A stretch of 64,000 nt of DNA, taken from the NCBI RefSeq assembly GCF_021028975.2, contig NC_059440.1:31186001-31250000 (forward strand), given 5' to 3'. The number at the start of each line of letters is the position of its first letter. Position 1 is the stretch's first letter. This DNA comes from Sphaerodactylus townsendi. Lineage: Eukaryota. Positions 1-64,000 of this stretch are shown here, piece by piece. A program made the translations under genes and the position numbers. The notes under the pieces are model-generated. The model ran no database searches, was not told where the DNA came from, and saw nothing but the letters and a program-made list of their open reading frames with translations.

Positions 1-395
1 AAGTCCAAACTCTTCTTCTTCCTGACTTCTCATCTTAAAATAACCAATGGTCCATTTTATACAACCAACTTCAGAATCTACTCTGAAACCACTGAAACAT
101 CTACATCAAATCTCTAAAAAAAACCTCTGAACTACAGCTCCATTCTGCTGGACCGAGCAGGCGAAACTTAAATATTTTAAATACTTCATTAATTATTCAA
201 ATTCTTTATGATGTAATCACATCCTTGCTATTGATGTAATTATGCCACCTACAGAACACCACTTGCTACTGTTATCACTAGTTCCTTCTTCAGTGTTGAA
301 ATACTGTTCCAGTCGTGCCTTTCACATACTATTATTGCTGTTGTCGTTATTCATACATATTGTTATGCACATAAATATTTAAAAATGGGCCTTAC

Positions 396-3300
396 TTTGG
401 TGTAGTATCCAGGGTACAGCTTCTCTGTGATGGGCGCGATGAAGTCCAGGAGAAATTTGTACCACTCGCGCTCAAAGTTGATCTGGTTCATGTGGATGTC
501 GATTGTTGGCACGTTCTCGTACCCCCCCAGAATCCTGTTGTCCTGCAATGTTATTCCACAAAAGGTGACCTTAGCCAGAGCCTCACTACCTAACTCTAGT
601 GATTTCAAACCAAAAGCTTTGGCATAACTGCTCCTCTCCAGGACTAACCCCGCTGGTCAAAGAAGAGGTCTTATGAAATTGTCAGTGGTAGATGAGACCT
701 CCCATTTCCTCCTCCCAACAGTTACCTGGGGTGAGTCAGTGATCCCCAGGTGACCATGAAGTGAATGTTGTATGAAAGGGGGGAAGGAACCCACCTGCCA
801 CCCCCCCCTTTCAGGACTTTGATGTGCCACAAATGGAATTGTGGGCCTTGTAGAGTAGCAGAAATATGTCAGGGTGCTAGTATCCACTGTCGTTTTATCC
901 GCAGGACTGCCTTACCGAGTTGTCTCCCCTGGACCATTGGCCAAAATTCTCCATCTCCTCTACCAGTTCGTCACAAGCAACATTGGTGAACAGAGGAAAC
1001 CAGTACACATCTGGGCAGGGCTAAGAAGACAGAGAAGCTGTGAGAGCTGAGTCAGTAAAAAGAGGAAGGGGAAGGAAGAAAATAAGGGCAACACCCTTGC
1101 ATACAGGAGTTGGCCTCCCCACTGCCAGACCCCAACTAATCTGGACCTTCAATGAGGTTGGGGCTACGTACCGTTTCTACTCCCTTGCCTTTTAAGGCCG
1201 CTGTGTAGTTTTCGTGGATGTATTTTTCCTTCCAGTCCTGTGATAGAACAAATGAAAAAGTAAGCCTGTCTTTTCAACTAAGTATGACGATGCCAGTTGC
1301 CCTCTCCAAATCAGCCCACAGTGACCCTGGGATTGTGTGGAGAGGCCCTGCTATGTGTCCCTCTGCTGCCGGAGGCATTAGTCTTATGGACACGACTGAA
1401 CTAGCATCTCTCTTTGTCTCTGATTACTTATGTAGTGCCCTGACCTAGACGGTTGTCAGAGTTTGGAAGCTAAGCAGGGTTTACTCTGGTTAGGACTTAG
1501 ATGGGAGACCACCAAGGAAATCTGGGGTTGCTATGCAGAGGCAGGCAACGGCAAACCACCTCTGTTCACCTCTGACCTTGGAAACCTCAGGAGAGATCAC
1601 CATAAGTAGGCTGCGACTTAATTACACTTCTCACCTCCAGTTCCGCAGGTGCCCATCCCTGCTTCTTTTCTACCTGGCCCCTTTGACCTGCAGAAGTTTT
1701 GGGCTTCCCACTGAACATGGATGCAGAGCGGGTGGCAGTTCCCAGCGTCTGCTCTCGAATTCCCTCACCTCTTGCTGTTAAGCTAAAGATCTGCCAAAGG
1801 TCAATAGAGATGCGTAAATTCAGAAGTTTTCCAAGGACAGGATGTGCCCAAAGTGCTGCTGATTTGTCACGAACAGGAAGATGCCCTGCAGGATGCAAAG
1901 GAAAACAAACTAGCTGCTGCAAGGCAAAACCCTCTGCAGTGAGTGCTGCAGAAACACACAGGCCTTTTCAAGCCGCCTCACTCCTCCTTCTCGCAGGAAA
2001 GGCCAGACTAACCTGCTCCCGGATGTTGTGGCAGAAAGCCATGTCTGCATCTAGTTTCCCGCTATGGAAGAGAACAGCTTGGGCAAGTTCAGATCTAAGG
2101 ATGCTGCCTTTGATCAGGTAGATGCTAGAGATGTATGGGACATTCCAGACCCCACTGAGAAAAAGCAAGAAAAGGAGAATTGGGAGAGCAGGATCAGAAA
2201 AAAGCACTTTCACTATGTACTGATGAAGATTTTCACGGCCGGAATCACAGGAGTGTTGTGGGCTTTCCAGGCCGTATGGCCGTGTTCCAGTAGCATTTTC
2301 TCTTGACGTTTCACCTGCATCTGCCAGTCTCTAGTGTTTCTCTTGATACTCACATTCTCCGCCCCTGGACGATATCGATGTAGTCCTCTGAGCGGGCATA
2401 GTAACCATCAGCGCTCAAGGCACCCCAGAAATTGGACCACAGCTTCCCCAAGCGGCCAACAAGCGGGGCAATCACAAACCTGCAGGGTAGAGGAAGAAGG
2501 AAGCGCAAAGAACAGAATAAGTGGAACTTAGTGAGCGAGTGGACACAAATCCGAAGGACAATGTTCGACAACCGTGTTCCCAATCTGAAACAGCCAAAGA
2601 GATGTGCATTTTCCCAGCTGGGAAATTGACACGTAACCATCAGTACACACTAGTTTCCCCCAGGGTCAGCTTAGGACTGGAAAATGGCACAGAGCAGAAG
2701 GGTTGGATCTGGTCTTCTCCTAGGCCTTACCAAACCCACAACCCTTACAGAAGGAAAAACCTGACTCAGGAACTCACTTGTTCTGTTCCATCAGGATTCG
2801 CAGCGTGTCCGGGTTTTTCACCACCGTTTCAGCATCGATGCTAAAGTAATATTCACAAGCAGGATCCTGCCTGCACAGATCACTAGAGAAGGGCCAAACA
2901 TACACAGGTCAAGGCCTGAGAAGAACATGATGTGTGCTGTTTGCAGTGGCCAGCGGATGGACTGAGAAGGTGACTTTAGCTTACCTAGGGCTGTGACAGG
3001 TATAGTCAATTCAGGCTTCCCGATGGATTTGGCAAGGCAGAGGGTATATTATCCTTTCAAGTCTCTGATAGCATTCCATTCAACGGACTTCCCAGCAATG
3101 GCTACCCACTTTTCTTTTTAACGGCCAAGTAAAATACGTGGCCTTGTATAAGCAAAGGCTATTTTCAAACACCACTGGTGATTCAGATTTTTCTCCTCTC
3201 TTGCCCACAAGCAAATGTCTGATCACAGTTTCAATTTCCAGAAAAAGAAGAAGAATATCTTTCTGTCCCGTAAGGAGACTTAAAGGGACTTACAAACTTA

Positions 3301-6300
3301 TTCCCCTCTTCTCCCCACAACAGACACCTGGAGAGGCAGGTGGGGCTGAGAGAGTTCCTAAAAACTGTGACTAGCCCAAGGACACCCAGCAGGAATGTAG
3401 GAGTGGGGAAACACATCTGGTTCCCCAGATAAGACTCCGTCACTCATGTGGAGGAGTGGGGGATCAAACCTGGTCCTCAGCCACTTACATGCCCATATTC
3501 CGTGCGTCAGCATTCTCCACATGATCGTCTGGCCCAATCACTTTGACGGCGTGATATTCTTCTCCGTGTTCCTCTAAAAACTCATCCACCTGGGAGAGGT
3601 GATGCTCTTCCTGCACACAAATTGAAAGGATGCCCGTTGCATCAGAGCCAGAGGGATGCTTTCAGCAGGCTTCACAGTTGCCAAGAAAAAGCCACCATCT
3701 GCTCCCTCTCCGTGTTTTGCCTTTTCAAGAAACCCACCACAAAAAGCCAGCCCAGTGTGGAAGTTCAGCAGGTCAAGCCAGGATTGTGGGCTCAGGCAGG
3801 GAAGGAGGCAGCAGCCTGGGACGGGTCTCCCCTTCCCAAGGATGACGTTACTCACGTGATTGTGGATGAAGAGCTGGATCCGTTTCTTCGGGTAGTGGAG
3901 CTTCTGCAGCCTTTGGAAAAACGGGTTGAGGAAAGGGGTGGGCTGCTCAATAAAGATGCCAATCAGAACCATGGGCAGAGCATCGTCCTGAAATGAGTGC
4001 AAAAAGCATTCTGAGAGATCCAGACCCTGGAACTTCAGTTCTACTGGAGCTGGAAGCTGGAAGATCTCTAGCCAGCCTCCCATTTTAACAAAACTACAAA
4101 TCCCAGGGTTCTTTACAAAGTGGCAAGAGAGAAACAAGAGAACCCAGAGCCCGTTTAGACCTCAAAGACAAGCCTGCCTTTGAACTTCCAGCTGCCCACC
4201 CACCGACCAGATTCGGTGTTAGCTCTTACTTTGAGGCGAGAGAGGTTCCTCAGGCCTTCACTGCAAACAGTGCAGCCTGTTTCGAAGGTCCAGGTTTGTG
4301 GGATATAGTTTCCCAGGTAATTTAACTGCAACTTTGAGAAGCAAGAGAGAGAAAGAGAGAGAACACTCAAATTCATGAAGCTCATTTCCCCCTGGAGCTA
4401 TGATTACACCAACTGTACCTTTCTCTCCCTCTTGAGAAAGAGAAACTGAAGATGTGGATCAGGCCAGAATGGAAAGAAGGGATGCACCTGGACTCTAGCC
4501 GTGGCACACACTACTCAAAGCATCGTGGATTAATTTACAGTGGGCGAGTGGAAGCAGAGGAGACTGAGATCCAACTCTATTGTCGTAATGCCCCGACCTC
4601 TAGTAGTTTGGTTCTTGCCAGTCCTATAGGATCTCTGTGTCCTCTGCATTCGCATGATCACCAGTAAAAAGGTCAAACCAAACAAAGTGTGTTTCTAGTC
4701 AATAATGGCTGCTCTGATGTGCTTCAATAAGTGAGGGCAATATCCAGTGGATCTGCCTAGTATAGGCTGATTAGACGTCCTGCTTTTGGTGGGACAGTCC
4801 AGCCTTCAAACGATTTGTCCCACGTCCCGCGGGTTCTTTAATTTGTCTCGATTTTTGGGGAGGCTGCCGCACTGCCTTCTGGGCGCGCACAGCTGCCTAC
4901 CCCGTCCCGGTTCACAAAGGTGACCATCTGGTCACCTTAGCCTAGTACCAAATCAAGCCACTGGAACATTTAACGAAGTACTGCCTGTTCTGCCTGGTAG
5001 TAACTCTCCAGACTCTTGGCAGAGACCATTTCCACTCCTGCTCTCCAAAGTCTCAGATGCCAGAGACTGAATCTGAGCTCTATGACCCTTCCCACAGATC
5101 CAGCGAGTAAGCAGAAGACTGTCAAACTGTCATACCTTGAACTACACCTGTGCTGCAAGTGGCGGAAATAAATTCTGCAAAATAAATAGGTCCCCTTGCA
5201 TGATCATATACATATTTATTTGAATAACTTATTCAGGGCCAAGGATTCAGGTTTCCCCCAGTGCCTCAGGTACCCAGCCCTGCCTCCGATTCTGCTGCCC
5301 CACTGCAATCAAAAGAACACTTGTTCTAATCTTCTCCTTGGAGACTTCGTTTACCTTGGTAGGGCCATTGCCATGAACCACAACCGGGAGAGTGTCAAAT
5401 GCCAGGTTTCGTGCTCTCACTCGACCGTTTTCGAATTTTAGGACCACCTCATCTTTAAAAAGGGGTGGGGGAGGAAAGAGGGAGAGATCAGATTAATTTG
5501 CCATGGAAGGCTTGCTGCTAGGACATATGGTTTTCAGAGGAAAAGAAAGAATGGATGCCGGAGCCATTCTTGGCTTTGAGAAGTCACAGGGACGTCTAGG
5601 GCAACCTGACATTTTGGTCTGAGAAAAGCAGGTACAAGGAAAGAAAGAAGAAGAAGAGTTGAGAGTTATACTCCCCCCCTTTTCTCTCCTGTAAGGAGTC
5701 TTGAAGGGGCTGACAAACTTTCCTGCTCACAACAGACACCATGTGAGGCAGGTGGGACTGAAAGAGTTCCGAAGAACTGTGACTAGACCAAGATCACCCA
5801 GCAGGAATGTAGGAGTGCGGAAACATATCTGGCTCACCAGATAACAGTCATGTGAAGGAGTGAGGAAATCAAACCTGGTTCTCCAGATTAGAGTCCACCT
5901 GCTTTTAACCACTACACCTCTCTCCTGTCCCATACATGCAAATCATACCTCTGATTAAACCCCCCCCCACCCAATGGTTGCTTTTAAGATTTCAAGAATG
6001 CTACAAGCTGTGCAGTCCAGGAGCTTGTCTAACCTAGCTCTAGGGAGCTCCCCCACTTCAAAAGCCAAATGTATCATTTTCTTCTCTTTCCCTATCTTCT
6101 GACCACTCCATTCTCCAGCACTAGCCCTGTCCCCATCATGCTGTATTCATGAGCTTCCCTTGAGGTATCTGGCTGGCTAGCCAGAAGATGGAACACAGAA
6201 TTAAATGTGCCACGGGTTTGCCCCATGCTTAGAGGCTCTTGTGACTCTACTCTAAATCATCTCTAAGAAACCATGGGGATGACAGTTAGCAAGCAGGTAT

Positions 6301-9300
6301 TTCCTTGTGTTGGCTGCAGGTATCTCTTTTCTGCCACCAAACCAAACAACAACCTGAATCTGCAAAGTATTTCCCTTCCCTGATTGCTACTCTTTAGAGT
6401 TCTGCCAAAGCTGCATGCATAGATTTAGTTACAACTTGCATCTACAACCTCTCCCTTCTTCCACACCCAGAGGTTGACCCCTTCATTTAACCTGCGTTGA
6501 GATCCAAGAGGCCAGGCAAGAAAGCAATTGTGGGCAGCGGTTGGGGGGAGTCCTTCTGCCTCTACTCTGCAAAATGGAGCAAGGACTTTTAGGTTGCTGG
6601 ATCTTTCCAGAACTCTCCCATCTCTACCAAAAAAAGCTTCCATAATGTATCAGGTTAAGCACATTTCAAATGATTGCTTCAAGGACTCAGGTCTCTTTCC
6701 GTAGTTTCTTACCTAGAGCGCCATTCAGGTTTTGGAAGATCCGACACTTGTGATCCAAAGAGATATTGATGTTTCCCTGTTATGGAAAAAACAACAGAAT
6801 AAGGATTGCAAAGGGACCAAAGAGGTCTGTCCAGAGGCAGAATTATTTACACTGGGGATGCACACAAGGCAACTTGTGGGCCATGGGTCAATTTCTGATG
6901 ACTGACACAGTGCCTGATTTTCCACATTCATTCATTCTCACATTTACATCCAACTCTTCTCCCACAGGACACAGGCTGATGGGGGTGATCCCATTTTTAC
7001 TAGCGTGACAGTCCAGAGGAGGGTTTTTCACCACTGAACACACACTCAGCAGCGTGAGTCACACTGCACATACATCACAGTTTTCACTGTTCTGTGCTCA
7101 CCCGCTTTTCTGGATCTAAGAAGACACTGGTATAATAGAGTTGATCGCTGTCACTATCATGCCCTTGCCAATCTGCCACAAGTTTGAGGAGATACGGAGC
7201 GTAGCCAATGAACCCTGCAGGGAGGGAGAGAAGGAAGTGTCAGGGAAACAAAGTAAATATGGTGTGCATCTTGTGCACAGATCTTGGTGATCTAAATGAC
7301 AGCACCTGTCATCCAGGGTCAGTTGGCAAAAGCCTGATGCAACTGAACCAAACCAGTCTGATCCGGTGCTGTGACCTTGCCAGTGATTGGGCAGTGTTTG
7401 TATATCAGCAGAGCACTATCAGTGCACAATATCTGTTAGGGATTCTTGTTTACTGCGAGGCATGCTGCCGGTTTGTTCCTTGATGTTCACTGTATATAGC
7501 TTGCACCTGAAAGTAAAATTCCTTCTTTGAAGTGAAGCTACTGTGTGGTGTGGAGTTATTTGTCTGCTGTGCCAAGCCGTCTTCAACTGCACTTATCTTT
7601 CTCTGGTAATGCACCTATCCGCTGATAAACCGCCTGCTCTGTCAGGAAGGCCATGGGAGGTTTACTGATGCAGGCACTGTCCACTTCATTTAACAGAGCA
7701 AGAAATATTAATGGAGAAAAGATCATGGCTGGTGCTGGGCGTTCTGCTGCAGCTGCAGAAATCAGCCAGGTCCTTCATCAGGCAAAACTGAACTGCAATT
7801 TTCTTCAAGAAACTTACCAGACCTCTACTGAAAACAATTAAAAACATTTGGCTTCAGAAATCCACCACGCTTTCTCTGCAGAAACATACTTCGCTTGGTT
7901 TATGTTTCACTTGATGAAACGTAGCTTTTGTGTAATTCTACAGATCCAAGAAAATACATTTTAAAAACTGTTTTTGATTCCTACAACGGGGTGGCTGCAG
8001 ACTGAAGAGTTTCCATTGTTTCAAGAAGAACACAGTTCTACACCTCGCTATAAAGGAAATCCTCAAAACCTATTGGCGTTTTCTGCTGCAAGGACCAAAA
8101 CCAAAGGAGCACAGGGTGGGGCCTCCAGAATTCCAGCACCCTCCCAGTTCACCTCCCCCCCTTTACCCGCATCATAGTTTAACAGAGCCATGCAAAGCAG
8201 AGTTGCATCCTTCTAAGCCCAATGACTTCAGAGCTAAATTCTGCTTCTTTCCAACCCTGAATGCCCACCGCTGATCCCCTTCTCACCTCCAGACCCCAGG
8301 AATCGCTTCCCGTCTCGGACCTGCGGGTATTTAGCTTCCAGTCTCCGGTCAGGGTAGATGAGAGTCTCTGACGAGAAGACCACTTTGGACTTAGCCTGCC
8401 TGAACTTCTTTAACAGCTCTGCGGGCCCCGATGCAAAGACAACATCGTAACTGCAATGGGGGGAAGGGGGAGCGGGAGGAAAAAGAACAAGAAATTACCC
8501 CTGCTGAAGGAGGCAGAGCGTGGTATAGCCCGCCTGCCACTGAACGATCCTCCTCCTTCACTGGGATGTGCCACAGAAGGGCTCAAGATCTTGGGTGGGA
8601 AGGAGGGCATACACCTCCATGACAAAAAGGCCCCCAAGGGTGGGTAAGCTTTGTTCAGAGCTTCATCTGAATAAGGGTTGCCAACTGCAGCTCGGTGGGG
8701 GGGGGGGTACCTGGAGATTTTTTGGGTGGAGCCTGAGGAGGGTGGGATTTGGGGAGAGAAGGATTTCAATGGGGTACAATGCCACAGAGTCCACAGAGGT
8801 TTTTAAAGAGAGGCTGGATGGGCAACTGTCAGGAGTGCTTTGACTGTGTGTTCCTGGATTGCACGGGACTGGACTTGATGGCCCTTGGGGTCTCTTCCAA
8901 CTCTATGGTTCTATGATTCCAAAGAGGCCGTTTTCTCCATCTTAATTTATCTCTGAAGCCTGGAGATCAGCTGTAATCCCAGGAGATCTCCAGCTAGTAC
9001 CCAGAGGTTGACAACCCCAGTCTGAATGTATCAGGGTCCATGGCCTATTTGCAATGTCAGGGCAAACACCTGCCAAGCTGCAAGCTGTGTGAACAAGATG
9101 CAAACAAAATGCTAAAAACTGCTTGCTTCTTTCATCATGATTTATTTGTCACGTACCTAAAAAAAGGCAGACTAGCACTGAAAAGCAGGAGCAAGTTCCA
9201 GCAATCTCGGTCAGTGTTAACTGCAGTTTGCCCCAGCACAAGTAATGCTTAATGTGGCTAAAACCAACACAAGATGGGAAAGGAGGACATGTTGCAGAGA

Positions 9301-12300
9301 GGGGAAACCAGATGAGAGAGGGGATTATCTTCCAGAAGTCCTGATTTGCAAACCAGGATGTGCCAGAGTTATGTCTGTCCCAGGGGACCCACACATACAC
9401 ACAGTTTTGAGGTAATGGCTCAACAGCAAAACCTGCAGTCCAGTCACCTTTCTGTGAAGAGAATGACCAAGTTTTCTTGGTCTGAATAGCCTTCCAAAGC
9501 TGATTTCACAGAGCATCTGATCTTTCTGGCCACCTCCCGCAGCGCTCTTCTGGGTTGCCTCTAAGCATGCCACTCTCTGCCCAGCCCAAGACCCAGGCCC
9601 TGCCAGCGCTGTGAGGGAGACGCCCTCCTGGTTCATCTCAGTCGGTCAGTATTTTTATGTACACAAATGTGGAAGTAACAATCAAAGTCTTCTGTCTCTA
9701 TTGTAGGGAATGAAAATCACCACTGTCAGAGTGGCTGAACAGCCTTCTACAGATTTAAAAAATGTAATTAAAACTGTATCTTGAAAAATACAATTCTGTA
9801 CACATTTACCTGGAAGCAACACTTTAAAATAATGGGACATACTTCTGAATAAATATGTGCAGGATTGCATTGCTAGCCAAGCATTAGATAGGGATGGCCG
9901 TCCAATTTTTTTCCTAATCTGGGAAATTTGTTTGTGTAGTATTCATTCTGGTACAATGTGGAACTCTCAATTCAGACAGCCTGTTAGCATCACCTGGATC
10001 TTGTAGCTGAAGAACTGAGCAGATCTCTGGAACCGCCTGAATCCTTCTGTCTCCTTGGTGGCCACAGTTAGAACCAATAAATTATCTGGGTAGAAGAGGA
10101 AGAACAAGGAGAATTAAGAGGCACACACGAGGCTGGTTTTTGATTCAAAGCATTCCGCTAATATTCAACCAAATATGCCAAGTGGATTCCTACCTGTCAC
10201 TTTTTAATCCCACCTTCTGCCAAAAGCTCAGGATGGTATACATGGTTCTCTTGTCCTCTGTTTGAGACTCACAGCAACATAGCAAGGGAGACTAGACCGA
10301 GAAGAAGCTACTGGCCCAAAGTCATCCAGTGAACTTCATGGCTCAGTGGAGGATTTAAACCTGCATCTCGTCCTAGTCCAACTAAGGTCACAGGGGAGGC
10401 CCTCCTGACTGACCCACCAATCAAAGATGCCTGTTTGGGGGGTACACAACAGGGTGCTGGACATGATTAAGTCTCAGCTAGCAAAGCAGATTTTGCATTC
10501 TCATAGATAGGAAAGTAAAAAAACAAAACATCTATCTCTCATGTCAACTTGCAGAATGACTTGTGGGTTTTTAATTGGTGGTAGATGCCCCAAGTCTGCA
10601 AGGGGAAGGACCGGATATAAAACAAAACAAACAAACAAACATCACTATAATCAATTAAAGAGCTTCCCAAATGCCTGTCAACTACTAGAAATCTGAAGAG
10701 TGGTGTTTTTTTCCTATCCAGTGATGAGACTCCAGCACCAAGAGTTTTTTTTAACTAAAGCCCATAGTTGAAAGAACAAGGAACAGGAAAGGGATCTAAC
10801 ATGGTATCTGTTCAGCTGGCATGCTCTACTTTTCATTTCCAGGGCTTCTTAACAAACACACACAAGCCTCATTCAGAAACCAAACTGGTCCGGAGTGCCC
10901 AGAAAATCCATCCAGAAGTAAAGGCAAACCATCTGGCGCATCGATCAGTGAAGCTGGACGTGCAAGAAAAAAACAACTGCTGCTGTGTTGTATTGTGGGA
11001 ACTGTGCATTCATACTTTTTTTGTGCGTATGACATGCATTTTTTTGTGCGTATGACATGCATTTTTCGTCTTTACTGATGAAAACTTCCTGCCCAGCTGG
11101 AGTGTTCTCCAGAGGCAACTGACTTTATTTATTTACTTAAAATATTTACATGTCTGTCTTTCACCCCAGAATCCCCAGGCCCAAGGCAGAAAACAACTAT
11201 GTAAAAACAAATATTAAAGCAATGCATTAAAAACAAAACTAAAAGCAACCGATACCCCAACCAACCAGTAGGAAATCCTCCTTTGCCAAGCTTAGGTCCC
11301 CGCACAAGCTCTGTTTTGAAGGGCTGCCAGGAGGGTAGGTGCCCCCTGAACTCTGTTCCAGAGCCATGGGGCATGACTAGCAGATTTGGAAAGATTTCAG
11401 ACTAGAGAGCCCTTTGGTCTGATTCAAGAGGGTGCCCTGTTCTTTTTTCAGGATAGACCTCAGCCTCCTACTTCTCCCTCTCGGCACCAAAGAGAAAATA
11501 GTAAATATACAAGAGAAGACAACTTATCACACTATTTAAGTGACAAAAGCCCAGGCTAGATTCATTTTCGGACCAACTCTTTATGAACTGTTCAGTGGAA
11601 CTCTGACTTCTGCTAAAAGCAGCTGGCCACTCCAGCGTGGGATCAGAGGCCTCCCAAAAGGACAGATGGAGGTGTCGTATTTCTGAGTCAAGGGGAAGAA
11701 AAGCAATCCAGTGTACGGCCTTCCAAGGTGGCTGGAATGTGGAAAAGTTAGCAGGCGACATAAGCGGCCCTGTGCAAAGTCCTTCTTTTTGTTGATTTTT
11801 TAAAAAAGATCCTGAGTCACAGGGGAAAGACATTTGGCAGATGGAAAAAGGGATGGGACTTTGTGCACATACATTCTGAATAAATCTCATTGTTAAAAAT
11901 GCATTACAAAATATTTTGACATAGCGAACTTTTTGGTAGTGCCAGTTTTTAAAAGAGGTAAGCCAACATCTCTTCAGAATGCACGGGAGTCACGTGATCA
12001 CACACAGGAGTAGGAAAGGGTTTCTAGCCCTATGATTCTTTTCTTTGCACATGGACTGAGATCTGCCTCCCCCATTTTTGAGTTTTCTTTTCTGCAGCAA
12101 ATTGAATTGCAATTTAATTATCTTTCAGTTCCCGCTCAGTGCAACAGCAATAGTCAAGCTAGCAAAATTTCATATGCCAAATACTTTAAAAATATTTTTG
12201 CAGTGTGCTGGGAGTGTCTGTTCTGTGCTCCTCCGCATCACTGCTATATTCGCCTGACCCCCAACCCAAATATTTGCCACTGGAGTGTATTGATTATGGG

Positions 12301-13069
12301 AATCCTGGAGTACAGTTTCCATTCAATTGTATAGAGTAAAGATGGCCCAGAAACGCGCTCTCTAAATCCTCGCAGAATTGATAGGAAAACGATAAGGAAG
12401 GGAAAATCACTTATGCCACCTAAGCTCCTTTGAAGAGGGTGGGTTAGAAACATGATAAATAAACAATATATTTGCATAAAAGATATGTGAACGGGTTGAT
12501 TTCTGCTCCATTTGAAATGATGTCCTATCACACGCTGTGATGTGCCACAGTTTCGTACTCTCTGTTACTTTACAAAAAACACTTCTTGATTCTCTATCCC
12601 CATTTATGAGCGTACACTGAAATATAGTGCATAAGCAAGCATCTTGTAGGGAGTGAGGCAGAAGGGGTAGAGAGGATCACCCCAACAATGGTTACTCTGG
12701 ACACTAACTAGAAGGGTGATTTGCATGAGGAAGTAATACACCCCAGCCTGAATGTACCCACTTGGAAACTGATTTCCAGAGAACTTGCTTTCAAGTAAGT
12801 GTACAGGTACCAGAGATGGTAAATGCCAAAGCAGGCAAGTGCTGCCGTACCAGAATAACTACAGTGGAGTGAAAAGGTACAACCTTGTAAGTGTCTAACC
12901 CGGTGGATCTATCTGTGGGTGCAGAAGGGAGGGGAGAGTCCCACTGCCTGCGTATCCATTCCTGTCTGATCTGGCCAGCCCCAGCCTTACCTTGCTGCTT
13001 CTGGGAGCCGCAACCTCCCTCGGCGATGAGGAGTAGCAGAAGCGGTAGAAGGATACAGCTGAGGGGCAT
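396..13069 (-). CDS. PLOD1: Procollagen-lysine,2-oxoglutarate 5-dioxygenase 1 (lysyl hydroxylase 1), exons 1-17; 3' end runs off the window start
   Basis: Exons with GT/AG ends and consistent phase: 12991-13069 (signal peptide [26 protein letters not shown]), 9994-10085 ([19 protein letters not shown]), ~9448-9599 (disrupted, GGGQK...NLVILFTES), 8287-8450 (YDVVFASGP...RFLGSG), 7102-7214 (GFIGYAP...FLDPEKR), 6713-6776, 5355-5452 (VVHGNGPTK), 4230-4331 ([11 protein letters not shown]), 3856-3987, 3489-3610, 2778-2882, 2354-2479 ([21 protein letters not shown]), 2013-2154 (GVWNVPYIS), 1769-1885 (disrupted), 1172-1237, 916-1020 (PCPDVYWFP), 396-542 ([13 protein letters not shown]). Head-to-head with KIAA2013, as for mammalian PLOD1. 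Confidence 0.95.
1430..1630 (+). mobile_element. 5S rRNA-derived SINE
   Basis: Degenerate 5S internal promoter (GGAAGCTAAGCAGGGT...TGGTTAG...GATGGGAGACCACC) fused to a non-5S body. Other copies ~41670-41830, ~56985-57095, ~62555-62730. Confidence 0.7.
4763..4939. mobile_element. hAT MITE (TAGGGTGACC-type ends)
   Basis: Imperfect TIRs and perfect 8-bp TSD GCCTAGTA. Confidence 0.75.
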
Positions 13070-13986
13070 CTTCGGATGGGCTCCTTGCACCGGATCTTGC
13101 AGAAAAAAAAGGAAAAGTTTTTTTGGAGAGGCGGACGGGATGCAACTCTGCTTTCTACAAGTCCCTCCCAGTCGTCCCAGAGCTGCTGTGCCACGCAATA
13201 AGCACGCCTCTTGCAGGAAGGGGGGGGGGGGGCTCCTCCTCTCTCCAGACCCATCCTGTCTTACACACACACATCCATCCTCCCGGCATTGAGATTCAGA
13301 GACTGTCCCAAATGCAAGGTGCTGAAGGAGTGGGGCTGCAGCAGCAGAAAGCTACCAAGGCAGGCCTTAAAATAAAAACTTATTTCAACTGTGGGACACA
13401 AGCCTGTATTTAGAGGTCTGAAAGGATCTCAGTTTGATTGAGTTGGGTTTACTCTGGAGCAGATAGGTCAAGATTTGTGGCTTGCCCAAATCCAAAATGG
13501 CACTCTGGACACCCTGCTTAATTATGCTAGAATTATTATTATTTGTGCTAGAATTATTATTATGGGTTCTTTCTACAAAACTTTCAAGAAACAACAGAGT
13601 TTTGACTGAAATGAGAACTTTGCACACGATCAAAAGTTCAGTCATTGGAGACACTAAACTTTACAATACCAATCCAGAAATGTCACTGCCACAGCCAGAA
13701 GGAAAAGTCCATTTGATTTTTCAGACCCTAATTACAGAAACACACCCAAGCCCCACAAATCCTCAAAAATAAACACATATAGCTATCACTTTATGTGGAT
13801 TCAAATGTGATGATGAGAATAAATTAGTTTGTGCATCCTCTTCCCTCCCCACTGATTAACCAAATATTTACAACCCAAGAACTGCTCCAGTCTAAATGCA
13901 TCGAAATGAATGGAGTAGATCCCGTTCAACACAGTTTGCGCCTGTGGGTCCATTTACTCTACATATGCATGATCATAGCCCTAGAT

Positions 13987-14436
13987 CAGGGGTAGGGAAC
14001 CTTTAACACTCAAAGAGCCATTTGGACCCATTTTCCATGGGAAAAGAAAACACTTGGAGCCGCAAATAATTTTTGACATTTAAAATAAAGTTTACTCTCT
14101 CTCTCTATATATATATATAGGGGTTTTTTTTTTACCTTTTACTCCGTTCATTCTGAGAAGTGCATGGATGTGCCCGCCCTGCTGCCTGCAGGGCGGGCAA
14201 AGATGAAGCCGGTGGCTTGGCCTTGCCGGCCGCCGGGAAAGTGCCCGCCCCGCTCCAACGGGGCGGGCAAGAGGGGAAGCCCACGGTGCGGCCCAGCCGA
14301 CTGTGAGCAGTTGGTGCGCCCGCCCCTGCTGCCTGCAGGGCGGGCAAGGATGGGGCCAGCGGCTCGGCTCGTGGAGCCACAGTGCAAGGGCAGAAGAGCC
14401 GCATGCGGCTCTCGAGCCGCAGGTTCCCTACCCCTG
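13987..14436. mobile_element. Non-autonomous hAT transposon
   Basis: TIR CAGGGGTAGGGAACCT and perfect 8-bp TSD CCCTAGAT; close relative at 59366-59799. Confidence 0.9.
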
Positions 14437-15599
14437 CCCTAGATTATTCACTCCAGAGGAACTGTCCCTCCAGGTTCTGCAGTCCCCACTGCAACCCCCC
14501 CCCCCCCAAATAAACCCCTATATGCACTGAAAGGAGATTGTTTGGGGGTTGGGAGATCTGAGCAGTCTACTCTGACATCCGCAGCTGCCTAACACACAGA
14601 AATTCAACTGCAAATAATTTCCTCATCCCTGCATCTCCAAAGCTTTACCTATTAGATTCCTGCCTGTCATGCAGCCTCCACACTACCAGGCTTGGTCAGC
14701 ACTTCATTCTCCCCACAAGCTGCCAGAACAGTTATAGGGAAGGAATTGGGGGAGGGATGTGTGTGTGTCAGATTTGTGTTCTACACGTATCCAAGGGCAC
14801 TTTGCCCATATATACCATTTAACAAAAAGATTTGTTCTGCTCAGGGAAATAGAATTTTGCATGTACCAAGAGACACCACCCTTAAATACTTTTTAAAAAA
14901 CCCCGCCCATGAGGATTAGATGCAGAAGATAACCATGTAAGAGGCTCTGTTGGAGCAAAAACCTGAGTATGAATGATATAAACACATAAATAAATACGTT
15001 CTCTGTGAGGAAAACGTGTTGTGTTTGTGGTCAGCAGCATTATTCTTAGCTCTTTAAAAAATACACAAATGTGGCTCTGTGAAAGGAAAAGGTATTTCGA
15101 ATCTTAAGGGGAATCCCTCTATGTTTGAGCGAAACACAATGGCTAGGAAAATATTCATTTATATATATATTTATATATTAAACTTATATTCACCAACTGC
15201 TAAGGGACAATTGAGAGGCTTGATCCTTATGACTTTTCTCTGAAAGATTTTGTTCTGCATTATCTTAACAAACAGGGTGAGTTCCTTGGGCAAAGTGTGG
15301 CAGTCGTTCTTCTCAGGTAAAGGCACTTTTCACATGCTCAGGGACAGCCCCCTCTCAGGACCATAATAAGACAAAGACTCTCCAGGACTTTAAGCCCCAA
15401 CCATCTATGTCCCTGCAGACTCCCAAAGGGGCCAGCATTTCTTGAAACCCCCAAGACAGCTTCTCTCTGCAACTGCTCCAGCCATCAAGTCCTTTGGCTC
15501 TGGCCAGCCAACATCTGCCACCAATCTTCAGCGGGCCATTTTTCTTGCAGACCCTTTTCAGGCATTGGTTCCGTGCAAAAGAAAGCACTCCCCACGTGC

Positions 15600-17130
15600 T
15601 CAGGAAAACGCTGCCGCGGCATCCTTTCAGAGACCCTGTCCTGCCGGCGCTCTGCACATGCTCAACGGCCTCTCCGCCCTCAGCGCCCTTAAGGGCGAAC
15701 TCCTCTCCGCCCCCCCCCCCCTTCCTCCGCGCAAGGAAACCGAAAGGCGGCCTGGCTGCCGGAGCCGCGCCTTGGCCCAGCCCGCCGCCCCGCCCTGTGG
15801 CGCAGGAGAGCCGGTGGCCGACGAGCCTCCCGGAGCCCCCGACTCGCTCGGCGGCCGTCAGGGCCCAGGCGCTCCGCCCGCCTCGCCTCGCCTCCCGGCC
15901 GGCCAGGCCCGCGCCGTGTCGTGAGGCGGCGCGGAGGCGAAGCGACGCGACTAGGCCGCGGCGAGCCGGGGACTGGCGTAGCCGCCGTGGCCGGGTGGCG
16001 TAGGGCGAGGGCCGGGCAGGCGGCGCGCGGCGAGGCCCTCCGCTCCGGGCCGCCTCCTCCTCCTCCTGCTCCCCGATGTGGCTGCAGCAGCGGCTGAAGG
16101 GGCTGCCGGGCCTGGGGTCGAGCAGCTGGGCGAGGCGGCTGCTGGCCCTGCTGAGCTTCGTGCTGGTGGCCTACTGGTACCTCGGCGGGGCCTGGCCGCG
16201 CCTGCTGCCCTGGAGGCCCGGCCGGCCGGCGGGGGGCGCGGCGGGGCTGTGCCTGCAGGCCGAGACCCGGGCCTGGCAGGCCTTGGCCGAGAGGGGCGAG
16301 GCCCGCCTGCTGCAGTTGCCGCCCGGGTCCGGCGCAGGAGACCCCGAGGCCCCGCTGGCCCTGGTGGGCAACGGGCACCTGCTGCTGGACGTGGCCGCCA
16401 ACCAGCTGTGGGTGGCCCCGGCCCTGGGCAAGGGTGCCGCCTCCGCCTCCCCTTCTCTGGGCACCGAGTACCCGGCCTTGGCCCAGCTGAGGACCCCGGG
16501 CAATGCCCTGGGCGAGACAGGGGCCGCCGCGGTCATGCTGAGGGACGGGGCCGTCCACCGGGCCCGCTGCGTCCACATGGGGCCGGCGGCCTCCGACGGG
16601 GCGGCCCGGGAGTGCGTGGCCGTGCGGGAGGAGGTGCTGGCCCACCGTGGGCGGCCACACCTGTACCTGCAGCGCCTGGCCATTGTCAACCCCACCGAGC
16701 GACAGGTGGCCTTTGAGGTGTCCGGCCCGCTCTCAGCGGCCTCCCTGACTCTTGGCGGCGGCGGGGCCAAGACCGGCAGCAAGTTTGTCACCAGCGTGGA
16801 GAAAGTGGGAGACCGGCAGTTCCTGCTCTCCTCGGGCCGCGTGCTCCAGCCAGACGGTGCCAAGGTGGTGCTGGTGGTGGTGGCCGCCAAGAAGTTGGTC
16901 ACCCGGGTGCAGGTGGTGCCCAAGTCGCAGTTTGAAGAGACCTTGGTGTCTGTGGTTCACACCTCTGAGCCCATCGACGTCTCCCAGCTGGACGAGACCT
17001 TCAGCAAGCTCCGGGAGGCGGCCAAAAGGGAGATGCTGGAGGTGCTGAGGGTGAGGGTGGAAGACCTCCTGCAGGAACATCGCAAGGCCTGGGCCGACCT
17101 GTTCATCTCAGGTGAGGGGGCTGCCTCTTG
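15600..17130. promoter_or_regulatory. CpG island / KIAA2013 promoter and exon 1
   Basis: Very GC- and CpG-rich stretch with GC boxes (ccgccc) before and across the KIAA2013 ATG; boundaries approximate. Confidence 0.85.
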
Positions 17131-19176
17131 ACCCCCGACTCAGTGCTGCTGCCTGTTCTCAGAATCCCTAATTAGGACTGGATTTTGTCGAAGGCTTTCA
17201 TGGCCGGAATCACTTGGGTGCTGTGTGGTTTCCAGGCTGTAGATCTGAAGATGCCAGCCACAGATGCAGGCGAAACTTCAGGAGAGAATGCTGCTAGAAC
17301 ACAGCCATACAGCCCGGAAACCACACAGCACCCTAGGACTGGATTAATTGGAATTGGTTTGTATACCGCATTCATGGCCTGCCCGCTCTTCCACTGTGGA
17401 AGGACCAAAGTTCAAGCTCTGGCATTTAAACTTGAAAAGATGATGCAGTGATATAAAAGATCTCTGCCTACAATGCTGGAGAGTGGCTGCCAGGCAGACA
17501 ATACTGATCTTTAGGGTGTTGTTGGTTTACTGGGTTGTGTGGCCGTACTCCAGCAGCATTTTCATTTGACGTTTCACCTGCATCTGTGGCTGGCATCTTC
17601 AGAAGATCTGATAGTAGTAAATTCTACTGGAACACAGCCATACAACCCAGAAAACCCACAGCACCCTAGTGATTCTGGCTGAGAAAGCCTTCGACAACAC
17701 AATACTGATCTTGAGAGTCTGATTCAGGCATGTGTTTCATTTGGAGCTCAAGGCAGCCTGCATGTGCTCTTAGGTAGGCGTTGCCCAGAGCCATTTAGCT
17801 ACAGATAGCTAAAATAAATGGAAGCTGTGGAGCACCTTTAAGGCTGACATTTTACTTTGGCGTAAGCCCGCCATTCTCAGCCAGGGCACCGTGGTACCCT
17901 GGGGTACCATGAGCATGTCCCAGGGGTACTGCGGCAACACTACTGCCCCCCTCCCTCATTTTTGTGGTGTCTCCCACCAGCACCAGCAAGGACATTGAGC
18001 TGGCCCATGGGGCAGGGCCTGCCACAAGGTCAGCAGCCCCCCCCCCAAGTGGGGTGTGTGGCAAGCAGGGGCAATGGGAGGGGAAGGTGGAGGGTGGCGG
18101 CAGGGGTACCGTGAGATATGAAGAGTGAGGTCAAGGGTACCCTGACCTCGAAAAGGTTGGGAAACACTGGCGTAAGCTTTAGTGGACAAAAGCCCCCTTT
18201 TACAGAACGTACATTACATTACGTTAGATGAAATTGTAATATAACCAGCATTGAGCTTTTGACTTGAGAGCAAGAAAAGCTAGGAAAGGAACCTAATCCA
18301 TTTCTTAATGTTGCAGGGGTGGAAATGAGGAAGATCACGGATGCTCACACGCCTTCCAGCAAGACGGTCAACATGACACTCTATTACGTTCTGTCCACCA
18401 CCCCAGCTCCCCTTCTGGAGCCTCTCATTAGCAGTGAGGAAAAGGAGAAGATGGGAGCCACGCTGAACTATGCTGACCACTGCTTCAGCGGCCACGCCAC
18501 CATGCACGCAGAGACCCTCTGGCCGGCGCACTTGCCGAGCGTGTCTCAGGTCCTGCAGCTCTCAGATTTGTGGAAGCTGACCCTGCAGAAAAGAGGGTGC
18601 AGAGGCCTTCTGGCGGCCGGAGCCCACGGCCTCATGCAAGGGATGGTGCTCAGCTTTGGAGGGCTGCAGTTTACAGAGAACCACCTCCAGTTTCAAGCTG
18701 ACCCAGATGTGCTCCATAACAGCTACTCCTTGCGTGGGATTCATTACAACAAGGACTTGATCAACCTGGCCGTTCTGCTGGACGCGGATGGGAAGCCCTT
18801 CCTGCACGTCTCTGTGAAGTTCCAAGAGAAGCCGGTCCAGCTGTACGCCTGCGAGGGGGGCTGCTCGAATGAGCCTGTCGAGCTCACTTCGGAGCTGCGT
18901 GGCCACACTTTCCCCGTCATGGTGACGCAGCCCATCACGCCGCTGCTCTACATCTCGACAGACTTGGTCCACTTGCAGGATCTGAGGCACACGCTGCACC
19001 TGAAGGCGATCCTGGCGCACGAAGAGCACATGGCGAAGCAGTACCCCGGCTTGCCCTTCCTCTTCTGGTTCAGCGTGGCCTCCCTCATCACCCTCTTCCA
19101 CTTGTTCCTCTTCAAGCTCATTTACAATGAGTATTGTGGACCGGGGGCAAAGCCGCTATTCCGAAGCAAAGTGTGA
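16076..19176 (+). CDS. KIAA2013: KIAA2013 uncharacterized membrane protein (DUF2152-type), two main coding exons
   Basis: Exon 1 16076-17111 (MWLQQRLKGLPGL...WADLFIS, donor G|GTGAG) and exon 2 18317-19176 (acceptor ttgcag; GVEMRKITDAHTPSS...NYADHCFSGHATMHAE...YNEYCGPGAKPLFRSKV*). N- and C-terminal hydrophobic segments. A donor at 19170/19171 could splice to a short last exon (e.g. 19775-19780, GAT TAA after a polypyrimidine tract). Confidence 0.95.
17868..18169. mobile_element. hAT MITE in KIAA2013 intron 1
   Basis: Perfect 8-bp TSD GCGTAAGC; right end GGTTGGGAAACACTG; internal inverted GGTACC motifs. Confidence 0.8.
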
Positions 19177-21507
19177 AGCCAGCCGTGCCGGGATGTAGGT
19201 GCTGGATGCTTTGGCAGCCGAGTCTTTGTCTTGGGTATCTGATCCCAGGCTCCCCAGCCTGAAAGTAAGGGGACAGAGTGGAATGTCCTGTGGACAAGCT
19301 CTCTCTGTGTGAGTGTATGAAGGAGTAGCAGCCCACATTCAGTTTTTCTTTGTTTTAAAGTTTGCTCTGGTAGGGAATTATTTTTGAGGATGGGGTGCAC
19401 TTTTAGCACAGTTTCTATTTTTGGGGACCACAGTTGCCTCCGGAATGGTTCATTGCAGGAAGCAGCGTGCCACTGAATGTTTGGAGGTTTCAGCTATGCA
19501 GGTACAGGAGGGGATCTGTTAAAATGCTCACTAATGTGAAGATCCCAGAATGAAGCTGACAGATTGACCCTCAGGGTTTCTGGCTTCTACCTTCTCCCCT
19601 GGTGGCAGGAAGTATTATGTTAGATTATTATTGGAATCTGATGGGTGCCAAGAAACTTTTAAGGCAAAGGAGACTAAAGAACAGCCTCACTTGCTTCTGT
19701 CACCAGCATGTTCTAGGCTGGAACTAAGGTTGCTGAACTAGAGTTGTTCCTTTTCCCACTCCTTTCCTTGGCAGGATTAAGTGCTGAATGGGGGTAGTTC
19801 TAGTAAACTCAGGAGACAAGCAGAGAAGTCAGCCAGGGGACATCGAGGCCTTGACTTCAAGTTTCCCTTTTTTTTCCTTCCAGAGGTGGGGAGGGAGGAC
19901 AGCAGCTGGAACGACGAGAAACTGGAGCCCAGTTGTGCTTTAGGACTTGAAGTGTGCAAACCCAGCCAGCAGTATCAATTGACGGGGCAAGCAGGTGTTG
20001 GCCAGTGAACGTTAGCAGCTATTTGCAAGTTGAATGTTCTTTGTTGGCTCTGAAAATTAGATTTTGGTGTAAAATGCAGAGGAGGAAGAGTGCAGATCTG
20101 GCCTCCCATCACAGCAAAGAAATCCACAAGCTCTTTCTGTCAGTCACTTTGTAATTTTTTTTAATGCAGCAGAGAAAGAAAGAAATAGTTAGAAATCCCC
20201 ATTGTGGAGTGTGCATACTACTGGAAACTTAGAATTCACTCAGATTCTTTTTATTCTGCGTGGCGTGTGTGTGTGTGTGTGTCTTTTTTGAAGATCTAAA
20301 ATTCTCATGGCCTTTTTCTTCTTTTGCATCATGCCCTTGTTAAAAAGCAGCCGGCGCAAATATCTGCTGCCATTTCCTCAGTATAAAGAACACGCAGCTG
20401 CTGCTGAAATCAGCAACTCTGTCAGTCCTTGTTCCTGGACATGTCTGGTAAATGTACGCCATGCATTCCATTGTATGCCATGACAGCATCACATGGGAAA
20501 CTGTCCAGGCAAATAGTGACCTGTGGAGGAGAGCCAGTGAGCATCTCACTAGTGTTAGGTCTCTGTACTTTGGGATTTAATTTCAGGGAAAGGGGAGGAG
20601 GAAGAGAAGGAGCCCTTCTTTTGACAGCAGCCATACTCTCTCTGGGTAGCTGCACAACCGCTTGCCTTCCTGTCTGAGAACACCGTCTTTTCTCAGTATT
20701 TTAGCCAAGGAGCGCATGTAGCGTAGAGGAAAACAATCCTGCGTAGCTCCCAAGCACACAAGTGGTTAGGAGCTGCTGTGTGGGGGCAGGTATTATTTAA
20801 AGACAGCACAGTAAAAAGACTCCACTTTGGGCAGAAGTGATATCCTTTGGAGCATTTTTGACCTGCAAGTGAGATGGACACTGTAGAAGCTGTTCCCCAG
20901 CAACCTGCTCTTTGTGCCTTGTGGCGAAAGAAACAAGAACTTTTGGGAGATCTTTCTCTTTTGAACCCTTTCTCTCCTGAGGTGTGTTGGTTTCCATAAT
21001 ATGTACTCCCTTTAGTGGAGAATACTTGAAAATTACACTGTCTTTTCCCCTGGTTAATTTTATAGGAAAGTGAACTAGCCTTTTCTCTCTTTTTTGGCTC
21101 CAGACTTATCTGGATGTCACAGTTCTACTCTCCCTTCCTCCTCCTAATTGAATGTTGCCTCATTTTCTGTGTACATTTTTAATTTATTGTTGGTGGATTT
21201 GGGAAGTTGAATCATTGCAACTTTGAGAGTGAATAACAGCCAATTAAGAATGTATATATTTGTCTCTCATGCATTCATCCCACGCTGCAAATGGGTTTCT
21301 CAGCCTTTTGTGAACAAAGCATACAAAATAATCAGCGTTAATTGAAGGGGTGAATGTAGGTGAGACCCACTGATTTTCTTGTTCCAAATTTGTTGCAATG
21401 TCCTATTTCTAAATTCTGGGTTGTGGGTGAAGACACGGGCTTCCTGATGGTTTGAACATGAATTTTGATTGATTTTTACAAATACCAAAGGTTTTGTTTT
21501 TTTAGGA

Positions 21508-21513
21508 AATAAA
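21508..21513 (+). terminator. Probable KIAA2013 polyadenylation signal
   Basis: AATAAA at the end of a long AT-rich 3' UTR-like stretch, followed by GT-rich sequence. Confidence 0.5.
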
Positions 21514-22243
21514 TGCTGTTCAAGTCTACAGTTGGTGGTTATAGTCTTTGTACGTTCTGTGGGGTGGGTTTTTTTCCCCTTGGGTAGCTGATGTCTGTCA
21601 CATTGGCCCTCACTGCTGACAGGCAGCCTGGCCCTTTACACTGTGCTGAATGAATGCGACACATTGCATTGCTTACACATGTCCCTTTAAAAGCCTCACC
21701 TTACTAATATCACAGATAGTAGGAGAATCTTCCTGCTGTTTTCCATGTTGCACAGCTAGCTCTCTCTTTACACATTGCATCTCCTGGACCAACCTGCATT
21801 TTTACCTCCTGTAAATCATGCTGCAGTTCAGAATCAAGGAAAATACATCAACTTTAAAAGAGTACCACATTTAAAATTCACAAGCAAATTCAAGTCAGAG
21901 CAGCTGGCTTCAGTATGCCTCATTTAGTACCAGCACCATAATAGCTAGTCCCAGCAGCTAGATAGCCCAGACAGGTAGAAAGAAGTTGTGAGCAACCTGA
22001 AATGAAGTGGAAGAACTTGCAAGAAAACACCAGCCTGCCAATAGAGCCCCTTGCAAGCTGGGGCATCAAAATGTCAGCCAATGTTGCTTTCCCCCAAAGT
22101 GTGAGCTGCTGGCACCTTGCAGAATGCCCACGGGGTGGCACGCTGTTCCAAGCACCAGAAATCAAAGTGCTCTTGAGTTGGGTTCTCTGGTCTCTAGCAG
22201 TGTGTCTCTCTTTGCTGTTGTCTCCTGAGCTGAGAAGGCTTCC

Positions 22244-22365
22244 ATGGCAGAAGTCAGCAGCCAATATTTCTTTACTTCATCCATGCCTCTCAAGGGCCGC
22301 CAGACTCAGGTGGGCAACACAACCCTAATCCCAAAGCACGAGAAGATGGCCTTCTTAACTGGCAG
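22244..22365 (+). CDS. Candidate first coding exon of the guanylyl cyclase
   Basis: Open frame MAEVSSQYFFTSSMPLKGRQTQVGNTTLIPKHEKMAFLTG ending AG|GTAGG in phase 2, which matches the single leftover G at the 24664 acceptor. An in-frame ATG at 22346 (aagATGG) is an alternative start. Confidence 0.55.
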
Positions 22366-24663
22366 GTAGGCACCAGAATGGAGAACGAGGCCAGCTTGGT
22401 TTTCCTGAATTTTACTGGGTGGTGGTATAGGCTTTGCAGAGGAAACATCTAAATGGGTCAGGAAGGTACAAATGCGAAGGATGGGAAGATGCAGGAAGCC
22501 GAGGGTAGAAAACATTAAATAAAAATATACCGGAGAAGCCGCAGCGTAGAAGACAAGAAATTGCAGTTTGACCATCCTTAACTGACACAGATTTGTCTGA
22601 AAGTGACCTGTTTTCTACAAAATGTTTCTCTTTACTTTTTAACCTTCTCAAGGAACCTGATTTTTATTATTCAAGAAAAGTAAATTTTACATCACCCAGC
22701 ATTGCTTGCAATGCAGGTAAAATTTAATATCCTACACTGCACACACAGTGTTCAGGGGTATTCTTTATTTTTTTAAAATCCCCCCCTTGAAATTCAATTT
22801 CTCGATTTTCTGAATTAGTAAGAAGCTGTGCCAAGACAAAGGGGCTAGAGATTGACCTATCAACAAATACTGGGTTTCGTGTGTGCCCTAGATTTGTTGT
22901 TTCCATATTATTTCCATGCCCCAAAATATTATAGAGGGTAATGTCAGAACTATTTAAAAATAAAAGATGTTTGGGGAGGAAGAAATTAAGTGAGGGATAC
23001 AAAATCCATTAAAGGTAAAAAAAATAATTTCCTATTTTTAATATGTTCTTGGTGTGCGGTTTTAAAGCACAGTATCAGCTTGAACCAAAACATTCAGCTG
23101 CGGTTGGGAACTGAATTCCATGCAAGAAAAACAATCCCTGATAAATCCTCCATTCCCCAAAAAGATTGAACTATAAACATTTCAGACAATGCTGCAGTGG
23201 ATACCCACCATTAACATCTGCTTTAAGAAAGGCTGCAAATAAGGAAATGCTGAATTATGACATCAATATATCCAAGTAAAGGAAGACATAAAACCATTAT
23301 TAAGTGCTGTTTATATTTTTAACATTCAAAAACCTAGATTTGCACTACAGTTCATAATTGCATTATCTAAGATGAGTTACTGAGAGTAACTTTCTCAAAT
23401 ATCTTTCTGTTAGTGGCATCCAAATTCTCCATCTCTCAGCTTATGATCATGGCTAAAATTCACCCCGTTTTTTAGCTCCTGCATTAATTGTAGAAACCAT
23501 TCTATTTGATCTACACTGCAAAATGTCAGCACATTTAATTGTTCAAGAAATGCCTATAAAGAGATTGCAAAATCATCTCTCCATTGTGGGGGGCCATAAC
23601 AGATAAACCCCTTTTAGTCAGTACAAGTTTGTAATCTGGATATGCCCTTAAAAAATGCCAGCTGTTGTGCAAGGGAGGAAAAATACAGCTCAGCAAGAGA
23701 CTGGCGTGACTTTGGAGGAGCAGCTTTCCTTTGACAGGAACACAAATGGGTAATTTAAAAAGCATCTCTATTTAAAAGGTGGTGCAAATTAACACTCAGG
23801 GGAATCTCAGTCTGTCTCTTGATCAGCGGTCGCAAATGTGTAACATCCGGGAAGAGTTCAGTGATGTAGAACCGGATTAAAAAAAAAAACCTTACACAAT
23901 TCCACCTGCGAAATGCACCTACTTCAGTCCAATTCTGAAAAAATAGTCCAATTCAAGAAAAAAAAAGACTGCTCCCTCCATTATCTTAATGCGATTCAAA
24001 GGAGTCCCTGTGATCACACTGGAATTGTTATATTTCACATCTACCCCACTCATGGAAAGAAAGATCTGAAGAGAGATGAATAAATAGTGCCTTTGGATCA
24101 CACTGGTGAAATGTTTTTGGCACAAACAGTAGTGAAAAGAAACAGAGAATTTTTCCGAGGACCAGAGCTGTGTCTCTGGTTCAAATCCCTATTTAGCCAT
24201 AAAGTCTGTTAGGTGACCTTGGGTGAGTCACCTTCTCTCAGGTGAGTCTATCCCACAATGCTGCTCTCAGGACCATTTTGTGGGTGGGGTGCGTGGGTGG
24301 GTGGGACCTATGCGCTTTATCCTAACTTCCTTAGAGGTAGGGGGTAAGGATACAAATACAGTGAACAAATGCTTAAAAATAATAAACACAATATATCAGC
24401 TGAGCCCAAGATGCTTTTAAAAAATTCTAAGAGGAGCTTTGTGTATCTGACACATTGCCCATTGATGAAGGTTTCCGTGAAACCTGGAAGACTGCAAGCC
24501 AACTTAAACTGACCCAGTAAAGAAAGAAATGCAACCCTTGCTTTCTTCTGAGACCAAATGCTGCCATGTGTGGGCCTCAACACTTACCTTTTCTAGGAAG
24601 CCTTTGACCCAAACTTCTGCCTCTATTTTCTGCACCACTGACCAAAGTATCATCTCTTTCCAG

Positions 24664-27600
24664 GTGTGGTACCAGCAAGCCGGTGAGACGGGTTTGGGCT
24701 GCCTGCCTGGTCTCTCTGCTTGCCCTGATGGCTAGTGTCTCTCTTGAGTTAAACACCACCCTGGACTTGTGGGGGAACATTGAGAAAGCCCTTGGAGGCT
24801 TGCCTTCATGTCAGACTCTTCTGGTTCTTCAACTCGTTGGTTTCCTTCAGGAAGAGGGGAAGTATCCTTGCTGCCAGTGGGGCAAGAGAGACGGTGAAGG
24901 GGAGGCTCAAGAAAACCCATTGTTGCCAGAGCGGATGCTGAAGACGTTAGCTGTTCTCTGTGAAGAGGCTGGAAAGAAGGTTCTGGAAGTGAAACAGCAA
25001 TGCAAAGAAGGGGAAGATTTTGAGTGCCAGGTTTTCATCAACAAGGTAAGATGGAAACTAAACAACACTCACGTACCACAGATGGTTCTTGCGCATTCCA
25101 GGATTATTTTAGAACTTTTGGAGATGTTGGAGAGCCCAGAAGAGGACCTCAAGGCTACAAGGTCAAACCCCGATTGGGTTGATGTGGCATCTCTCAGACT
25201 CATCCTGCGGCTTAAAGGGGCCATCCTGGATTCTCGAGAAACATTCCAATCCTCGGAAGATTTCCAAGCACGGTGGCATCAGATGTCCACCATCCTCAAC
25301 TACTATGTTTTTGCATCCGAGAACGTTCAGCACTGCTGGATGGAGAACCCAAACCTCTCCATCTCTCCCACCCAACGTGAAGGAACACCTGTCTTCACCC
25401 CCTCCTTGGACTCTCTGTCTTTTCCACCTCGTCGAAGTTTACTGAAGGCACTCGAGTCCCTCCAGGTCTGTGTGCTGGAACAAAGTCAGAAGATGCTCAG
25501 CAAGAAATCCAAGGAGGTTCTTTCCTTGGCCAGCCTCCAAGTCAGCCTCTTCCTGGTCACTGGCCTCATCTACCCCGTCATCCTCGTGTCCTTCAAGGAG
25601 ATGACAAACTGGATCCAGAGCTATGCTTGGAGCCTCAAGGAACGGACAGAGGACTTGAAACGGGAGAGGTGCTTGGCTGAGGATCTCCTCCATCAGATGT
25701 TGCCTAAGTCTGTGGCCAAGCAGCTCAGGAAGCATAAGCAAGTGGAGGCAGAGAATTACGACCAGGTGAATGAATCTATCAGCGAGGGGTGGGAGGCGGT
25801 AGAATCTCACTGTTCCTAATATCTACTCTACTGAAGCCCACCCCAAACAGGCACCCTGAAACGGTACCTTTCTTCAAAGGGTTTTCCTCCAAAATTAATG
25901 AAAAAACTAAGATACCGCTGATGTCAAATGGCTGATAGAAATGGAACCAGCAGCGACTGGCTGGGATGGGGGTAGGGGTGGGGAACAGAACCCAAACCCC
26001 TCAGCTTCCTTGTGTGTCAGCCTCTTGCAGGGAAGAACCCTGTCACCCTGTCCCTCAAAACAAACCTATCCACACTCGATTGGCCCCGATCCAGGGTCCA
26101 CGCTCCTTCCCATCGTTACCTCTCCCTCTCATCTTTTCTTGATAGGCACTCCCTTGTCTTTGTAGGGCTTTGATAGGGGAGACTGCCCCCTTCGCTCCAT
26201 GAGATAATATTTTGCACTGGATTGAGAGGGGCCATTACCCAAACAAGGCCCTTAATTGGGCAATTAGATCTTCCCCTGGAATCGAAAGCATCAAAGGCTC
26301 ATTCTAAAGGTGGGAGGGGGGCAGTGTGTTGCAGAAAACCATCTGGATATAATTATAACAAGCACCCAGGATTTAAAAATCTAAAGAAAGAGCAAGGGCA
26401 TTGAAGGATGAGCTTCAGACAGAGGTGGAAACGCCTTGTCAACCTCAGAGAGGGTATTTTGCATAGGAGCAGAAGGAAGATTATCACCTGCCGCTGTCCC
26501 TTAACTTGGCCGCTCGGCTCCCATGCTGCACAAACCAGCAGACATACTGCTATGAACCACAGAGAGCAGGGATGGACCCTACAGGCCTGGTTGGAGAGTA
26601 AAGTTCATGCTGCCCATGGTCTCCCCCTGGCAGGTGACCATCTTCTTCTCTGACGTGGTGGGCTTCACCAGTATTGCTGCCTCCTGCACACCATTGCAAG
26701 TTGTGGAGATGCTCAACAACCTCTACATCTGCTTTGATACCAGAATAGAATCGTATGATGTGTACAAGGTGAGCACCAGTCCACGCTGGCCGGCTGGTTG
26801 GTTGATTGGGAAGCAGCACAGTGAGAATCTATTTGGGTTGAGGAGAACATCCTAAGCCAGGGGTCTTCAACATATGGCCCTCCAGATGTTCACGGACTAC
26901 GATTCCCATCAGCCCCTGCCAGCATGGCCAATTGGCAGAGCTGATGGGAACTGTAGTCCATGAACATGAACATCTGGAGCTCCCAAAGGTATCTGGTGGG
27001 CCACTTTGAGTAGCAGGGTGCTGGACTAGATCGACTCTGGTCTGATCCAGCAGGCTCTTTCTTATGTTCTTATGGAGGGCCATAGGTTGGAGACCCCTGC
27101 CCTGAGCAGAAAGGAGGAACTGACATTTCAGAAGCAGTCCTTGGTCTGACATGCACCCCCATTGTTTACCTCCCCCAGGTGGAAACCATTGGAGACGCCT
27201 ACATGGTTGTGAGTGGCTTGCCAGAGAGGAACGGGACGATGCACGCCGACGAGATTGCCAAAATGGCGCTGGATTTAGTGGCAGCCGTCCGGCAGGTTGT
27301 GATACCGCACATGCCCAGTGGCAAGCTGCAGTTACGGGCAGGGATTCACACAGGTGGGCCGAAGGGGTGGGGGAGAGGTGTGGTCTGATGGCCGTGTGGG
27401 AAGGAGGCTGGTTTTGCCCCACTCATTGGGAGGACCAGACCTTGGGAGTTATTTTCATGAATCAAGTGATGGCTCAGCAGACCACCCTGTTCCACAAGTC
27501 CTGCTGTTCTTCTAACATGTGTCCTCTGTAGGTCCTTGTGTAGCCGGAGTTGTTGGATACAAAATGCCTCGCTATTGCCTCTTTGGAGACACGGTGAACA

Positions 27601-30600
27601 CAGCTTCGCGGATGGAGTCAACCAGTTTGCGTGAGTGGCTACAGGTTCCCAGCTCCAGGCCACGAATGCTCAGGAGCCCAGGAAATAAACCAGAGGCCAT
27701 GAAATGTGCAGTCCCTTCTGCCTCCTCCTCCGCTTCCCTGACTTAGTTTGATTCCAGGTTTGCCAGAACTGTGCCCCTGAGCATGTGCAGATTGCTTTCC
27801 CCTTATCTTCGTATAACCAACTGCTGACACGTCTGAGATTGGCAGGAAGTTCCTGGATATTTGTAGCTGAGGATGCAGGAGTACCTTTCCTTTCTCGTAT
27901 GCTTTCCTTGAACTCAGGTCAGCGTATCCTAGTTAAACTTTAGCTTGTGACTGGAAAGATTCCAAACAGCTCAAGTAAGCATAATTTATAGACTTCCAGT
28001 ATAAGCATAACTACTCTTAGACAGAAAATTCTGGTCAGCTTAGTATGTTCTAAATATGCTCACTTTTACCAAAACCAGTAAGCAATAGAGATGGATTACT
28101 TTGGCATTAGCTAATACAGATTCTTGGTCCCTTTGATGCCTGATTTCGGGCTCCTTCTTCAATCCCTTCCTCTTGTGACCTGCCTAAATTCATGGTTCCC
28201 AAAAGGCTCAAATCCCTACACCGCTGAGAAGATTTCGGTGGAGCAGCCCGTTGACTGAGCCATCCGGTTACTTATTTCCAGCTCAGAAGATCCATATAAG
28301 TTCGGCCACGTACCTCGCCCTTCTCGAAGATGATGCTTATGACATCGAGCTGAGAGGGGAAATTGAAGTGAAGGTGGTTATGGTTATTATTATTATTATC
28401 ATCAATTGCCATTGTATGTTTATATCACTGTCACTGTATGAGGCAATGCAAGGAATGTATGCAGAAAATTACCTCTGGAATTCTGGGTCGCAAGGAACTT
28501 GCATTTGAAATTTGGCAGGGTAGAGAGGCAAGAAAGGAATGGGAGGGGGCAGAAAGGTGGGAGATGGGTGAGGAGAAGCCAGAACCAGACACGGATCTTG
28601 GGGGGGGGGGGCGCTGAGGGGGCAGGCTTCTCATTGGCCACGAGCACGGGTCCACACATGTCCAGTTAATCAGACTGAAGCTCCTTTTATGGGTCTGTCA
28701 TGACTGCAAGACCCATTTTTTAAAAATCTACAACCCTAGAGAACTAGATTTCCCCTCTTCTCTGACGGCTGGGAAATCCACAGCCATCACTGCTCTATGG
28801 AGTTACCTAGGGCAGGACTGCTATACTTTGAATGGTTGCAGCTTGACAGGCAGAGATTCTACCGGTGCAGCTTGGCCCATCACAGCATCTTCAGGCTGGA
28901 TGAAGCTGAACGGCTGCCTATCACACAATGATTAACTGATGAAGAATACCAGAGAGAACACAAATGGTGGCAAAAGAGAAGCAAGTTAGCTGTAAGGGAG
29001 GCAAAAAAGGATTATGAGGAACGCATGGCTGCGAACATCAAGACTAGCAACAAACAGTTCTTCAAGTACATCAAAAGCAGGAAGCCAGCTAGGGAAGCGG
29101 TAGGCCCGTTAGATGATGAAGGAACAAAAGGTGTGCTAAAAGATGACAGGGAGATTGCAGAGAAGCTGAATGAATTCTTTGCATCTGTCTTCACCCAAGA
29201 GGAGGTGAGGAAAATTCCTGCACCTGAACCAAGCTTCTTAGGAGGCGAATCCGAGGAACTAGCGAAGATAGTGGTAGACAAGGAAGAAGTTCTGGCAGCC
29301 ATTGATAAACTAAATGCTACCAAATCCCCTGGCCCAGATTGCATTCATCCAAGAGTTCTTCAAGAGCTCAAGCATGAAATTGCTGATGTTCTCACATTAA
29401 TATGCAACTTATCCCTGAAATCAGGCTCCATCCCTGAAGACTGGAAGATGGCCAATGTCACACCAATCTTTAAGAAAGGGTCTAGGGGGGACCCAGGAAA
29501 TTACAGGCCAGTCAGTTTGACATCTGTTCCTGGTAAATTAGTAGAATCTATCATTAAAGATAAAATTATTAAACATGTAGAAAAGCAAGACCTGCTGAGG
29601 AAGAGTCAGCATGGCTTTTGTAGAGGCAAATCCTGCCTTACAAACTTACTAGAGTTCTTTGAGGGTGTAAACAGGCATGTGGATAAGGGGGAACCAGTGG
29701 ACATTGTCTACTTGGATTTCCAAAAGGCTTTTGACAAAGTTCCTCACCAGAGACTGTTGAGAAAAAATCCCAAAGTAATGAAGGAATAAGAGGGGAAGTC
29801 CTCCTATGGATTAAAAAACTTGGTTGAGGAACAGGAAGCAAAGGGTGGGTATAAATGGGAAGCTCTCACAATGGAGAGATGTAGGGAGTGGTGTCCCCCA
29901 AGGATCCGTTTTGGGACCAGTGCTCTTTAACTTATTCATAAATGACCTGGAAGTAGGGGTGGGTAGTGTGGTGGCTAAGTTTGCCGATGATACCAAATTA
30001 TGTAGGGTGGTGAGAACCACAAAGGATTGCGAAGAGCTCCAAGTGGACCTTGATAAATTAGGTGAGTGGGCTAAGAAATGGCAAATGCAGTTCAATGTAG
30101 CTAAATGTAAAGTGATGCACATAGGGGCAAAAAATCCAAACTTCACCTACACGCTACAGGGGTCAGTGCTATCAGTCACAGACCAGGAAAGGGATTTGGG
30201 CGTCTTAGTTGATAGTTCCATGGGAATGTCAACTCAATGCATGGCAGCTGTGAAAAAGGCAAACTCTATGCTGGGGATCATTAGGAAAGGGGAGTTGATA
30301 CCAAAACTGCAAGGATTGTCATGCCCTTATATAAAGCAGTGGTGCGACCGCGACTTGGAGTACTGTGTTCAGTCTCTGGTCGCCACATCTCAAAAAGGAT
30401 ATTGGAAGAGATAGAAAAAGTGCAGAGAAGGGCAAACGAGGATGATTGAAGGACTGGGAGCACCTTCTTTATGAGGAGAGGCTGCAGCGTTTGGGACTCT
30501 TTAGTTTGGAGAGGAGGCGGCTGAGGGGGGATATGATTGAAGTCTATAAAATGATGCATGGGGTAGAAAATGTTGACAGAGAGAAATTTTTCTCTCTTTC

Positions 30601-33379
30601 TCACAATACTAGAACCAGGGGGCATTCATTGAAAATGCTGGGGGGAAGAATTGGGACTAATAAAAGGAAACACTTCTTCACGCAACGTGTGATTGGTGTT
30701 TGGAATATGCTGCCACAGGAGGTGGTGATGGCCACTAACCTGGATAGCTTTAAAAAGGGCTTGGACAGATTTATGGAGGAGAAGTCAATCTATGGCTACC
30801 AATCTTGATCCTCCTTGATCTCAGATTGCAAATGCCTTAGCAGACCAGGTGCTCAGGAGCAGCAGCAGCAGCAGAAGGCCATTGCTTTCACATCCTGCAT
30901 GTGAGCTCCCAAAGGCACCTGGTGGGCCACTGCGAGTAGCAGAATGCTGGACTAGATGGACTCTGGTCTGATCCAGCAGGCTAGTTCTTATGTTCTTATG
31001 ATTCAAGGCACTGGCATGCTCCCACACAACAAAAGAGGGCAACCGTTGTGAACACTCCTATACACCACCTCAACAATATGGACATAGTGTTGTAAATTAT
31101 ATGTTCTAATACTGTATGTTTTAACAGGATTTATCCAGTGGTGGGATTCAGCAGGGTCACACCACTTCAGCAGAACCGGTTGTTAAAATGGTGCTTGTAA
31201 ACAACTGGTTGTTAAATTATTTGAATCCCACCACTGGAACAGGTTGTTAAATAATTTGAATTCCACCACTGGGTCTATCCGCATTTGTTAGCCACCGTGG
31301 GACTATGGTATAAGGCAGGGTACACATTGTAGTAATAAATAAATAAAAATAAATAAATAACTGCTTTTAAAAAGGCGCAAATAAGGGCAAAATATTGGTC
31401 ACAACACTCCCCGAGTAATGGGATGGCCTAGCCGATGAACAGAAATTAAAATTTCTCTTGGACAGTTCAGATGCAGATTATTTTGAGTCAGCTGCAAATT
31501 TTTCAGCTGAGATAATGGATGATTTTAAATTAGTTTATTTGGTTTTTTGTTTTGCTGTATTTTGTGCTGTAACTTCATGACTTAATGTATATGCCAGTAA
31601 AGGCTATGCATGTAAATAATTAAATGCCTTCTCTGCTCCTGCCAGGGCAAAGGGAAAATGAATACTTACTGGCTGCTTGGAAACAAGAACTATAGTGTCC
31701 AAAACGACAGCTTGGTGTGCCACTGGAATCCAGGGATGCCCCGGAAAAAGACAAGGGAGAACAGTCCCCTCTCTGCCCAGCAGGTACGTCCAGGGAGGCT
31801 CTGGAGATGCAGACTAAAAGAATGCCTTGGGAGGGCACCACACTGACATCATCTTCAGCACAGGTGTCAAACTCGTGGCCCTCCAGATGTTCATGAACTA
31901 CAATTCCCATCAGTCCTTGCCAGTATAGCCAATGCTCATGTTGGGAGGGACTGATGGGACTCGTAGTTCATGGACATCTGGAGGGCCACGAGTTTGACAC
32001 CCCTGATCTTCAGGGAAGCTTCAAGCTTTAAACAAGATCAAGTTTTCGATACCCAGTGCATGAAATAAAAGGAGCCCTTGCCACTCTCTGAGGCAGTGAA
32101 TTCCACTGTCAAACAGCCCAGACGGTCAGGAAGTTCTTCCTAACGTTTAGGTGGAATCTCTTTTCCTGCACCTTGAATCCATTTCTCCGTGTCCTAGTCT
32201 CTGAGGCACCAGAAAACAAGCTTGCTCCCTCTTTGACATGACATCCCTTCAGATATTTAAACATTGCTATCATGTCCCCCCTTAACCTTCACTTCTCCAG
32301 ATTAAACATCCCCATCTCTCTAAGCCTCTCTTCTTTGTGTCTGTAAAAAAAATGACCCAAAGGGAAGGGATATCTACAGTGGTGGGATCCAAAAATTTTA
32401 GTAACAGGTTCCCATGGTGGTGGGATTCAAACAGTGGCATAACACCAATGGGGCTGGGCGGGGCACGACAGGGGCGTGGCCGGGCATTCCAGGGGCGGGG
32501 CATTAATAATTTCTCTGTTACTGTAAAAAACTCTTACTTTAAAAAAAGTTCCTAATTTCCAGCTGGTATCTTTCTGTCCATAATTTAAACTCATTATAGC
32601 AAGTCCTATCGTCTACTGCCAACAGAAACAACTACTTCTCCTCTAATTGACTGCCTGTCAAACACTTAATACTTTCAAATACTTAATTCTGTTTCTAGAA
32701 ATCAAAAGAAGGATACTTTCCTTAAATAATGAACTTTACCATATTTCTAAAACATGTTTTTAAAACAGCCCAACAGGGAGAATTATCCTGCTTTCTACCT
32801 TCGCTAACCAGCCACATAGGAAACAACAGGACTTTATGATTTTTGGACCTAATGGAATTTCTAGCGGAAAAGCAGACCCAATTAGTAACCCCCTCTCGGC
32901 ACACACAGATAATTAGTACTCTCGGGAACTGGTGAGAACCCGCTGGATCCCACCTCTGGATATCTGCCAGGATATCCTGTCCTGCAGTATTTGTCTTGTA
33001 CAGAATTGCCAGTTCTTCTATGAAGCTGACACAGGGGTGCTTTTGGGGACGTGTTCACTGCCTATCCATACAATTTCTGAGTGCCTTTTCCATTTGACAG
33101 CTCAGCACAGGAACCCTGGGGACGCCAGTGAGCAGGAAAACCACCAACACTACTCATGAGCAAATGCGCTGCCTTGGGGCAAAAACTTATTTCGCTGACA
33201 GTGCTGCCAGTGTTGGGGACCAAGACTCTGAGCCTGGCTTCCAAGATCAATGCCAGACAAGTCATCTCCCAAATTCTCACCTGGGAGAGAGATGCCCTGA
33301 CTTACTGGATCATCAACAATGCCACCTAGAGCCACCGAACACAATGGGGCTCTTACCTGGATCTGTGGGCAGTGTGTGA
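24664..33379 (+). CDS. Two-TM membrane guanylyl cyclase without kinase-homology domain (NIT-domain GC-like), exons 2-8
   Basis: In-frame GT/AG exons: 24664-25765 (TM1, ectodomain, TM2, coiled coil ending [15 protein letters not shown]...EAENYDQ), 26634-26768 ([12 protein letters not shown]...YDVYK), 27179-27353 ([15 protein letters not shown]...LRAGIHT), 27532-27630 ([30 protein letters not shown]), 28282-28373 (KIHISS...RGEIEVK), 31646-31783 ([10 protein letters not shown]), 33101-33379 (tail to TGA, less certain). Metal-binding aspartates, guanine-specifying Glu/Cys and the NxxxR motif are intact. Confidence 0.9.
26858..27099. mobile_element. Palindromic hAT MITE with a nested short CR1 3' end
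   Basis: Ends CAGGGGTCT / AGACCCCTG; ~26977-27073 matches the CR1 3' UTR at 30900-31000, including TTCTTATGTTCTTATG. Confidence 0.8.
28934..31000 (+). mobile_element. CR1 LINE, 5'-truncated, in an intron of the cyclase gene
   Basis: ORF2 reverse transcriptase pieces ([51 protein letters not shown]) broken by frameshifts; ends in (TTCTTATG)2. Confidence 0.95.
31136..31271. mobile_element. Short hAT MITE (CAGTGGTGGGAT ends)
   Basis: TIRs CAGTGGTGGGATTC / GAATTCCACCACTG; 6/8 TSD match. Confidence 0.7.
31859..32005. mobile_element. Palindromic hAT MITE
   Basis: Long inverted arms and perfect TSD ATCTTCAG; similar element at 34247-34377. Confidence 0.85.
32377..32958. mobile_element. Non-autonomous hAT transposon
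   Basis: TIR CAGTGGTGGGATCC / GGATCCCACCTCTG; TSD GATATCTA / GATATCTG. Relatives at 34958-35144 and 50819-51198. Confidence 0.85.
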
Positions 33380-34957
33380 ATGATGCCGGATTTCTCCAGG
33401 AGCTGCAATTTGGAGATCACCTCAAGCATGTTTTTTCTGATGTGTCTTTCAGGAATTTTAGCATCTGGTTAGTTCCAGGTAGGTTTTCAGCTAAGTATAA
33501 ATGTGGGAAGTTAGATTGAAGGGAAACCGCATTTCCTCCCTCAAGAATCTTTGATCAGCATCACATTTTTTTAAAAAAAATATTTCTTCACTTTTAATAT
33601 AAATGCATGAAGAGGAATCAAATGCCCAAGCTGAGACCAGAAACCTTTCTCTTGCATGCAAAAATATGAGTCCAGCTAGATCTCCAAAAGGTTCTTCTAG
33701 TTTAGCTAGAAGCCTTGGAGGGTTCCTCAAGCATGATGCAGAGGCCAAGACCCCCCTTGTTCTGCCTTCTAGCAAAAGGCATTCAAAGATACACTGCCTC
33801 TGAAAGGTGGAAGTTCCATTTAGTCACCATGGCAAATGGCACTCGATAGATCTACCCCTCAATTGATTATTTGATCCCCTTTGCTACCTGGTCTGACTGG
33901 CCATGAATCCCCAATCTTTCAAGCAGAGAAAGATCTTCCCAGAATCTGACCAGATTTCTGAGGATCACTGCTGTATAACGGAAGGAACATTGTACTGGAA
34001 AACTTTGGTGTTAATTTCCCCCAAAAGGGTTAATTAAACCTTCCAGATGAAAACACAGTACTGGGAAATAGTCAAAAATCCAGAAGTTGAAATGTTACTT
34101 ACCTGCAGTGACCACAAGATGTCAGCAGATGAATTTAGAGTAAAATTTTAGAATTTAGAGCCTTTGACAATACAATTTAGAGCAAATTCCTACCAAAGGA
34201 CCAGGGATTTGGACCCTGTAATGCCCACTGGGATGCTACTCTCTGCCACAGGTGTCAAACTTGCGGCCCTCCAGACATTATGGACTACAGTTCCCATTAT
34301 CCCCTGCCAGCATGATGCAGGGGATGATGGGAACTGTAGTCCATAACGTCTGGAGGGTCGCGAGTTTGACACCTATGCCTGAGCCAGAGGAAAGAAGCTT
34401 AGGAGGGCTGGAAAGGTGGGAATGTCCCCCAGAGCATGGCTCAGTCATATTACTCTGGGCCTTCCCCATCAGTTGAAAGAAGCAACAAGTTGCCTGTCCT
34501 CTTTTCCACAGGGCTTCAGTGCCTTTAACAGCTGGAAGGAATTTAGTCAAACTTTTCACAACTTCGCATTTTCCTGCCAGAGAAAACAGCAACAGTTAGA
34601 GTTTTGGACAAGTACGTGGACCAGAACCCCAGCAGGGGGAAAAAAAATCTGACCCCTTTTTCTGCTTGTGAAATATTCTGATTGAGGGACAAGATGAAAA
34701 GGAAACAGATAGGGATTCCAGCAGCCTCCAGGTAGTGGAGCTGGAGATCAGTTCACCTGGAGAAAATGGATGCTTTTGAGTGTGGGGCACATTTGTTTGT
34801 TTGTTTGTTTTATTAGGCTTTTATACCGCCCCATCCCCGAAGGGCTCTGAGCGGTGTACAGCATATAAAAATAACAGTATAAAATAGTTAAACATTTAAA
34901 AGCATTTAAAAACATGATGGCCCTGTGCTCTGCTAAACCCCCTCTCCTTCACAAACC

Positions 34958-35144
34958 CAGTGGTGGGATCCAAAAAATTTAATAACAGGTTCCGAGGGTG
35001 GTGGGATTCAAACAGTGGCGCCGCCGCACACACGCGCCTCCAGTCCCTATTGGGCAGGGGGGTGGCTTTAGTAACCCCTTCTCGGCACTCAGAAAAAATT
35101 AGTAACCACTTCTAGAGGTGAGAACTGATTGGATCCCGCCTCTG
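34958..35144. mobile_element. Short hAT MITE, family of 32377-32958
   Basis: Same TIRs with a shorter interior. Confidence 0.75.
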
Positions 35145-35574
35145 CCCGAACCCCACCTTCTTCAGATATTTCCCAACCTGGAGCTGGCAAACCTAGAAAC
35201 AGGGGCCAATGTGCTCTTGTGATGGTGCAAAGAAGCATAATGGAGCAAAGGCCCCTTTGTTGGAATCCAAATTTGCACGCAGTGTCCTACGACATCTGAA
35301 AACGCGTTCGCTATTTTGTGACTCCTCAAAAACGTTCAAAGTTGCAAACATCCAATGGGTGACCTGTTTTCAAATAGCATCAAGATTAAGAAGAAGCTTA
35401 AAGATAAGCAAAGGTGTTTTAAGAGAAATCTCAAAATTTGGAAAAGAAATTAACCAGCAGGGGCAACATTTAACGGGAAAAATTTATAAGTTATTGTCGA
35501 AAGCTTTCACGGCCGGAATCACTGGGGTGCTGTGTGGTCTCCGGGCTGCATGGCCGTGTTCTAGCAGCATTCTC

Positions 35575-35617
35575 TCCTGACGTTTCGCCTGCATCTGTGG
35601 CTGGCATCTTCAGGGGA
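35575..35617 (-). ncRNA. Minimal type I hammerhead ribozyme motif in a Penelope-like fragment
   Basis: Reverse strand reads TCCC-CTGAAGA-TGCC...GGC-GAAAC-GTC-AGGA; core intact, one mismatch in stem I. Confidence 0.6.
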
Positions 35618-35719
35618 TCCTCTGAAGATGCCAGTCACAGATGCAGACAGAATGCAGGCAGGAAATAACAGAATCTGACAACATGCAACCGAGCTCTAGA
35701 ACAAATTATAAGTTACTAA

Positions 35720-36654
35720 GAACAGCAAGAACATAAAGGACTGGCCTTATGGATCAGACCAAAGTCCATCTAGTCCAGCTCTCTGCTACTGCGCAGGTAT
35801 TTTGCCCACGGGGTGCCTTTGGAACTCATGTAGGATGTGAAGGCCTTAGTAGCCTTCCTGGAAGCTGGTAGCTCCGATCACCTGGTCTGTTAAGGCATTG
35901 CAATCTCAGATCAAGGGAGGATCAAAGTTGGTGAAAGCCCATGAAATGGAGCTTCTCCTCCATAAATCTGTCCAGGCTTTGGCGCAGTATCCGGGTTAGA
36001 AATTGGCCATCACCACCTCCTGTGGCGGCATATTCCAAACACCAATCACACGTTTCGTGAAGAAGTGTTTCCTTTTATTAGTCCTAATTCTTCCCCCCAG
36101 CATTTTCAATGAATGCCCTAAAGGGTTCTAGTATTGTGTGAAAGAGAAAAATTCTCTCTGTCAACGTTTCATTACCCATGGTGCATAATTTTGGAGACTT
36201 CAATCATATCCCCCCTCAGCCGCCTCCTCTCCAAACTAAAGAGTCCCAAACGCTGCAGCCTCTCCTCATAGGGAAGGTGCTCCAGTCCCTCAATCATCCT
36301 TGTTGCCCTTCTCTGCACTTTTTCTATCTCCTCAATATCCTTTTTTTGAGGAGATCGTGACCAGAACTGGACACAGTACTCCAAGTCTTGATTGACACCA
36401 CTGCTTTTATATAAGGGGCATGACAATCTTTGCAGTTTTATTATCAATTCCTTTTCTAATGATCCCCAGCATAGAGTTTGCCTTTTTCACAGCTGCCATG
36501 CATTGAGTTGACATTCCCATGGAACTATCAACTAAGACGCCCAAATCCCTTTCCTGGTCTGTGACTGATAGCACTGACCCCTGTAGCGTGTATGTGAAGT
36601 TTGGATTTTTTGCCCCTATGTGCATCACTTTGCATTTTGCTACATTGAACTGCA
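35720..36654 (-). mobile_element. CR1 LINE 3' fragment, same family as 28934-31000
   Basis: Near-identical ORF2 C-terminus ([16 protein letters not shown]...[22 protein letters not shown]); its 3' UTR portion is indel-rich. Confidence 0.9.
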
Positions 36655-39600
36655 GTCATACTACTTAAATATCACTCTGAAACAAACAGAACAAGTGAAA
36701 AATTGCATGATAAAGTGGATGCAGAATTGTCAGAGATCACTTTCCAACAGTGGGAATCATTATGCATCCTGCTTTTTCATAACTGGGGGGTTTAGCGCCT
36801 CCATCCCGTCCCACTCTAATTTTGCTTTATACGATTTCTTTCCGAGCGTGGCCAGGGGAGGGCTCCGTCACCGGCTCTGCAGTCCTGCCCCCCTTGAGCT
36901 AGCAGGACTGGAATTCGGGCTTGTTTGGACACAAATGCCTCCTGTTGTCATGCCCAATAAGGTCCCAAATGAGCAAAGGCAGGAGTGAAGGCCAGGGGGA
37001 GATGTCACCACTTTCCCATGTCAGATGACAGCGTGGTGAGGCCAGAGGAGAGAAAGGGGGCGCGTGCTTCCAATTGCCGAGCCTGCTGTGTGGACTTGAG
37101 CACGTCCACCGAGCTGGAGTTACTAGAGAACCCACTTGGGGGATTGGGAGGAGGAGAAACGGAATGGTTTACGGTATCTCATGGTTGTGGGGAGATCGGA
37201 AGAGCTGCGTGCATGGTGCAAGGCACCCGATTTATGTCACATTTTCAAGCTCCTCTTTCCCAGGGCATGGAGGAACAGTTCCACACGGCTTTCTCAGGAT
37301 CAGTTATCTATAGATGAAAGGTGTACCAGAATAATGCCTCTAGATATATACGGGGAGATGGTGTGTAATTGAGGACTATAAGTGCTCCTCAGCTCGAGAG
37401 ATCTATTTGTTACGATCCTGACATTCTCTATCAAGCCAGAAAGCCAATTTCTTTTTTTATTATCTTGGTACCGCAAGAGAGAATTGGTTTCAGTCGTCTC
37501 TCCAGCTTATCTAACATTATGCCCAAAACTCCAAAGAACCACCCTGTGTTATCCTGTTTACTGCCCCAGTGCCCTGTAGGGACAACCCCATTCAGACCGA
37601 GGCACCCCGGGGGAGGCCAGGCAATAGCTGCATTGGAGGCTCGTTTGCAGGGGCCATTAAAGCAGAGCCCCATAAAAGAGGCTTCCGCAGATGTCGGCGT
37701 TTGGCCCAGCGGGGCGGCAGAGGTCCTTTTCACAAGCTGCTATTTGTGTTCTGAGCACCGGCATATCGGACCAGTGGGTTACCCATTAGCCGCTCAAGCT
37801 CCCCTTCAGAAAGCGGGGCTTGGTTCGTTATCAGCCCCACGCACGGAAGCTTATTCATCAAAAGGGCATCCAGACAACACGGCCTTAAACAAACATGTTT
37901 TCTTCCTGCTTAATTAGCAAAATGGAGCCTTTTCAAACTGAGGCTCTCAAACTGGGCTAATTAAATTTATTTCTCAAGAGTCTGGCTGGATTGGACCAAA
38001 AGTCTGTCCAGTCCAGCATTCTGTTTCCTATAGTGGCTGACCAGATGTCTCCACAAGACCCAAAAGCAAGTGCAAGGCCGAAACTTCCATATGATGGTGC
38101 CCCCACAACTGGTATCTAGAAGTAGACTGTCTCTGAACATGGAGGCTCCATTGGCCATCAAGGCCACAGATAACACCGAACCTCCAAGAATTATGCGATT
38201 CCCCTTTAAATCCATTTTAGGTTTGGACTGAGGAGGTGGTGGAATCCTGAAGGGCAGAGAGTATATTGTGCCAGGTAGGGTACAATACAAGGGTACTGAA
38301 AAATATTCCTTCCCCCACATCATTCGTCACCCTCTCATTCTGCTATAAGTGTCCCCCAGGCTTCCGATGGTGGCCATCTCCATATCTGGTGGCAGGGAAT
38401 TCCAAGAGCTCATCACGAGTTACATGAAGTCATTGCAATGATCTTGTGCCGAAGGTCTTTTCTCGCGTCTCTTTCTGTTTCCCAGATTTTATGCTAGCCG
38501 CTTTGGACCTCCAGTCCTGAGCTCTTGCCTCATTTACGAGAATTGTAACACGCCACTCGCTTGTGGCATGTCAAGAGCAGAATTGTATTCTATTTTGAGA
38601 AGGTGTCGGTTTTAGCAGAAGGGGGCTAAAATTAGGCCTTCTTGTGGCTGTTTTTAAAAACACCTTGCAGAGACGAGCCCTCGATGCTTCGGCAAGAGGC
38701 CCTTCAAGCGGGGCATGTGGCACTAGAAACACTTATATGGGCAATGGGAATGATTTCATCATTGTGGCCAGCCAGTGGTGGCCGGCCAAGGGGGAGGAGT
38801 CACAAGAAATGCTTGGAGGACTAATTCGAACGTGGCCCAAGGACTGTGTGGCAGCCGGTGGCTGAGTGTGGGGAGAGGTGTGAGGTCAGTATGGCGACAG
38901 GCTGACCTCTTAGTCCGACCAGATAAGGAACCCTCCACAACAGGAGGCCAGAACAAATTACTTTCTATTAATGGTGAAACAGTCCTGATACCACCCATTC
39001 CTGCTACTCCGGCCATTTAAAATGTCCACAAACTGACCAGGTCACAGACTTTGGAAGAACCAATTTTAAAAATCTCTCCTTGCTTGCCAATCACTCCAAC
39101 TCACCCCTTTCGGCCACTGGGGTTGTGGATTCAATCCAATCTCAAAGCCCCAGGGGTCTGCAACCTGCGACTCTCCAGATGTTCATGGACTACAATTCCC
39201 ATCAGCCCCTGCCAGCATGGCCAATTTGTAGTCCATGAACATCTAGAAAGCTGCAGGTTGCAGACCTCTGCCCTGCACAGACCGAACCCAGATTCTGCAC
39301 CCAGGAAAAAGCACTCAATCCACACATGACTGATATAAACACTTGTGTGTGTGTGTGATTACTTTGCATAATAAAGGCAAAAATGACAAAAGCCCTCACT
39401 GTTGGAAGCCTTAGGGGCTAGAAACACTTTTAAAATGAAGGAGTAAAATTTTTCTGGTTTTCCCAACCTGGGTCTGGCAACTCTACCCCCTCATCCCCTG
39501 CCGGTGGGGGGACCTGGCAACTCTAAAATCCACAGAACGCCATGCACCCCACATGGAATGTCATCCACCCATAGGAATACTCAGGAAGGAATCCAATACC

Positions 39601-40376
39601 TTTTGTGGCTCCTTCTGTCCCTCCGTTCTCATGACGACACCCAAATGCTGGGTGTACGTGGCCATTTCCTGGTCGACTTGGGCTTCGGGCGGGTGATATC
39701 ATCATCTTGCACCTCTCTCCACACTTCGACACCAAGCCAGACTGCGCCGTTATCACTGGGGAGATGACACCGTGAAGAAAGCCCTCTTGGGCCAGTAAGA
39801 AGACAACTATGCAAGGAATTCCAGAAGAGCAACCAAGAATCTGAGATGGTCATTTGCCTCTGGATCCAGCCGATTTCCTTCCTCTGGTCTTTTTAGGGGT
39901 AAAGGCTGAGGCAGAGGCGTGAATGTGGTGGCGAGGCTGTCCTTTGTAGATACAGGCCAGTTTGCAAAGTTAGGCCCAACTTTGGGCAACTTGACAGGGC
40001 ATTTACACTGGGGAAAGAGATAGGATGGGAGTTTGTACCCAGTTTTATTCCACACTTTTCTCCCAGGACCTCAGTGTGATGTATCTGCCACCCCCTTCCA
40101 TTTCATCTGAGCGACCGTTCTGTGAGAGAGGTTAGGCTAGCAGAGAATACTCAAGCGGAGCTAAGTCTTCTGGCAAGCAGGGGTCTGAATTCAGATCACA
40201 GACCCTTCATTATCTTCACATTCCCAACATATATTTGGAACATTTTAATATATTTTTGCCAATTTCTCTAGTAACAAATACCACAATACATCATTTTATT
40301 AAAAAAAATCTCTTTAAGACTAATAAAGCAAAATATGTTGGTCCCAGATCATCACTGAAACACAATTCTCATACAC

Positions 40377-40527
40377 NNNNNNNNNNNNNNNNNNNNNNNN
40401 NNNNNNNNNNNNNNNNNNNNNNNNNNNNNNNNNNNNNNNNNNNNNNNNNNNNNNNNNNNNNNNNNNNNNNNNNNNNNNNNNNNNNNNNNNNNNNNNNNNN
40501 NNNNNNNNNNNNNNNNNNNNNNNNNNN
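40377..40527. other. Assembly gap
   Basis: 151 consecutive N. Confidence 1.
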
Positions 40528-40762
40528 TTTCAATGATGATCTCCCCCTGAAACAGGTATTATTCAGAGCTATACTACCTGTGAACATGGAGGTTCTATTT
40601 AGCTATCTCAGCAAATGGCCAGGTGGATTACACAGAGTGAGTCAATATGATTGGTGGGATGGGACATCCAATAAACAAGAGGATTGGGTTGTAGAACCAG
40701 CCAGAAATCTAAAAACAGACAGATTCTTTAGCTCCCCATGGTAGGGAAGGTACATCCTATGC

Positions 40763-41273
40763 CAGTGGTGGCGAACCTATGGCACGGGTGCCAGAGGTGG
40801 CACTCAGAGCCCTCTCTGTGGGCACGTGCAAACAGAGTGCCCCCCCCTCCATATCTAGGTTGGCCTGGGCCACTGGGCTCGATTATTAGCATTAAACCTA
40901 AGACCTAGTTTTGGGGAAGCAGTGTAAGTAATCCTGTTAAGCGCTGTGAAACCCTACTGATTTTCATGCGAAGTACTAAAGTGCGATCCTTTACCTGGGA
41001 GTAAGCTAGGTTGTTGGCAATGGGGCTTTCTTCTGAGTAAACCCTCCTAGGGTCATGATCCACCCGTTGGAAGAGTTGCACGGTTGTTTCAAAGCAAAGC
41101 CACCAACTACCACCAAGCTTACTCCTGAGTAACTCACGCCTTGGAGCCAACCATTTTTTCTAAACTAAAACTTCAGTATTCAGGTTGAATTGCTGTGTTG
41201 GCACTTTGCGATAAATAAGTGGGTTTTGGGTTGCAATTTAGGCACTCGGTCTCAAAAAGGTTCACCATCACTG
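40763..41273. mobile_element. Non-autonomous hAT transposon
   Basis: TIR CAGTGGTGGCGAACCT / AGGTTCACCATCACTG and perfect TSD TCCTATGC. Confidence 0.9.
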
Positions 41274-43611
41274 TCCTATGCTTTGGCTAAGCCTTTGGTG
41301 GCTGACTGAAGCAATGGGGGGGGGGGGGGGGGATGCAGTTTAGCAGGATTGCAGAGGTGTGAACAGGGAGTGAGCCTGAGCTCAGGCTCCGCTGGGGAGT
41401 CTCTTATCTGCACTTTCGAAGTGTGAGGTTTCGAAACTGCCTCCTAATCTGCGGGTGTTGACAGGCAACAGTTAAAATATGCTCCCTGCCCATTAGCTCC
41501 CTGAGTCTGCAGCGCAGAAGGACGCGCCTCTTGCCAGGCGCTGGGCACGGCTTCCAAGGGATTTCTGGGAAAGGGACATGAACACCACTCGAAGTAGGGG
41601 AAGAACTAATTTTGCCCTTCGTAACACATTGCTGGAGTGGGGGGGTGGGTGGGTGGGAAGCTGCAGGGCCCAGTCTGATCCTGGCAGATCTGGGAAGCTA
41701 AGCAGGGTTTATAGTTAGATGGGAAGACCACCAAGGAACACTGTGCAGAGGAAGGCCACGGCAAACCACTCCTCTGCTTCTCACTGGCCTCTGAAGCCCC
41801 TTGCTGGGGTCCTGTACCCTCCTGGGGGGCAACAAAATACCTGGCATCATGACTAGAAGCCAGCAGGCTTTGGATACAGTGGGACCCAGAGCGGCTGGCC
41901 ACCTCCCGTCCGCAACCACAATCTTGGCTGTTCCATTCACAAGCAGGGCTCTTTTTGCATGGGGGAGGACAGGCTGGGGGGCTCTGGCCAGCTCACACAG
42001 CTCAGTCCTCAGCCCAGCAACCCCTTGGCCTCCATCTCTGTCCATTCCCAAAGCCCTTCCCCGCCGGCTTCCTCTCCCCGCTGGGCTTCATTAGCGTCAG
42101 CTAAAGGTGACAAATGAGACTGACAAACCCAGTGCGGAACCCTTTGCCGTCCAACACTCCGACCTGGTATTAAGTTCCAGCGCAGACTCATGCTGAGCCA
42201 CAGATTCCTTGCCAGCAAAAGGAGAGGAGAAAGACTTCCTCCAGAGGGGTAGAAGCACAAAACCTGCAGCAACTGGGATCGGGGCCCTTGCAGAAAGCAG
42301 GAAAAGGACAAGTAGCGGAACCTCCTTTTATAGCTGCCAGTGTGCCATGAAGCATTATTTAAACAATTAAATGTCCTCTGGTTTCCAAAGCACTCACACA
42401 CAAAGAGTCTGCCTGCTGTGTCTCTGCATGCTGTGCTGCAACAGATGATCCTTGCCACAGAAACAGGGCAGACGTCCTCTTCCAGTCAGTCCCTACAATG
42501 CTGCCCTGATTTTCTATATCAGGAGCATTCAGCCAACTGTGCTGCAAAGAGGGCAAATGGACCATCCTCCAAGGAGGCTGTCTGTCATATCTCTGTTTGA
42601 ATTACAATGTTAGGCTTTCTACTTTTCAATCATATCCAGCCAGAGGAGGAGAAGAAGAGGACAAATTGGATTTTCTCACTGCTTTTCTCTACTGCGGGAA
42701 GTCTCAAAGCAGCTTACAAACTCGAGTCTCCTTCTTTGGAGGATTTTTAAGAGAGGCTGGATGGCTGTCTGTCAGGACATGGCAGGGGATTGGACTTGAT
42801 GGCCCTTTGGGGTCTCTTCCAACCCTAGGATTCTAATTCTTACTGTTATCTAAAAGTCCATCTCCTGGGGCATAAGAAAGCCACCTCTAGTTTCACTCTG
42901 AGTAAAAGTTGGTTCGGCCTGCAGCAATCTGAAAAATACACCTGTCTTGCCAACTAGCCTCTCATCTTTCCTAGCTGGACAGGTGAGCATTTGTCACCAT
43001 TAGAGCAGGGAGCTCCGCTGCTCCACTGTCTCTCCAGATACCTCATTGTGCCAGCCAGAGTAATGCCTCCCAACAGGGGCGCAGGTGGGGGGTGGTGTCT
43101 CCCCTCCTCAGCCACCCCCATCATCCCTGGCTCAGCTGCAGCAGGAGCTCTTTTCTTTGATGTTCATTTGGTGACCCCTTTCAAGCCCCTCTGGTCTCGC
43201 ATGAGTTACCACCACTTCAAAGGGCGCTGACGCCACTGCTGGGGCTGTCGTCAAGGCAGGGTCTCCTGTTTACTCCAGGAGTTGGCACTGGGCCCTCCCA
43301 GCCCTTATTATGGCACATTAACATTTTTGCTCGGGTGCCCAGACAGCCCCCCAACTGCTCCTGGGAGACACCAGGTCAGGGCTCAGCGTCACGCGCCTGC
43401 CTTTTGCTGTCTAATCACCCTCTGAAGTCACTCGCCGGATACCACCATGACAGGGATACCTTTGCCTTGCCTTCCCTGCTAGACATGTAACGGGCCCCGG
43501 TGCTGGGGGGCAGGGTCAGCTCTCAGCCGGAACAGGAGCTAAGAAAGGGGGCCAAACTCAGTTCTCTTCCATCGCACTGATGTGGACCTTCCAGTGCTTG
43601 AAACAATTCAC

Positions 43612-43950
43612 GAAGCCTTGCAACAACACCATAGGATAGGCCAGAATGATAGTCTTCACATTGATTCACTAAGTCTTGCAATATAACCCTATAGGGTAGG
43701 CCAGAATGATAGTCTTCACATTGATTCACTAAGTCTTGCAATATAACCCTATAGGGTAGGCCAGAATGATAGTCTTCACATTGATTCACTAAGTCTTGCG
43801 ATATAACCCTATAGGGTAGGCCAGAATGATAGTCTTCACATTGATTCACTTGCAATAACCCTATAGGGTAGGCCAGAATGGTAGTCTTCACATAGTTTTA
43901 CTAAGTCTTGCAATAACCCTATAGGGCAGGCCAGAATTATAATCTCCACA
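43612..43950. repeat. 60-bp minisatellite, about 5.5 copies
   Basis: Unit ATAGGGTAGGCCAGAATGATAGTCTTCACATTGATTCACTAAGTCTTGCAATATAACCCT starting at 43631, 43691, 43751, 43811 (shortened), 43863, 43921 (partial). Confidence 0.95.
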
Positions 43951-44580
43951 GGGCAGATGCAGAAGCTGAGAGATTAACTTGATTAAAGCCCCCTAGCAAG
44001 TCCATGGCAGAGATAAGATCTGGCCCCAGATCCCAGCTTGTTTTCATCTAGATGCCCCCCCCCCCCCCCCGAGCTACATAAATCACCCAACTCTCTTGCA
44101 GCATTTCTTGGGGAGATTTTTTCCTCGCCCTCAAAAGAAATAGTATGTGAGTTTACAAAACAGGTTTTCTCGCTCCCAAAGCATTGGGACTTGGTGGTTA
44201 AGCACCGGAACTACAGTAGGGGACACGTCTCCCTGGGGTGGCCTCCTAAGACATTGTGAAAAATTCATTGACATGTTTCTGATGCTCATGCCAGGCCCCG
44301 ACAGCTAGGCCTAATTAGCGGGCAGAGTGTCTGTCCCCCGCTAGGCGCCTTGGTTTCCCAAGGAGTGCTGAATTAGATTGTGCTGCATGTGATGCCACAA
44401 TTGTCAGGGAATGCAGGAAAAGGGCATGATGTGACGGCTCTGGATGCTGAATTCAGCTTCCTGGAGAATCTCCATTTCTCTTTCTAAAAAGCAAGAAATA
44501 TATGCTTAGAAGCATTTATTTGTGTGCTCGTTACACTGCCTCTTAGCTGAAGTTCCCAAGACATTTTCACACAAAGTTTA

Positions 44581-44880
44581 AGTCAGTGGTGGGGTAGAGG
44601 TTAAGAGCAGGTGCACTCTAATCTGGAGAACCGGGTTTGATTCCCCGCTCTACCACGTGAGCTGCGGAGGCTTATCTGGTGAACTAGATTAGCTTGTGCA
44701 CTTTAACCATGCCAGCTGGGTGACCTTGGGCTAGTCACAATTCTTCGGAGGTCTCTCAGCCCCACCTACCTCACAGGGTGTTTGTTGTGAGGCGGGAAGG
44801 GAAAGGAGATTGTGAGCCCCTTTGAGTCTTCTTACAGGAGAGAAAAGGGGGGATATAAATCCAAACTACTCCTCCTCCCT
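44581..44880 (+). mobile_element. tRNA-derived SINE (squamate, Squam3-like)
   Basis: A-box/B-box-like head (GGTTTGATTCCC), CTGGGTGACCTTGGGC core, simple-repeat tail. Other copies ~3243-3475 (-), ~5640-5920 (-), ~52240-52530 (-), ~56540-56650 (-), ~59210-59938 (+). Confidence 0.75.
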
Positions 44881-46092
44881 CTTGCCTCCCAGTCATATTT
44901 GTAGGCCCTCCTGGGAGCAACCACTTGGCCACTGCATGAAACAGGATGCAGGATTGAGGGGTCCGTTGATCTGATGCAACACACTGGCTTTTATGCTCTC
45001 TTATAAACCATCTATAGAATACCAATTCTTGCCAAATGCCCGGAAGGTCAAATGTATCTCCCGCAGATGCCTGACACTCAACAGAGCAAACACCAAAAAA
45101 ACCTGGGGAGTTGTGGTTTTCTGGGTTGTATGGCTGTGTTCCAATAGCATTTTCTCCTGACGTTTCACCTGCAAAAATGCTACTGGAACACGGCCATACA
45201 ACCTGGAAAACCCACAACACCCCAGTGATTCCGGCCGTGAAAGCCTTCGACAATACCAAGAAAAACTATCACAAGGAGGGAGCTCGATACCACCGCAGAG
45301 TATTGTTGAGAACCAGTCTCACAGATTGACAGGTGGAACCACAGAGTCCAAGCATAGAGGTAGGTGGGCAAAGTCTGGCAAACACCCCTGGAGCAGCTGC
45401 CTTGCCAAAAAAGCAGAAAAGAATCTTGTGGCACCTTAGAGGCCACCCAGCCCATTGAAGCAGAAGCTACCGGGGTCTGGAGCCCACTTGGTCTAAATCA
45501 CAGTTGAGTCCATTCCTCTGGAAAATACTATACACAGTTGTTGGCCCTAGAAAAATAAACTGTACAATAGCTTCAGTTCTTCATCACCTGTCTTTTGACT
45601 TAGGATGAGAAGGTGAATCTCCCTTGGCAGATCTCCAACTGCCCCCATCTTGCCATCTCAGATTTGCCACAGCAGAGAAGCCTTGACCCTATTTCCTGTT
45701 CCCACCCAGTTGCAATGTTTCTCTGTGGGTTCTGGCTCCCCCGCACCCTTCACCATCCAGGTAGATTTTGCAAGCCAGTTAAGTAGCTGAGAACTCCCTG
45801 AAAGCGACAGCTCCTAGGAGTGCCAAGCAAACAGACTGCAGCAATTTCCAGATCAAGGGCATGAAAGAGATCGCCGGCGTCTGCCAAGACCAAAACTGCT
45901 CTTTTCATGCCCAGCCAGCGCACAGCAGAAAAAAAATCCCACCTGCAGAGAGAGTGCAAGAGCTCGCGCAAATGTTCGCAGAGATGCTCAATTAATTCCT
46001 CCTCTTCCATGACAAGGGAGGAGACCCTCTTGGACCAATCCTTGGGCATCTTTCTGGAGTTTGGGGGTGGACTTGGGAGGAATCGAGGGAGA

Positions 46093-46099
46093 TATAAAA
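46093..46099 (+). promoter_or_regulatory. TATA box of the CNP3-like gene
   Basis: TATAAAA about 90 nt upstream of the ATG at 46185; CCAAT at ~46035. Confidence 0.65.
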
Positions 46100-46184
46100 A
46101 GCTGGGAGAGGAAACAGCCCGTTCACCTCATCTCAGGAAAGCATATCTGAGACCCCCTCTGCCCTTCTTGCTAGCAGCTCAGCG

Positions 46185-49100
46185 ATGAACCCCAAACTCA
46201 TCTGCTCCGGCTGGTTTCTGCTGATTCTGCTTCTCACACACGACCAAGGAAGGGCCAAACCCATGACCAACGTACAGGTAAGAGACCCCGTCAGATTTCC
46301 CTAGACAGGATGGAGGCACTGTTGGAATGTTACCCATTTATATCCATAGCACTACAGAGAGCATCTGACAGGAAGAAAATGACTGAGGGAAATGTCATGT
46401 TGGAGAAGAGTGTTGGGGATGCTGTGGAGACCCCAAAAGACACGCAGATGTGCGTGGGGGGGGGGGGTGTAGATCAAACCAAGCCTGAACTTTCCCTAGA
46501 AACTAAAATGACTAAATTAAGATTATCAAACTGCGGTCACACCATGAGAAGGCAAGACTCACTGGAAAAGACAATAATGCTAGAAAAACTTGAAGGCAGA
46601 GGGATAAGAGTAAGACCCAACGTGCATTGGTCTGGCAGGGTCTGCAATCTGTGGCTCTCCAGATGTTCATGAACTACAATTCCCATCAGCCCCTGCCAGC
46701 ATGGCCAATCGGCATATACTTTCCCAGTCATCCACAGACTTTGGAAGAACTAATTTTAAAAATCTCTCCTTGCTTCCCAACCACTCCAACTCACCCCTTT
46801 TGGCCACTAAGGTTGTGGATTCAATCCAATCTCAAAGCCCCAGGGGTCTGCAACCTGCAGCTCTCCAGATGTTCATGGACTAATTGGCCATGCTGGCAGG
46901 GGCTGATGGGAATTGTAGTTCATGAACATCTGGAGAGCCACAGGTTGCAGACCCCAGCCTCTGGCCTAATAAAAGATGTCATGACTCTCACTTTGCATGG
47001 CTGTTAATGACAGGGCACTTTGGAAGCTGTTAACTCCTAGGGTCTCCATGTGCTGGAAGCAACTTGGGGGTACTTAACACACACACAGAGCAGGAAGGGG
47101 GCTTGGAGATCATCTAGTCCAACTTTCTGCCCCTTGCAGGAATGTGCAACTATGCACCTCTGGTCAATGGCCACCCACAGCCTCTACTTCAAGCTCTCCC
47201 ATGCAGGGAAGTCCACCTCCTCCTGGGGCAGGTTGTTGCATTGCTGGACAGCTCTTTTCTCCAAGAAGATAGTTCCTGGCAGGTCCGCAGAAGGAGAGCT
47301 AGATTTGAGTCCAGTAAGTCAAGATGTTCAGGGTCTTAGCACTGGAGAGTTAATGCTCCCTCTTAAAACATCTTGACAGCTTTGGCTCTTGAAAGCTCAT
47401 AGCCCAAAAATGCTGTTGGGATCTAAGAGGCTCCTGGGCTTGAATCTGACTCTTCTTCCAATAAGTTTCCCGAATATTTAGGCTAGATCTCCTCTGATGC
47501 CAGAGAGCAGCAGGGTCCTGCCTAGTTCTCCTAGTACAGGGGTAGGGAACCTGCGGCTCTCCAGATGTTCAGGAACTACAATTCCCATCAGCCCCTACTA
47601 GCATGGCCAATTGGCCATGCTGACAGAGGCTGATGGGAATTGTAGTTCCTGAACATCTGGAGAGCCGCAGGTTCCCTACCCCTGTCCTAGTAGAATTCCT
47701 GGCAGTCCAGTATATCTGGACATTGTAGCTTTGGACAGAAAATAGCTATGAGTTGTCGAAGGCTTTCATGGCCGGAGTCACTTGGGTGCTGTGTGGTTTC
47801 CGGGCTGTATGGCCGTGTTCTAGCAGCATTCTCTCCTGATCCTCTGAAGATGCCAGCCATAGATGCAGGTGAAATGTCAGGAGAGAATGCTGCTAGAACA
47901 CGGCCATACAGCCCAGAAACCACACAGCACCCAAATAGCTATGAGGTTGGATCCTGCCCATCAGCCCTGCGAATGATGTTAGAGGAAAGCCCCACTGTTA
48001 TTGCAACAGATCTATGGATCCATCCCACAGGCCTTGGCTTAGAAGGAATGGAAGAAATTAAGAGAGAAGAAGTATCTTATCAACTGTTATCTCAATGGAC
48101 CCTCCATGTTCAAAGGCAGCATACCTCCAAACATCAGTTGATGGAGAAGTCAGCCACAGCGCCATCGTTCTGCTTGTGATTGACAGCTGTGGGAGACAGG
48201 GTGGCAGGCTTGGTGGTCGTTTGGGCTAACCCCACACAGCTTTTGGGGCACATTGAGTTTTTAGGGGAGTTTTTAGGGAGTAGCAACTATTTGGGACTAT
48301 GGAAGAGAGGGGACAGCAGCCAGGGATTAGATACGTGGCTGGTGGAGTAGAAGGCCATGCCAGCTCTTGTCTTCTCGGAGGTAGCCATGAACAGATGATG
48401 GAGATGATGCCAGCTTCAGGTTGGGAAATACCTGCAGATGTTGGGGGTAGAGACAGAGGATGATGAGGGAAGGTGGAGTATATAATGCCACAGAATCCAC
48501 CTTCCAAAGCAGCCGTTTTCATCCAGGCAAAGTGGCATCTCCAGCCACTACCTGGAGGTTGGCAACTACAGATTGAGGAAGAGAGATTTGCAAATAGGTT
48601 CACTCCAGACAATTGAACTGTGGGGCAGCCAGCCTCAGTTTCCCCTTCTGTAAAATAGGGTGACTTCACACGGGAGTCCTTGCTTTCTGGTCTTTAGGGA
48701 TCCGATTGTAAAACTGGCTTTAGGAGATTCTTATTTCTTTAAAAAATGTATTCTGTCTTTTTAGAGGGCAAATAAAATGTTCTCCCTCGGTTATGAAGCA
48801 TTGCTTATTTATTATTATTGCTTTTATTATTTATTTATTTATTATTTGTTATTATTATTGCTAACAATCACATCAATAATAGCAATCATTAGCCAGACTG
48901 CACCATGAATACCAGAATTATGCAAGTGACCCACAATTAGCAAGCTGTGATAGAAAATAACTGGGGTGGGGGTGTCTTTCTCCCCCCCCTCTCTTTCAGG
49001 CTTTGTCTAAATTGTTAGAAGAGGACCTAGGGCACCCGCTGGGGTCTGAGGAATCGGAGCAGGATGAGACCCTCCTCACAGGGGGCGTGGAGCAACGAGA

Positions 49101-49293
49101 CACTCCTTTCCCCTGGTCCAGAACCCTCCCGGAGGGGACCTCCTCCGTTTCAGAAAGTGCCTTCCAGCGGCTTTTCAGCGATCTTCTGGGCTCCTCGCGT
49201 AGCTTCCGGGGCAGGAGCAAAAAGGGTCTCTCCAGGGGCTGCTTTGGTGTCAAACTGGACCGAATCGGGGCCCTGAGCGGGCTGGGATGCTGA
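46185..49293 (+). CDS. C-type natriuretic peptide precursor, CNP3 type
   Basis: Exon 1 46185-46277 (signal peptide [31 protein letters not shown], donor GTAAG) and exon 2 49000-49293 ending [24 protein letters not shown]. No tail after the second Cys, as in CNPs. Location in the BNP cluster indicates CNP3 rather than mammalian NPPC (CNP4). Donor 15 nt after the stop (49309) implies a non-coding exon 3, candidate acceptor at 50343. Confidence 0.9.
47537..47684. mobile_element. Near-perfect palindromic hAT MITE in CNP3 intron 1
   Basis: 148-bp hairpin, TIR CAGGGGTAGGGAACCT, perfect TSD TCCTAGTA. Related copies at ~39151-39270 and ~46636-46957. Confidence 0.9.
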
Positions 49294-50062
49294 GCAGTCA
49301 AGACGAGGGTAAGACAGAGACAACCTGGGTGCCCTCCGTGCACGCCACCATAGATGATGATTGGTGTGAGTGTGAAATTTTATCAGTCAAATACTTCCAG
49401 CTCCTGACACTGTGCTGGGGGAGAGGCAGGCATCTGCCACACATCAGTAATTTCCTAAACAGCGTGAAAATCACAGCTGGGCCACATCAGAGTTCTTTCC
49501 TCTGCATGACTCACTGGCGATCTCTGACTAATTAGCCTCTGGAGTGGTGGAGAGTGGGCTACGAGCCGACAAGTCATTTCTGACTTATGGACAGCCTATA
49601 AGTTAATGACCTCCAAAATATCCTATTTTGCTCAGGTCTCAGTGGTGGGCTGGGGATGGGTAGTTCTGCTACAGCATTAAGCGATGCAAACCACTCCAGT
49701 AGGGTTACCTGTCTTCAGGGAGGCTGCCTGTTGTATCTCTGTGTTGGTGGCTAGAAGAGTGACTCGCGCGGAAGCAAAAAGATGGTCTTTGACTCATATG
49801 CACCATAAAATAAACCTTCCTAGGTGCAGGAGGGAGGCACGCCTCCTAATCCTGATTAAGATGTAGCAAAATGCTCATCTAACGTGACTGACCTGAGTCA
49901 GTTCTTTCGCACATGGTTTTATTTCTTAATTCAGGTTATTAATCTTGTGAGCTGGTAATAGAAGGTGGGATATAAAGAGCGGGGGGGATACGACCAAGGA
50001 GGGATACAGAACCTGTGGATGAACCAACCTTGTCTTGCAGCTAAGTTTGTGTGTAAGGCAAT

Positions 50063-51471
50063 GAGAGTGGTCAACAAATTCAATAAATAAATAATAGATA
50101 ATACAAATGATAGCTCAATAGAACCTCAATATACAAGGGCAATGTACCCTTGTGGGATACTGGAAGTAAACAAATACTGGAATGCAGGATACTGGAAGTA
50201 AACAATAGCAGAAGGCTATCTGCTTGAGAAATAACTATGAGCATCTGGGGGCACATCTGGATGTAGACTGATAGATTAGATCAACTTTGGTGTAATCTAG
50301 GGGTTTTTCCCATAGTTTAATCTGGGTTTGCTTCCATTTGCAGGCCATGGGCCCCTCAGGCTTTCCAGTGAGACCATCAACCCCGTCCCGCTCCAGACCC
50401 CTCATTCAGCCCCAGCCAATGACGCCTCGTCAAACAGACTTCTTGCAGTCCTGACTCCAAATATCACTGGACCTTGAGCTGCTCATTCACGCATGCCTGC
50501 CAAAGATACAGCAGAAGTATTTTTTTTCCACTCGATCCATGTTTGGAACAGGGCAGAGATGACGACTTACTTAAATAAGAAGTTGGCAGATTCTTGGGAA
50601 ATCCACACACGTGTCAGCCACGGTTGAGGGCAGTGGTGGTATTATATCCAGCTGGCCTCCTTTTTCCTTTCCCCTCCACCGCTGTTTCTTGTTATGGGGT
50701 GCTTTAGTTTGCTCCTTCCCTCCCTTGGTTTATGTATAAGGAAGGGTGCCATAAAGTCAGATTGGATATGATGAAGTTGCTTTATTGTACACATACATGT
50801 GTGTGAACCACTCTGAGCCAGAGGTGGGATCCAGCAGGCTCTCACAGGTTCCCAAGAGTAGGTTACTAATTATTTGTGTGTGCCGTGAGGGGGTTATTAA
50901 TTAGTGATTTTGCCACATGATTTTTCCCCTCCTCTCAGCAGTAGCGCACAGAACTTGAAGCAGTCTAGCAGGAGGTGCACCGGCGTGCGTGGCAGCCTGC
51001 GCCTGTGTGCATTTGTTTCCCGCCCAAGGACCGGTGCAGCGGCTGCGTCCTTGCCACAGTCCCGCCCAGGAATGCCCCACCCCTGGAATACCCGGCTACG
51101 CCCCCGTCATGCCCCGCCCAGCCCCATTGGCACTACGCCAGAGTTTGAATCCCACCACCATGGGAACCTGGTACTAAAAATTTTGGATCCCACCACTGCT
51201 CTGAGCCTGTTTCAATGAGGGAGAGTGGTCAACAAATCCAATAAATAAATAATAGATAATACAAATGATAGCTCAATAGAACCTCCATATACAAGGGCAA
51301 TGTACCCTTGCGGGATACTGGAAGTAAACAAATACTGGAATGCGGGATACTGCAAGTAAACATTAGCAGAAGGCTATCTCTCTGCTTGAGAAATAACTAT
51401 GAGCATCTGGGGGCACATCTGGATGTAGACTGATAGATTAGATCAATTTTGGTGTAATCTAGGGGGTTTTC
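50063..51471. repeat. Direct repeat pair of ~250 bp (50063-50309 and 51221-51471)
   Basis: Two copies with only scattered differences, about 0.9 kb apart. Confidence 0.9.
50819..51198. mobile_element. Non-autonomous hAT transposon
   Basis: TIR CAGAGGTGGGATCC / GGATCCCACCACTG and perfect TSD CTCTGAGC. Confidence 0.9.
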
Positions 51472-52185
51472 AAAACAGTTCAGCAGCAGTAATCAAATGC
51501 TGACTGGCCCAGAGGGATCAGGGGACATTCACGCAAGCAGCAACTGACTCTGTGAAACAGGCCGTGGACTCTTCCCCTATTCCTTTTTGATAGCAATGTA
51601 TTAATTTATCAGAAAATTATATCCATTTTCATCCTGTGTCCCCTTTATGTGTAATGAATATTTGTGCCAATCACTCCATGCTAATTATTATGGAATAAAT
51701 TGGTTTTCATAATTTGTCCAATTAATTTTCAGATTGGTACTGTGGTTTTTTTTGGGGGGGGGGTGGTGGTCCTATCTATCTGGGTTTTTTAAATTCACTT
51801 AATGCTTCAATAAATTGCCTTCAATAAATTGCATAAAATATTGACGAAAGATCTACTAGTCCAAAACACGGCAACAAGAGTGTTATGATGCCGAGATTGA
51901 TTAATCCCTGTATGACATATCTGTAGCTGGTTTTTATTCATCACAATACCAAATGCCCTTTTCAACCCTGAGAGGCTGGCATGGCCCCTGGGAGCAGCAT
52001 ACTGGAAGGTCTGTCTGTCTCCTCCTGTTTAATTTGCCTTCTGCTAAGGTCATTGGGTGACGGCCCTCCCCTAGTGCCCCCCTGCCATCTGAAATGTGGT
52101 AGGGGTAGAGTTGCCAACCTCCTGGTGGTAACTGGAGATATTCCGGGATTACAATCATAGCTTGAAAATGGGCTTTCAGTACCAG

Positions 52186-52266
52186 GAAGCAGAGAAGCAG
52201 AAGCAGAAGCAGAAGAAGCAGAAGCAGAAGCAGAAGCAGAAGAAGGAGGAGGAGGAGGAGGAGGAG
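52186..52266. repeat. (GCAGAA)n/(GGA)n simple repeat, tail of a minus-strand SINE
   Basis: Directly visible; abuts the SINE 3' end. Confidence 0.9.
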
Positions 52267-54191
52267 AGTTTGGATTTATATCCCCCCTTTCTCTCCTGCA
52301 GGAGACTCCTTGACCTTCCCCCCTCACAACAAACACCCTGTGAGGTAGGTGGGACTGAGAGAGCTCTGAGAAGCTGTGATTAGCCCAAGGTCACCCAGCT
52401 GGCGTGTGTGGGAGTGCCCAGACTAATCTGAATTCCCCAGATAAGCCTCCACAGCTCAGGTGGCAGAGCTGGGAATCAAACCCGGTTCCTCCAGATTAGA
52501 TACACAAGCTCTTAACCTCCTACACCACTTCTGCTCCTTTGTTAAAGGATAAGACAACAAAAAGCGAAGGCTTACTGTCGAAGGCTTTTGCGGCCAGATT
52601 CAACTGGTCGTTGTGGGTTTTCCGGGCTGTGTGGCCGTCTAGCAGACCACGGCCACACAGTCTGGAAAACCCACAACAACAGAAAGCCTTCTGTAAAACA
52701 GAAATCAGTACAGCCACCTGTGGGGCAGTGCAGCAGATGAGGCTACCTGATGCCAAATCCACCCTCTGCTCTGTCCAGCTGGGCCCGGTCTCCGTAAGTG
52801 GGCAACAGCTCTCTGGGTTCTCCTGCAGGGCAAGGTCCCGCCTCACACTAGCCTTCCCTGACTGTTTCAAGCAAAGAGGCCAGAGGCTTAACCAAAGACC
52901 TCTGGCATGCCAAGGACGGGTGGGGGCATGGCTCCTTCATGGCAAATTAAACCTGACTCCAAATGCAGGGTGCAGAAACTCACGGGGATGAGAGGAGAAC
53001 CAGGCTACCTTTGGGAGCGTGCCCACACCTACCGTGCTGCGAGAAACACTCTGACAGAGGACCTGGCTGCAGCTGCTGTGTGGGTTCGAGGCTACAAGCG
53101 TAGCTGAAATATTGTTTCTTCAGGCATCAGTCAAGTCAACGGGTGTGTTAATGTAATAAAAGAGCTGCCTCGCAGACGCCCCCTCAGCCCCGCCAGGCTG
53201 GCAAAGTTCAAGTCTGTGGGGACAGCCGCTCGACACACCAACAAAGACAAGCAGACAACCCACGTTGCTCCAGAATGTCTCAGAGATGCTAGAAAAGTTT
53301 GCAAACAAGCAAAAGGCTGAGCTTTCCCTCGCTATACAAAAAGTGGAAGGGAAAGGCTGTAAGACAGGGGCTTCTCCCCAGCGACTGCTGTGTTGCTGTG
53401 AACTTTAACAATCTCCTGCTTTTAATTAGCAAAGCCTCTGCAATTAGGGTTTGGTTTCCAAGCTCATCACACCCTGAAGCATCTTGCCAGACACTCCACA
53501 GCAGGAAGAGGCAAAGGCAGTGTAACAAAAGAGGAATGAAGATGGGGAAGACAAATTATTCCCGTCTGACAAACGAGGAAAGATGCTGAGGACTAGCACC
53601 TTGATGCACAACGCAAATAAATCAACCCATCGTCTAAGTCATGAACAACTGGATTCCACGGCCGAAGGAAGCTGAGGTGGGCACATTAAGAACATCCATA
53701 AGTGCCTCCCTGTTTTGTAGGATTCATTTCTGCTTTTGTATTGTCGAAGGCTTTCATGACCAGAATCACTAGGGTGTTGTGGGTTTTCCGGGTTGTGTGG
53801 CTGTGTTCCAGTAGCATTTTCTCCTGACCTGCAGGCGAAACATCAGGAGAAAATGCTACTGGAACACGGCCACACAACCCAGAAAACCCACAACACCCTA
53901 ATTTCTGGTTTTCATACCCAGCGATGGCTGCGTGGAACTCTTGGTCACATAATGCTTCCAACCTGCCCAGAAAAGAGCAGCACAGTTCACACAATTTATC
54001 TTTGCAGCCATGGGAGCTAGAAGCTGGTGATATTTTTTTTTTAAATGAAAGCTGGCATTTTTAAAAAGCTGAACGCAGTCCCTGATACAAATCATCCCAA
54101 ACAGTGAGCTCAAATATATCTCCAGATAGCTGCTGTAAAATTGATCAAGAAGAGAAGACACAGTGTTTAACAGACTTCCTTCTGTGATACA

Positions 54192-54232
54192 CCTCTGAAG
54201 ATGCCAGCCACAGATGCAGGCGAAACGTTAGG
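54192..54232 (+). ncRNA. Minimal type I hammerhead ribozyme motif in a Penelope-like fragment
   Basis: CCT-CTGAAGA-T-GCC-(loop)-GGC-GAAAC-GTT-AGG: both conserved core boxes, stem II GCC/GGC, stem I CCT/AGG, minimal palindromic stem III. Confidence 0.65.
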
Positions 54233-55659
54233 AACAAGATCCACCAGACCACGGCCACCCACCAGAACCAGCTGATCAAGAAGAATTTGTACATTCACTC
54301 TCTCTCTCATCAAGTTCCTAGTCCTCATCCTCAATCTCTCATAATATACCCTAGTCTATAAAGGTACCCACCACAACAGAGTTGGCAGGCTGGGAGCCAA
54401 GGGGCCCGTTTAGAACGAGAGATGTTACCGACTTTGGTGAACACCCCTGAATAAAAAAAAACATGTCTGGGGGGTCTGCCTGGCATTCAGCAACAAGACT
54501 CCAGCACCAGAGAGAAACCCGCCCTTGAAATGAAATGCCTGCCAGAAACACGACTCTCTCTTGTACGTTGCCTGTCTTAATTAAAACACAGGAGGGGACA
54601 TATTTCCCTGAACATTATGGACAGCCCCCCTCCCCTCCCTCACAATTTAATTCTCAGCCCTGGATGCTTTGTTTATTCTCATTAGCATATAAATGATGAA
54701 AGCCAGCCTTTGAAGCAAACCTGGGTGGGAGATGAATGGAGAAGAGATTCTATAAGCAAGGGGTGAGTGGATGGGAGACTTTTCCTTCCCCACTGACAGG
54801 GATCAGGTGGCAGGAAACAGCACGCACCAGGTTGTAGTCCAGAGAGACCAGAAAGGTTTGTGTGCTGTATTGTCGAAGGCTTTCATGGCTGGAATCACTG
54901 GGGTGTTGTGTGGTTTCCGGGTTGTATAGGCTGTGTTCTAGCAGCATTTTCTCCTGCCGTTTCGCCTGCATCTGTGGCTGGCTTGAAAGCACCCCAGATC
55001 AATGTTTGGCGTCCAGGGTGCTAAAACAGCACACCACCATGTCTAGCTTTGCAATACTCCACTAACACCAGCCTGAGCTTCCAAGATCAAACACAAAATA
55101 ATTTCCTATTATGGACAAAATAACTTCCTATTGTGGAGTCCATTGGCATGGACTCCTAGGCAAGAAGCTCAAAAGGAAAAAAAAGAGAGAGAAATTCAGT
55201 TGAGTGTAAGAGAACTGTTGCATTTTTCATGACACCCCCTGGGGAGAAATCAACCCCCCAGGGCTCAAGGACAGCCAGCCAGCCTGGCTAAATTGCACCT
55301 GTTTGTGATGGCGAAGCGTTTGGAGATGCCATTTCCCCAATCAAGAGCTGCAACCCAACCTGTCAGAGCTCGCCTAATGGTGATAAAGAGTCCCAGGCAA
55401 GAGGCGTCTCATCTGAAAGTTTCTCCAAGCTTGAAAAATAGAGAGGAACAGGGGTGGGGGCATGGGGGCTGCTTTTTTTAAAAAAAATCTTGCTTTGCTG
55501 CTCTTGTCTGTTATATCTAATGGAAGTCAAACACATGCACACACATGTCCGCGCGCGCGCACACACACAGAGTATAATTGCTTCATTAAAAGTGGGGAGA
55601 AAGAGAGGGGGCATTTTCAAAAGCCTAAACTCTTTGTGCTACTAGTTGGAACTAGTTTT

Positions 55660-55746
55660 CTTATCAGGGCTAAGTGGTCAGACTTGGCTTACTGGGGTCT
55701 GGCCGGCTTGGGGCAGCAAGAAAACTTCCTCAGAGGGGGCTATAAA
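55660..55746 (+). promoter_or_regulatory. Proximal promoter of the RNP-like gene
   Basis: TATAAA at 55741-55746, reverse GATA (CTTATCA) at 55660 and TAAGTG at 55671; a further TGATAA at 55381. Confidence 0.55.
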
Positions 55747-55826
55747 GGAAGTTCTCTTCCCACAAGAGGCTGTTCCATATCCCAGGCTCAAGGCGAGGAG
55801 GGACAGCAGAAGGAGAAGCAGGCAAG

Positions 55827-56334
55827 ATGACTGGCAGCATCACCCTGGGCTGCTGCTGGTCCCTTCTGCTCCTGCTGTGCTTGCAAGGTCTGCTGGGCTC
55901 AGCCCATCCAGTGACCTGGAACCCCCCCAGCCAGGAGCTACAATCCCTGCAGGTAAGGAGGAGATGGAACTGGCTTAAGGGTGGTCGTGTGCTGGCTACT
56001 CAAGGGACTGGCTTGGCATGACAAAGGATGGTGGCCTCCCTTCCTGGCACACCTGCCAAACCTCTCAAGGGCCCAAGAGCTATTTCTGTAGGGATCCTGG
56101 GATTTAGAGATGGTGGCTGATTTTCCTGGGAGTTCCCACACAAAAGGCACTTTGGAGGGTCTGGCACATTTTCACACTCTGCAGCCAGCCAAGGGAGGGG
56201 GGGGGGCGGGTTAGGGGTTTGCCATGCAGGCACCACAGATAGCAAGCATCAAATGGGGACAGGTGTGGACCTCTTTTCTCTAGAAGAGCAAGGAGGAAAG
56301 AAGCAGAAATTAAATACATTTTTGAGCCTGGGGG

Positions 56335-56395
<61 letters not shown>

Positions 56396-58879
56396 TAGGA
56401 TTTATACCCCACCTTTCTCCTTTCTCTTGAGAGCCAGGTGGGACCCGGAGGAGAGGAAGTTCCTGAGAGAAGGCTAGAGGACTAGCTCAAAGGTCCCCAC
56501 CTGCAGAAGCTCTACATGCTGCTGGCAGGTGCAGAGAAACAAATCCAGTTCACCAGATAAGAGTCCACTGCTCATGTGGATGAGCGGGGAATCAAACCCT
56601 GTTCTCCAGATTTCAGTCCACCTGCTTTTAACCACTCCACCACACTGGTGATTCTCTCCAATCCAGGTTTCCATTCCAAAATTCCTAGCTGTCATCATCA
56701 ATTTTTTTAAAAAATCTATATTTCCAACTACAGAACTGTATGGATTTGAATGGAAACCGTTTCTGTAGTTGGGAGTGTGTATTTTTTCCTTATAATGTAA
56801 AAACTTCAAACTTGGCAAAGCTAATGTTAAATACAGCTTGCCTGAAAATCAAGAACTCATTTAAATAACGGGCATCAAAATCATACCCTACCCCAAAGAA
56901 AAGCCAAACCTCGAATGCTGAAATTGTACCAAAACTACAAAAAAAAATGTATGCAAGATTTAATTTGTACTCCTGTAAGAAAGAAGACCACGATAGACCA
57001 ACCTTATCAGATCTCAGGAGCTATGCAGCGTCAGCTCTGGTTCGTACTTGGAGGTGAGGCCACCGGGAAGTCAAGGGTTGCTATGCAGAGGCAGGTGAGG
57101 TATCTTAAATCAGTAATTCAAATCGCAGGCAGCAGCCATCAATTTCTCCCTAACAAAACAGCCTTTGTATTGTTGAAGGCTTTCACAGCCGGAATCACTG
57201 GGGTGCTGTGTGGTTTCTGGGCTGTATGGCCGTGTTCTAGCAGCATTCTCTCCTGATGTTTTGCCTGCATCTGTGGCTGGCATCTTCAGAGGATCTGATG
57301 ATCATCTGATGATCTGATCTGATGATCATCTTCAGAGGATCTGATGATCATCAGATCCTCTGAATACGCCAGCCACAGATGCAGGCGAAACGTCAGGAGA
57401 GAATGCTGCTAGAACACGGCCATACAGCCTGGAAACCACACAGCACCCCAAAACAGCCTTTCTCCATCTTTTTAACAGAGGAGGCAGTCCTTGTTTATAT
57501 TCTTGTTTATATTCTCTCTGGTTTCAGGACCTTCTGGAGAGGCTGAAGGAGAAGTTTCCAGAAGGAGAAAAGGACCCTTTGGAACTCGAAGCCTCTGACT
57601 ACGGGGCAGACCCTGCAGACGACGACACAGACTTTGACCTCCTACTCAGCCTGCTTGATCTTCAGAGCCCTCTCAAGCAGGCCGAGATGGAGGAGCAGTG
57701 GAGAACATTCCTTGCTTCTCCAAAGCGGAGGCACCATTTCTCCGGGTGCTTTGGGACCAGACTGGAGCGGATCGGATCCCGGACGGGACTCGGGTGCAAT
57801 TTCTTCAAAGCCCGTAAGTCTTTTCAATAATAATTTTCATGTTTATGTGTGTGCATGAACAGAGCAAGAGTGCAATCTTGTGAATTGCACTCAGCAGGAA
57901 ACCAGATACAACCTCAATTCTTCCATGAGGGTACATCCGTGTTCTTGAGCATTCAGAGGAGGGGTTGGGGCTCAGTGGAAGAACCACTGAATTGGATGAG
58001 AAAAGTGGGGTATAAATCCAAACTCCTCCTCCTCCTCCTCTTCCTCCTTTTCTTGGATTAAATTTAAATAGGGGTCAACAGAATGAAGAGAGTTCCGTGT
58101 GAGGTCTTGTTAATTTTCTATTGAACTGGAAAGTCTGGGGCTTGCATATTCTCAACACCTATCCAAGGGGACAGCATCCGCTTATGTACTTAAATATTTA
58201 TATACCCATCTTTCTCTCACACATCCCAGAATTCAAGATGGATAACAACCAAATCCAAACAGTATAAGCAGTATAATAAAACAAAACATTAAAAATGGGT
58301 AGCTTGCAAACTGCCCCAGGGTCTGCCCCTGACATTCCAGAGAATAAGCTTTGGGAATGATTTTTCCAGCCTGGGTGCCCCTGGAGAGCCAATCAGAGTA
58401 GAAAAACTGAGCTAGATGGACTTAAAAACTGACTTAGGGTAGATGGTGCAGAAAGGAGGCAACGGCATCTACTCGGGGGGGAAAAACCTCAGTTGGTTCT
58501 GATATTCTGGTTCTGCCAGCAGAACCCTCGCAGGGGAAAACTTCTTGTGGAAGGTCCCTGCTCACCTGAGCAGCACAAAAAAGGTAGCCACGAAATTGTG
58601 GCTCCACTCACAGGAAGTCCCAGTTTCCTCTGAACAAAGATGGGGGTCTGATTTCAGGTGAGGGATCACCTTCTTTGCAACAAACCTGTTTAAGCAGAGA
58701 GAGAGAGAGAGTCAGCTGCAGCAAATCCTAAGACTAAGTCCGTGCACTAGAACAGAGGTGGGCTATTGTTGGCCTGTATCACGCCCCTTTTAGCAACATC
58801 TCCCCCCCCCCCCAACTAAAAGTATCACCAACACCTCTCTTGTCTTGTTTTAGGTTCTCGGAGGAAACCCAGGAGTTGA
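55827..58879 (+). CDS. Natriuretic peptide precursor, RNP (renal natriuretic peptide)-like
   Basis: Exon 1 55827-55952 (MTGSITLGCCWSLLLLLCLQGLLGSAHPV...ELQSLQ), exon 2 57528-57813 (DLLERLKEKF...SPKRRHHFSGCFGTRLERIGSRTGLGCNFFKA, phase 1), exon 3 58854-58879 (completes R, then SRRKPRS*). 17-residue ring and ANP/BNP-type 3-exon layout; AATAAA at 59101-59106. The gene is secure; the RNP label is inferred from position between CNP3 and BNP and from the unusual ring. Confidence 0.85.
56338..56391. repeat. (TC)n microsatellite
   Basis: Uninterrupted dinucleotide run. Confidence 0.95.
57170..57449. mobile_element. Penelope-like element terminal fragment in inverted-repeat form
   Basis: Family sequence TTGTCGAAGGCTTTCACGGCCGGAATCAC...GACGTTTCGCCTGCATC...CTTCAGAGG plus its reverse complement. 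Other copies ~2220-2325, 17184-17332, 17515-17697, 35494-35645, 45106-45252, 47753-47932, 52575-52680, 53741-53897, 54172-54260, 54870-54981. Confidence 0.7.
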
Positions 58880-59365
58880 AAACAGAAAAGAGTCTACACT
58901 TCTGTCTTGCCAAGGCCTTTAAGCCCCTTTCCATACACACACCTTTGATATGACCCCTGAATGTACAGAATGCAATCCAGATTCCCAGAAATGATGCTTC
59001 CTATGCTGTGTATAATCTATATCCTCATGCTTCATGTATGGCTATAATTGATAACAGCGAAATTTCATCCTGCTGGAATGGGGTTCTGGGGTGCATTATC
59101 AATAAACGTTTTGTAGAAATTGAGTGGTTTGCTTTGGGGAGGGGCTCTGAAAAGCTAACGGGTTTATGGGAGCAAACCATGGCTGAATTCTGACACCCTC
59201 ACAAGAAAAGCCAGCATGATGCAACAGTTAAGAAAGGCAGACTATAATCTAGAGAACTGGGTTTGATCCCCGCCTCCTTCACATGAGCCACGAACCTTAG
59301 CTGGTGAACGGGATTTGTTTCCCCAGTCCTCCACATGAAGCCTGCTGGGTGACCTTGGGCTAGTC

Positions 59366-59799
59366 CAGGGGTGGGGAACCTTTAACACTCAAAGAGCCAT
59401 TTGGACCCATTTTCCATGGGAAAAGGAAACACTTGGAGCCGCAAATAATTTTTGACATTTAAAATAAAGATAACACTGAATATATTGGGTTTTTTTTACC
59501 TTTTACTCCGCTCATTCTGAGAAGCGCATGGATGCGTCCGCCCTGCTGCCTGCAGGGCGGGCAAGGATGGGGCCAGCGGCTCGGCCTTGCTGGCCGCCGG
59601 GAAAGCACCTGCCCCGCTCCAACGGGGCAGGCGAGAGGGGAAGCCCGCGGCGCGGCCCAGCCGGCCGCAGGCAGTTGGTGCGCCCACCCTGCTTCCTGCA
59701 GGGCGGGCAAGGATGGGGCCAGCTGCTCGGCTCGTGGAGCCGCAGTGCAAGAGCAGAAGAGCCGCATGCGGCTCTCGAGCCGCAGGTTCCCTACCCCTG
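59366..59799. mobile_element. Non-autonomous hAT transposon nested in a SINE
   Basis: Same family as 13987-14436; perfect TSD GGCTAGTC; interrupts a tRNA-derived SINE spanning ~59210-59938. Confidence 0.9.
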
Positions 59800-62118
59800 G
59801 GCTAGTCGTTCTCTCAGAACTCTCTCAACCCCACCTACCTCATAGGGTGTCTGTTGTGGGGAGGGGAAGGAGTTTGTAAGCCACCCTGAAACTCCTTACA
59901 GGAGGGAAAAGTGGGAAATACATCCAAACTCTTCTTCAGAGACACGGGGGTGCTTTAGATTCACAAACAACTGGATATTATTGCTAGTAAACCCTCTAGA
60001 GGCAAACTGAGCACTGGTAGAGCAGGCAGACACCAGGTTACTTTTTAATTACTGGCTGCCATTTTGCTTCTCTGAATTTATTGCCTTTTATTCTTATACA
60101 TTTTACGAGACACCCCGAGTGCTATTCTTGGCAGAAGGGCAGGTTTAAAAAAATAATCTAAATAAATACCCAATTAAGCAACAACATTTGCTTTTCAATT
60201 AAATCTGGGGCACATGCTCAATTGAACAAAAGGTTTCTGAACAGTTAATCTAACCAATTCACTATTACATGTTCATTAGAATGATTAAATGTCAGAGGAC
60301 TGTTACAGGTCTAAATCTGCAGCTTAATTAATCCAGTAAACCCACTAGCTTCCCTGGATACACCCCCAGTTCTGACCCCATCAGCACAGATGACATCTGA
60401 ACTTTGGCACATCACTGGAGGAAAGAGACCCCTCTCACTTTCAAAAGACCAAGCGTGCAAACGCTAAGGATGCCAGTATGCCGGAGGTTAAAGGCAATGT
60501 TTAAACAGTGATTAAAACCTCCCCCTTTCTCTCTGGCACTTCCAACGATCTCGTGTGTCTATGGTGTTTCTCCCATTCTTCATTTGCCTGACTGTCGTTT
60601 TATGCATGGCAGCTTGCTCTTTTAAGAGCAGCATAAATTATTGCTTTTTAAACAAAATAAATAGTTGTAGGCAATCTGAATTGGACACATAAAAGCCACA
60701 ATTCCCATAGCCTGAAGAAGCAAAGTAGATAAATAAGTAACCACCTAGATTTGCTGTACATGTGGAGAGAGGAAAATACAGACACCCTCCGGCAACAGCC
60801 GAGAAAGGGGAAGAGAAGCCTCATGTCTGTCCTTTTTCGAGGACTAGAGGAATCCAGCCTTGCAAAAGAAACAAATTCCATTGACCATAAAAAGAGAGTT
60901 GCAGTGAATGGCCCCACCCGGCTATGGGAGTGACCATCGGCCAAAGGCCTGCAGGTTCAGCACCTTGGACAACAGCCAGAGAGGTCCTCCACAGTCCCAG
61001 TTTTCTATCCCACAAACACTTGAGACCGTCTCCTTTGTGAAGGTCAAAGAACTACACAAACAAATTTGTGGACTGGAGAGAGTGGTTTCCCAATGCTGCC
61101 TAGATAATTGTGCCTTTTAACCGAAAAGCGACTGGCCTCCCGTTACGATCGCAAAGGCAGCCAAACAAGACAAGATGAGAATTTCCCAGGTACACACAGG
61201 AAAAGACAGCGCTTGGTAAATTAATGGAAAGAAAAAAGATCTCCCAAACAGCTTGATTTTCTGCATTTATTTACTACCTATATCCCACCAGTGGGGGCTC
61301 AAGGCTGCATACATTATTCTCTTCTCCATTTTATATTCACAACAACCTTGCAAAGGACACAAGGTGCAAGGTGATTTATTACGGTCATAGACCAGCATCT
61401 GTGAAGTATGCAGAGAGTGTGTGAGGCCACCCTAAAAGCCTCCATGGCAGAGTAGGTTTCAAACCTCAGTCTCCTAGATCTTCCTTCAATGCTAAAACCA
61501 CACAGGACTGCTCACGGCTCCAGATCTAGGGAACATAAAAAACAACGGAGAGGCAGTTAAAAGGGAAAGGGTGAAGGGGGCCAGCCATACTTCTGTGCAT
61601 GGGCAGAGAGATTCTCCTTTACTGCTGAGTAAACATGCTAAAGCACCCCACGGATTAGAAACTAGAGTTTCTTAGTCAAAGGGCATGACTGCTAGGTATG
61701 TTTAAGACTTGGCCTCTTGCGGCTGAAGAGTTCATGCAGTGTAATGAACACAAACTGAATCTCTGGCTCAACCAAAACTGTTGGCAGTTCTTGTAAGGAA
61801 TGGCTCTTGGGGCAGTGTCCGGACTGTCCATGTCCCTGCTCTCGGAGCCTGCCACTCTTTCTATACAAGGTGATCTTGCCTTTGCATTTTGAGGGAGTTT
61901 CAGAGAGCCCCCTCCTCCCACACTCCCCAACAACCTGGGAAACTCTGGAAGGAAAGAATTTCCGGGGGGAGGGGTGTAATCGCCATGCCTGGTATCAGCG
62001 GAGGGGGCAGGCAGCATGAAATCACTGACTTGTGACTCGCATGCCTCAGGAGCAGCTGCTAATGACACCTAATAAAGGGAATCTTCTCTTCGAGGAGCCG
62101 CATGCCAGCACTGGGACT

Positions 62119-62173
62119 GGAATGTGCCCCAGATAACCTAAGGAAGCAGGGCTGGCACCTCAAGGGTATATAA
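62119..62173 (+). promoter_or_regulatory. BNP proximal promoter: M-CAT, GATA, TATA
   Basis: GGAATG (TEAD/M-CAT) 62119-62124, AGATAA 62131-62136, TATATAA 62167-62173; the M-CAT/GATA pairing is characteristic of mammalian NPPB promoters. Confidence 0.7.
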
Positions 62174-62290
62174 GACCGGCCAGGGGAAAGGGGAGAGCAC
62201 AGGACGGGAAGCACAGAGAGCCAGAGACTCATCCCAAAGGACTCCTGCTCCACCGAGGCTTCTCTCTTGATTCCCAGCGGACCCAACAGC

Positions 62291-62410
62291 ATGGACGTGA
62301 ACAGAGCCGTGTTTCTCAGCTGCTGCCTGCTGCTTCTCTTTGGCGTCCAGCGCCCTGCGGCCCACCCTGTCGACAGCCTAAGCCCCGCCAAGGAACTAGC
62401 CAGCATGGAG
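62291..62410 (+). CDS. NPPB: B-type natriuretic peptide precursor, exon 1 (rest beyond the window)
   Basis: MDVNRAVFLSCCLLLLFGVQRPAAHPVDSLSPAKELASME followed by GTAAG; LSPAKELASME matches the sauropsid BNP propeptide as I recall it from chicken. Mature peptide not visible in this window. Confidence 0.8.
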
Positions 62411-63869
62411 GTAAGGAGCCCCGGGGGTCCATAAAGCCAAGCTTTATGACAAACTCAGCAGCAGATTACTTAACTTGTGCAGTTCACCACCCCAACAGGT
62501 GGCCATGGAGTTTTAGTCTTTCAGTAACTATTTGCTGGCCTGGTCTGGATGGCTAGTTTGACCCTCAAATCTCAGAAGCTAAGAAGGGTCAGCTCTGGGT
62601 AGGATTTTAACAGGAGACCCCCCCCCCCCCCAGGAAGGCTATGGCAAACCACCATTGCTAGTCTTTTGCCTTCAAAACTCTACAGGGCTGCCCTACGTTG
62701 GCTACAACTTGACGGCACTTTACACACACTTTACTATGAGCCTGGGTCATTAAGCAGAACCTTCCTGCTCAGAGACAGCCTAGCTTTCAATAGTAGTAGT
62801 TGCAGCGAACAAAGTGGGGAAGAACAGCCTTCCTTGGGGGTTCCATGGAAGCACGTGGTTGACCACCGACGGAAACAGGGTGTTAGATCTTTTTTTTTTT
62901 GGTTACAGTTGGTCCAAGCTATCTTACTTCATTTTCACTTAACAAATCAATTTACTGCCACAGAACATAACAGTCCTTCATGCAAGTGATTTTTTTCTTT
63001 TAAAAAAGGTTCATATAAATTCATGGGGCCTCCATGAGCAATGTTGAAGCCAGGAGGAGACCAATAGTTGACCAGTGTTTAGAGTCAGGGTGATGGGCCA
63101 GGCAGAATTTTGAGCTGATAAAATACTGCCATTCTTAGAAGAGGCTCAGAGGGGGAGTCTGTGCATGTTTGTAAAAAAATCCCAGATCTTCAGAAGAAAG
63201 AGAGACAAAGCTGGAGTGAGCTTTTTTGAAATTTGGAATTATGCTCGCCTTAAAGGGGGGGACCCCACATATCTAAAAAGCTCTGGCACCACCAGCTTGC
63301 TAAGGACACACGTTTTTGAGGCCTCACAGCAAAGCAGAGGAGCTGTGGCACGACGTGGAGAAATTGTTACAGCCGCATCCTGAATATAATTTGGCTTCCA
63401 GCAGCTGCCTTTTCACAGAACCTTCGTTACCTTTTATGGTGGCTGTGAGTACAGCTGTGAAAAGATCTCTGCCTTGCTTGGAGGAACTTGGAACCTAAAA
63501 TTTTTATTTCAAAGAAGCAATAAAAAAGAAGAGGGGATATGCTAACTTAATTGTATTTAGTCCCTCCCTCTTGCCTTTGACTTTACTGGTTTTAAAAGGA
63601 AGGGTGAATAGTTCTGCTGGTTTTACTGGTGTACTTACGATGCATTTAAGGCTGCCAATTGATTACTTTGCTTCTACGCCTTGGGAGCATGGAAGCCACT
63701 GGATTTATGCTTGTGTGACTCTTTCAAATAAAAAAATGTATATCGGCGCTATTTTAACTTAGGGACAGGAGCATGATACAGTATAGAAATTCATCAAGTG
63801 TGTCTTTTCCCATGCTACTGGGTTTCCACACCAGGGGAAAAGGACCCCTCTGAGATCTGTAAAAACATA

Positions 63870-64000
63870 GGCTGATTCCGCATGGGCCAAAAACAGCGGT
63901 GTGAAAATGGTGTGAAAACAGTATAAACCCTTTTACACCATTTTAAACCCTTTTACACCATTTTTACACCGTTTTCACACTGCTGTTTTAGGCCCATGCG
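63870..64000. mobile_element. Palindromic MITE, probably PIF/Harbinger type, cut by the window end
   Basis: Starts GGCTGATTCCGCATGGGCC; reverse complement GGCCCATGCG at the window end; internal inverted GTGAAAA/TTTTCAC arrays. Confidence 0.6.

What the first reader, a model, noticed from the sequence alone, without database searches (positions are those of the whole stretch)
22244..33379. Intact two-TM, kinase-less guanylyl cyclase resembling NIT-domain GCs, in a reptile genome
Seen: a spliced ORF of about 713 aa with TM1 ([20 protein letters not shown]), a ~255-aa helical-looking domain with several Cys and N-glycosylation sequons (NTT, NNT, NLS), TM2 ([23 protein letters not shown]), a short coiled coil ([35 protein letters not shown]) and a complete class III cyclase with GTP-specifying residues, so it could work as a homodimer. 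Established: mammalian receptor GCs (GC-A to GC-G) have one TM and a kinase-homology domain, and soluble GCs have H-NOX/PAS domains; this protein fits neither. The TM-sensor-TM-helix-cyclase layout is that of NIT (nitrate/nitrite-sensing) domain GCs described in placozoans and in Platynereis, where they act in NO signalling. Inference: this is an amniote member of that class, a third type of vertebrate cGMP source. I know of no such gene at the human KIAA2013-NPPB interval.
Basis: partly seen in the sequence, partly recalled or inferred. Interest (0 to 1): 0.9.

Follow-up and report, generated by a model that had tools for sequence, protein, structure and literature searches.

The report
Kinase-less two-pass vertebrate guanylyl cyclase
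This lizard-type genome carries an intact gene for a membrane enzyme that makes cGMP; its outer sensor looks like a nitrate/nitrite-sensing (NIT) domain, and it belongs to an unnamed family found from sharks to marsupials that papers on such enzymes say vertebrates lack.

Summary
Eight GT-AG exons (22244-33379, + strand) add up to 2142 nt, that is 713 codons plus TGA. They encode an N-terminal tail, TM1, a 260-aa helical ectodomain (six family-conserved Cys, 3 sequons), TM2, a signalling helix, a receptor-type guanylyl cyclase and a C-terminal tail. There is no kinase-homology, ANF-receptor or H-NOX domain.

The gene is not a reptile oddity. Over 200 orthologues were found: sharks, rays, sturgeon, teleosts including zebrafish, lungfish, amphibians, turtles, squamates, birds and marsupials. 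No eutherian appeared. All names are automatic. The cyclase is 83-96% identical across jawed vertebrates. Exon structure is conserved from teleost to squamate. KIAA2013 is the upstream neighbour in three reptiles.

Squamates, this gene included, have lost a co-varying Arg59/Glu179 pair kept in 75 of 87 members. No RNA data exist for this species.

The parts
22244..22365 (+). Coding exon 0. It holds the ATG and a 40-aa cytoplasmic N-tail, and ends AG|gtaggc with 2 bases carried over.
   Evidence: Sequence read. The N-terminus matches those of the Rhineura and Zootoca orthologues (tblastn). Splice dinucleotides checked.
24664..25765 (+). Large exon 1. It encodes the end of the N-tail, TM1, the ectodomain, TM2, the juxtamembrane IQxYA motif and the signalling helix.
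   Evidence: 56-72% identical to squamate orthologues and 33-50% to the other vertebrate orthologues. AlphaFold model built with the alignment has pLDDT 84.8.
24692..24751 (+). TM1, a signal-anchor helix that follows an RR pair.
   Evidence: The AF2 helix 2-39 runs straight on into the ectodomain. Orthologues have 45-70 residues before it, so it is a TM segment and not a cleaved signal peptide.
24752..25525 (+). All-helical ectodomain of about 260 aa. It has six family-conserved Cys (C43, C107, C218 and C263 invariant; C93 and C115 in 86 of 87) and three N-glycosylation sequons, NLS at residues 224-226 among them; the family-conserved Asn222 lies two residues before it. It is NIT-like by fold.
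25526..25594 (+). TM2, with a conserved YP.
   Evidence: Aligned to TM2 of the Anopheles NIT cyclase by hhalign at 97.6% probability.
25610..25732 (+). Juxtamembrane WIQSYA motif and signalling helix (coiled coil).
   Evidence: Pfam HNOBA positions 180-216, E 9.5e-5. Matches the GC-A signalling helix. dN/dS is 0.11.
26634..26768 (+). Cyclase exon 2. It carries the first metal-binding Asp, in FFSDVVGFT.
   Evidence: Pfam PF00211, E 2.2e-11. 90-96% identical to lizard orthologues.
27179..27353 (+). Cyclase exon 3. VETIGDAY carries the GTP-specifying Glu and the second metal-binding Asp.
   Evidence: Pfam E 5.6e-14. Residue-by-residue match of the 97%-identical Zootoca orthologue to GC-A.
27532..27630 (+). 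Cyclase exon 4. [18 protein letters not shown] carries the GTP-specifying Cys and the catalytic Asn and Arg.
   Evidence: Pfam E 1.2e-14.
28282..28373 (+). Cyclase exon 5.
   Evidence: Pfam gives only a weak match for this exon alone (E 0.16). 96% identical to Rhineura and Zootoca.
31646..31783 (+). Exon 6. It encodes the end of the cyclase ([12 protein letters not shown]) and the family motif [15 protein letters not shown].
33101..33379 (+). Last exon. It encodes the poorly conserved C-tail, which ends in the family motif LLPGSVGSV followed by TGA.
26858..27074 (.). High-copy SINE in intron 2. It is not part of the gene product.
   Evidence: Contig depth here is 10^5 to 10^7 against about 90 elsewhere.
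29025..30808 (+). LINE reverse-transcriptase fragment in intron 5. It is not part of the gene product.
   Evidence: Pfam RVT_1, E 3e-12 and 9e-14.

Best explanation
The locus is an intact, selectively maintained member of an unnamed family of membrane guanylyl cyclases found across jawed vertebrates. The protein has a short cytoplasmic N-tail, then TM1. Next comes an extracellular, glycosylated, Cys-rich (probably disulfide-bonded) sensor built only of helices. TM2 follows and runs without a break into the signalling helix, which leads into a receptor-type cyclase domain.

A single chain carries every catalytic and GTP-specifying residue. It should therefore work as a homodimer that makes cGMP.

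There is no kinase-homology domain. The inferred signal path is the bacterial-sensor type. A ligand-induced shift of the last ectodomain helix would pass through TM2 into the coiled coil and set the cyclase dimer.

The sensor is most likely a very divergent NIT domain. That would make the family the vertebrate descendant of the animal NIT cyclases. Its ligand is unknown. By analogy it could be an NO-derived species or a small anion. Squamates, including this gene, have replaced the family's conserved Arg59/Glu179 pair, so their ligand response may differ.

Shown here: the gene structure, domains, conservation, selection and predicted fold. Inferred: dimerisation, signalling mechanism, NIT ancestry and ligand.
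For: Gene and domains.

Family range: searches found over 200 orthologues from sharks to marsupials. The cyclase is 83-96% identical to the stingray protein.

Same eight-exon structure in a teleost and an amphisbaenian.

Synteny: KIAA2013 lies directly upstream in the window, in Rhineura and in Chelonia, where the two genes were fused into one gene model.

Selection: dN/dS against the nearest relative is 0.45 in the ectodomain and 0.11 in TM2 plus the signalling helix. Two sister species show 10 synonymous and 7 non-synonymous changes in exon 1, with no indel or stop.

Catalytic residues are identical to those of GC-A. The nearest solved cyclases are GC-A (297 bits) and GC-C (263 bits), against about 170 bits for soluble GC.

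NIT link:
- The AF2 model (pLDDT 84.8) has continuous TM1-to-ectodomain and ectodomain-to-TM2-to-signalling-helix helices.
- NasR's NIT domain is Foldseek rank 1 of 350,542 chains.
- ESM features give NIT at 0.90 with 180 shared features for the stingray ectodomain, and 0.77 for the window's.
- hhalign gives 97.6% probability over TM2, the IQxYA motif and the signalling helix against an Anopheles NIT cyclase.
- The relaxed hhalign alignment is collinear and places the family's LQxxR on the NIT LQxER.
Against: Pfam NIT (PF08376) hits none of 87 family members, even at E up to 10. Profile-profile comparison of the ectodomain with mosquito NIT domains is not significant (P 0.057, and 0.21 with a larger profile).

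The cyclase is as similar to a kinase-bearing receptor GC (57%) as to mosquito NIT cyclases (56%).

The six conserved Cys have no counterpart in the mosquito NIT domains aligned here. The window's own protein lacks Arg59 and Glu179. No transcript, protein or activity data were available.
Confidence: 0.65

Rival explanations
1. The family arose within vertebrates from an ordinary receptor guanylyl cyclase of the GC-A type. That ancestor lost its ANF-receptor and kinase-homology domains and gained an unrelated, new helical Cys-rich ectodomain. On this view the resemblance to NIT is the generic look of helical-bundle sensors.
For: The nearest solved cyclases are GC-A and GC-C. Identity to a kinase-bearing receptor GC is 57%, no lower than the 56% to mosquito NIT cyclases. 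Pfam NIT is negative in 87 of 87 members and hhalign is not significant. An exhaustive search with the ectodomain found 21 cluster representatives. All whose source could be named are jawed vertebrates, and no invertebrate appeared.
Against: The alignment with mosquito NIT cyclases runs about 39 residues further N-terminal than with the receptor GC. It covers TM2 and the IQxYA juxtamembrane motif. The ectodomain has the same length and position as in NIT cyclases. The NIT domain of NasR is the top fold hit and the only one spanning the whole domain. Language-model features give NIT, then the related PilJ and DAHL sensors. Moroz et al. place the NIT cyclases themselves in the receptor-GC group (PMC7400543), so similarity to GC-A is expected under either view.
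Confidence: 0.25
2. In squamates, including this species, the sensor has lost its original ligand function. The protein would then be a constitutive or differently regulated cyclase, or a gene on its way to decay.
For: All seven squamates in the alignment have replaced both Arg59 and Glu179, which 75 of 87 members keep. Ectodomain dN/dS is raised to 0.45. One Anolis sagrei model has a repetitive segment in place of most of the ectodomain.
Against: The frame is open through all eight exons, with canonical splice sites. dN/dS is below 1 in the ectodomain and 0.11 in the signalling helix. No indel or stop is seen in exon 1 in two sister species, although their introns carry five indels. The six family-conserved Cys are kept, and Asn222 is unchanged in the window.
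Confidence: 0.08

Closest known systems
Animal NIT-domain guanylyl cyclases: Platynereis NIT-GC1/2, Trichoplax NIT cyclases, and the insect and sea-urchin forms noted by Anantharaman et al. 2006. The examples examined here are Anopheles P0135 and P0245-P0262.
   Same: The layout is the same: TM, a helical ectodomain of 260-285 aa, TM, the IQxYA motif, a signalling helix and a receptor-type cyclase, with no kinase-homology domain. Identity is 56% from TM2 to the end of the cyclase. Fold and language-model hits point to NIT.
   Different: The ectodomain is not recognised by Pfam NIT or by hhalign. It has six conserved Cys and conserved N-glycosylation sites. It also has a conserved cytoplasmic N-tail motif and a C-terminal LLPG[FS]V motif. 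The papers state that vertebrates (PMC7400543) or chordates (bioRxiv 10.1101/2023.08.02.551600) lack NIT cyclases.
Vertebrate receptor guanylyl cyclases GC-A to GC-G (NPR1, NPR2, GUCY2C/D/F and others)
   Same: The signalling helix and catalytic domain are shared. GC-A is the best solved match at 297 bits, and all catalytic and GTP-specifying residues are identical. Both are expected to act as homodimers.
   Different: There is no ANF_receptor ectodomain and no kinase-homology domain, and there are two TM segments instead of one.
NIT domain of the NasR antiterminator (PDB 4AKK) and bacterial TM-sensor-TM-HAMP receptors
   Different: Sequence identity is 5%, rmsd is 5.7 A and the Foldseek E-value is only 0.18. 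The vertebrate domain is extracellular, Cys-rich and glycosylated. The output domain is a cyclase, not an ANTAR or HAMP module.
Soluble guanylyl cyclases (alpha/beta heterodimers)
   Same: They share a cyclase domain, more distantly (about 170 bits). The last roughly 37 positions of Pfam HNOBA, which are its coiled coil, also match.
   Different: There is no H-NOX or PAS domain. The protein is membrane-bound, and all catalytic residues sit in one chain.

Membership tests
Class III cyclase, guanylyl-specific, receptor type | Pfam Guanylate_cyc (PF00211) catalytic domain | tested here: met
   Exons 2-4 score E 2e-11 to 1e-14. Exon 5 alone is weak, E 0.16. Full-length orthologues score E 1e-68 to 1e-73.
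Class III cyclase, guanylyl-specific, receptor type | Two metal-binding Asp, GTP-specifying Glu and Cys, and transition-state Asn and Arg, all in one chain | tested here: met
   The window exons read [17 protein letters not shown] and [18 protein letters not shown]. These positions are identical to GC-A in the alignment of the Zootoca orthologue, which is 71-97% identical to the window exon by exon (97% and 79% in the two exons carrying these motifs).
Animal NIT-domain guanylyl cyclases | Layout TM, sensor, TM, signalling helix, cyclase, without a kinase-homology domain | tested here: met
   compared with the Anopheles NIT cyclases.
Animal NIT-domain guanylyl cyclases | Ectodomain matches Pfam NIT (PF08376) | tested here: not met
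   0 of 87 family members match at E up to 10. The window's exon 1 gives no hit at E up to 1. Anopheles controls score E 3e-30 and 9e-33.
Animal NIT-domain guanylyl cyclases | Profile-profile similarity of the ectodomain to known animal NIT domains | tested here: inconclusive
   hhalign gives P 0.057 with 8 mosquito domains and 0.21 with 15. The alignment is collinear and places LQxxR on LQxER. The NIT profile was shallow, built from mosquitoes only.
Animal NIT-domain guanylyl cyclases | NIT fold (double four-helix bundle, as in NasR 4AKK) | tested here: inconclusive
Animal NIT-domain guanylyl cyclases | Conserved Arg residues of the proposed ligand site | tested here: inconclusive
   The family keeps LQxxR, with Arg in 76 of 87 members, co-varying with Glu179. 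The window and all the squamates examined have lost both. Equivalence to the NIT arginines rests on an alignment that is not significant.
Animal NIT-domain guanylyl cyclases | Cyclase domain groups with NIT cyclases in a phylogeny | not tested
Pairwise identities of 56% and 57% do not decide the matter.
Animal NIT-domain guanylyl cyclases | cGMP production dependent on NO or nitrite and requiring the sensor domain | not testable with these tools
   This was shown for Platynereis NIT-GC1 only (bioRxiv 10.1101/2023.08.02.551600).
Canonical receptor guanylyl cyclases (GC-A to GC-G) | ANF_receptor ectodomain, a single TM and a kinase-homology domain | tested here: not met
   There is no PF01094, PF07714 or PF00069 in the window's exons or in ten orthologues. 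Two TM helices are present.
Soluble guanylyl cyclases | H-NOX haem domain plus a PAS-type HNOBA domain | tested here: not met
   Only positions 180-216 of the 216-position HNOBA model match, which is the coiled coil. There is no H-NOX hit.

The most novel reading that the evidence does not exclude
Non-eutherian vertebrates keep a haem-independent extracellular sensor of NO-derived species (NO, nitrite or nitrate) that is coupled directly to cGMP synthesis. It would be a very divergent NIT cyclase inherited from the bilaterian ancestor, lost in placental mammals, and retuned in squamates through loss of the Arg59/Glu179 pair. This would be a third route from nitrogen oxides or other extracellular cues to cGMP in vertebrates.
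Probability: 0.25. Interest if true: 0.9.

Novelty: new variant of a known kind. Interest (0 to 1): 0.78.

Why it matters
Textbook vertebrate cGMP synthesis has two sources: seven single-pass receptor cyclases with a kinase-homology domain, and the haem-based soluble cyclases. This gene represents a third architecture. It is highly conserved, with the cyclase 83-96% identical from sharks to lizards.

It is present in the standard non-mammalian models (zebrafish, Xenopus, birds, opossum), yet I found no paper on it in the library searched. The two studies that define animal NIT cyclases state that vertebrates or chordates lack them.

Its apparent absence from placental mammals would explain why it was overlooked. 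The ligand, expression site and physiology can all be tested directly with reporter assays and knock-outs in existing model animals.

Tried and rejected
- **Single-sequence AlphaFold of exon 1.** pLDDT was 42 and the model was unusable. It was replaced by a model built from the alignment.
- **phmmer and hmmsearch of the ectodomain against PDB sequences.** These gave only the GC-A signalling helix, or noise such as FADD at E 0.09.
- **Dimer prediction for two copies of the exon 1 product.** No verdict (score 0.00, controls not run). This is no evidence either way.
- **RNA evidence.** No RNA run holds the stretch. The runs that were laid are genomic contigs.
- **A wider set of NIT cyclases.** The word-based search from the Anopheles NIT domain returned only 18 mosquito proteins, so the NIT profile stayed shallow and no phylogeny with proper outgroups could be built.
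- **Synteny look-ups.** They gave nothing for the sparrow and no neighbours for the wallaby or the barb.
- **Earlier findings of the scan.** The tool did not open in three tries.
- **Joined spliced protein.** It was never assembled or searched. Exons were handled one by one by reference, and full-length orthologues served as proxies.
- **Pseudogene reading.** Rejected because of the open frame, dN/dS below 1 and the clean exons in sister species.
- **Cleaved signal peptide instead of TM1.** Rejected because orthologues carry a conserved cytoplasmic segment of 45-70 aa before it.


Full report
**1. The observation**

The + strand between 22244 and 33379 holds eight coding exons, read directly from the sequence. 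Their ends were checked by script:
- 22244-22365
- 24664-25765
- 26634-26768
- 27179-27353
- 27532-27630
- 28282-28373
- 31646-31783
- 33101-33379

All internal junctions are AG...GT and the phases fit. Exons were used one at a time by reference, and full-length orthologues served as proxies.

Exon 1 is one long open frame. It holds TM1 (24692-24751), an ectodomain of about 260 aa with three sequons and eight Cys, TM2 (25526-25594) and the coiled coil. Pfam finds the cyclase domain in exons 2-5. In exon 1 it finds only the last 37 positions of HNOBA, which is the signalling helix. It finds no kinase, ANF_receptor or H-NOX domain.

The first 19 residues match the N-termini of the Rhineura and Zootoca proteins. 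The last exon ends in LLPGSVGSV, a motif (LLPG[FS]V) found at the C-terminus of orthologues from rays to frogs.

**2. What it belongs to**

I ran an exhaustive HMMER search of 1.84 billion representative proteins with the ectodomain. It found only 21 clusters. Those that could be named are jawed vertebrates.

Word-based searches then gave more than 200 orthologues. They come from:
- sharks and rays
- sturgeons, bichir, gar and bowfin
- many teleosts, including zebrafish
- lungfish
- frogs, a salamander and a caecilian
- turtles, lizards and snakes
- birds
- three marsupials

No eutherian appeared, although each list is cut at 120 rows. Every name is automatic and they contradict one another: 'uncharacterized', 'gcy-22-like', 'speract receptor-like', 'adenylate cyclase type 2', 'retinal guanylyl cyclase 1-like'.

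The signalling helix plus cyclase is 83-96% identical between a stingray and everything from teleosts to birds. The eight-exon structure is the same in a barb and an amphisbaenian. KIAA2013 (Pfam DUF2152) lies directly upstream on the same strand in the window and in Rhineura. In Chelonia the two genes were even fused into one gene model.

**3. Is it functional here?**

Against the nearest relative (a Logan contig, 70% identical in protein), dN/dS is 0.45 in the ectodomain and 0.11 in TM2 plus the signalling helix. Genomic contigs of the same species are nearly identical to the window. Two sister species differ by about 2%. In exon 1 the listed changes are 10 synonymous and 7 non-synonymous, with no indel or stop, while five indels lie in the introns.

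The catalytic residues are all present and match GC-A position by position: two Asp, the Glu and Cys that specify GTP, and the Asn and Arg. A homodimer should therefore be active. No RNA run exists for this organism, so expression is not shown.

**4. Is the ectodomain a NIT domain?**

Against:
- Pfam NIT hits none of 87 diverse family members, even at E up to 10. The Anopheles controls score E 1e-30 or better.
- Profile-profile comparison with mosquito NIT domains gives P 0.057, and 0.21 with a somewhat larger profile.

For:
- **Predicted model.** With the 87-sequence alignment AlphaFold gives a confident model (pLDDT 84.8, pTM 0.75). It has about nine helices. TM1 runs on into the first ectodomain helix, and the last ectodomain helix runs on through TM2 into the signalling helix.
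- **Foldseek.** Among 350,542 PDB chains the first hit is the NIT domain of NasR (4AKK), but at E 0.18 and TM-score 0.30.
- **Language-model features.** For the window's ectodomain they give NIT clusters as the ten best hits, at a weak 0.77. For the slower-evolving stingray orthologue they give 0.90 with 180 of 256 shared features, followed by bacterial NIT clusters and then the related DAHL and PilJ sensors.
- **TM2 and juxtamembrane segment.** hhalign aligns the family with an Anopheles NIT cyclase at 97.6% probability over 77 columns. The alignment starts inside TM2 and includes a shared Pro and the IQxYA motif. A kinase-bearing receptor GC aligns only from the signalling helix on.
- **Collinear alignment.** The relaxed hhalign alignment is collinear over about 220 columns. 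It places the family's LQxxR on the NIT LQxER, and W...[RK]xL[IL]...E on the matching mosquito helix.

I read this as probable but unproven homology, about two chances in three.

**5. A point specific to this lineage**

In the family, Arg59 (of LQxxR) and Glu179 occur together in 75 of 87 sequences. All seven squamates in the alignment, the window included, have replaced both. Arg59 became Gly, Glu, Ile or Ala, and Glu179 became Gly. This is probably one event, so it is weak as covariation. It does suggest the two residues act together. If Arg59 is the NIT ligand arginine, the reptile protein is the member least likely to sense the ancestral ligand.

**6. Mechanism**

Shown or predicted here:
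- a two-pass topology with an extracellular, Cys-rich, glycosylated helical sensor
- a continuous helix from the sensor through TM2 into the coiled coil
- a complete GTP-specific catalytic set

Inferred from what is known of receptor cyclases and bacterial transmembrane sensors (the signalling-helix concept, PMC1592074): the protein forms a homodimer, and ligand-driven displacement of the last sensor helix passes through TM2 and the coiled coil to the catalytic dimer.

Without a kinase-homology domain, the ATP and phosphorylation control seen in GC-A cannot apply. The conserved N-tail and C-terminal motifs are candidates for other regulation or for trafficking. The ligand is unknown. For Platynereis NIT-GC1 an NO donor raises cGMP, and this needs the NIT domain (bioRxiv 10.1101/2023.08.02.551600).

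**7. Comparison with the literature**

NIT cyclases were first noted in insects and sea urchins (PMC1592074). They were then described in placozoans and many bilaterians, with the statement that 'vertebrates lost NIT domains' (PMC7400543). In Platynereis the accompanying tree reports them absent from Chordata (bioRxiv 10.1101/2023.08.02.551600).

Searches for the zebrafish gene name, for NIT together with guanylyl cyclase and vertebrate terms, and for kinase-less cyclases found no paper on this family. A survey of guanylyl-cyclase evolution does not mention it either. Subscription journals are not covered. The gene models are public, but the family appears to be unrecognised.

**8. Limits**

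- No phylogeny with proper outgroups could be built.
- The ectodomain could not be folded alone.
- The dimer prediction gave no verdict.
- The scan's earlier findings never opened.

**Verdict**

This is a real, conserved, kinase-less two-pass guanylyl cyclase of a vertebrate-wide family, probably a divergent NIT cyclase. I rate it a new variant of a known kind, and of high interest.

Noticed in passing
window 49051-49290 (+): This is a natriuretic-peptide exon (Pfam ANP, E 3.7e-14). The peptide ends ...[18 protein letters not shown] followed directly by a stop. A ring with no C-terminal tail is the CNP type (from memory), so the downstream neighbour looks like a CNP-3-type gene rather than NPPB. 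A guanylyl cyclase gene thus sits next to the natriuretic-peptide cluster. Nothing suggests a functional link.
   Followed up: partly
window 16076-19176 (+): KIAA2013 (Pfam DUF2152) lies here in two large exons. It is the upstream neighbour on the same strand, as in Rhineura (L002). In Chelonia mydas the two genes are fused in one gene model (P0146).
   Followed up: yes
window 3574-4137 (-): An open frame here looks, from memory, like a PLOD1 (lysyl hydroxylase) exon. Pfam gave no hit for it.
   Followed up: partly
window 26858-27074; similar copies near 31860-32000 and 46650-47000: A very high-copy SINE. Contig depth is 10^5 to 10^7 against about 90 for the flanks in four genomic runs. One copy lies in intron 2 of the cyclase gene.
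   Followed up: partly
window 29025-30808 (+): A LINE reverse-transcriptase fragment (Pfam RVT_1) with a broken frame, inside intron 5.
   Followed up: partly
window 40377-40527: A run of 151 N, either an assembly gap or masked. It was left untouched.
   Followed up: no
exon 1, codons 59 and 179 (window 24857-24859 and 25217-25219): The family-wide Arg59/Glu179 pair, present in 75 of 87 members, is replaced in all seven squamates examined. In sister species B codon 59 reads GAG (Glu) instead of GGG (Gly).
   Followed up: partly
orthologues P0004, P0009, P0013, P0022, P0024; window 22244-22365 and 33350-33376: There are two conserved cytoplasmic motifs outside the known domains. One is an N-tail motif, SSASLK in fish and frogs and FFTSS..LKG in lizards. 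The other is the C-terminal LLPG[FS]V. Their function is unknown.
   Followed up: no
P0021 and P0263 (Anolis sagrei): The Anolis sagrei models have a repetitive Asn/Ser/Thr-rich segment in place of most of the ectodomain, and one model is 1118 aa long. This could be mis-annotation or real decay of the sensor in anoles.
   Followed up: no
P0135, P0136, P0138, P0141 (Anopheles): These 1300-aa 'guanylate cyclase' entries are two NIT cyclases in tandem read as one protein, each with NIT, TM, signalling helix and cyclase. The two NIT domains are only 23% identical.
   Followed up: partly
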